Origin: Balanoglossus misakiensis
Taxonomy: Eukaryota > Animalia > Hemichordata
DNA length: 64,000 bases
Reading direction: 5' to 3'
Assembly: GCA_040954595.2 (NCBI GenBank)
Contig: CM082588.2
Coordinates: 3,494,513-3,558,512 of the forward strand
The translations under genes and the position numbers were made by a program. Under the pieces are notes generated by a model, which did no database searches, was not told the DNA's origin, and was given only the letters and a program-made list of their open reading frames with translations. Below are positions 1-64,000 of the stretch, piece after piece (positions within the stretch are counted from its first letter, which is position 1; each line of letters opens with the position of its first letter).

Positions 1-2
1 CG

Positions 3-233
3 ACGCCAGGTGTCATCGGAGCCCAGGAAATCTACAACGATCCAAGAGCCCGCATCCAGGCAATGCAAGCGGCACAGAAGCAGAAGAGTGCGGTTCCCGA
101 CAGGATGTCCTTCAGAGACAAAATGAAAATGTTTGCTGATGAAATCGGCGAGGGCTCACCACAAGAGAAACCTAAAACCTCAAAGTGGGAGAGAGACTTT
201 CTGGCACTGAATACAAGCCTGAACGGAACATGA
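3..233 (+). CDS. AFDN: Afadin/canoe, terminal coding exon (5' part outside window)
   Basis: Frame 3 reads TPGVIGAQEIYNDPR...PDRMSFRDKMKMF...LNGT*, resembling the afadin/canoe C-terminal actin-binding region. It is followed by about 1.9 kb of AT-rich 3'UTR-like sequence with AATAAA at 2129-2134. Confidence 0.8.
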   Translation, partial: TPGVIGAQEIYNDPRARIQAMQAAQKQKSAVPDRMSFRDKMKMFADEIGEGSPQEKPKTSKWERDFLALNTSLNGT

Positions 234-2427
234 GAAGGAGACCGTGAATTGTGTTTCTATCAAGGACATATCTTTGTGGACAGCTGCAAGCATGTGTAGA
301 GATGTCTTCCTCTTTCAAAATGACAATTTTCTGGACCCTTTTTGTTGAAAGACTTTACAGTCTTTCTGCTGGAAATAGAAGCAATGTACGTTGTCTAACA
401 TTTTCATTGACTTTTTTTATTGTATAAGGAGGTTCGCGTTAATCATTTGGTTATACCTTTGAGAAATCAACACTCTGATGATAGCATTTTAAATGGAAGT
501 TGGGAAATTTTTAATGGGGCACTTTGGGCAGCAAGGCTTCTGAAATTATCGTGAATGGGCTAACCTACAAGGAAGGGGCATATCATCTACTTCAGAAAAA
601 GAGGGTTTTTTTTGAGAAAAAAAAGGCAAGAAAATAAGATTTAAAAAAATGAAAACTGGGCGTTCTAAACCAAATTATTTTTGTTTTATAGAAAATAGAC
701 AAGTACTAAAAACATTGACCCAGACCCCCTATGTATATGTAGAGTTAGAAAAAGCCCCCTTAGTAGAATGTAAAATTTGAAGAAAATGCCCTGTGTGTAT
801 AAAAAGCTTCAACTGGCACAATTTACATGTCTAGAGCGTTCCTTTTTGTATGGTTGGGTGTGTGCCAGCAACACAGAAACTTTAACATTAATCCTCATTG
901 TCTACAACTAATTTTTCCACTGAAATAGACATAGAAGTACAGTAGCGAAATCGCCCATCTGTGTGTATATACTAAAAAAAGATTAATTTTCTAATTAAGG
1001 TTCAAGAACAGAAATTGTCAATTATATTTTGTAAGATAAAAAGTGTGCTCCATATTGGGTGGTCTGGAGTGATAGTAGTAAAAGATGGGTTGAGGTTCTG
1101 AACCCTAAAATGTATCTGAAAGGCAGTGCTAGTTTGGCATTCAAATGGCTGTGAAAAGTAAAACTAAAGTTCAAGATTATTTATGACCTTAAGTTCGTTC
1201 CACAGGTTAGTTTCCATAAGAAAATAGATAACTAGCTAAATCTGACATTTTTTTCCTTTTCTGTTTTAAACAAATGTGAAAATGATATTTTTTGTTCAGT
1301 TTGTGTCAGGCTTTTTTCAGATGAGAATTGTTTTTATGAATTGTCATTTTCACAGCTAGGATATATTGTAATCTTTAGACAGAATTTGAATGTCACTACA
1401 CAACCAGTATGAGAATTAGATAAGCTGTCTGAAGACAGACCCGGGCATTTCGTCCCGAGTGAGGTTTCTAGGTAATGTTAGATTGTGAGAAACATTGATG
1501 CAGTTTGTATAAAGTGTTTTCGCAACTTCTGCCTATGTGAGGAAGGAAAAATGGTTGATATAGTTCATTGACTCAGTTTTCTTTTGATTTGATGTTGAAT
1601 TGCGTCATGTATGAAATTGTACTGCGCTTGCTGCGGTAGTCTGCGTTGCCAGTAGTTTTTGTGGGTGCAGCAAACAGTATTCCACTTTGACCCATAGCGT
1701 AGAAGTTAGCAAGCAATTTTTTTCTCAATGAGAACTCAAATTTTGAAACGCTCTGGGCTAAATTAATTGCCTGGTTTAGTATAAATTTTCTAGTTCAAAA
1801 ACAGGTTTGAAATGTTTCGATTGATGTGAGGTAGGAGGTCGTGTAAAGGATTGTGGGTCAAGTAGTCCAAAATATGGGGGTGAGGTAATTACTATTTTAT
1901 TGAGAATCATGGTATATACAGGGCATGCATGGCCATCTTTCTATTTTTTATATGAACTGGTTTTTACTGACAGTTGTAGAGCTGAATAGAACGCTTCAAA
2001 AATGTAGTCAGCTAGAGTGACTTCAGCACTCTCTGATTTGAACTGTATAGTGTCTTAAGTATTATTAATGAAAAAAATATTGTTCCATGTTTTTAAAAAT
2101 CATATACAGTGTAATGTTTATCATTATAAATAAATGCACTTCAAAAATATGTTGGAATGTTGTGTGTTCATAATATTTACCTGTGCTTGTGTCATCAGGC
2201 CCAGTGCGAAAGTATGCAAACCTGAACTGTGAAGGCACTTTCATTGGGAATTGCCCAGAAAGTGCAAAGACAAGAAATGCAGACAAAGGGTGTTTGCTTT
2301 TAGAAAAACTATTTTATTGCAACTGAACAGCAACATGCTGCCTTGTCAACTTAAACTTTAAGTGGCCCCTTACAAATTCTCCATGGTCAAACGTATATGA
2401 GTAGTGTCTCAATTATGAAGTTTTTTT

Positions 2428-3387
2428 TCAGTCACTGTCACAGTGAAAGTCTGGTTCTGTTCTGCCTGCAGTGATGGCATCAATCAGCATATGCTCTGGC
2501 ATCTCTGAACCTCTGACCTGCAAGGTGTAGCAGGCGTTTTCTACCTTCTGCAGACTTTGCCTCAGCACTGCCACTTTGCGTGTGATTTCTCGGGTTGCCA
2601 GGTTACCAAAGGATTGATACCCCTGGTAGACATCACGCATGAAGGCGACCAGCTCAAATGGCGCGTTAGTGTCTCCGTTGCCTATGCTGTTGATGCAGTA
2701 TCTCATCAACTCTCCTGTTAGGTCAGCCAGTCCGAGAACAAATTCAGTTGGAGGTACATAAACAGTGGTTTCTAAGCACTGAGTTTTCTTGGGCTGCTGT
2801 GTTTGGTGTTCATTTCCGGATGACACATCAGAACTTTCCTCGTCATCTGCTTCGGTTCCTTCTTTCCGCTCTACTGGAGCGTCGACGACGAACTTCAACT
2901 CCTTCTGAATTTCATCTAACTGCACCAGTTCACCCCTCTTCAGGTAAACCCAGAAAGCTACAGCTTCGATGTACTCCTGAAGACCCGCCGAAAACGCCCT
3001 CAAGAACCGGTACGGATCTTCTCCATGTAACTCGCTTGAAATTTTCTTAAAATATTTCTCGTTTATTTCCTTTATCTTAGTCTCGGCCTCTTCCAAGACT
3101 TCATCTTTGCTTCTGCTGTGGACCCGATGCAAGAGAAATATCACTCGTTTGCTTTCTATGGTAATGTCTCGACTCAGTTTGACTAACCGTTCGTGTTTGT
3201 CGTGTCTTCGATCCAGGTCGTCCTGGAAGCCCCTGAAACACTTGATGACGAACGAGTTCTCGTCAACTGGCTTTGCCCGGACGTTCCTTTTCTCGTACAA
3301 CGGTCGTGAGTGCCTGGAATCTCCTCTACGGTTTCGCTTGGACCCCTTTCCTCCACCGTACCCACCACCACGCATGGAAGACGCCAT
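2428..3387 (-). CDS. TSNAX: Translin-associated factor X (TRAX), single exon
   Basis: Uninterrupted ORF with HDKHERLVKLSRDITIESKRVIFLLHR, GLQEYIEA, GLADLTGELMR and SLQKVENACY; the acidic catalytic residues are present. Start ATG at 3387 (AAAATGGCG). Minus-strand AATAAA at 2313-2318. Confidence 0.95.
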   Translation of the reverse strand: MASSMRGGGYGGGKGSKRNRRGDSRHSRPLYEKRNVRAKPVDENSFVIKCFRGFQDDLDRRHDKHERLVKLSRDITIESKRVIFLLHRVHSRSKDEVLEEAETKIKEINEKYFKKISSELHGEDPYRFLRAFSAGLQEYIEAVAFWVYLKRGELVQLDEIQKELKFVVDAPVERKEGTEADDEESSDVSSGNEHQTQQPKKTQCLETTVYVPPTEFVLGLADLTGELMRYCINSIGNGDTNAPFELVAFMRDVYQGYQSFGNLATREITRKVAVLRQSLQKVENACYTLQVRGSEMPEHMLIDAITAGRTEPDFHCDSD

Positions 3388-3718
3388 TTTGGTCAAATAT
3401 GCACGATTTTGGTAAGCACAGGATTCAGATTGGTTTTCGGATACCGTTATTCTGAATCTGAATCCGACTTGTTCTTTGCCTTTTGTTCGCCCTCTAGAGG
3501 CTAATAAGAAAATTGAAGACGTGTGATTTGAGCCTCGTTTATTTTTGCACGAGTCGAGATTTGACTAGAAATGGGACAACGGCACTGCTAGGAATTCATT
3601 TCTTTTAATAAAATTCCAAGTTGAAATACAGAGTCACATTTTGTGCCATGATTTCATTGGCAAAATTGATTGACAGCGAAGTAGTGGGACTCATAATTTT
3701 TACAAAACAGACTGCAGT

Positions 3719-6700
3719 TCATCCATCTGTTTTCTGTTTTTTCTTGTTTCTCTTTTGCCTTTTCTGTCTTTTCTTGTCATTATCACTCAGTTTCACTTCT
3801 CCACTTTCGCTGATTTGATGTCCCGCCTTAGGTTTGCTCCTCTCTTTGTTTTCCAGCGCTTCCTCTGCCGTGATTGGTGGAATGATGACGCCGAGTTTTG
3901 TGCTGACTTTGGGCTTGGTCAGTCTCTTGAAGGCTGATTCCGTGTTCCAAGTTCGTCCAACGGGCTGACGGATGCTACGCTCAAATTGTTCTGCACTCGT
4001 GTATGGAAAAGGCAACTCGTTCACCTGAGAAATGGAGCCATATGTATGGTGTAAGAGTCGAGAACTGAAATCAACAGGAAGTAAGATTCTATCACTTGAA
4101 AACTGATTTTATACTCCTTGTCTATAAGTTTCTATGACATCCAAGAAACTTACCTGGTGCATAGCAACTTTCTTATCTCGATCTTCATTGATGATGACAT
4201 GTGATAGAAGTCTGTCTTTTCTTGGAGCTTGGGGAGGCGGCTTGACAACAAATCTATAAAAGAATGACACCGAAATTCAGTTTTTGCTGAAACATAATTC
4301 ATTAGAGATACTCTGGTTGAACATAGAGTATGATTATTAAACATCTCAATGATGTAATTTTTGGTATGGACCAGATTTCTGTCATCACAAGGTATTTACA
4401 TGTCATTTGAAGTATAGTTTTAACACACAAAGAGACACTTACTTCTTTCTTTTTCTTTTGCTGGGTTGAACACCCGCCCCTCCCCATTCCCCCCACCCAG
4501 GCAGGGAGAGATCAACTTCCTTTGGCTTGTCCTGTTCCACTTTGTCAAGTTTTTCCCTGGAGAAATCTGCCACCACATCATCGTCGGCAAACGCCTGCTG
4601 GATGTTCAGTCTCTGGTCATCCTCTTCTTCAAGTTCGTCTTGAACGACTGCAAGGTCTGGGTTCTCCGAGGACAGAGTTTTGGCTTCAATGGTGAAAAAT
4701 TTAGAGGGATCCACATGGACCTCCTCTGAGACTGCCTTGTCATTTTCATGCAAATTAGTCCTATTTTCCTCCACAGAAGTCCTGTTCTCGTTTCTGATCT
4801 GAATCTCTTCATCATCAGAATCATCATCGTCATCATTTACTTCACGCCTGTGTTTAACCACTGGTTGCCATGGTTTTTTATCTTTCTTCTTCTCCTCTTT
4901 GACTTCCTCTGTCTCCTCTTCCTCCTCTGCACTTGACAGCTGTTCATCAAAGAAGCGGACTTTCCTTGTGGGCTTTGGACGTGACAGACTCGTCAATCTC
5001 TTCTCATCACCTGACTCTGCACTATCATCGCCATCATCATCTTTTGGTGCTCTTATTTCCGGCAGTCGCATAGCCACTACCTTGTCACTCTTCGGTTCTG
5101 TCTCACGCTCTTTTCCCAAGTTCGGTTGCCCGGCAAACCAGGGATTATTGACATCGCTGAGACTGGGTTTCAGAGACGCCATCTGCTCATCCTCGTCATT
5201 CTGTGCTTCGTCTTCGGAATCCGATTCGAGGGTGGCCGCGATCTTCGTGGTCAGACTTCTACTCTTTTCCAGTTGATCCGTGACAGCTTTCACACTCTGT
5301 AAGCCACAGATGCACAAATCATATCAGAAAATGCAATCAACACTGGACAACGTACTTGCAAGTTCTCACCAAGTGCTTCCAAGCACAGAACACACATGTT
5401 GTTTATGTTTCTCGCATTCATACTTTAAGCAATACACAACTTCAGAGGACAATAACATGTTCTTACATCTGGATTGTACTTTGCAAATCTTGACACACTC
5501 TTGGCCCACTTTCCAGTATTCTTGTGTTTCAACGTCAGTCGCTCCTGAAAATGAGAGAAAATGTGAATGTCTAATCGTACATTTAATTTCCAGTCCGATA
5601 CAAAATAAGGTCTCAACATGGAGGTTCCGTAGATGTCATAATACACGAATGCCCACCTCTGCTCTGGCCTTTTCAACTTTTTGGACATACTGTTGGTATG
5701 CCTCTGGATCTGTTCGCTCCATCTCTTCCAGTTGTCTCTTCTCTGTTCTGTCCTTGGCTTTCTTCTGAATTCGATGGTATCTATCGATAAACCGGTGAGA
5801 TGTGTTTAATACTGTCCTCCGCCAACCTGAGAGCTTACTGCACTGGACCTCACATCAAGAATGTAAGAGTTTTCCCTTAATATCTTGAGAGATATACAGT
5901 CGTTACCATGAAAATATTTTTACAAATCCTCTACTCACTTTTTACTTTTGATCTTCTTCTGTCTCCTACATTTACTTTCATAATATGACTGCAGTGCTCT
6001 CATCTTCTGCAATTCTTTGCGTCTTTCTCGAGCCTGCAAGATAATTGTATTACGGCACTTTATTTCAGAAGCACAGAAATGTGCTGTAATATAAAAGAAT
6101 CATTCAGGAAACAACTGCACCAAACATGGAACTATTTTCAGTGTCATTACCTCTTCTACGCTCATGGCTTTCAGAGCCTCTTCTTCTGCCTGGCTGAGTT
6201 CTTGGTTGGGCCTCTCGGCAAATTTACTGCCTTGCAGTACTCTGTAGATTTCTTCCTCCAAAGAATTACCAGGCTGTTGGGGGAAAACAATGGTTAATGG
6301 ACTCCTAAAACCAATATGAAGTGAAATATGAGACCTGTCAAATTGTAAAATTCACCTTGAAACCCTTGACAAACTCCTCAGTGGTGGCTGCTTCAAACTT
6401 CTCTTCATAAAGTGGAAAAGACAGATGTTCTGCTTTTTTGTTGGCCCCAACAATGGGATCCCATTTGGAGATCTTCTTGACTGTGGATTCGTACGCAATG
6501 CTTCTTTGAATCTGTAATAAGAGAAAATAAAATTCTCTTTCTTAAACAGCGCTTTGAACATGGTCAGGTCACTTCAACATGACTTTTATTACTTTTTTTC
6601 TTGAAATAAGAATTGATTATTATTCTATCTTTTCCCACTTACCCTGTCAGCCTGTACTTTTGGCAAAGGTGTTTTCACTTTTTTGTTCTTCTTTTGAATT

Positions 6701-7886
6701 TTCTGGAGCTGTTTCTTCAATTCACCATGGCTGGCCGTTGACTTGAGTGTGCCGAGCAACTCATGGATTTTGATTTTCTTTCCAGTAACTGAAGGAAACC
6801 AGAACCCACATGTGTTGTTTATATCTGAGTAAATTTTGGTGATAATTTCCACAATACTATCACATATATTTTTCTTACCTGCACTGGTGTTCAGATTGAA
6901 AACAGACACCTCTTGACTTGGCTCTGAGCGCTGACGCTTCCTGAAGGACAAACATAATTATGAACAACTTTTCATGAAACTGAAAAATTTAATATCACTG
7001 CCACAAAATGACAGAGACATGCCACCCTGTGAAATGTTACATTTGTTTTCTGCAGTTCATACGTAAGGTTTGTAGTTGTACTTAATTTAAACACTTTTTG
7101 ACCATGGGATCATTTTCAGATTTAAATTGGTGGATAAAAATGATGGCATCCTTACTTTCTCTTTCCATCAAGAGCACTGATGGCATTTATCAAATTCTTG
7201 TGTTTGAAATCTCTGTCTTCTTCCTGAAACATAAAAAATAGCAACACTCATGAAAAGTTTAAATAGATGATTTTCATCTCACTGCAAGATCTCCGGAGAC
7301 TTGCTTTATTACCATAGCAACGAGTTGCTAGCCAAGTAAAACACACTTTGTATGAAACTATATGGGCTATTGTGGTAAATGCTGCATACCTCATTTTCAC
7401 TCTCATCAGTGTCCTCTCTCGTTTCTTCAGCACTGACAATGTCATCATCATCACCACCATTATCAGAGTCCAGGTTGTTTGATAGTCCAGTACTGTGTAT
7501 GTTATGGATGAATTTACAATGTTAAAATTTGTAATATTACTTGATGCATTATCAATCGGTCCATACAAGACCAACGATCAACATTTACACTACAGCTACC
7601 ACGTTAGAGCTAGCATGGAGCTACCACATGGTTTGAGGTAGCTCCATAGACCACTGTGTACAGTTTACCGGTACACTATCATATGCACCTCTCTAACAGT
7701 AACAGCCAACCTCTGTGACACGATCGGAACAACTTACGCCCGTACAATTGGACATCCACTGAGTACATGGGTTAAGCTTGACGGCAACTATCATTCTGGT
7801 AGAGAAGCGAGCCAAAATGTGCTCAGAACACAAAGAACTGCCAGGATTTTCACCCCTTACCTCAAGAGCTGCAACGCACTAGCCAT
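3719..7886 (-). CDS. UTP14: U3 snoRNA-associated protein 14, about 13 coding exons
   Basis: Motifs RLTLKHKNTGKWAK, QQAFADDDVVADF, LPGWGEWGG and LPFPYTSAEQFERSIRQPVGRTWNT. First exon ATG at 7886 followed by a gtaag donor at 7860; GT-AG introns throughout. Confidence 0.93.
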
Positions 7887-8207
7887 CTTGCAATGCACAC
7901 GTGAGTATTTCGCCCTCTATCAGCTTGCCGTAATATTGTGAATGTCGTAAAACCAGTGAAAGCAGCCAATAAACGATACGAATATATTATAATGAATTGG
8001 TTTTGCTAAAGAAACACATACGTTTCACCAAAATAAAATAAGTTATCAAATCTGTGAAAGAATATTAAAATTTCTACAAATAAATGACTGTCGTTAAAAG
8101 TTATTATGGTTGACTGTCCCTTTAACTCCATTTGTCAGAATCAAAGATGGCGGCTATCGTCAACATATGAAGTGAGGTTTCTCCGAAAGTGAACAACAGG
8201 GTTAATT
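7887..8207. promoter_or_regulatory. Putative bidirectional promoter UTP14/SENP
   Basis: About 320 bp between divergent start codons. Contains CCAAT near 7966 and a YY1-like AAGATGGCGGC at 8144-8154. Confidence 0.6.
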
Positions 8208-11200
8208 ATGTCGAATTTACTGAAAGGTAAGCTGCAGAAAGGATTGCCTTTGATGATATGGCACAACGTGAAATCTTCGATTCCCTCCTGTACTGCAATA
8301 TACGGCGTGCAACACGCACGGACTCATCCAATCATGCGATATACGATACCCTACTGTTGCAGCTGGACTGGCAGTGTCACAGTATGATAATCCTCAGAAC
8401 AAGACGACATCTCTTAATGGCCATGAAACATGTAATTTAACACATGCATGGAGAACATTATTCATAGACTGAGACATCATCTTGTTCTGGGGGGAAATAG
8501 TGAACTGTAAGATATTGCCCAAATACAGTGATTGTTGATTTCAAGGGGATACCCCTATGTCACATTTCTCTATGCAGTGCAGTCACATTGTACCTTGAAT
8601 GAGAGGGAGACAAAATATCACAAATGTGGTGTGTGAGATGCCCCCTCAGTTAGTGATGTATCGTTGTTCACTGTTACTTTGTGCAGGACTGTCTAGTGCT
8701 GATGCGGACCCAGCTGCAGGCTATGAGCCATCCTACAGATACTTCAATCAAGAGGAGGATGAGGCTGAACAGCCAGGACACTGGACAGTGACCGGCCAGC
8801 ACTCTCCCAAACACCACTGTGTGGACGAAACAGATAATGCCATTGCAGAATCCAGTGCTGATGAGTATGTGTCTGTTTCCATAGTGACTGCATCTTATTC
8901 TTTGATGTGTGAGATCAAAATTTGCATATTGTATATATTGATTTTTTTAAAGAAATTATAAAGGAATGAGCATTTCCTCAGAAATAAGGTTTTCTCTTTA
9001 AACATTGTAAAGTTGTATAGCTTGAGTTATCAAATGTTAAGATTTTACTCTGTTTACTTCACAGTGATTTAATTATAGTTGAACAGGATTCCTATCGTCT
9101 ATGTTCAGACAGCTCGAGGACTACAAGAAAGAATGTTCTCGGGAATATTCACAGGAATCCAGGTGTAAGTTTTCTGGAATAGATTTTTATTCGAATAGGC
9201 TTATGTATATCTGTGAGTTTTATGGCAATCACAGGTGATTGTAAAACACATGCTGCTATCTGTCCAAAATAAATATCCATTCAGATGAAGACTGATGAGA
9301 CTGGTGGCAAATATGTTTAAAGCAGTGTTTTCAGATCATAATTTATTGCTGTACCGAGCTTCCGATAACAGGTATTTTACTGATATTCTTGGGTCATTAG
9401 AATTATGATTCCACTTCATCAAGTTTTAAAATACCGAAAAAACAACCGGACTCCGAAGTGGATTCCGGGAATGAAGACCGGCAAACAAAACGGAGCAGCA
9501 GTCCCGTCTTTCCGATAGTTCCGCCGCTTGGGGGAGGAGATGGACTGAAGAGGAAAGTGCGATCGACGCGTGCTCCTCAGAAAGGATGGTTGATAGAGAA
9601 GTCGTTCAAGGGCAATGCAACCGGCTGCCACATGAAGGGAATAAGAAGTGCGTCCAGGGGAGGGGGAGTGATTCGAGGTCCAGGAGACCGTGCCAAGACT
9701 GCAACTTTTAGTCCTCAGTAAGTGCCATAAGCATTAATTTGAATCCGTGCTCTGAATGACACACATACATGCAAGTTAGTTTTCTCTTATTCACACAGAC
9801 ACAGACCAGTGTGATTACTATACAAAACAGAAATTCTACAACAAATGTTCTCACAAGTCAACAGGTCCATTTGAAAACTGCCTTCTGAGCGCAAGCTAAT
9901 GTAGCCACCTCCCTATGTTCTGTCAACAGGAAGTACTTAACCGTGTACCTGGACAAGTGTGACAGCCCAACGAAGGGTAGAATAACTTTGCCAAGCAGTC
10001 ACAGGAAATATTCGCCATGCCCCAGCACCAGCACATGTAACCACAATACGAAAACTAATGGCGGGCTTTGGAAATACTCAGCACCGAGTCCACCAGCAGC
10101 AAGGTAAAAAATTATTTGCACTATAAAGTACAGTTTATACAGATATATATTTATTCTTTGTATCAAATATATTACATTATTGGGACGTGTGGCATTGTAC
10201 AAGTTGCGTGAGAGGGATTGTATTCACAAAGTTTCTTGTAAGTCATATCAATGCATGAATTCCCTTCAATAATACCCTATTAATTCTATCTCATCCACTT
10301 TTCAGGCAAAATCATAGTGATAAAATTCATACAGTGGAAATTCCTGATGACGACTGCAGTCCTGTTAATCAAGGTAAAAGCATTTATTTCTGGCATGATT
10401 TCAGAAAGTGTATTGAATATTTTATGTAGATTTTCTGCCAACAGAAATGATTACTTCTTACCAATGCTGTCGTTCATGTCACAGATACTAGAAAGGATGT
10501 GGCTTATAGGGAGCAAGAAATTTCTCTGAATCAAAAGGATATTACCAGAAAAGAAAGATTGGTCTCAAAACAAACAGACGTCACCAGTAAGGTCGGGGAT
10601 GGGCCAGCTGAAATAGAAGTCAGTGGAAAGACAGAATGTGCTGATATCACCTCAAAGATGGAAGATGTTGCGGTCAAAGACAGCGAAGAAGAAATGGAAA
10701 CATACGCTGTATGTGCTCATTGTGGAAGTACCTCGCACAATTTACAGAAATGTGACTATAGCCAGTGTGGCAAGCCTATAGACCCCAGTAGAATCAGGAA
10801 AAGGAAGAAGAGAAAACCTGTGGACAAGACGGAAGCGAGCACAAGTCAGGGAACACTGACTGGTGTAATAACTAAGAATTTTTACGGGAAAGCTCTGGCA
10901 GACATATCAAGTTCGTACCGGAGCGACAATGAAAGTCCCACTTTCCCGGTGAAACCTATCAAGACAATTAAAACTTATCCTGGAAAGAGGAGTTTGCCAC
11001 AGCAAAGGAATTATAGAGGTCAGCGATCAGTCAGAGCTGTGAGCACCAGGGGAAGGAGGAAACTCGCAGTGCCATCCGAACCAGGTAAGTACTCTTGATG
11101 TTATTTTGGGCACTTTTGTTGTCATACTTTGTCTATTTGTGACATTGTTTGGATATATGTTTGAGTAAACTGCTAAGTTAAGGTATCCATGCAACCAGTG

Positions 11201-14200
11201 GCGACCTGGCAACCTGGTGTAATCCACTGTAAAATAAGTTATAATATTAAATTTGCTTAACATCTCCCATCAGTTTGTGTCACCATCTCTAGTGACGAAG
11301 AGGAGGAAGAAGAGGAGGAGGAAGAGAAAGGGGAGGAGAGAGATAATGCAGCTGATGAATCACCAGTGGAATCTCGAATTGCTGATTCGTCGCAGGAAAG
11401 TGCAGCTGAGACGCCTAACAACATAGATTCCAGCTCCGAGCAGTCGGATGTTAACTTGAATGGTAAATGTTTGGGTGGCTTGACTGTTAGTGGGGTCTGT
11501 GTGACAGTGTGGTCACATGTAGGTGATTCTAACATTCAGTGAGACTGTTTGACTCTTTCACCCCAGTTCCCTTTAAAGAGGTCCAAATCACCATAGAAAA
11601 CTATGGATTTGGACCAAACCATAGTGGTGAAAGGGGTTAATCCACACATTATCTCTGTTTCTTGGCAGCAACAGGTGATGAATCCATCCATGACTCAGAT
11701 GTATCCAGCTCAACCTCTCAGTCATTGATGCCAAGAAAAATGAAAATGCGAGATCAAGTATGTCAAAGTTTTTTTTTCGTACCAAGAAATGACTTTTACA
11801 TAAGTCAGATTTGAGTTTTTAGGTCCCATGTGAAATTGGTCAAAACAATAACGCGAGAACTACTGGTCAGATTGCTTTGAAAATTGGTGTGCATTTTCTT
11901 TTTTGAGATCTTATCTTTACTTTCTATATTGTACGCATTCTTGAAGCATTTTTATTGCGTGTATTTTTTTACAGGATGGCAATGCACCTCAAGTCTCCGA
12001 TGTGTCCTCTACAGTGAAGAAAAGGCCGACTGAGAGGAAGAACTCTCCTGAATTCTTAAGTGCAATTATTGATATGAGAGGAATACGTATTGGGACATTA
12101 AAAGTCGAGTCCATTATGTGTCCTGTTGTCTTCACTCAGAATTATGTAGAGATGAAAATTGCAGGTAGGCAGACATCATGAATTTTTAGTTTTAAATCTG
12201 TGAAGAACAATGTTTGCTTTACAGACAGAAAGAAATGTAAAATCACCCTTGTACTGTTTCTTAGGGGATTTGTATAACTATTGACTGGTTGCATGATTAC
12301 CTTTCAGTGGATGAAGAGATGGTGGTAGACTTGAAGATAGACGCAAAACATATCACCAAGGTGGAAATCTTTGATGGTCGGCCTGCGAGCCTAATCAACC
12401 TGTTCACCACTCCTGGTGCTGGCTTAACGCTTCGGAACAAATTAAAAATGAAGAAAACAACTGGATGGTTCGACCCTGGCAGTATGAGTGAGTAATCTTT
12501 TGAAATCTATTTTTTTGTGTAAGTTTTTCCCTAAATAATGCATATAAGAAGTGATGTGATTTCCTCATTTTTTGTTTCAGTTGATGCCGAAAAGAGAATC
12601 ATCTTGATAGCTAAGACAGAACCTCTGGATCAGTTTGCTGTTAGAATGATCAATCGAATCTTCATGTATATAGCTGCGAGCAACGAAATCAGTAAGTGAT
12701 CAATTTGTTATGTTTATTATCATCGATTTCTGTAGGGACATAGCTGTATTTTGTGTATAACCCTATTGTCCTATCATCCAATGGCCACTTATGGTAAATA
12801 TTCTGGAAAAAGGAGAAAATCCCCTCTGTTTATGCGATCTGGGATGAAGTTCTATATGTAGTGTTTACTAGTCCTGCCTTTGACAACATACCATTGCTCT
12901 CCAATATGAGAAGGAACAATTTACCGAAACAATAAATTTACCATGTCGAGAACTATCTTGCTGCCACATATTGCTGCAAGGCCTAATATAAAGTACCATG
13001 ACTGATGTCTGCAGGTGGCATGATCGTGAAGTTGAACCAGGACAAAGCTAATGACATCCTGGTAGCCAATACCACTGCAAATCCCAAGAAAGGCGACTCG
13101 CTGCTCTACAAGAGAAGCGTAGTGCCCAGGGGCCGGGTACAGCCACGTCGAGCAGCGAGTCAGGTTGTCATGGAGACTGTAGAGTTAGATGAACCAACCA
13201 GGTTATTTTCAGGGCCAGTGGTTAAGTAAGTATACGTCTGCTAAATATTTCAACCTTGATCACAATATACATTTTTCTTTTTTACATTAATGGTGCATGT
13301 TGCGTGTGAATGTGATCAATAAAATCCTGGTCTATTTCATTGCAGATTATGTTCCTACCCGCCACCACCCAGTACTGGTGCCATAACTATCACAAATGAA
13401 GATTTGTTTTGTCTCAATGAGGAGGAGTTTCTCAATGATGTTATCATAGATTTTTACCTGAAGTAAGTTGCAGCATTCCCCAGTGTGTTGGTTGCAGATT
13501 TAATCACAGTTGACATGATTCAGAGTGTGTGCTGTATGTATGTATGTATGTATGTATGTATGTATGTATGTATGTATGTATGTATGTATGTATGTATGTA
13601 TGTATGTATGTATGTATGTATGTATGTATGTATGTATGTATGTATGTATGTATGTATGTATGTGTGTATGTATGTATGTATGTATGTATGTATGTATGTA
13701 TATGTGTGTGTGTGTGTGTGTGTGTCTGATTTGATTCCTAGGCTGGAAGTCAAAGGCTATGAATTGCAAAGACATTGGTCTTTGGAAGAAGCTATCATTT
13801 CTGCAATGCCAGTCATAATTCGAAATGCTTCCATTTGTGACTACTATAATGCAGGTACCTGGCAGACAACGTGCTGCACACAGAAGACAAAAAACGCACA
13901 CACATCTTCAGTTCTTTCTTCTACAAGAGACTGTCACAGCGACCCCAACGAGTCCATCAAGAGGATTCACAAAAACCCTTAGAGCACAGACGACACAAGC
14001 AAGTGAAAACCTGGACAAGACACGTTGATCTGTTTGAAAAAGATTTTATTATTGTGCCAATTAATGAATGGTAGGGAGAAGTTATCATTTATTGCAATTC
14101 ACCACTAATCCATCTACACGTCTGTCCAACGAACCATTCGTCCACCCTCCCGCCCATCCATCCACTCCTCCGTCCGTTAGTCATATTCTCGTTAGCTCCT

Positions 14201-16255
14201 CCAATTAAATTCCCACCTTTCATCTTTGACAGTGCCCACTGGTACTTGGCAATCATCTGTTTCCCAGGAATGGCTGTAGGTTCGGCTGATCAAGCCAACG
14301 ACAAAGGTGAGAGACCCTCTCCACTCATGGACAGAACTGAACAGTTTTGTATCACTTCTGTACAGCAAGGTCCTTCTGGATCAATACTGTTTGAACAGTG
14401 ATACGCTCTGCTTATCAGCGACATTGGCAATTTGAGATATTTTTGCTTGATGGAGAGTGATGCATGGTATATACAAGCTAGCCAGAATAGACTTTTTTGG
14501 GCATTCATATTAGTATTTAATTCTCATTTACAGAGAATGCTAATGGAGATGACAGTACTTCTGAGAATGGTGGTGATGGGCAATGCAGTACTGGCGAAGG
14601 CAAAACTGAAGGTGTCTCAAGAAAAAAAGTTGACAATGAAAGTACTACCAGTGACAGAAAAACTGACAAAGAGGAGCTAGTTAGCGATGGAGTTGAGGAG
14701 GAGAGTAATAGTAACCCTGGTTACAAAGACCTGAGTGATGGGAATGACGAGAGCAGTGATAGTGTCAGCAGCCATGGCAACATGAAAAATGGTGCGGGAG
14801 ATGAAGTCAGCAAGCTTGATAAGGATGAGGCAAATGACAGAGGAGATGATGATGGAAGGTTTGACTTGACGTCGAGTAGTGATGATGAGGGCCGACCGCC
14901 AATTAAGATAGCAAGAGTGGAGGTGAGTGGGATTGTCATCTCGCAGTTCTGCTATGTTTTCAGTATTTTTGTTTTGTGTATCTACTGAAGTTTCTTTTTC
15001 AAATCCCTGAAATATGATGAAATACCCAGTTTCCAGCTTGTTGTCCTTGCCCTGTCTATGTGTTCCACATTCTGGTTGAAGCTTATCCCCTACCAGTTCT
15101 TGTCGTCAAAACAATAAAAGACATCCACGCTTTATTTTCAGAGTCTCTCCGAGGGAATGATGGAGGACGGTTCCTCTGAGGACTCCGATGAAAGTGCCAT
15201 CAAGAAGAACGAGATGAGCAGTGATGCTGTGGAGGAAAAGACAGAAGATGAATCAGCAGAATCTGGCAAAGAAGGACCGAGCCAGGTGAAATTTAAACAG
15301 TGAGTATCATGGAAGACATGAGTATTTTCATATCAAGGGTATAAATGTTACTTATGGAATCTCACACCCTGAAGGACCTTGGATTAAATTTCTCATACGA
15401 GTAGGAGATATTCTCTCTCTCACATGTGCTGCAGGCATTTATGAAACATAAAACTATGACGATACTTTTCTTTTTTCAGGCCTTGCATTTTACTGTTCGA
15501 TTCATTACTTGGACCAATCCACAACAATGTGATCAAAACACTGAAAGAGTGAGTATGATCTTTATTACGTCTGTAGCCGTGTAGAACATGGCTGAAACCT
15601 ACAGAATGATGGCCGTCATATTGATTCAGAAATAATCATACATTTTCCATACTGTGGCTTAATTTTCACATGGACTGTGTACCTTTAACGGTATAGCAGC
15701 TGGGTTGTCTTCCAAATGGCAGCAAGAACCCAAAAAATGATTGAAGTGCCGGTATCATCAGAATGATTGATGCAGTATATTTTCATAATTGACTGTGTTT
15801 ATTATCGACCAGATACCTTGCCGTTGAATACGAGAGCCGGAAAGGCAAAGAGAAGAAGTTTATGAAGGAATGTATTCGTGGTTCGTCAGTCAAAGTCCCC
15901 CAGCAGAGTAATTACAGTGACTGTGGTGTCTTTCTGCTGCATTATGTAGAAATGTTCTTCAAGGTAAGCTATGTGGCCTCTCTGACCCAACTTCAGAATT
16001 GATGTAACACAATACAGAAAGCCGGGTTTTCCTGGTTGTCCCTTACCTCAAATGCTATACAGGAAAGTTTCTATTTTAACCATTCTGCTATTATTTGTCA
16101 CTTTCATATCACAGAAACCACCTGGGTGTTTCTCGCTGCCTATACAGACTTTGAAGAAGTGGTTTCCGGAAGATGACATTCCTCATAAGAGAGAGTACCT
16201 GATCAAGTTGATAACCACGCTACAAGAGGAACAAAGCAAGCAGAAGAAGTCTTGA
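8208..16255 (+). CDS. SENP6: Sentrin/SUMO-specific protease of the SENP6/7 (Ulp2) class, about 21 exons
   Basis: C48 domain motifs [68 protein letters not shown] and [19 protein letters not shown] long acidic insertion splits the catalytic domain, a SENP6/7 hallmark. ATG 8208 splices in frame to the exon at 8687. SENP6 versus SENP7 orthology is not resolved. Confidence 0.9.
11549..11640. mobile_element. Short piggyBac-like MITE (related copies at ~24629 and ~30979)
   Basis: Ends TTGACTCTTTCACC...GGTGAAAGGGGTTAA. The arm (T)TAACCCTTTCACCACCATGGTTTG recurs in introns at 24629 and 30979. Confidence 0.5.
13534..13725. repeat. (TATG)n microsatellite followed by (TG)n
   Basis: Directly visible tandem repeat in a SENP intron. 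Confidence 0.98.
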
Positions 16256-18014
16256 TGGCCATCGTTCTCATCGAGAGAGTGGTTTCTGTGTGCGTCTGGC
16301 TTTTAATGGATGACTTGAGTCGCCACTGTGCGAAGTACATGTATTTTAGACATTGCATTGGACGTGCTGCAATGTTTAAAGAATACACTGCCTTTTAAAT
16401 GGACCAGTCGCCAGAGTGCAGATTGGGGTTTCTTGCTTGTGTAGGACTGGTGGATCGAGAGGTTGGTCCAGATGTTGCTGTCAATCAGGAAACGGTGACC
16501 GGTGCTGAACTGAAGGTTGATGCAGTCGCAAGGATCCATGACTGACTGTTATACCCAGGGGTAATCGTGGGACTACAGGATGAAGTTGGTGAAATGATTA
16601 CCCCCACCGAACACGTATGTCTTAAAGAGGTGTCTGTACCTAGCTAAAAGTATGCTCTCTCTAAATGCGGACGTGTGTATAAATTTAAACACAGGAAATT
16701 TGACTCCTTGTCGGTGTGTGTCATCATGAAATTGCATTTCAAGAATTGGTGTTGTGAGTTACAGACTCTGCAGCTGAATATTATTTGCAAATGCATAGAG
16801 TGGATTCATTTGTGAATGTGCAACTCTGCTCTTTTATTCTGCAAAGGCTGGACAACATGAAGCGCACAGTTTTTGCAGTGGATAACACTAGTTTTCACTG
16901 TCAATAAACACTGAAATCAACTGTCGGTGATCTATTGATTCTGGTGTATTTTGTCACTCGTTTAGTCTTTTTTTGATCACTGTTCAATGCATCTATATCA
17001 AGTATCAATGTTTTTATTCTTAGCTATTGTGTAAAACGTCACTCCAACATAGACAGAGGGTTCAATGTGGTACTGGTGACAAAGAAAATTGCTATCCATG
17101 TGATATTAGTATGGATGTCATATTAAGTTTGTTCATCCAGCCACTTGTCGATTTGCTTGACCGTTCAGTGTCTATAACCACTAGAAATTACTATATAATC
17201 TTTACTGTAAAATGTCTCCAATTGTAGAAGTATTGATGTAGGAATTTTATTATGATAAAGAAGACAAAATAAAGATATTTATAAGACTTATAATGTTGGT
17301 ACGACGAGTGCTGTATATATCAGCATATACTGGTACTGTACATGTAATGTCTGAACCTTCTCTGCCAAGTGCTCCAAATGTCCAGGAACGCATGCATCAA
17401 CTTCTTGAAGTGCATATTTCTGTGTGTGACCTTTGGGGTCATGTGATTCGTGTGAGAGGCCAGCAAATGCCAGTGCACCCTCGCTACAGCAGCAATAATA
17501 TGAGCATGAAAAAACTTGTATGAGAACAAACAATTTTAACATTTTTATTCTTAAACTTTGTACAAAAAGTATGATAAAAAGCAGTCACAAGGTTAGCAAA
17601 TGTTACATATTGATTATACAACAATGTGAACAAACTGCAATTTCACATTTAACTACATCTATATCTTTCTGAGTTTAAGCATAAAAAAATTAGCTATCGC
17701 ACAATCGTTGAAATCATGATAAAGGATCATGATGTTTGCAGAAATTAGCTGCTAAATTAAAGTTATTTAAACTATGATGTCTCTTCACCTAACCAACAAG
17801 ATCACGATCAAGATTTTCAATGCATTAATTGAAGTCTAGGAACGGCAGTGTTTTTGTTATAGAGAAGCACCAGAAATGAGTACTGTTAAAGGCAGTGATG
17901 TATTTTTATTAAAAATCTATAACATTGTAATGATATAATATATATATGTATACAAACTTCAAAATACAGAAAAAAATCAACGGTTCCTGTCTGGAAGCGT
18001 GGGCAGTCTTTCTT

Positions 18015-20125
18015 CTAAGAGATACTGTCTTGTTGAGACAGCAGCTCTTTCAAGAGATGATCCACATTCTCGTTGATCTTGATGTCCACGTCCTCTAACT
18101 CGGGAACTAAATGCATCAGCAGTTCACGGACCATGCCTCGAAGGTTGACGAGACTTGTAGTGTTGTCGGTTGCCCTGGCTTCGCTCTCCTCCAATCGCTC
18201 TGCGCTTTTCCGCAGTCGCTCCTCGCTCTCCCTCAGGCGATCTTCGCTCTCCTTCAACGCCTCCCGGGACTCTGTCAGGGAGGCCTGGTGCTCTTTCGCC
18301 TCGCATTCGCATTTCTGCAGGCGCTCCTTGCACGCCCCCAGACTGGCCTCCGCTTTGATCTTCTCGTGGCCGGCGCTCGCCAGCAGGCTCGCGTACTTCT
18401 GCTGCAGCGCGACCTTCTCCCGTTCGTGCTCCGTCTCGCGCTGCGCGAAGGACGTCTTCAGTTCAGCTTCCTGTTCCGCCAGGGACTCCTTCACCCTCTT
18501 CTCCTGCTCAGCCAACGTCTCCTGAACTTCTCTCTTCACTGTCTCAGTAATCTCCTTCAGTCTGCCCCTGTCCTCCTCCAGTTTCTTCACCTCCTCCTTG
18601 TGCCGGTGTTCTATTTGCGCCTTGTCGTGCAGCAGCTGTTTATTCTGCTGTTGAAGTTTGTCCACGTTGCTTTTGCTTTCGTCAAGCTCGCGTCGCAGAA
18701 CCTTGATTCTTCGGCTCATCTCCTCCACCGAATGCCCCGCCCCATCGGAATTGGATTTCACGGAATGCGCCGCCCCATCAGAATTGGATTTCACGGAATG
18801 TCCCGCCTCACCAGAATTGGATTTATCTCTGGAGCGAAGACTCTTGGCGATCGACGATTCACCCGGTTCTTCCAGAGGCCTCTTGGTGCACCTGCAAATG
18901 AAAACAAACTCCAGGTCAGTTGCTTCAGTTAACCCCCAACCTCTTGCTCTTTTTATATCGCGAAAATTTCCTGTTCGGTTTAACAGTAACCAACATGAAC
19001 ACATCATGCCCCAGCAACTCCCAGAAATGGCACGGCACTCGTACCTTGTCCTGTCAGTTGATGGTCCTTTCTTCTTGGACTTCTGCACATCGATTATTGC
19101 CTGTGAGATCATCATCAAGGCAGCATTGGCAGTCTCTGGATCCAAGCACTTGTATCCGCCTGAAATAAATGCAGGTCAAAGGTTATGAACATGGACATTT
19201 TCAAAAAAAGTGCAAGAGGTCACCAGAGGTTTTTATCTACTTCTTTTCATCTCAACATTCCCCCCGAGTATCTCACCATAATTTACTTACAAGCACTATT
19301 TGTCATCCTATAGGCGTCCACATGCTTCTTAAGTTGACGTTCCCTTTCCATGCTGTTCGGAAGCACCAGCAGGATTCTCTGTTCAGTCTTATCTGTGTTG
19401 AGTGAGAAAAAATAATAATGAATGCATTTTTGTGTGTGCATATTTTAACTGGGCAGTGGCAAGATGAATTTGAAGATATCAATACAGCAGGGCAGCCAGT
19501 TGACACAAGTTAGGGGAATCTGGCCATCTAGTCCATACTGATATGTTATCTAGGAAAAACAATGACCAACATACATTGTAAGACAGTAACCTGAAACAAA
19601 CCTGTGCTTGCTGGATCATACCAGCCAGTGTCACCTGTCTTGGCGACAGAGTCACACAGTTTCTGTATCTCTCTGGTTCTCTTTGCTGTTGTCTGCAGGA
19701 ACAGGATGTGCGATTTCCAGGACATGACAAAGCAGTGCTCGATCATTACCATGTCGATAGCCTTCAGCTTGATGCAGATACGCTCTGGGAAAATATGTAT
19801 GAAAAGAGGCGATATGACTAAGTGAAGTTGACTGTGTTCAATTGAGAATCACACATGGACAGGTTATCACAAGTCAAGTCGAGAAAGACGCCTGTGCAGG
19901 CTAAATCACACACGCCCTCCCAAAGAAAAAAGCCACCAAAGGACAAAACGTCTCACCTCCACTGTTTTTATGATTCATGTATAATTTCAAGTGTTCATCA
20001 GAGAAAGAAACACACATCTCCGGGGTCCGCTTGATTTCGATGGTGCCAATGCTGAACTTCTGAAGGACAATCATAGCCTTCTTGGCCTCAGCTTCAGTAC
20101 TCATTGTTGTACGTTTGGCGTTCAT
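18015..20125 (-). CDS. Uncharacterised 481-aa protein: SENP6/7-like pre-catalytic domain + coiled coil + MORC3/4-like C-terminal motif (putative chimeric gene)
   Basis: Exons 20125-19957, 19784-19602, 19392-19291, 19159-19045 and 18891-18015 splice via GT-AG into an uninterrupted 1446-nt ORF. N-half GWYDPAST^DKTEQRILLV resembles the neighbouring SENP. C-end LRGMVRELLMHLVPEL...VDHLLKELL resembles the neighbouring MORC. Confidence 0.82.
18726..18824 (-). repeat. Coding 33-nt tandem repeat x3 (KSNSxxAxHSV)
   Basis: KSNSGEAGHSV / KSNSDGAAHSV / KSNSDGAGHSV, visible at both DNA and protein level. Confidence 0.9.
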
Positions 20126-20694
20126 TGTTTCTGATCTGCACATGACAAACAACATGTGATTAGCATTGACAGTTACGAGAGTTAGAACATGTGGACCAGT
20201 GCAGATTGTTGTGATTGTCGAGTTTGAAGTTTGACTTGAGTCGAGACAGTTGCAGATCGCCAAAAGGGCTGATAAAAGTTTTACAAAACGTATATACTTA
20301 CGAAAAAAAGGAGCATGGGACGCAATTTATTCCTGGCACTGCACAGAAAGTTCACTCACTCACGATCAGGCGTGTTTTTGTCTACTTTTCAGCCAGACGC
20401 GACGCCAACCATTTAACACTTTTCGTAGAGGGAGGTCAGAGGTCACGCATGGTTTGAACGCATGCGCTGAAGGAATTTGTGTGCTGAAGTAATAAATGGA
20501 TCCATGCGGAAATAATGTTTATTTGTGGGCAATGGCGAGGAGAAAGCCTAAGTTTGAAAGGGCAAAGCAGAGAAGAGCATGTATAATATCTCGATTTTCT
20601 GTAATTTTAGGCTTTTCTCCTTGAATTCCTTTAAACTAAAAACCAGAATGTCGATTGCATCATGGGAAAAATTATCCCGGTCATATTAGACAAA
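20126..20694. promoter_or_regulatory. Putative bidirectional promoter chimera/MORC
   Basis: About 570 bp between divergent ATGs. It includes a probable non-coding first exon of the minus gene (gtaagt donor at 20301, acceptor at ~20136) and a YY1-like AAAATGGCGG at the MORC start. Confidence 0.55.
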
Positions 20695-23600
20695 ATGGCG
20701 GACTTAGAGAATGGCGTGCGCAAAAGCGCGGTAAGTACAAGATTCACTCCATTTTATTGGTGAAAACTACACGAATACGTCAGCCCAGCCCGAATATATG
20801 AACAGACTACATTATAAATGCATTGCTCTGTTTTCAGATGTCGCCAAAGTATTTGCACACCAACTCGACGTCGCATACTTGGCCGTTCTCTGCCATGGCT
20901 GAACTGATCGGTGAGTATGTTTACGTTGTTATGTGTTCATTTCATGTCATCTTTGAAATCTACAAATGACATAAAACCGACACGGGTCACGCCATGATCG
21001 CGGGGAAAGTCGAGTTTTTCTTTTTGTGTCTATCGACCCTATCGACAGACTGATATTCCGCGCCGCCTGACTTCTACATTACATGTGCAGAGGAGGGGAT
21101 TCCCCAGCCTCGTTTCTGGTGTACTTGTACGCGCAATGCATACATTGATTGGCCAAGGCCTTGCGCTCTGGTCTAACCTTAGCTAATGATCTTCAGACAG
21201 TGCCATTTAAACCCCTTGCATATTGACTCTCATTTATACTTATGCACCCTTATTTTCCCTGATCTGTCTTCAGATAATGCCTATGACCCTGATGTTGCTG
21301 CCAAGACCCTGTGGATTGATATCAAATACACTGGACAAGAACTGTGTATGACATTCACAGATGATGGAAACGGTATGAAGGAAGAAAAACTACACAAAAT
21401 GCTCAGGTAATGTGTAAGGAACACACATTTCTGTGGTTGTTTTGTCCTCACTGCATCTGTTGCATTGTTAAGCATGCAAAAGTGATTTCTGGTAGTCTTT
21501 CATTGTTAAAAGTTGAAATTATTGTCTATTATTTCAAAGCGTACAAATCTTTTGTTTCACTTTCAGCTTTGGGTTTTGTGAGAAAGTGGAAATCAACGGG
21601 CACATGCCGGTTGGTCACTACGGGAACGGCTTCAAAAGTGGCAGCATGAGGCTGGGCAAAGATGCCATTGTGTTCACCAAACAGGACAAGGCACTGACCG
21701 TGGGCTTCCTGTCGCAGACATACCTGAGTGCAGTCCACGCGCAGACGATCATGGTGCCAATTGTCGCATGGCACAGCATCACTCATATCCTTTTGTCACT
21801 CATGGTTTACGATTCTTGTGATGTGACGCGTGTGATTTCCCCATTTGAGATTTAATTTTAAAATATCAAAATTTCTGCCTGAATGCTTATACTGTAAAAC
21901 ACTTTATTTTCACGAGTTGAAATTTTCGCGACACCGAGAGAGGCTACTGTTTCGCCAGTATTAATTTTCACGTTCTCTTATTTCATTCATTGCATCTTTA
22001 TCTTAAAAAAAATTACGCAACTTTTTATTTTCACGCTATTTTGGCTCTCGCGTATTTCGCGAAAATCTATTGCTCGCGAAAATAAAGTGTTTTACAGTAG
22101 TCTGAATGATTCATTACCGAGGTGCAATCAACCCTTAACAATTAATTACATGAACGACTGAACACAATTGACAGCAATGCTAGTTTGGCGGCCATCACCA
22201 AATTTTCCCTGTTCAGAACTGAAAAAGACCTGCTTGAGGAGTTCAACGCAATCAATGGACCTCATGGTACAAGGATCATCATCAGTAAACTCAGGACGTA
22301 AGTATGCAGTGCTGGAGCAGAAACCATTGAAAGTGAATCTGATAATTGGGGTACATGTATTAGTATTACAGTAACTGATTCCATAACTTCTCTTCCAGCG
22401 ATTCAACAGGAAGATCAGAGTTCGATTTTGTGATCGACAAACACGACATCCTGATCCCCGATGATAATAGCACCACCAGCACTTCAGGAGAATATCGGGG
22501 AAAAAGTAAATACAAGAAGCAGGACAGACAAGACGATGTCCCGGAATGCGATTATTCGCTCCGGGTGAGTCGGGTAGTAACATTAAAGGGAAAAAGTCGC
22601 CAACTTTTGACAATATTTAGAAAAAGTTATGCAGGTCGATTTTTTGAAAGATGATTACAAATTGCCGTTGAAAGGATAAATGCATCCCATGTCACATGTT
22701 CTTCTCTCATACAGCTTTGTTGTTTTATGCAATTTGCAGGCATACTGCAGTATACTGTATCTCAGACCCAAAATGAAGATTGTGTTGCGGGGCAAGAAAG
22801 TCAAGACCAGACTCGTAACCAAGAGTCTTCGTCAAACAGAAACAGATGTCTATAAACCACAACTTGACAACGTATCCTTTTACTTTGGTGTCAGTGTCAC
22901 ATAAATTGAACTGTTGATTCTCTATGACCAGTGAGAATTATCTCCTAATCACCCTGTGTCCAAACAAGGAAAAGGAGGTCTGTTTTTAATGTGATTCTTT
23001 GACATGGCTTATCAAAAAGCAGTCAAGTGTAGCTTCAGAACCCCCATACTCCTGTCAGCTCTGGGATCGTATAGATTTTCTTTAACTTTCTGACAGTTTG
23101 TGAAACCTGTCAAGATAACCATTGGGTTTAACACCACCAAGAACCACTACGGTGTGATGATGTATCACAGAAACCGACTGATCAAAGCATATGAGAGAGT
23201 TGGTTATCAGACTAAGGTAAGAGAAAACATCAGTCCCTCCAGTAAGTTTACCTTGTCACATGTGCTTCACTTGACATTGTGCAGTTTCTATACGAGTTAC
23301 ACTGCATTGTTCTCCCTGAACAAGGAAACAGGGGCATGGCACCCTCTTGTACATTCAATCTCTCCCCCCCCCCCATTCGTTGAATCTCAATCTGAATGTT
23401 GCTTCTCTCTCTGCTTTTCAGGCGAACGAGATGGGCGTAGGAGTGGTTGGAGTCATCGAGTGCAATTACTTGCAACCAACTCACAACAAACAAGATTTTG
23501 ACTACACTAAGCAGTACAGGTCAGATTATTTTTTTTTTCACTTGAGCTTTTCTTGCTTTGTGCCAAGATTTGCCCATTGCCGTTCTTTTTACACTGCATT

Positions 23601-25265
23601 TTGTTTCTGTCTGTGCAAACACAGGTCATGCATACATGCATTAGGCACCAAGCTGAACGACTACTGGCACGAGAAGACTGGTCTACAGCGAATGGAGTCG
23701 ACCGCCACTACCAGCACCCCCCAGGCTAGAGTTCCCGTCTCAAATATACCCGACCAGACGTGGGTGCAGTGCGACCTATGTCTGAAATGGAGAAAGCTGG
23801 CGGATATACACGACCCTGAGACTCTGCCAGACAAATGGTATTGCAACATGAACACAGACCCAGCGTTTAGTTCTTGCCAAGTATCGCAAGAACCGGTGGA
23901 TTCTGACGATGGAGATGCGAAACCCAGTTACGATAAAAAGGTCAAGAGACAAATGGAGCGTGAGAAGATAGAGAAGGCTCGAAAATTAGCAGAAGAGAAA
24001 CGTAACCAAAAATATGAGCAAGAGAAAAAACTGAGGGAGATGGAAAATAAACTCAAGAGATCACAAGCACAGTTACAACTCAAAGAAAAGGAAATCCAAC
24101 AAAGGCAAAAAGTGATACAGGTATAGCGTCATGTGACATTTAATACTCGGTCCACTGGTCCCACTTTGGTCCCATTGGATTGCTGCAAACAAAAATATCT
24201 AAGAAACAATTTGCATATTTTAGATCTGAACTATGTGTAGTGATGGCGTTTTCTTTCTTTGTAGCATGTGAGGTTGACACCGGTGCAGAATGGAGTCGTC
24301 GTATCCAGAGCAAGTCTGGGATATCACGAAAAAGTTCAGCTGCAGACCCAGAAAATGCTGACACAGCTGGAAGAGCAGAGACTCGAACTGGAAAGACAAA
24401 AAGAATGCATGGTTGCACAACAGGTCAGTCGACATTTACAGCAAACATCTCTCCAAAGCCAAAACGAAATTTATTGACAGAGGATGAAACATTTTTTACA
24501 GTAATGCAGAAAATAAATAATCCTATTTTTTATCCTACCCCTGCAGGCACGGGTTAACGTCAACGCACCAACAGCTAGTACATCTGTAACAGTCAACAGA
24601 CCATCGACAAGGTAAGTTGCGTACAACCTTAACTCTTTCACCACCATGGTTTGGTCTACCTCCATTGTTGTCAATAGCAATGCTGGGGGTTCAGCAACAT
24701 TCGACAGTGACAAGAATGAAATTCTTATGAAATACTGAATTGGCATTTCTTCTTGAAAATCTTGCCAACAGTTTATTTGATTTAAAAGTCAAAATAATGT
24801 TATTATTGTCCATTTATCAGTAAGGATTTTATTTCTCCTCTTTTCAGCAAAGCAGCAGATCTGAAACAGATCCTGAAAAGATCGTCACTGTCGAGTGTTG
24901 CTACAGCCCCTCCATTGAAACAGATAAAACAAGATCCTGATGCAGATGTGATCGTGTTGGACGGGCCGAAAGAAACCGTGCCACCCAGGAGGAAATGCAC
25001 AAACGTGAACTGTACCCAAACGGAACCAGTTGAAATCCGCACAAACGTCCCGGGCAGCGGGGGTCTGCGACGGCTCTCGGCGCTGGAACAGCATCAGGTG
25101 CTGCTGCAGCGCACCAGGGAGCTGGGGGATTTGCGGCGCAATGTGTCGCAGCTGCTGCAGGTGCTGGTGCCCGAACTGAACTTGCCTGAGAACGATATCG
25201 ACATTGAGAGCAGCGAGGTGGACGAACTCTTGAAACAGGTGTTGCTGGCCAACAAGGAGAGTTAG
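20695..25265 (+). CDS. MORC3: MORC family CW-type zinc finger ATPase (MORC3/4 type), 13 exons, about 750 aa
   Basis: GHKL motifs [34 protein letters not shown] and [15 protein letters not shown]; S5 region [12 protein letters not shown] and [10 protein letters not shown]; CW finger [15 protein letters not shown]...WYC; C-terminal [16 protein letters not shown]...VDELLKQV. Confidence 0.93.
21785..22149 (+). other. U12-type AT-AC intron in MORC
   Basis: Donor ATATCCTTT, branch CCTTAAC at 22133-22139, terminal AC. Splicing restores WHSITH^[15 protein letters not shown] in frame. Confidence 0.92.
21892..22097. mobile_element. MITE with TA target-site duplication (Tc1/mariner-like)
   Basis: TA|CTGTAAAACACTTTATTTTC(A)CGAG ... 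CTCG(C)GAAAATAAAGTGTTTTACAG|TA near-perfect terminal inverted repeats. A related end lies at ~47790-47820. Confidence 0.85.
22872..23096 (+). other. U12-type GT-AG intron in MORC
   Basis: Donor GTATCCTTT; branch TTCTTTAAC about 10 nt before the AG; in-frame join YKPQLDN^[11 protein letters not shown]. Confidence 0.88.
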
Positions 25266-26752
25266 CGACCGACACAGAGGGTGTTTGAAAGCCCAGTGAC
25301 AAAACAGAGCACATTTGATACACACAGTAATAGTATACACTGCAAGGGAGACAATTTCAATTTCACCATTGGATAAGGATGGATGGTTTTTGAGGATGAC
25401 ACACATGCTAAGAACCTGTAAATAGAACATGGGTCACATTTTTTTTAATAAATCAAGGAATGCATAATAAATCAATGAAGAAACAGTAGAGATTGTTAGA
25501 TAACAATATCTGATGCTTTCATCTCAAAGTAAAATTTTCAGTGGTGAATCCTCAAGTCGATTTTTGTACGACAAGAAAGGGTGCACACGCAAAAAAAACA
25601 GATGCCAGTTTGTGATCTTCCACCGTTAAAGATTATTGTTTATTTTTAGGGATTGTTTTTAAGAGGCCTGTTGGCAGTGTTGTGCAAGAACGACCTTCAA
25701 ACGTTCTTGGTAGAACAACCTGCATGATTGGCCAGTCACCGTTATGCAAATATGTCAGGTGATTTCTTTTGACCAATCAGCCACTCAGGGAGACCAATCT
25801 CTGGAATGGTCCTTAGAAATACATAAAATTGACCAGACATCTGAGTTATATTATGGGATACCTGACCCATCCTATTCAGAAACTGCTTGAGCTATATACA
25901 AACATCCATATGAGGGCACTGACCTGCCATTTTTCATAAGTTCTGAGAATGTGTCGACGGCAAATTGTGCTTGCTATTATGCTTTGCATGCTTGGACTTG
26001 CAAATTGAAGTACATGTAGTTACATAGTTGTTTTATTGTTAGAACTGAAAATATTTGATTTTTTCCCACACAATTCATGGCTTGACCTATTTTACTTCAA
26101 AGTACATGTACTGAATAAAATTTCTATAAAATTTTGAATATTTTGTTTCATTGTTTTTCTTGTGTCTGGTTGCCGCGTGATTACAAAATATGTGTTCTGT
26201 GAGAAGAGGGATGATGTTGGTCGAATTATGGTGGTCGAGTTCTCAGCAGCTGAAGCTGTCAGTGTGACAGACAGTTTTGGATTGAAAATCATTGACTGTC
26301 AAAGGGCAAATTTGTTGTCTTAGGGACTCGAGGAAATCCTGTTTTCTGATGGCGGGTCTGATAGAACGAGCCCGGCGTCTGCCAGCATTGATACACCTGT
26401 TCTGGTACCTGTAATACACCTGTCAACATTTACCGCTGTTTCACCCAGTTGTGTGCACACTCAAAGAGGCTAGGCTTACAAATTCCGTTCGGGAAAGGAA
26501 AGCCGGCCATTTTATGTCAATAACGTCGAGGAAAGGGGGTAGGGTTACCGGCGGTGCAACAATGGAGGAACAACACGGTGTAGTGACACTGAAAAGTTGC
26601 CGTGGCAACGATTTGGAAGTGATACTGTGGTAATGAAAGACAGAACACAGTGTCACGTAAAGTACTGCAGGTACTCATGAAAAGCGCACCTCTGAGTAAT
26701 CAGGATTTCAGAATTGTCCTGCCTTCTAGTATATTTCACTGAAAAACTACCA

Positions 26753-29700
26753 ATGTGGACCACATGGTTTCAGAGTTCTAGGCTTCTTCTCGTATTTGGT
26801 TTGATTTGGTTGGCATTTCTAAATTGCACAGAGGCACTCACACCTTGTGAACAGGCAGCGCAGGACCAAGGTGAGTATTGATTACAATTTCTGTTTTTAT
26901 GCTGAAATGTTCTGTAAAGAACTTTTGACAGAATTCTTCGTAGCTGCAAATTTTCACTAGCAGTAATCCCTGTCTACTGAGTGAAAGAACAAAATAAAAC
27001 GATGAACATACATAAAGGGCTTTCGTAATTAATATCTTAATAGTCAGGGTACAGAAAATGTCCTATTTTCGAATAGTAAAAGCTTAAACGTGTTCACCAT
27101 GGTTTGGTCAAAGTCTACGATAAAAGTTGGACCTCACAATTAACACGGGGAAACATGGGTAAGATTTAACTTGGTTTTAATTTCCTTCATGAAAATATGT
27201 CCACATGAAAGTGTCACACTCTTGGAGGTAGATTTGATATCCAAGAAATTTTTCTGAAAATATTTCAATACAACAGTCAACAGATATTGCATTTCTTTCT
27301 TTGTTCTTTTTATTTTTCCTCATCTAGGATGGGCTGATGTTGCCGAGTTGTGTAATTACAACGGGGACTGTATCGACGATGGCGTTAATTATCGCTGTGA
27401 CTGCTACCCGGGCAAGATCGGCGACCACTGCGAGAGTGACGACCCGTTCCCCTGCGTGACGTACGGCGATCCCTGCCTCAATGGCGGTACCTGTTACAAC
27501 ACACCCCCTCTGTGCTCCTACTCGCTGAGCTGTCCCACCTCGCAACCGCTGTTCTACGTCTGCTTCTGTATGCCGGACTTCACAGGTTTCCATTGCGAGG
27601 TCAACCTGAATAGTGACGGGTGTGATTCGTCTCCTTGTCAGAATGGAGGCACCTGCACAACAGATCCTGTACATCCAGAACTCTACACTTGCTCCTGTGT
27701 TACTGGCTTCACTGGTGAGTATTAAGTTATTTTTTCAGATATTTTTGGTCAAAATAGTCATAAAGTTGTCCTATACATTCCTGGTTCTCACTATATAAGA
27801 GTTGGCTGTAGACTTGGAAAGCATTTCATTTTTTATGTTTATTTTGTTAATATTTCATTCAAGTGAAAGCAAATGTCTTTCTAAAGAGAAGAAAAATCAA
27901 CAGAAATATTCTAGTATCTTTTTTCATACCTCATTGGCCATATTCCTGTTTCAAATATTTTCATTGTGTTTTACAGCACTCCTATATTTTTGTACAGTTT
28001 CACCTCCTTTCAAAAGCAAAAACTAAACTGTCTAAATTTGTAAGCAATGTTATTCTATATTGCAGAATTTAGCTAACACGTCACATCTGCATCAGCAAGG
28101 TTAAAGGGATTTGTGACCTCGGAGGTCAGGCTAAACAAACAATAAACAATGCTGCCTTACCAACAAAAGCAACAAACAAATACAAACACAATGAGAATCG
28201 GTAGCTTGATCGCCCCAGCTCTTCACAGTGAAACAATAAAACAACAAAGTTTAAGATCAAATGTCAAAAAAATAACAATCATGGCTAGCTTGCTTGATAC
28301 GCACCAATTAGAAACATTGGTTCCACTTTTCATGCTGCACATTCTCAAGCAGCTACAGACGTCTACTTTTCCTTCTACAATAATTGTGATCTCTCGCCAG
28401 GCATAAACTGTCAAACAGACATCTGTAATCCAAACCCATGTCAGAACAGCGGCAATTGTTCAGCCAGTGGATCTGGTTACACCTGTGGTTGTCAAACAGT
28501 AAGTAGAATTCCCCCACACTCAAGTCAGAGACTCCTGGACCAGTAGAATTTCCACCACGCAGAGCTGATCTCAGTTTGATTGTACTTGCAGTATCTCAAC
28601 TGCAAGAAATACCAGTAGCTTTCTTTTACCGGTATATGACATACGGTTTTGTTTGCGTGAGACACCACTCCAAATTTATCAACCTTTTTTTCTAAGGTGG
28701 GTTTCGGGTGAGATATAGGTTAATGTGCAAAAAGTGGGGTTGTGGTGTGTTTCTGGTGGTCCTGAAGTGCACTGAATACACTGGAATTTTTGTTAAGGGC
28801 CTCTCACATTAAAAATCTCAACTTTTCCTTTCTAGGGGTACATTGGCGACAACTGTCAAATTCCTGAAAGCAACTGCCAACCAGGGTATTGTCTGAATGG
28901 TGCTGTGTGCGAGCCGACAGAAACCGGGTACATATGCCACTGTTTGGACGGATATGACGGTGCCAACTGTGAAAACGATATCCGGGAAGAGTGCAGCTCC
29001 TCTCCGTGCCATTCCGGAACCTGTGTGGATCAGGTGGGATATTTCCAGTGTGTCTGTCCGCCCATGTACAATGGAATCCAGTGTGACGTGTTTGACGCGA
29101 CGTTTCCAGGGGGAATCGGGGTGAACGTCACGAGAGCGCCGAGTACAGTTGTCACGACAACGCCAAGTACAGTTGCTACGACAGCGCCAAGTACAGTTGC
29201 CACGACAGCGCCAAGTACAGTTGCCACGTCAACGCCGACTACCACACCTCTGGAAAGTACTAGCAGATCAGCACAAAGTACTACTGGTAGCAGACAAGGC
29301 CAAAGTACTACCTATGTGACATCCAATGCAGTTGTACCGACCCAGGGAACATGTCAAGTTGTTGGCTGCACGACGAAACGAGGAGATGGTATTTGTGATG
29401 TAAGAATTGTATTATTTTATTTTTGTTAAAAAATGACATAATCATCAAAGTTCACAAAGTCAAGAATTTAATGGGTGTGTATAAGTGCCCTTTGTTTATC
29501 ACTGGAATTTTTTTTTTTTACTTTTGCAGGAAGAATGTAACACATACGAGTGTTCTTGGGACGGCATGGATTGCTCGCTTGGTCTGTTGCCATGGCAAAA
29601 CTGCACAGTAACCACGGAGAACTGCTGGGATGTCTTTGAGGACGGTGTGTGTAACGAAGACTGTAATGTGGCCATGTGTTTGTATGACGGCTTTGATTGT

Positions 29701-32700
29701 GTCGCACCAGTTGGATCATGCAGGTAATGTGCAGGGATGTATAAAATGGCTTTTATAACTTATAAGTCAAGGGAGCTTTTTGTACATAGTAGTATTAGTA
29801 CTTTGTAAGCTCTATGAGGAATCATCACATATTTGGCCATGCTCGTTGCAAAGCTTGAGTTATAATATCTGCTTGTCTGACAAACAGCAACTGCATGTCT
29901 CTGAATCAGAAAGCAACAGTGCATTAGTGCAAATTGGCCAAGTACACCCAACCACACCATTTGCATTTTATCTTTAATAAGAATTAAATATTGTATATTT
30001 TTGGACCTTTCTGTGCAGGTACAATACATACTGCAATGATTTTTACCACGACGGCAACTGCGATCAAGGCTGCGACTCGGCGGAATGTGGCTGGGATGGC
30101 ATGGACTGTGTTGACTACCCTCCACGCTACGCCAAGGGGACCATCGTCATGACGGTGCTGGTGGAGCCCCAACTGATCCGCGACAACGCCCAGGCATTCC
30201 TTCGCGAGGTCAGCCACATCATGCACACGACTGTGGAGTTTGTGAGAGACGCCAACGGAAATTACAAAATCGAGCACTGGAGTGAAGATGAGGGAACTAC
30301 TGCTGATGGACTGAGTCAGGGCAAACGGAGTGTTGGTGATGATGGCCACTACAGAATGAGAAGGGATACTTTGACTGGGTAAGTACTGCAGGTGTTAATT
30401 TTGTCATTGGTGCCCAAACTCTGTAAGCTTCTACAGAACTTCTATTATAATAAAAATAAAAAAATTCTGTAGGCTATATAGAACTCCCTTTTTATTTTCC
30501 CATAGGGTATTTCCAGTTAGAAGACACAAATGATAAATAAGATTAAAGGTATACAGTCACCTCCAATTTACATCCGCCCATATATGGCTGAAATGGCGTA
30601 TTTGAGCGTTCAAAAAGAACATATGGCGGCGCTCTTTTTTCGCGTGTGCCACCCACTGAAAATCTGTGATTGGCTAGATCTCAGTTTACCATGGTAACTA
30701 TAGCTAATTTTCCATAGGTGACTGTATACCTTTAATATACATGTATTATACATAGGATGTACAAGTTTTACCATTCTCATCTGCATGGAATTCAATACAA
30801 AATATATCCTTTCCTAGCTCTAAAGTTTACCTGAGGGTTGACAACAGGAGGTGCTATGCGACAAATGGAGATTGTTTCGAAAGCGCTGACCAGGCCGCGT
30901 CACTCTTTGCTGCAAAGTCTTCAAAGGGGTCACTGGACGTGCAGTTTCCCATCCACAGTATTGATGGTGAGTCTTTTGTTTACCCTTTCACCACCATGGT
31001 TTGATCCAGATCCATTGTTTTCTGGGGTAAAGCTGGATCTCTACAGAAGGAAATGGGGGTGGCCACGTTGTATTTAAATAATAAAACTGTGTTTTGTGTA
31101 TTAGTTGAAGAGGACACACCCACTGAAGAAACACCAGTCAGCAGTCTGGTGTGGATTATAGGAACAGTCGTTGTGGTCGTCATTGTCCTGCCCATACTGG
31201 GCGTTCTCGTGTCAGCATCTAGGAGGAGAAAGGCACGCGGAAAGCTCTGGTTTCCGGAAAACTTCACAAGCCATGCTAAGAGAAGAAAAGCTGACGGCTG
31301 CCCTGAGAGTAAAAACACCCCAAGTGCGAATGATTCCTCGAGTATAAGGTTGGTGCTAATGTGTATAGCCACAAAATGTTATCAATATTCTGAGAGAAAG
31401 TGTCATTCTGCACAGTGAAAAGGGTCACTGAATTGCCTGTTTTCTTCACAGGCAACTTGAAAGGATTCTCAGTGGCTCTGCAATGGGCTCTGATGCTCAC
31501 CAGGAGAACAGTCAGAAGTCCACAACTGAACCATCTGAAAATGCCAGGAAGAGATCTCGAATCAAGGTAAAAACTATGCATATATTTAACATGCTGTTTC
31601 TGCAGAGAATTGACCCCTATTGCCAGAATGCTATAGTCCAACACCATGGAATGGTTGAACCAATACACTGGAAAATGGGGATGACCGGACTAAAAAATGT
31701 TGTCTATACCACCACAGTTTCAGGAACCACTCAGTCCGATCGTAAGCTCTCCCAGTGACGTGGAAGCAGTTCTGAGAAGTGATGACGACACAGAGAAAGC
31801 AACATTGTCCAAGCCGAACTACGGTGCCCACATTCCAGCATCTTTTGCACTCACACCGCCCACAGATGACGGTGAAGATGATGTGGCCAATTTGGACCTC
31901 GACATGGAAGGACCAGGTCAGAACTAACATACTGTACTTTTGACTCATGCTTTGTTACATTTATTTTACTATGGATAAAGCATATAGCCCATCTATGAAA
32001 ATTTAACCACTTTACACACAGAATGTAATTATTGCAAAAAGGACTAAAGTTTTTTTTTATTTCTTTCATTACAGGCGGTGTAACACCATTGATGTTAGCA
32101 GCGCAGAGTGGTGAAAATGATCCAAGAGATGTTGGATCAAGATCTGCTGCGCTGGTCACTGATCTGTTGGCACAGGGTGCATGTCCATTGGTTGCTACAA
32201 AGAGAACTGGTCAGCCATTTTTTTTTCTCATTCTTTAACTGTGAAATGACTCCAAGTCATTGAGTCTTTATGTACATGCATATGAACCTTGGAAATCTGT
32301 AAGCTGGCATCTGATTGCATGGTCTCCTTGTTTGTGATTTTTTGTAGGCGAGACACCATTGCACATGGCTGCTCGTTATTCCCGTGCCGACGCTGCCAAG
32401 TCGTTGCTCAGAAACGGCGCTGACCCCAATGCTCAGGACTTGACTGGAAGGACTCCCCTACACGCTGCTGTTGCTGCTGATGCAAATGGGGTCTTCCAGG
32501 TATTATACGTCCCTCCTACTTACAAATGATAATCACCATAAGTGACATGTTATCAAAAGAAATATATGTCTGGCAACTGGACAATCTTCGGTACATCAGT
32601 TCCGTAAATTCTTAAACCTGAATGTGTTGATTTTAATGCCAAGGTTTTCAAAATTGTAATATTTCATCCAGATCATAAGTTGACACACGAAAATGTCCAA

Positions 32701-34484
32701 AAACCTTTCTGAGATTTTCCTTCAACTGCATGAGCAATTGATTTTACAAGAGAAGGTAAAATATGCATAAATTCCAGATCTTGTTGAGAAATCGTGCCAC
32801 AAATCTAGATGTGAAGACATATGACGGGACAACAGCATTGATTCTATCAGCACGTCTGGGGATAGAAAACACTGTTGAAGAGCTTATCGATACAGGTGCA
32901 GATTGCAATGCTGTCGATAATTATGGTATGTAAAGGAATTCTTCTGTCAAATCACTTTGTCTAGATCTATTGAATTCATGTCATCTACATCTTGTGAGCC
33001 GCTGGCATTAAACTTGGAACTAAGACCATTTAATGTAACGTACAAAGTACATTTGTCACTATTTTCAGGGAAGTCAGCACTTCACTGGGCAGCTGCTGTC
33101 AATAATATTGAAGCCACTGAAATTCTACTGAAGCGTGGCGCAAGCAAGGATATACAAGATGATAGGGTAATTTATCTTCATATTTGCTTAACATTTATTC
33201 AGTTGGTGGTAATTATGAATAGCAAATCTTTCCATAAATAAGCTACGTGTTAAAACACTGGATTGTTCTGCCTGGCATACTTTGCCATTGTCTAAAACAG
33301 TAATCTGTGTAAAAATGTATACAGTTGAGTAAACTGAAAATTCATATTTTTTCATTTTGTAGGAGGAGACAGCCTTGTTTCTAGCAGCAAGAGAAGGAAG
33401 CTTTGAAAGTGCTAAGATTCTTTTGGATCACTACGCAAACCGTGAGCTGCGTGACCACATGGACCAGTCCCCCTGTGACATTGCAAAGGATAGACTGCAT
33501 CTTGACATTGTCAAGCTGTTGGAAGAATACAATATTGGTGAGAGTCCACCAGCACTGCTGGCTCTGGCTGCCAATGTCCGAGCTGTGGATCAGTACCAAG
33601 CCGCTGGAAGCTTCATGGCCGCAAATATCAGTATTGGTGGGGGTAAGAAACGGAAGGTGTCGAAGTCTAAAGTTGGATTCGAGAGCCAGGCAAGTCCGCT
33701 TTGTGAGGAGTTGCCGCTCGATGAACTTGTCGTTCATGTGTTTGGGGCTCATCACAGTGAGATGGGTTTCCAGTCCGATGCAACTGGTTTTGTTCAGAGA
33801 GGGGCGATGCCTATGGAGTGCCAATCACATGTACCCCTTGGTGGGCACTTTCAGATGGACGCTGCCCACCCACTGTCCGCAGAGAATTCCCTCAGCTCAC
33901 CGCCGATGTTTCCAGACGGTTCTCCCGTGGGAGAAATGTACGGCGGCCATATCTTCTGTCACTCAACAGGCCATGGTATTCCAGTCAGCGATAATCATCC
34001 ACAGTCTACTATCGCTGATCATTATGACGACGGTAACCACGCATCATCCCTGCCGCACCCAGCATCCAGCTGCAACCAGAATCAGCTGACAGGGGTTTTC
34101 AACAGCAGCGGTCTGGACCTGGATATCGGGGTAACGGCACCAGTGTCTGTACCATCTGAGTGGATGAGGGCCGTCAACCCGCCCGCCTTCAGTGATCCCA
34201 GAAACACCCCGCCAAACCCTCACTACGACGCTTACAACGAAACGAGCCCACATTCTCTTCACTCTATGAGTCCCAACACTAGTGTTAATTCCCCAGCCAG
34301 TGCAGCGACAGGCTCTCCGTACAGCAACTTTGCATCGTCTCCGTCTCAGATCGCAGCGTTCCAAGCTCTCACACAAGGCAACCACCACACTGCACAACCC
34401 ACCATTACGAATCCACAGAGTGATTACTATGACAACTGTGATAATTCCTGCATGTTTCAGAACTACTCTGTTGCATGTACTTAA
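26753..34484 (+). CDS. NOTCH: Short Notch-family receptor: signal peptide, 6 EGF, Thr-rich stalk, 3 LNR, NOD/NODP, TM, RAM, ankyrin repeats, Ser/Pro-rich tail (about 1,350 aa, about 15 exons)
   Basis: Signal exon [23 protein letters not shown]; LNR motifs WDGMDC/YDGFDC; furin-type RMRR; TM followed by [13 protein letters not shown]; ANK motifs [31 protein letters not shown] and [17 protein letters not shown]. Confidence 0.92.
29137..29240 (+). repeat. Coding 24-nt tandem repeat (APSTVATT x~4) forming a mucin-like stalk
   Basis: gccaagtacagttgccacgacagc units inside the Notch exon, between EGF6 and LNR-A. Confidence 0.9.
30547..30731. mobile_element. MITE with TTAA target-site duplication (Kolobok-like)
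   Basis: TTAA|AGGTATACAGTCACCT ... AGGTGACTGTATACCT|TTAA perfect 16-bp terminal inverted repeats in a Notch intron. Confidence 0.85.
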
Positions 34485-35230
34485 AGCCCCATGAGCTGCC
34501 ACAGTACTTTTAGGATATATATTTACAATAATAAAATCTTCTTCAAGTCCTTATATATATTTAAGGGATGTTTTGTTTTACCAATTTTCAACATTTTAAA
34601 CGCTTGGTGAAGGAAGCTAGTCAATATACTGTTTGATTGAAGTGGTGTTTCAATTAATACACATATAAATAGCTGTTATTTTGCTTTTAGTTTTATTTAT
34701 TTTCATGCTTTTGAGATTCAAACTTTTAAGTTTATAACACCATCATGTAATATATAAATTATGCAGAAACAGATCTACTCATACGTGTTTTAATTTGCTG
34801 ACTTAAAATTTAAATATTATAATAGAATGTTCATATCTTATGGAATACATTTCTCATAACTTATGGATACATTTAAAGTTCAAAGTGTGTAGGTTATTTA
34901 ACCCTTTGCACTCTGACCCTTTGGTGACCTATGACATTATCTGAATTCTCTTCTGAGTCAGGTTCAAGGGGTTTACAAATGATTAATAAATACTTGACTA
35001 GTACTAGAGAAATATGTTTTTCAAAAACACCAATAAATGCAAACCGTTCCTCACAATGCAATTAAGTTAAGCAGCTTCTTTCTGGTTTTGTCCACGAGTT
35101 AAATAAGGAAACCCTGATACATTCATGTATTCAAATGATCGAATACCTAAATTGGAGGTCAGTTTTCTTCCTGGTTAATAAGCAAAGAAAGGTACTACCT
35201 GTGTGCTTGTTTGGCAGTCGAAGAACGTCA

Positions 35231-38200
35231 TCAGAAGATTCCATCAAAGATGTTGAGGAAGTCTTGGGAGGCACCAGAGCAACTGGTATCTTGGCTGTAC
35301 GGTAAGTAGGAAAGAAAACAATTAAAATAATGTAATACTAATTCATATATTAGATACATTCCTTCAGGCATGCTGTAATTGTGGATAGCTTCTTGCATGG
35401 CAGAATGATGTCAAAGCTTGACTATTAATAGATACCTAGCAACAGTTTGTCTTAGGCAGAGTTTAATGTATTATTAATTAAAACATACTGTACCTCTTTG
35501 ATGCAACTGTGAAGAAGTTCATCCCAGTTACCGGTACTCTTGAATGTTGATCTTTCGATGGAGGGTTCTTTCCTACATTGTTCGCATGGAGCAGTTGAGG
35601 GCTACCAAAGCCATGTTTTTCAGTTTCTTCTGGCACCTACCGGTATATAAAAAGTCAACATTTACATTGTACTGTGTACATTGCTTACTGTAAACCACTT
35701 AGTTATCAGTTTGCTTTTTTACGTTTATTTGCAAATTGATTGTTCAAATATTATTCAGCAACCAAGGGTGAAAAGCATGCTAACATAAATTAGCAACTTG
35801 TTAGGAACTGGCTTTGCTATTGATGGACTTGCCTCATTGATGATGTGTTTCCTGTTGCCTGTTGGTTCTTGGATGCAGAGCTCCGGGCTTGATAGTGCAG
35901 GGACCCTACAGTCTGATCTCTCCTTTGGTTCCATCCTGATTTATTGAAATGAAAAAAAAGGACAGTTATTTTATTACTTACAAAATTAATTCTAACAGCT
36001 GTTTGATAGTTATGGATTGCATTAACTTCTTCACGTCGAATGTACTTCATGGCATTTGGCATAATGGTTACATAACTTTGCATTTCGCCTGGCTATTTTA
36101 AAAGCTAAATTGTCACTGATCCTTACATGTCTGTTGTGTTACTGGGAGTAGCCTTCAGAGCTGGATATCTTGTTTTCTTAAACGAAAACTTGTTTCTGAG
36201 GTTTGAGACAACATTTTCCATGGGCTTCTTTGCATCAATAGCAGTTGTCTGCTCTTCTGGTTGCTGCCTTGTCTGAAGGAGTCGATTCTGCAAACTACTT
36301 TTCACATCGGATGTCAAGTTTTTCTTTCTGCATCCATCTGCTGAGTCTACTTCATCTAAACTCTCGTAGTTTTCCTTCTCGGGAGGAGACAGATTGTACT
36401 TCCGCTTGAACTGAAAGCTCCTGAAAGTCTTAGGAGGATCCTGTTGTTGAAACTGCGCTGGCTTTCTGATGTCTGCCGTTCCCTGATTCTGCACTGGCAG
36501 TTGCTTGGTGAAGAATGCGCTGATTTTCCCCTGTTGGCCAACTGATGGCTTTGATATCTGGCGGCTGACCTCTGACCCAGCTTTGTAACTGCTAAACTTG
36601 GGTTTCTGTTTTATGGGATTGTGGAGGCCCATCTTTGACAAGGGCGTCTCCTGGTAGTTGTCTTCAAAGTCATCCTCATCATGGTTGTTACCACTTGAAA
36701 TATACTTGTTGCTTCCTTCTTGCCACATTCCTAAAAATAATTCCCGGACATTTTGATGTTATCAGCCATCAGAAAGATGAAGCCATAGAAGTACATTGCA
36801 TGCAACATCAAGTCCTGTATTTCCTGTATAATAACGTGTGCATGACCTCTACACAAGGAACTGGGATGAAAGGGTTGTTCTAATTCACAAATTTACACAA
36901 ATCAGATCAGGAAGAACAAAGGACATAGGCATGAGATACCTGCATTATTGCAATCAAGTAGGAAGTCTTCATCATCTTGACCCCAGTCAACATCCTCCCA
37001 GGGGTCAGTCACTGCAGTCTGGTCATTGTCACTGTGGCAAAGGTCTATCACCTCTGACTTGTCTGTAGGCTTTGGTTTCGATGGAACATCTGAAAAGGAA
37101 AGAATCCCTACACTGACTACCTGATACCAGGATATATTAATTGATGCTATTCTTTTACATCTGAATGAATGCTATCCTGACTGACAGCATTCATGATCAC
37201 ACACAACTTTGTTTAATTACCCTTACCATAATTGAAGTAATCATCAAACATCAGATCATCATCTCCCCAGTCTTCCTCAGCAAACTTGTCCACCATTTTG
37301 TGTTGTGTATACACTTTGCTTCCATAAGGTGACTCGTAAAAGTAAGGACTGCTGTCAGTTGGTATTTGTGGAGTAGAAGCATTATCCTGATTGGGACTGA
37401 CCTGAAATCAACATATGCACATTAATAAGATAGTTGTATGGAGAAGTAGTTTTGCTAAGACCTGAGAAATTAGGCAAATGATAGTAACATACACTTGTTC
37501 AAACACCAGTGCCAAGGATAAAATGATACACCACTGATTACTATACACAGAAATATTTATGCCTGGGTGTATTTTGACTTACCTTTAACCGTTTCAGTGA
37601 AGGTGTCTCGGGCATATGCTGCATTTTGGCGTGTAGCTGGCTGACATAACTGTGAAATGGCGCTTCTTTGCGCGGTTCCACAGCGTTGACTGGTTTGTTC
37701 CTGGCTTTGTTGGATTTGACACCAAACTGGCAGCATTCATGACCGCACACAGCTTTGTTGATGCAGCGATGGTTGCATGGAATCCTGGTTGACTTGTCGT
37801 TCGGCCCAGGCTGTCTGTTGGTGACTGTGGGCGAGTGTTCTGTATAAATGTGTGGGTATATACGAAGTTAATTAACATGGATACTTGATATACTGTGTAG
37901 CCACAAGTTTTAAAAGTTGCATAAAGTTTTACCTATCTTCCATTTGCCTCTTGGTTTCTCATCATAATTTCCACCATATCGTCTCTGATAACTTGGAATG
38001 AAGGTCTTCTGAACATCCAAGCCAACTGTAATAATATAAAACACTGTTGCAAATTTTCATGACTACTGAAATTCAGGAACAGTAGTGCATAAAATAAACA
38101 GTATACAGTTATATTTACATACAGATCTGTTACACTAAATTGTTTATTTTTCTGACTTACCAAAGTCTTGACTGATAAGATGAATACTGAGTTCATCTCC

Positions 38201-41200
38201 TTTCTTGCCTCTCTGTACTTCAATTCTTTTGGACCAAGTTCCGTTTTTGCATAAGATAGTATCCCTAAACAATAGAGTGTGTTTATCATCAGAGTGTCCA
38301 AAACACAAATAATCAAATACAATATCATAATGCACTTCATTCTCCATACAATTTCAAGAGACAAGGCAAATGTATAACAGTGGTTATAAGAAAAACTTAC
38401 GATATTCTCATTTTGTAGTGGACATTGTTATCCGCATCACCCACGATCAGGACAATACAGTGGTTTGGTCCAGCTGTGTTTTTGACTTGGATTGTCTCCC
38501 AGTTGACCAAAAACACGGAAAGTGTGATATCAGCAGATTCTGCAGAATACTTGCTGCTCTGTGAAATCAATTCAAAGAGTGACCATCAGTCAAAAATGAA
38601 ATTTTACAACATATGTGTTACAATACATATGTGCTCAGGAAAATGTGAAAGTACATGTAGAACTATGCTGAAAACATCAGCCGTGATTTTAATACTGACC
38701 TGTGTCACAGCAATATCATACTGGGGAAGATGACAGACAGCATCATGAATCTGATTCCCAAATGGTGGATGCCTATTTACAATCTGGACAGAACAACAGA
38801 TCATAAATTTATGTCACTAGGGTAAAGCATTGTGAACTTCTGCAAGTGAATTCTACCTTGTTCATTTTCAAAAAATTAGGACAGTCAGCATTACAGTACT
38901 TACCAGCTCAATTTCCCTAGGGTTTGTCTCTTCTATCCTCTTGAATGATGTCAAACCCGCATTGACCATGGCCTGGGTCAGTGTGGGACCGATTCTTTCT
39001 AACTGCCTGGCTACATAACCCGAGTTCTCCCACAGTCTTGCTTTGAAACACTTGCTGAGAGTGACAGCATTCACTAAGGCACGGAAACCTTTCTCTTGCA
39101 TGAGATACTCAGTCAGACCTGACAGTACACAAACAGTGAATAGCCCCTGTATTAACATTAAGAATTTAGTACTGTGGAGTGCAATGGTGTTCTCAAGAGA
39201 CAAATCTTTGATGACAAGAACTTTAGAGCTATGAAAACGACAATTTGAAATAAACAGATGGTGAACGGATCTATTAGTTTTGCAATGTTGACTTACATCT
39301 TGTAACTCTCTGCCCAGCTCTGAAAATCTTGGTGGTATCCTGAGCTAAAGCAAATTCTTGTACTGATAGACAACCGAATGCAGCTTGGATAAGGCTTGAT
39401 AAAAGAAAACAAATGTGTCGTCAACCAAAGAGAAAAGAATTTCAAACTCAAACTAGGTCAGACAAATTTAATCCAAAGAAAAAGTTTTGTATTCTTCACT
39501 CACCAGTTCACTTTCATATCCGCAGTTTTGATTTTTCCGGTCATGGAGAATCTGATGGTGGCTTTGTTCTTGGAGCTGTTCAATGTGTTTAAAGTTCTCT
39601 TCTCGTTGACTCTCAGCTGAACATCAGTGAACTCTTTACATTTGGACAACAGCAAAATCTTTCAAAGACAAACAAAAATGCAGTAAAGATATGTTCTTCA
39701 TGTGAAGTGGATTTGAAGTGAAACACTGGCAGTCTTCAAGTTTGATTGATGTATTATAGAGGAGTTGTAACTACTGGTAGATCTTATTTATGGCTGAGAA
39801 GCTTTCAAACCTTGATACATGTATCTTACCAGTTCATTCAAAGATGCCTGGCCACTGATGGTTTTGAATAACTTCATTGTATCATAAGCAATACAGTATC
39901 TGGCCATTAGCTTCCCCAGTTCTTTGGATAAAACAAATAATATACATTTAATATGCATATCACATATTAATCACATTAGCAACATCGCCGGGGGCAAGGA
40001 CAATATGATGTGCAGCCCAATGTAATAATATGTAGATGTAATATTTCAGGCAAAGAGGATTTCTGTAATGATGATTGTCTCTACCTGTTGGATGTAACAC
40101 AGACTTTGGATCTTCAATCTTGACTAAATCAATTTCTGTCAGGGACCTTAGGTATTTACCGCACATGTCTGTAAGAGATTGCAATCTTTCATGGCTTTAA
40201 ACTGCCAAGTAAATGTGCTATTGGCAGGTATGATTATAATTGTTGTCCCCAGCCATCTTTTTTGGAAACTTAACAAAATGTTCATATAAAATGTAATCTA
40301 AGCCTATGTGTTCTGGAGATTACTGAACTTCCGTACAACTCTTCAGAAGACTTTTGCTAGGTTTACCTGTAAGTCTCTTTTCAAGTGCTTCCTTACTGAG
40401 TCCAGGAGGTATTCCATAGTATGTGGGATTCTTGACAACCCTGATGTACAGGAAAGTGGACTTCAACCATTCCAGGGCAATGTTCATGTCGGTGATTGTA
40501 TGCAGGACAATCTCAGCATTCAGGTGTTCCATGATATGCACATGGAGACTGGTTGAAAAGAAAACAGTCACAATTCCATGAATGGTAATAGGCCAGTTAC
40601 TATTGGCCTTTTTTCCTCAATATTTTTTGTATATCAACTAATACTTTTTCTTGCTTTAATCCGTACACATACTGCTAAATGCTCAGTATTCTTCTTGTTA
40701 ACGCAGCCTGCCAGTATATATCTGTATTAATATTATATTACATAAACAATTCTGATGGTTTGGTATGCGTGATCCTACCTGCTTTCAATATTCTGTGTTC
40801 CATTTAATAGAGCTTCATACCTATCCTGCAATGAAAATTAACTCAAATGTTGTTGACGTTCTTATTAAACTCTTAAGCAAAAGTCCAGGAAAAATATTGA
40901 CCAAGCTCATGATTAGTAAATGCCAAATTTGGCACTGCTATAGGATTCGAATGCATTTTTCTCTGGACCAAAGAGTATCTTCACTGACCTTTGTCTTAGT
41001 CCTGGTCATAATGACAGCAGTAGCAGTGGTATCAAACTGTGGTCGTCCAGCTCTGCCAATCATCTGTAAGACCTGCGTCTCTGTGTATTCGGTGTACATA
41101 CCACTAACATAGTGCAGAGTGGACTTCACCACCACTAGGTGAGCGGGTAAATTTACACCCATTGCCAATGTACTGGTAGCCACTGAAAAGTCATGTTGAA

Positions 41201-44200
41201 GGAGAAGTAATGTCTGATGATTTTTTGTCTTTGAAAAACTGGTTTATGAGAGACAAAATGAAAATTGAGATTTTTGGAGATTATGCGATGTCATGTCATT
41301 AGACTGCAAAACAGGCTAGACAAATTGTGCCAAGGTCTACTTACACAGGACTGGCAAATCTCCCCTCAGAAACATATTTTCAATGGTTTTCCTGTCTGAT
41401 ACATCCAGACCTGCATGGTGATAGCCAACTCCATTGACAACCAACTCTGAAAGCAACAATGTACATATTCACATTACTTTAAACAGTCGATACACCCTTT
41501 TCTTCTGTTGCAAAAAGGTTGTGACTACAGGGTATATGGGGTAGTTTTTAACAAAGATAAAATTAGCATTGATATAATCATGTGTTTACCTCTAAGCTTG
41601 GAATCACGTAACATGTTGGCATTTCTTTGCAACCGCTGTCTGTGCTGGGAATTCATGATAAACCTGGCATCTTTGACCAAGGTGCTGGCAGCCTGTTGCA
41701 CGCCTTTCCTGGTGGCACAGAACTGATGCAAAGAAAAGAACAACACAATTTGAAAGGTTTAAGCCACACACATATCTGGATCATTAAGTACCATCCAGAT
41801 ATTGTATATAAATGAAGGGCATCTACCGTATAGTGGAAATGTACATCAAATCCACATTTCTGATTAAATGAAAAATTGCAACCTACCACAAGAGTGGGTT
41901 TCTGTTCTGAGTAAGTCTGGATAACGCCACTCAGCTTGTAGTTGAGCGACAGATCAAACTTGAACTCAGACACGTTCTCCCGGCATGGAAATCCCAGTAC
42001 CACTTTTCTCAATCGCACAGGTCTGTGTGTATCATCTAGTCTGTGAGAAGTGTACAGTACAAAGTATGAGAGATCAGTTACTAGTATCACACTATAATAG
42101 TGTGATAACTAAAATTCAAATATTGCAACTTTTCAAAGCCATTCTTATTCAGCATCTCTTTCCATAGACACCAGCAGTAGTCTGCACGCCACATTTATTT
42201 TCTTGGAGTAGCATAATAATTCACAACAATTTTATTTCACAACATATACAATAGCTTACTTGTATGTGATGGCTGCCTCATTAATCTCACCTAACCATTC
42301 TCCTACCTGGATATCACAGAAGAAGGAAAACTGAGCTGTGAGCCATTTCATGTATTCAAACAGTGAGCATGCAGCAAAAGAAAGCATTACATGATTTGTC
42401 CATTATCAGTAGAAATGAGCACCTACAATTATGGAAAATATTCTCGATAAGTTGACTTACATCCGTTATGTTGGGTATTGTGGCAGATATGGCTATGAAG
42501 CGAAGTTTGCTTGATTTCAGGACTGAAGTAGTGTTATCAGTTTGCGATGACTGCACTGTTTTCATTCTGCTGATCACTGCCTCCATGGTGGCTCCTCTGG
42601 CTTCATCATTCAATGTATGTACCTGAAGTTTGAGAAACAAATAATTCTGATCATACTTGCCCATATTGCTTAAAAAGTCATAGGTCATTGAGAACACTAA
42701 ACTATATTCCGGCGAAAAGATAAACAATTTTGCACAAGTGTTAAGGCTTGGTCTCTTCAACATGATGTCTCCCAGGCAGTGAAGTGTGGAGATTTCAATT
42801 TTGTTCAGAAATTGTTTAGATCAGCAGAATTGATTGTAACACATACCTCGTCTATCAGGAAAAGTTTAACCATCTGTACCAATGACTTGTTGTCTCTCCA
42901 CTTTCTTGTCATACTGTCCCATTTTTCCTGCAGGAAGTGAACACTTACATTATATATTTTTTCATATTATAGAGGGACTGTGATTAAGACTTAAAATTGC
43001 TCCAAGCAACTAGGGTTATAGTTCTGTATTCCAAACTAACACTTCTTACCGGGGTTGTCATAATGATGTTTGTATCTTGCAATTCAAAGTAGTCATCCCA
43101 TTGAGAATCTCCAGTCAATTCTTTGCATTTCAAACCCACGGCTCCAAACTTCTGCTGCCAGTCATCACACCGTTCACTACACAATGCCTTGATAGGTGCC
43201 ACTGAAAATAATATGTAGCTTGTATGTTGCAGGTAGTACATTGAACTTCATCAATATCATCAAATTGATAACCATAATAGCACTTTCATTCTGTAAAACC
43301 TCTTAACCTTACTGTGATGTGATAGTAGGAATAACCATGTGCTTGGTTTTTGCTCATGTAAACATTCTACCAGTTATTTTGATCACAGCGTATTACAGTG
43401 TAGCAATTTCACACTTACTGTAAACTATCTTGACTTGGTTCAGACTGAACGAACCAACCTGCAACAGAAGTCTGACTATTGCCAACTCAAAGATGACTGT
43501 TTTACCAGATCCAGTGGGGGCACACAGTACCAGGGGCTTATCACTGTACAAAACCTGAAATGAGAGTATGTTGCAGAAAGCTTAACAAATTCTGAAATCT
43601 GAATTGCATCAAAATGTATTTATATCTCATACTGTGATCTTAAGTACAGTGGCAATGATGACACCTAATAAAGAAATCTTATCAGTCTAAGTTTCTCTTT
43701 CAATCAAAATACATTTCCCATGATTAAGAAGCAGACAGGGTAGTGGATTAGTTTATGACTAAAAATTAAGATACTGGCTTTGAATACTTACATCATCCAT
43801 CACTTTTGATTGAACTATGTTGAAGTATGGATATGCATTAAATATGGATCGGTATTTCTCAGCTGAAGGATTTGATTATGGAAAACGTAACTTGCATTTC
43901 TGCAAGAGAGAACTTTCACATGGTACACAAGACACTATGGCTATGCAAAAAAAGAACCTGTCAAATCCATGGGTAGGTAATGTCTGAGTTTTATGCTGGT
44001 AAGGATACGAACTTCAGTAATTGGTCTCAATTTTGTCACATCTCCTCTGCTTCCACCTGGAGTCACATAACCTGGAATTAAATAATAGCACATGATAGTG
44101 ATGGCAATCAGCTTTTTGTAGCATGCTCAAGGGATGGTGATCTGATCATAATATTGATGATGCACAAACTAGAGGTATATTTGTAACTTATGATTATTTT

Positions 44201-45714
44201 AATTGAGAATGAAAATTGTAATGACAGGTTTTCAGGACTATCATCTTTCTGATAATCTGTCCCCAAGATATGTACTGATCTAAACTCACCTGGAATAGTC
44301 AAAGGACTCGGGCTATCCAATACTGTCCTGGCGCTGGTAAAGAAACTTGATTGTTGGCCTCTAGTGTTTACGTATGTCCCAGGATCCAACTCCAATGAAG
44401 ATCGATTACTACCTGTCTGGGACATAGCAACATGCTGACTTGTGCTTGCTTGGCTCGGCTCAGGTGGTTCATCTCTAAGGGCAGGGGTTGATATATTCCC
44501 TGCTGATCGCTGACTACTGCTGGGTTTGGAGTTGTCATTACCAGACCGAATGCTCTCAGACACCTGGAGTGAAAATGTACCACTGGATGATTTGTGAGGG
44601 GCCTGTTGACTACTGGCTTTGATCGGTGGCCTGAACAGACGTCTTCGTTTCACAGTGGTGTTACTTCTGGCAGGCTGTTGACTCGGAACGGCAAAGGTGT
44701 CTTCTGGATCAGGAAAAAGTTCTTTCCTAATTGATCAAAAAATCAGATAATCAACAATCAATTTTGGCTTTAAAAAGCATAACTTTTATTTCCAGAAAGC
44801 ACATTTTACAATCTTGAATGTGTCATTGTTTGGCAGATTACCTTAACAAGTCTCTTCTACTTTGAGTGCTGGTGAAACCATCTTCACTATCAAAAAGAGG
44901 AGGTGTTCCATGTTCCTCAAAGAGACCCTTGCTTGAAAACACATCTGATGATGTTTGATGTCTCTGAAAGTTGTCTTTGATGATAAGCAAAAAGAGAAAA
45001 ATGTCATTAGAAAACATGCGATGACAGAGAGTAAACATCCATTGTTTGTTTTTGTTTTTGTCAGGGTATTTCAGCATGCCTGGCTTATGAAAAAAGTTGT
45101 ATAATTTATGCATGTTTTGCATAAATTTTGCATATCAATACCACTGTGCAACCTAATTGATCTGCATCTATGGCACAGAAAGTGTTTTACTAACCACAGT
45201 AAGTGTTTTACTACCATCCTACATAAAGTTTATGTGTGTTTTGATGGTTTCTCGAAGTTCTATGTTGTTACATTGTCAGATTTCATGGAATGAAAATCAT
45301 GCACTTTTGAAGAACTAACCCTGTGACTGTGTGACTGAATCACCAAAAAGTCTGTCAATCTGTGTTGAAGTCACACTTCGTTGGGATGGCAAAATAAGAT
45401 CATCTGTAGATGGTGGTGGCCTATGCAAGTCAGGGCTGCCGTGCAGTGATCTGAAAATGGAATCACAGTGATAAATAATTATTTCCTGTTGTGAATGAAC
45501 ATCTCTTTTTACCATTGTCTAATTGTTAGCTGACTGCATGTTATTATAGACATTGTTAACCGAAATGAATATGCTGTGTGTCAATGCACATTATTGTTAT
45601 CCATACATGCAAGTCTCCCCTCTCGATGACAAATTGTACTTACATGTGAACTGGTTTTTCTGAACATTCTTCATTATACTGATCAAAGAAAATATTGTCA
45701 CTGATGTCAATCAT
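35231..45714 (-). CDS. HFM1: ATP-dependent DNA helicase HFM1/MER3, multi-exon
   Basis: [32 protein letters not shown]^[37 protein letters not shown], a Sec63 region (ARLWENSG...QLERIG), [16 protein letters not shown] and C-terminal IFDGIF*. The start at 45714 is tentative. Confidence 0.92.
43863..44008 (-). other. U12-type GT-AG intron in HFM1
   Basis: Minus-strand donor GTATCCTT; branch-like TTTTCCATAAT near the acceptor; in-frame join LRPITEV^PEKYRSIF. Confidence 0.8.
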
Positions 45715-46259
45715 TGGAGCTGTGTCCTTGCTCTGTAATTAGAAGTTTGTAAATATAAAACGATCATTATTGGGACAAAATGCCACGATTTCGTACAAGA
45801 AGGGCAGACTGATGTTTGTGGAATGTAAGGTACATGTTGATGACATGTACACATGGCATGTGTACGTTTCAAAATGTCGTCAGTGCAAACTCGGAAAACA
45901 CGTCGAAAGTCTAAGATCTTTATAGCATGAAATACAACGATCTCGGCGTTATATGCCTATATAAACGATCGCTATTTGAAGATCGGTGTTAAATACTGAG
46001 CTCCGCTTTCGAAGCACTGCAGGGAAAATAAGGATTTTTCTCTGGATATAAACAAAATGTCGTCTGTCACTATGGAAACAAATGCGATTTCCGAGAATGC
46101 TGATCATACTACTGCTGCAATGGCATCCAGAAATGAGTGTCTACGAAACTTACCTCCTTAAGCAACTCGAAAATTTAAGATCGAATGATATATAGTAGAA
46201 CAGGCATTAGAGAAATCTCGACCTCATAGAGATGTGATCGTGTTTCATGTTTTGGAGCT

Positions 46260-46300
46260 GGTCGCGCGCGCGTCGTCCGCTAGACCGGAAGCGGAAGTGT
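46260..46300. promoter_or_regulatory. Probable HFM1 promoter: CpG run and tandem ETS/GABP sites
   Basis: CGCGCGCGCG followed by CCGGAAGCGGAAGTG (46285-46299), about 130 bp upstream of a minus-strand non-coding exon donor at ~46153. Confidence 0.55.
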
Positions 46301-49300
46301 GACCACAAAAACAAAACGAAAGCATGTTGTTATTAGCAATCCATGCATTTAGTAACAGTAAAACAGTGTGAAATGCGAAAACAAAGGGAAAGAGAAAGAA
46401 AAGAGAAATATGACCAACACTCAATAGATTAGAGAACAAAACAAATCCATACAGAGAAACAAACCGCTGGTGGCGCTGTCAAGCCGATTCAATGCAGCTC
46501 TGACACCACTGGCACGTGGCATCGACACGTGGTCACTTGATGCACTGGTCAGTTGAGTAGTGTCCATCTAGTCGTGGATCTGGGACTTTCGGGGTGGTTC
46601 AGGGAGAGGGACAATCTCATTAAATCAAATGTACGTTTTGTCACTTTCGAGCTCCACCCAGCAAAAGAGGCTCTTTACAAGTTAGTTTAGCCTAGTTGTT
46701 TGTATACACTTCCACACCCTCTCACAAAGTTCAAAGCAGTTAGATTGCCCTAAGGTTATACAGAATCTCATACATAGCAGTGATTCCTTATTTTTCTGTT
46801 TTCCAGAGTACTGACAGTACTGTGTGCTTGGCAATGACAGTGTGTATGTACCCAGGGGTATGAATATCCACATACCAATCTGATCGATCCATCATGATCC
46901 GGATGTCTACCCAGATCCGAAGAAATTCAATCGTAACAGGTATGTTTACATGTGATGACCATACATCCAGCTGTAGGAAATAGACCATGAAACTGTAGAT
47001 TGATACACACAGCAAAAATTCTGGAAACAATGGTCAAAACTCACAGCCACTGCAGTCCAAAACGTGGACATACACAGCTGCAGCTGATGCTATGAATATG
47101 TAATGTGCCGCTGAATTATTCAAACTGAACTTATGTGGGCCCGATAAGAGAATTCTATTTTCACTTTCATGATTTCTAAAAATCTCCGAAGGGAAAACAG
47201 GTGTTTGAGTTAATTTGCACTAAGAGTATTGGTAGAGCCAGTCCTGCAACAAGCCTGAAGCTGATTGTGAATAATTCTCATTCAAGATCATTTTGTTTGG
47301 AAAAAAGTTTCATGGACAAGATTCAGTGGGCAGCAACGATAAGTTATCGAATTGGGAATTTTGTGATGATATTTTGAAAATGCTGCATTTTGCTTTTAAC
47401 ATATCCCTCAAAGTTCTAAATTTTAATTAGTTAATGGACGTGAACGAAAAAACTAGAGCACTGCTGTTTTACCCAAAGCTATCCCCTGGGTTATAAAATT
47501 TAATCTAGTGAAGAAGGGAAGGTTTTGGAGTTTCGTTATTTTTTAAAACTTTGCCCAGGGGTATAGTGAAAATTTGTCTCTCTGTCATTCATTGACTTTC
47601 TCTGCATTGCGCTTGTTGTTTGTGAGGTATGTGCGTGTACATCTGACCACACCATGTCTTGATTTTTGAACCTCGCGGTAGCCAGAAAAACACGAAAATA
47701 AATAGTTGCGAATTTTGAAAATGTAGTTAATAGTGAAATAAGAGAATGTGAAAATTCATCTTCGTGAAACAGTCATCTCTGTTGTCATCTCTCGTCGCAA
47801 GAATTTCCTGTTTTACAGTATGAAACACATGATTTGTGTCTTCCTAGTACAACTTGCAGCAAGTGATAGCAATTACAATACCTTATTTCTGAAATCCTAT
47901 TATATATATTAAGATAATGAAATCACAACGTGAATCCCCATTTTCTCAAGTAAACCCCTCGCTGTTACCAAATCCCCGCGTCCAAATGGAAACGTTTCGC
48001 TGCTTTTGGTTGTTGATTGGATACGGAGACTAGCAGACAGGATATAGAAAGAAGCTGGTTGCTATGTGTTCAGCAGGAAACTGGCAAATTTGGGGGGAGA
48101 GTGAACACAGCTGGAAATATGAGAGAAAAACACAAGCCTCTGGGCTTGATTACAGAGACGCGGGGTTTTAAAACAGAACACATACTCCCAACTATTTTCA
48201 GCCGGGAAAATAGCTTGGAGACGTCTCCAGCGCAGTGGGCGATCATTTCTGATAGCCTTTTCTGCAACCTTCCTGGTCATTGCTCCGTATTAGCATGATT
48301 AAATTTCAGGTTATTTTGCGTTTTCATGTGAATATGTCATTACATTCATGCAGGATTCTGTCGTTTCCCGCGGCTAGTCGTTTATGTCAGAGAGCAAGGT
48401 AATAAATATGTCTGCTTACACATACACACACCTAAACATGGTACTCTAACAACGTTTGTGAGGCCAAAGGTTTTTTGTCTTGGTTCCTGGAATTGCATCG
48501 ACCCTTTATGCCAAAAATACCCAAAAGTCTCAAGAGAACACAGTCACCATAATACTAGTAACTAGTCATCTGATTATGTAATTACCGTTCTTTATTCTTC
48601 CTTTAAACGAAGGAATATTTCTCAAAGCACATATGTGTGAAATAGCAGTGATAGAATTACATCAGAGTCGAGTATGTAGACGTTTTCGATGGGATTGATG
48701 AAGTGGAAAGTAAATTCACAGTAAATGGCTTCATTCAATCTGTAAATATCCTTTCTTCACGACCGCACACTTAAATCAAGTAAGCAGGCAAAGCTGTCCT
48801 ATTTTAACATTTATTTCTGGAAAATAAAGATTACACACATGCAGTGATTGATGCTAGTACACTTCAGGAGGATATAATATTAAATATAGTGGCAATTTCG
48901 TAACCCTTATAGAACATGCTGGTATGTATTGCAAAGAGGGAAAAACAAATCAAATCAAACCTTCGTCTACTCGCGATTTGGTCTGAAGTTATATGGGTAC
49001 AAATTGGGAGGCATCTCGTGGCTTTACTGTAGCCATAAATGTTAGAACAGATAGTGAAAACACTAATATGATGCCATTTGGATTCGTTTACATTGTGCTT
49101 AAAACTGGCAGGGTAATAATGTCCGTGCAGAGAATTGCAAAGGACAGATAACGGCTTTTTGTACTATATGTGACTGGGGGTAATTTCAGGATGACAAATG
49201 ATAGATCGTTACCCGACGTGTAGTCGCAATAAACTGGAATAGGATGTGAGCAGGATGTCTCGTGCAGTAAAACACAACGATGAGATAGTGTGCTCGAAAT

Positions 49301-50370
49301 GAAGACTTCATCAGTTTCAAGGTCACAGAATTGGGTAATTCAGATGGTGTAAATTAATCATTACTGTTGTTGACGTTCTTCAGAAATTGAAAATATAAAA
49401 TGTATGCTTTTTATACAGCTTTCCTCTGTCGATAAAGATAACTGACTGAATATTCACTGATTTTTATCGCGTGCCACCTGGGCGGTACAAAGAACTAGCC
49501 TAGTTTCATATCCACTCGGTCGGGTCTGTCACGTCATATTGTCTGAGACGTGAGGGTCTTTAAGACTCAACAGCTCACATACTCAGGGGTCGCTATGGAA
49601 CAGCTGAAGCTTTGAATCATTAATGAACCACGAATCATCGATGGGAAGCTTAGTTTAAAGGGGTTAAGTGGAAATACACGCACGCCTCAGTGGGCTACTA
49701 ACATGGCACACTCATAACGCACCAGTGCGTAAACTGCACCCAAATTAGGACGTATGATGTTCTAACTTAGAAGTATTGTCTCAAAAAGGGACTTAGTGAC
49801 ACAGAAAAGAAACAAGACATCATTTCAGTTTTGTAGAGTAGAGATTTTGATACAATACAACAGCACAGTACAATCTACTTGGTTAATAACAAATGACTCT
49901 AAACAACTTGGTCCATCGCAACATTAAATAATATGTGTTAGTTATTTACTGGTTTAATGACGCATTTTATTGTACGTGTTTTATGAATATATAATATGAT
50001 CATAGCCACATATAAATATGAAAATTTGCTTACGATGGGATTTCAAAAAGATCAAATCCATACCAATGATAGAATTTAAACAACTTTTATTTCGATGAAG
50101 TTTTTTGCTAGGGCATTCGCACGCGCCCTTCAGTTAGCCATGATATTTATATGATATGTCTGTTGGATTTTCTCACGAAAACCGCTTGAGTTTTCTCAAA
50201 GACACCAGAAACGAGAAGAGTCATCTTGAAGTTTCGCGAACATCTTCTGTAGAACATTTAACCCACGAGAACAACATTATGATTATTATTATTTCAGGTC
50301 AGTGACGAAACAAACACTGACAAAAAAACGGTGAAAATTTGTAAGTCTGTCGCACCCAGGGTTAGTAATG

Positions 50371-55860
<5,490 letters not shown>

Positions 55861-58800
55861 TCTCCCAACACCTATAATGAGATAGAAAGACGAGCAGAGG
55901 TGGTTATAGGTTGAATGGCAGTGTAGGTGTATGCAAATTACCCAAATTTCCCCGCAGCGACACCGTCGGCTTATTGTGGTTGCCAGGAAGTGACGTCCTG
56001 CGTGTGACGCACATGCCTGTGTATGCAAATGACGGTACAGGGTCCCAATAGAATCAACGTGCCCCTTCAGTAATCGCTATCCCAAATTCGACCATTTTGT
56101 ACGTTGTTAAATGAAAACCTCAGTCGGGAAAGGAGAAATATATGGCTATACTGTGTTCGACGCGACGGCAATTGATGGACGAATCACTTCTTTGGCGTTT
56201 AGTGCTAACTTAGGCTCCGTTTCGACTCATTAAACGGATTAGCATCGAAGACAACATTTAATCACATGAAAGGCAGGAAACTAAACGACTTAAAACGAAT
56301 GCGACACATGTTATCCTTGACCAGTTATCGTCAGCGAAGGGTGGGGCGAAGAAATGACACTTCCATGTGTGAACGCCAGTCATGAACTGTAACGTGTACA
56401 AGACACGAAAGAAATTAACTGCCTCAAGTTATGATTTATCATCAAGGCATAATTAATTCAACATTAGAGCAGTTGTTTTCTCTGCATGTTAACAGTGATT
56501 GACGAGACTTAAAGCGTAAAAGTCGCCCACATGGGACATGATTTCAGTTTCTTTGATAAACTATTTATTTCGTTATGTTAACTGACAGGTTTTCACAATT
56601 CAACTCACACCCTGTTCATGGATATTTACGCATGAGTACTTCGAAATTGATTTTTCTAGGCAAAGTGGTTTGATAGCAGTATAGATGTTATGTCCAAGAA
56701 ACCAAAATAACCACAATAATGTTATGTTTACGCTTGTAGCCATTTAGAGCAGCGAAAAAGCGTGGCTTTAGAAAGCAAATAGCAGAAAAATATGCTAATA
56801 TTCACACTGAATCATGACAGACAGGTAGGTAGACAGGTTTACAAGTAGGCAGGCAGGGAGACAGATATAAACGAAAATGGAATAAATAAAACAGAAGAAG
56901 GACGAGAGAAGGGAAGAGAGCGGAGCAGAAAAGAAAGAAGATCACCAATTATATATCAACGTGATTTTACTTCTGCGCTGCACGTCGCCCCCGGCGAAAC
57001 AAATACCGTCAAGCACTGTTCCAAATTTGACGATAGTGCTCAACAACGTCACGCAAAACTTGAGTAGGTCGAAAGAAGACCACCGGGTGGTCAATGAACG
57101 AGGCAAATTTTCAATTTTCATTATCGTTCTGTTGTGGGTTTTCTCTTTTCTTCGAAAACAATCAGTTGCATTATTATTTCTGCGAAAAACACCATGGTAA
57201 CTGACTGTATGTCTTTAAAAGGAAGTGTATTTTCAGGTGTGCTGTGCCTGCGCGGATAATTTTAATTTGGATTATATATAATTTTCCCCAAGAGCTCCGC
57301 TTTGTAATTAGTTTAAAAGCCCGTTCCCGTACAAAGCATTTAAGACGAAAGGGAGCTTTATCACATGGGTTAGTCGAGGCTACTGAGGCCAATTAAGCTC
57401 TCCCTGTATGTCCTGCGATGGTCAGTCGGCTGAAATAATGACTCCTTTAGGGTATACACTTTCCAGGTACACCTTGAATGATAGTAAGACTGCAAAGAAC
57501 AGAGGTTGGTTTCTTTCCGAGGTAGAATAAAATGTATTGTGGGGGTAAACGGACTGGCAAAAAAATGACTGACATTCACCGGAAATAGTAGATGCCTTTT
57601 GGAGCTAATTCGCGTTTACTGCCTGGTGAGCGTGAGTCGTTAAGTCTATTTTGGTAGTTTCTTCTGTCGTTATCTCAGCCATAAAGTTCCAAGATTTACT
57701 GGCACGTTAAATAAGGAAAAATCGCCCCGAGTCAACATTCGTCGTCAGAACGCGGAAATGGGGGAATTAAGAATATATTTCTGGGTGATTATGACAGTAC
57801 TTCCAATGTAAAATGTTTATTAATCCCATCGTTTAGTTATTTTTACACCAATAAAACGATGAAGACGTGATGGCTGGGGGCTTCATATGTAAACCGTTTT
57901 TCCAGCACTCGTCATGATGTACACCTGTATTAGGGGTTCAGAGAAATGAATGTTCCCGATTCAAGCAAAACTCTCAGATTTAAACTTGATTTTACCCTTC
58001 CATTGAGAAGCTATGGTTAAGTACAAGCACGCACGAAAGCACAGAGTAATAGTTTTGGGTGCACCCCTAAAATGGCCGCGATAAATTTGTCAAAAAAAGT
58101 TTAAAACTTTGATTTTCGACACCTGCAGTACAGTGATCTTATGGAAATCACCAACTGTCACATTTTCATTGAAGGCAAATCAATTCATAAACTCCCATCG
58201 GGCCCTGCAGTGCATTTGATCAACGGTCCCATTTGCATGCTGCAAACTCGAATGAAAACGCTTTCACACGTAATCCTATCCGATAAGAATCTTAAAGTAA
58301 ACTATTCAGCTTTACAAACTCGCGCCACAACAATTTATTCCTTTGAACAAAAACCTGATTTTCTTTTTCAAGTTAAAAGATCCTTGCCTTATAGGGTAAT
58401 TGAAAGAGAGATATCTTATCTCCCATCTATTCCTATGGGTTTTGAGACGTCAGACTGTTAACGGAAAACCAACCTGTAGTGTTATATTACACTAACCGAT
58501 GATTGCTATCTGTTTTTTTGACATATACAGGCATATTATTCAAGTAGATATACCATTTTCAGAAGAACACGTTGTCCTATTTTTTCTCCCGATTATTGCT
58601 TCTGTCAGTTTCTTCCGCTGGTGTGACACGTGTTGATGTTGCATATTTAGGGAGCCTTTTCTATCTCGTCCCCTGGGTCATTTCTGTAACTGCGCATCGC
58701 ATTTCAGTTGCGATTTGCAACCGTTCGTTTGATGCGATTAGTTTGTTTGACAGGGGAATAGCTTCTGATGAATAGACACGGTAAAAAACAGTCATTTCCA

Positions 58801-61800
58801 TTTACACATGGTTTGCCATGATGTACATTGTACCAGCTACACTTTGCGCCTACTTTGACCTGCTAGCAACTGTGTTGTAAAACTTTCTTTCTCTCACGGT
58901 TGTCTTTCTTCCTGATTGTTCCTCGCAGTTAGATTCTAGGTAGGCCTTTATATTTCGAAGTAATATGGCGTTATTAACAAGCTAAAACTCCATTTCTAGG
59001 GAACACCTTCTGCGATTTTTCTTGCTGGCTTCAAAGAGATGATATCACGATCTTTGACTCGTCTTTCTTTAGCTTTGTGGCAGCCGAGCGTTTTTCGAAG
59101 CTTCGCGCACGTTGCTTCGCCGCGGCCCGCTGAGCCTCCCGCCGCCAAAGCACAGCTCTCGGCCCGTTCGCTGGACCTCCTTCACAAACTAACGAGGCGG
59201 CATGCGTGCTTGTACGTGTTCCGAACGATCAGCTATCACCCTGCTTCAGCCAATAACGGAATACGTACAACCACTCATCCAAAAGCAAACAGCGAAGAGC
59301 ACGTTTACACGCACGCCGAGTTTCGCATCTTTCTGAACAGCGCCATTGGTTTCAACGATGACGCCATCTTGGTACGTCTGGGGAAAACTGACGACTATTG
59401 GCCCAATTAAGATAGACCGCGCCTTGAAAAAGCGAAGTCTTAAACTTCTGTCATATTTGCTCAAAGAAACTTTAGGACATTATCTCTTGCATTTGAGAAT
59501 AAAATTTGCGGGTCACCTCACCGTGCAAAAATTTGAATGACAGAGTATACTTGTCTCAAATTGTCCCGTATTGGAGATTCAAAATGGCCACCATTCTCTG
59601 TGTGACGGAGAAAATTTACAAGACGGTGAACACCCAGTTTCCTTCCTTGTTTTCAAAAAGACTCCACAACCTCTTTAATTTAGCAAAGAATTGGAAGGTT
59701 TGAAGGACTATTATTTTTCTGAAAATCTGTCCTCCGAGTCACAGACAACCTTAAACCGCCCACAGACTTCTTGTACCCACGACGACGTTTTTATTACCAC
59801 TTGCTTTGTCCAGGTTGGCAAGCGACCGTCAAGGAGATATGTCGTGACCGTAGACTCCTTGTTGGAGTGTCTCTCATAAAATATTCAAGGCAAAATTTAT
59901 AGCGACTTCTGATTCCGATAAAGTGGTACGATTGCAAAAAATGGATGAATTCACTAGATAATGTCAACAGGGCCCGTTCTCTTTAAATAACCTTGAAATT
60001 ATACCTCTATCATCTCTATGCGCGGGAAAGTGTGGGCTGCCGAAAGCCAAGCAATTATGCAGATGTTACCTGCGCACGGACGAATGGCAAATACATGATG
60101 TGTACTAGTGCCACGTGTTCTTGTTTCCTGAGGTCATGATTGTCTTAAGGGACCTTTCCAGAATCACAAGATATGGGGGAGGGGAAAGTGTAGGGGTTCT
60201 GCTTGACACGTCAAATGTAACCTTCATTGCATCGCTAGCTAAATATTCCCTTCCCATTTTTATGAGGAAACCCGCATGCACTGAAGCCTGCATTACCATG
60301 GCGCCAGGTTTAATAAAATTCAAGATTTTCTGTTCGAACACATGAGTCTAAAGCTACAATTATTGTGGTGATGATGATGAATATTATGATAATGATGATG
60401 ATGATGAACGATTTTTTGTATGAAACTGCGTATCACAACCTCGCACGTCGCGAAAGAAATACCCTTTCAAGAATTCAAACATTCTGAGGGTATTTTCATT
60501 AGTCTGAGGCCTGTTTCGACATGCTGTCCCCGGCTGATATTAAGAAAGCTCGCTGGAGACCGGTTTTGACCGACGGGCAGCCCGTTTATCTTTCGTCGAA
60601 GCAGACACGCGTGCTCCACGCTCTAGGCTATGTCATTACGCTGAATGACTCGATGCGTGAACACGGTCTCGGCTGGAATATATTTGCGATCAATGATGTC
60701 CGTTTAAAATGCTCGCGTGGCCTGTTTAGCTGTGCCACGTAATTTAAACGAGATAATTAGTTTCCCAAGTTCTTATTCATGCAGTTTGGTCACACACAAC
60801 AATTAGAAATTCAAGAACAGTCCTAGTTACATGTATATATGCAGTGTCCCATTCTCTTCTCTTACATGTCGTTTAGGTTCGCCTAGCAACGCTTGCAAGT
60901 AGGAAAATTCTCGCGAAACGGAGACGTTTTCCTCGGGTGGAGATAAATCCTACGTAGACATCAACGTTTGTTCGCCTTTTGTATATCCGATTGAGCTTCT
61001 TCTTAGGTATCACGTACAGACACGATAGGCTTCGCAGTAAATTAAACAACCGATCCTTTCCATTATTTTTTATTACCGGTCGTTCTACGTTATAATATTG
61101 AGGACGTGGACTCATAAAACGAGAAACACGGAGAAATACAGAAGAGGTTGCTTCTTAACATTCACTTGAATTTCAAAACCTGTTTTTTTAAAGACGCGAC
61201 TTCAGGTAAAATATTTGTGATGGATAACTATATGGATCGATTGGTCGGTTGGTAGATCGATCGATGGATCACTGCCTGCCTGCCTGTCTGTCTGTTTGTT
61301 TGCCTGTCCGACGCTCTCTCTCTCCCCCTTCTCTCCCCTCCCGCATCTCTCTCCTATCTCTATCTCTCTCTCTGTTGTTGGCGCTAATCGCACAGGCAAA
61401 ACCATTACTTATGAAAAGAAAAAGAAAAACACCCGAGGACTGTATTGGGCAAACAGTACTCCTGCATATGTAGCGTGGGTCATAAGTTTAGTCTGATCTG
61501 CCTGTTTACAAAGGCAATTTTAAATTAGCCCGCGGCATTCTCCATTAGGAACTGAGAATTTGTCGTCGTATCAGGGGGAATTGGTGCGGAAATCAGATTT
61601 CAGATGCGGCTGCCTGCTTTACGTCCGCAGAAGTCAGATTTTGCCGCTGATTGCTGTTGGATGGCGGGAAAGCCACGGTCGTCTGACGGAAACACTGCAG
61701 TAGGTGTCAGTCACCCTTGAGAAGTTATTTGTGTTGTCTTGACCTTGTGTTGGTCCTCGAAAGGATAACTGTTGAACGCTCAGCCGCGTACATGATTTTA

Positions 61801-63738
61801 AAGACTGAACAGAACAGCGCACGCGTCAGCGGAATAATATCTGTGATATTAAGTGTAAAGTGTTTCGAAAATTGTGAGCACACCCTGTCCCAACATCAGT
61901 GGGTGATACAGTCTGTTAATGGTGAATAGGAAGTAACGCTATAAATGTAGACATCATTTGAAAATAAACCCCGCAAATAGATGTCGTTAATAACATATAT
62001 TTATGCTAAAGATTAGGACTATCTAATATGTTTAAATGCTCCATAATGTCATATAATATAGTGTATAGACTGTGATTTTTATTTGCTTAATGACTCTGGA
62101 CACACATGTGCTGATAAGAATGTTGGAGTATATTGACGACAGATTTAAGTCTTAGGTCGACAACAGCAATTTGACACTCAGCATGCCAATCGCTTTAACT
62201 GTTTGTTTGATTTGACAGTCAATCAAGACAGCCTTCCGTAGACGTCTGAGTTCACAGCGTTTGCCTGTACAAACTTCCTTTGTCTGGGGATTTGCTCGTG
62301 AGCTGAATGTTAATACCAGACAGTTTCATCGCCAGGTATAGGTGTATAGTGCACGGCGCTAATTTGTTTCAAGCCTGATCAAAAAACAAACAGAACGTTT
62401 TATCTGTCTGTCATGACACCGGGGATTTTTTTCTTTCTGAGAAATCGCGGAAGTGGTGTGATGCCAATAAACGGGGCTGTTGTCCAGTGCGCCTGTGTTT
62501 TCTCAAGTGATTCTGTTGTAGGCAATTTCAGGAGCCTGCTGTTTAGCAAAAAGGGCAGTCATTACAAACAGGAGCCTATCTGTCTGGCAACTGCGAGGTA
62601 TTCTGCTCGATGTTACTTTGTTCCAGACTTTTTGTATCATGACACTACTGGAGAGAAACTGCCAAAGTTTCTTAGTAGAATATCTTAAAGTGTGGGTATC
62701 GTCCCGTTTGCGGCTGCGTGTAAGGGTCCCATGCGACACAATTGCTGGCAAGTCAAAGTAAGCGCCATGTGCAACCACCAGTATAGATGACACAACGACC
62801 TCAGATTAAGTTAACTCCAGTTTTCAAGTGAGTTCATCCAAATATTGCCTGATGGAGCTTAACCGAAGCCGTGACACGTATCGAGTCACTCGGCCGAGAT
62901 GAGCACTTCGCACAAATCTCATCGCCGAGTGAAGACGACAGTTCGGGCAAAAATTAGGTTGATTTAGAACAGCCGCTGGCAATCTAGACTTCCGAATCTG
63001 TGACAGTACGAACCAGAAAAAAACATAAGGCCACGACGTCTAAGCCATGCAACGCCGCTTCTTTTTAAACTCAGAAAGCTCATGGTGATAGCTATTTCAG
63101 CGAGTATATGACGAGTAATTTTGACTAACAAAAAGCAACGTGTGTCCGGAAAATTGTTGCTAATGTAACATACAATTATAGTAGTAATTTGATAGAGGGA
63201 CAATTTTCTGTGCAATTGAGAGTCAGTAAAGTACAGTTCTTATAATCATTATCACCCGTAAATAGACCGTCCATTCAGGTTGTGTAACATCAAATGAAAG
63301 TAATGGGACCCTGTGTGTCAATTGGTGAGACGATGTTAAAACACGAACAATCGACGATTGAAAAGCCTAACCTACTCATCTGTAGCGGGCAGAACGAAAA
63401 AGCGAATACCTTCAAATAACTGCCTTTCATTTGGATGGCATCGCGAGGCAACAACGCACAGCCACTTTCTGACTCGTGAAAAGACTCGATGTGTACTAAA
63501 TCGATGTGACGAAAATTGTCTTTGAGAGAGAGAGAGAGTTGCTATGACAACCGTTGTGTTGAATTTGACACCTCCCAATTTTTGTCACAGTCATGGTCGT
63601 GATTTTTCACACAGGTTAATCTTTGACAATACACTAATCATCACTGTTTAGATCGACACTTTCTCGCGAGGGGAAACTTACACCTTTGACATTAAGGGGG
63701 ACTGTTAGATGTGTATGAAAGCCAAGACAACCGTTTTA

Positions 63739-63881
63739 GGGAGTCGTCATTATTTACGGCCTTGGGGAGGGTGTCGGAGGAATTTCACTCGAAACACCAA
63801 TCCCAGCTTCCATTTTAGTGACCCCCCTCTTTCTGATTCCTCCGACCCCCCAGCCCGAGGCCGTAAATAATGACGGCTTCC
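63739..63881. mobile_element. MITE with TTA target-site duplication (PIF/Harbinger-like)
   Basis: TTA|GGGAGTCGTCATTATTTACGGCCT...AGGCCGTAAATAATGACGGCTTCC|TTA, with the inverted repeat extending about 45 bp. Confidence 0.85.
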
Positions 63882-64000
63882 TTATCAACACAACCTTGCC
63901 AACCACCCGCAGGACCAAAACGCGTTGGCTGAAATTCCATGGCAACACAGCTGGCGTTTTCAAGTTTCAAGATGTCTCCGCAACACCCACACAGATTGGT

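What the first reader, a model, noticed from the sequence alone, without database searches (positions are those of the whole stretch)
18015..20125. Intact chimeric gene built from both neighbours: SENP6/7 pre-catalytic domain fused to the MORC C-terminal dimerisation motif
Seen: coding exons 1-4 parallel SENP exons 11975-12164, 12308-12487, 12581-12691 and 13015-13225. Matches are FSIGTIEI vs [15 protein letters not shown] vs LINLFTT, GWYDPAST^DKTEQRILLV vs GWFDPGSM^[10 protein letters not shown], and ^CGYKCLDPETANAALM vs ^[17 protein letters not shown]. Intron phases are 1,1,1,2 in both genes, and internal exon sizes are similar (183 vs 180 nt; 102 vs 111 nt). Where SENP enters its protease exons through a phase-2 intron, this gene splices through a phase-2 intron to a coiled-coil exon. 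That exon ends LRGMVRELLMHLVPELEDVDIKINENVDHLLKELL, matching MORC's last exon [38 protein letters not shown], which is also preceded by a phase-2 intron. Known: the MORC3/4 C-terminal coiled coil mediates dimerisation; MORC3 and SENP6/7 both act in SUMO-dependent nuclear-body and chromatin biology. Inference: an old inverted duplication with internal deletion of a SENP->MORC tandem made a catalytically empty adaptor or decoy. It could heterodimerise with MORC and carry a SENP targeting domain. High divergence with an intact ORF suggests selection.
Basis: partly seen in the sequence, partly recalled or inferred. Interest (0 to 1): 0.92.

Follow-up and report, generated by a model that had tools for sequence, protein, structure and literature searches.

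The report
Acorn worm SENP-MORC hybrid gene
Acorn worms of two families carry an undescribed gene that joins the non-enzymatic PH-like domain of a SUMO protease to a tail resembling that of a chromatin ATPase, and in this genome it sits between its two likely parent genes and is predicted to act as an enzyme-less adaptor in chromatin silencing.

Summary
The five exons give an intact 481-aa protein. A profile search of 1.84 billion proteins returned 7 hits: 4 repeat artefacts, Ptychodera flava SENP6-like, and two uncharacterised proteins of the same architecture from P. flava (436 aa) and Glandiceps talaboti (476 aa). Both halves therefore form one gene, conserved across two acorn-worm families that split over 370 million years ago (PMC11175523). 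The N-half is a PH-like fold; its best structural match is SENP6's pre-catalytic domain (TM 0.80). The last 45 residues match the neighbouring MORC3/4-type tail, also when only the orthologues build the profile (0 of 1000 shuffles). The start of exon 5 echoes the start of MORC's last exon. The long coiled coil is not detectably MORC-derived, and there is no protease, ATPase, CW finger or SIM. Origin by local inverted duplication is likely (about 0.75) but not shown by phylogeny or synteny. Binding to MORC is untested. A real new chimeric family of a known evolutionary kind.

The parts
19957..20125 (-). Coding exon 1 (169 nt, phase 1); first strands of the PH-like domain
   Evidence: matches orthologues and SENP exon 11975-12164
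19602..19784 (-). Coding exon 2 (183 nt, phase 1); core of the PH-like domain, ends in the WYDP motif
   Evidence: orthologue-only profile E 1.3e-21 among 1645 six-frame segments
19291..19392 (-). Coding exon 3 (102 nt, phase 1); last strand and main helix of the PH-like domain
   Evidence: the intron before it aligns exactly with SENP's
19045..19159 (-). Coding exon 4 (115 nt, phase 2); closing helix of the SENP-like part, then the fusion junction
18015..18891 (-). Coding exon 5 (877 nt with stop): linker, coiled coil and MORC-like tail
18837..18884 (-). Basic motif KR-x(10-12)-K-x-[LI]-[KR] (residues 193-208), candidate nuclear localisation signal (inferred); also found near the start of MORC's last exon
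   Evidence: one occurrence in each of the 3 family members and in MORC, none in 2 SENPs; pattern defined after looking
18156..18788 (-). Predicted coiled coil, about residues 225-435, with a conserved block at 346-375
   Evidence: heptad scan and conservation; Pfam shows only sub-threshold coiled-coil families
18039..18161 (-). MORC-like acidic helical tail (residues 434-474)
   Evidence: tblastn best non-self hit in the window, 49% over 45 columns, E 0.002
20126..20694 (.). Head-to-head gap between this gene's ATG and MORC's ATG; holds a splice acceptor before base 20135 and candidate donors at 20363, 20359 and 20301, so probably a 5' UTR exon and a shared promoter (inferred)
   Evidence: CpG observed/expected 0.94-1.21 at 20100-21000 against a window median of 0.58
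11975..13225 (+). SENP6/7 exons encoding the pre-catalytic PH-like domain, the likely parent of the N-half
   Evidence: orthologue P0001 is named SENP6-like and carries Peptidase_C48
24848..25265 (+). Last exon of the MORC3/4-type gene, the likely parent of exon 5's two ends (tail match at 25113-25244)
   Evidence: MORC3/4 type by PDB hits and zf-CW

Best explanation
This is one intact gene, conserved in two acorn-worm families, that joins a SENP6/7-type PH-like domain through a coiled coil to a MORC-like tail; it likely arose by an inverted copy of its two neighbours and likely works as an enzyme-less nuclear adaptor made together with MORC. Shown: gene model, orthologues, homology of the N-half, lack of catalytic parts. 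Predicted by models: the PH-like fold. Inferred origin (about 0.75): SENP and MORC lie in tandem on one strand in the same order as the two halves; a copy running from the SENP PH exons to MORC's last exon was inserted inverted between them, lost everything in between, and came to lie head to head with MORC, whose promoter it would share. The last exon kept MORC's basic motif at its start and MORC's tail at its end and gained a long coiled coil between them. Inferred mechanism (about 0.45): the coiled coil would make a parallel homodimer, with two MORC-type tails at one end and two PH-like heads at the other. The tails would join MORC dimers or condensates, and the heads would occupy the chromatin or protein site that SENP6/7 uses. 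MORC would thus be tethered there while the protease is kept out, which would preserve SUMO chains at MORC-silenced loci.
For: Intact frame and splice sites. Under simulated neutral change of 0.05 substitutions per site with indels, 0 of 1000 copies stay intact; GC3 is 0.65 against intron GC of 0.37-0.45. Orthologues XP_070568053/054 (P. flava) and XP_077977713 (G. talaboti) carry both halves in one protein, 173 of 431 and 133 of 442 residues identical to this one. Atlas structure search with the P. flava N-domain: top row SENP6, TM 0.80 over 162 residues, and 5 of the first 6 rows are Ulp/SENP proteases. Own model pLDDT 73; top PDB rows are PH-like domains of SYCP2, FACT and Rtt106 (best Z 9.6, rmsd 2.7, 102 aligned). 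Family profile vs SENP pair: hhalign probability 94%, E 1e-7, 153 columns. Tail profile from the two orthologues only: MORC's last exon is the best non-self segment of 1645 (E 0.0014) and beats 1000 of 1000 shuffles. Basic motif at the start of both last exons (4 of 20000 shuffles; post hoc). In P. flava the orthologue and SENP6-like have accessions 12 apart and the same longest-contig length. MORC C-termini mediate dimers and condensates (PMC5651269, PMC8627505, PMC6892150 passages; PMC13189624 passages and section 8).
Against: The tail match is short: 41 columns, hhalign probability 38%, E 3.3e-4 against one sequence. Orthologue tails are only 14 of 58 and 15 of 57 identical to this MORC tail. 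The coiled coil, its conserved block and the linker do not match MORC by profile (483, 186 and 176 of 1000 local shuffles score as well), which weakens a coiled-coil heterodimer. MORC's SIM-like segment at 648-654 and its SUMO site at 641 lie in the same last exon and are absent from this protein. The PH-like domain has changed about 2.5 times as much as SENP's between the same two species (1.53 vs 0.61 changes per column), so it may no longer bind SENP's partner. The tree has only 5 rows and cannot show which SENP was the donor. What SENP6/7's PH-like domain binds was not found in three literature searches. The model's alignment included SENP rows, so its fold is not independent of that homology; the Atlas model is.
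Confidence: 0.45

Rival explanations
1. Same chimeric origin, but the protein has left its parents: it is a self-dimerising adaptor whose PH-like head and tail bind new partners and not MORC or SENP targets.
For: Fast divergence of the PH-like domain; a long coiled coil with its own conserved block (9 of 30 positions identical in all three) and no detectable MORC homology; loss of SIM and SUMO site.
Against: The tail is among the best-kept parts (13 of 42 positions identical in all three) and nine positions are invariant across the three members and MORC. It stays head to head with MORC.
Confidence: 0.3
2. The domain combination is older than acorn worms: the gene belongs to a wider, fast-evolving family that the search was too weak to see, and the neighbourhood is a relic or a coincidence.
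For: The one deep search used a 65-column profile and found only 1 SENP6/7 among its 7 hits, so it missed the SENP6/7 of other animals. The branch between the family and the SENPs is long, about 3.3 changes per column. No DNA similarity remains.
Against: Both orthologues found are acorn worms. The Atlas rows nearest the N-domain are mostly long proteases, although one unnamed 404-aa cluster (TM 0.66, no taxa recorded) was not examined. The gene lies between both parents, with halves in the parents' order.
Confidence: 0.12
3. It is a truncated SENP6/7 duplicate that acquired an unrelated coiled-coil exon; the MORC likeness of the tail is convergence of an amphipathic helix.
For: Short match and modest profile-profile probability; no MORC structure or PDB sequence matched the tail.
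Against: 0 of 2000 and 0 of 1000 shuffles; same terminal position, same phase-2 last exon, an invariant proline and Asp-Ile pair beyond the helical pattern, and a second shared motif at the start of the exon.
Confidence: 0.1
4. The two halves are separate genes or a decaying pseudogene joined only on paper.
For: Donors of introns 2 and 3 score low (3.9 and 3.7; training range 3.0-12.0), and intron 4 is open in frame.
Against: Two RefSeq proteins from other species hold both halves in one chain; intact frame and codon bias.
Confidence: 0.03

Closest known systems
SENP6/SENP7 (Ulp2-type SUMO chain proteases), pre-catalytic PH-like domain (Atlas label PF31014; plant PH_ULP PF25352)
   Same: Same fold and detectable sequence homology over about 155 residues; same intron phases; one intron at the identical position.
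   Different: No Peptidase_C48 domain and no long N-terminal region; the domain starts the protein and is followed by a coiled coil; 21-26% identity.
MORC3/MORC4 GHKL ATPases (the neighbouring gene)
   Same: Terminal 45-residue acidic helical motif and a basic motif at the start of a phase-2 last exon.
   Different: No ATPase, S5, CW finger or SIM; coiled coil not detectably related.
Arabidopsis DMS3, an ATPase-less SMC-hinge partner of AtMORC6
   Same: An enzyme-less coiled-coil type protein acting with a MORC (PMC5651269, passages); an analogy for the proposed role only.
   Different: Unrelated sequence and origin; binding to MORC is shown for DMS3 and untested here.
Chimeric new genes formed by duplication of adjacent genes (general class; known from Drosophila and primates, recalled)
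   Same: Halves from two neighbouring genes, joined at an intron, kept by selection, diverging faster than a parent.
   Different: Very old (over 370 million years if the family split date holds), inverted between both parents, and built only from non-catalytic parts of two nuclear SUMO-pathway enzymes.

Membership tests
SENP6/7 proteases | Pre-catalytic PH-like domain | tested here: met
   TM 0.80 to SENP6; probability 94%
SENP6/7 proteases | Peptidase_C48 catalytic domain | tested here: not met
   Found in P0001 (E 8e-31), absent from P0002, P0007 and this gene's exons; so not a member
MORC3/4 ATPases | GHKL ATPase, S5 and CW zinc finger | tested here: not met
   No such Pfam match in P0002, P0007 or the exons; N-half vs MORC null; so not a member
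MORC3/4 ATPases | C-terminal tail motif | tested here: met
   Against the neighbouring MORC only; other MORC tails were not on hand
MORC3/4 ATPases | Dimerisation or condensation through the C-terminus | not tested
   No complex prediction was obtained; needs a model or an experiment
Chimeric gene from adjacent parents | Each half homologous to a different neighbouring gene, in one conserved reading frame | tested here: met
Chimeric gene from adjacent parents | Each half nests inside its parent's lineage in a tree | tested here: inconclusive
   5-row tree separates the family from 2 SENPs (100/100) but has no outgroup; one MORC only
Chimeric gene from adjacent parents | Conserved SENP, gene, MORC order in relatives | tested here: inconclusive

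The most novel reading that the evidence does not exclude
Acorn worms evolved, over 370 million years ago, a dedicated regulator of MORC silencing out of the two enzymes it connects: a promoter-sharing chimera whose MORC tails enter MORC clamps or condensates and whose SENP6/7 PH-like heads block the protease's docking site, protecting SUMO chains on silenced chromatin. It would be the first natural stand-alone copy of the SENP6/7 PH-like domain and would reveal what that domain binds.
Probability: 0.25. Interest if true: 0.8.

Novelty: new variant of a known kind. Interest (0 to 1): 0.6.

Why it matters
The gene is unnamed in RefSeq (one copy is labelled 'putative leucine-rich repeat', the other 'uncharacterized'), and the literature searches found no account of it. 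It is a clean, very old case of a gene assembled from two neighbours and still lying between them. It also separates two poorly understood modules from their enzymes: the SENP6/7 PH-like domain, for which three searches found no dedicated study, and the MORC tail, whose role is split between dimerisation and condensate formation in human MORC2. Expressing the P. flava protein or its halves tests both directly. The limits are that it is confined, as far as seen, to one small animal group and that its function is inferred.

Tried and rejected
No whole genome is held for the window, so paralogues elsewhere in this genome were not searched. No RNA holder was listed for 17500-25400; this says nothing about expression. 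Three word-seeded protein searches found nothing; they missed the orthologues later found, so such nulls are weak. Pfam names no domain in any exon. Atlas feature searches on exon 2 and on the tail gave no usable hit. PDB sequence searches with the exon pair, the tail and the family alignments gave only chance or generic coiled-coil hits, and full-length MORC2 entries were not matched by the tail, so correspondence to human MORC2's CC3 and IDR-binding domain is by position only. The tail model (two helices, pTM 0.40) gave 0 Foldseek matches and only generic helices by VIA-align (best Z 6.6): uninformative. A complex prediction of the tail with the MORC tail could not be run because the queue was full: no verdict. 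A metagenome scan with a SENP exon gave 1 locus of 214 candidate stretches, a short intron-bearing contig of no use. Four of the 7 hits (P0003-P0006) were dropped as repeat artefacts. This genome's translin-family protein is not in the protein collection, so the species seems unannotated there. Derivation of the long coiled coil from MORC was tested and not supported. Retention of intron 4 as the main form was rejected. Earlier scan notes had nothing on this locus or family. dN/dS could not be computed: no orthologue DNA. bioRxiv supplements were not visible; none is known to bear on the claims.

Full report
Setting. The window is animal DNA. Around the finding the order is SENP6/7 (plus strand, modelled 11975-16255), the gene in question (minus strand, 20125-18015) and a MORC gene (plus strand, 20695-25265, 13 exons, 753 aa). 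The MORC is of the MORC3/4 type: its CW exon hits MORC3 and MORC4 entries at E 1e-21 to 1e-22 and MORC2 at about 5e-8. The organism is likely an acorn worm close to Ptychodera: the SENP region is 122 of 208 residues identical to P. flava's, and earlier notes on this genome say the same. This is inferred, not given.

The observation. The five exons splice at GT-AG sites into 481 codons without a stop, with phases 1,1,1,2 as in the four SENP exons. The N-half matches those SENP exons and the last 51 residues match the MORC end, each above all 2000 shuffles; crossed controls are null. The best non-self tblastn hit of the protein in the window is the MORC tail (E 0.002). No DNA similarity is left. 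Intron 2 aligns exactly with SENP's; introns 1 and 3 are 6 and 3 columns off; exon 4 is 96 nt shorter than SENP's, so the fusion point is not at SENP's intron position. On their own these matches would not stand out in a large database.

Orthologues. Three word-seeded searches failed. A profile of the exon-2 pair searched without words against 1,835,955,588 representatives gave 7 hits. Four are repeat artefacts. The other three are P. flava SENP6-like (XP_070568066), P. flava XP_070568053/054 (436 aa) and Glandiceps talaboti XP_077977713 (476 aa). The last two align to the window protein end to end (173 of 431 and 133 of 442 identical) and carry the N-domain, the coiled coil and the tail. Only exon 2 was used to find them, so the shared tail is independent confirmation that the halves form one gene. 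P. flava is Ptychoderidae and G. talaboti Spengelidae; the common ancestor of P. flava and the spengelid Schizocardium lived more than 370 million years ago (PMC11175523, passages). The search found no SENP6/7 from any other animal, so it cannot show that the family is absent elsewhere. The P. flava orthologue and SENP6-like have accessions 12 apart and the same longest-contig length, which suggests but does not show linkage.

N-half. The Atlas's own model of the P. flava protein, residues 5-175, has SENP6 as its top structural match (TM 0.80, 162 aligned); 5 of the first 6 rows are Ulp-type proteases of chordates, fungi, flatworms and plants. My model (pLDDT 73, pTM 0.66, alignment including SENP rows) matches PH-like domains: 6 Foldseek matches at E up to 0.001, led by SPT16 and SYCP2, and best Z 9.6 to SYCP2, then SSRP1/Pob3 and Rtt106. 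Profile against profile gives probability 94%, E 1e-7 over 153 columns. A profile of the two orthologues alone scores the window SENP at 22.5 bits, above all 1000 shuffles, though among single six-frame segments the SENP exons rank only at E 0.48 and 4.1. There is no protease domain. Between the window species and P. flava the domain changed 1.53 per column against 0.61 in SENP.

C-half. A tail profile from the two orthologues alone ranks MORC's last exon first among non-self segments of 1645 (E 0.0014) and above all 1000 shuffles. Nine positions are invariant across the three members and MORC, and all four tails are acidic (net -5 to -8). The match is short, and hhalign gives only 38% probability. 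A basic motif, KR then 10-12 residues then K-x-L/I-K/R, occurs once in each of the three members and once in MORC; in the window it lies just after the phase-2 acceptor of both last exons (4 of 20000 shuffles; defined after looking). So both ends of exon 5 echo both ends of MORC's last exon. The coiled coil between them is not detectably related to MORC, and MORC's SIM-like segment and SUMO site in that exon are missing.

Selection. At 0.05 neutral substitutions per site, 53 of 1000 simulated copies escape a stop and 0 of 1000 escape both stops and frameshifts; the gene's GC3 is 0.65. With the orthologues this shows long-term retention. dN/dS was not possible.

How it likely arose (inferred). 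The halves follow the order of the parents on the chromosome. An inverted copy from the SENP PH exons to MORC's last exon, with loss of the middle, explains the content, the order and the position. The 5' end now faces MORC's start 570 bases away, in a CpG-richer stretch with a splice acceptor just before the ATG, which points to a shared promoter. A tree with outgroups and real synteny data are missing.

How it likely works (inferred). [quoted passage not shown] In MORC2 the last 82 residues are needed for dimers (PMC6892150, passages), residues 901-975 suffice, and 1004-1032 bind a disordered region to build condensates (PMC13189624, passages and section 8). That the shared tail corresponds to those MORC2 segments rests on position only. 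SENP6 is thought to be tethered by N-terminal SIMs; that paper's main text does not mention MORC3 (PMC6726658, passages). I favour a homodimeric adaptor whose tails join MORC assemblies and whose heads hold SENP6/7's docking site without cleaving SUMO (0.45), over a chimera with new partners (0.30), an older wider family (0.12), a convergent tail (0.10) or an artefact (0.03). No binding prediction was obtained.

Novelty. Ten literature searches (listings only unless named above) showed no description of this gene, of its accessions or of a SENP-MORC chimera; the library lacks most subscription papers. It is neither a SENP nor a MORC by their defining domains. Chimeric genes from neighbours are a known kind; this architecture and family appear undescribed. 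Interest 0.6.

Noticed in passing
window 26800-34500 (+): Short Notch-like receptor: only a handful of EGF repeats, then a Thr/Ser-rich repeat stalk, LNR repeats, NOD, NODP, a likely membrane helix and ankyrin repeats. Looks like a reduced Notch paralogue.
   Followed up: partly
window 21785-22149 and 22872-23096 (+): The MORC gene has two introns with minor-spliceosome type donors, one AT-AC and one GT-AG; the AT-AC reading restores the open frame. The U12 label is from recalled consensus.
   Followed up: partly
window 20459-20467: The only GCGCATGCG in the window (0.04 expected; 4 of 100 shuffles) lies in the head-to-head gap; it resembles an NRF1 site (label recalled).
   Followed up: partly
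window 18892-19044 (-): Intron 4 of the gene is 153 nt, in frame and free of stops, so a 532-aa retained-intron form is possible.
   Followed up: yes
window 50887-51765 (-): Acidic open frame with many KR and RR pairs and no Pfam match, probably part of a neuropeptide precursor gene spanning about 50900-56100.
   Followed up: no
window 2428-3387 (-) and 3700-7500 (-): Single-exon translin-family gene and a Utp14 gene upstream of SENP; useful synteny markers.
   Followed up: partly
window 36100-45100 (-): Multi-exon helicase gene with Helicase_C; its exons read like HFM1/Mer3 (recalled label).
   Followed up: no
Atlas row 7: An unnamed 404-aa cluster of 58 members, no taxa recorded, matches the N-domain at TM 0.66 without a protease family; it could be another stand-alone PH-like family.
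   Followed up: no
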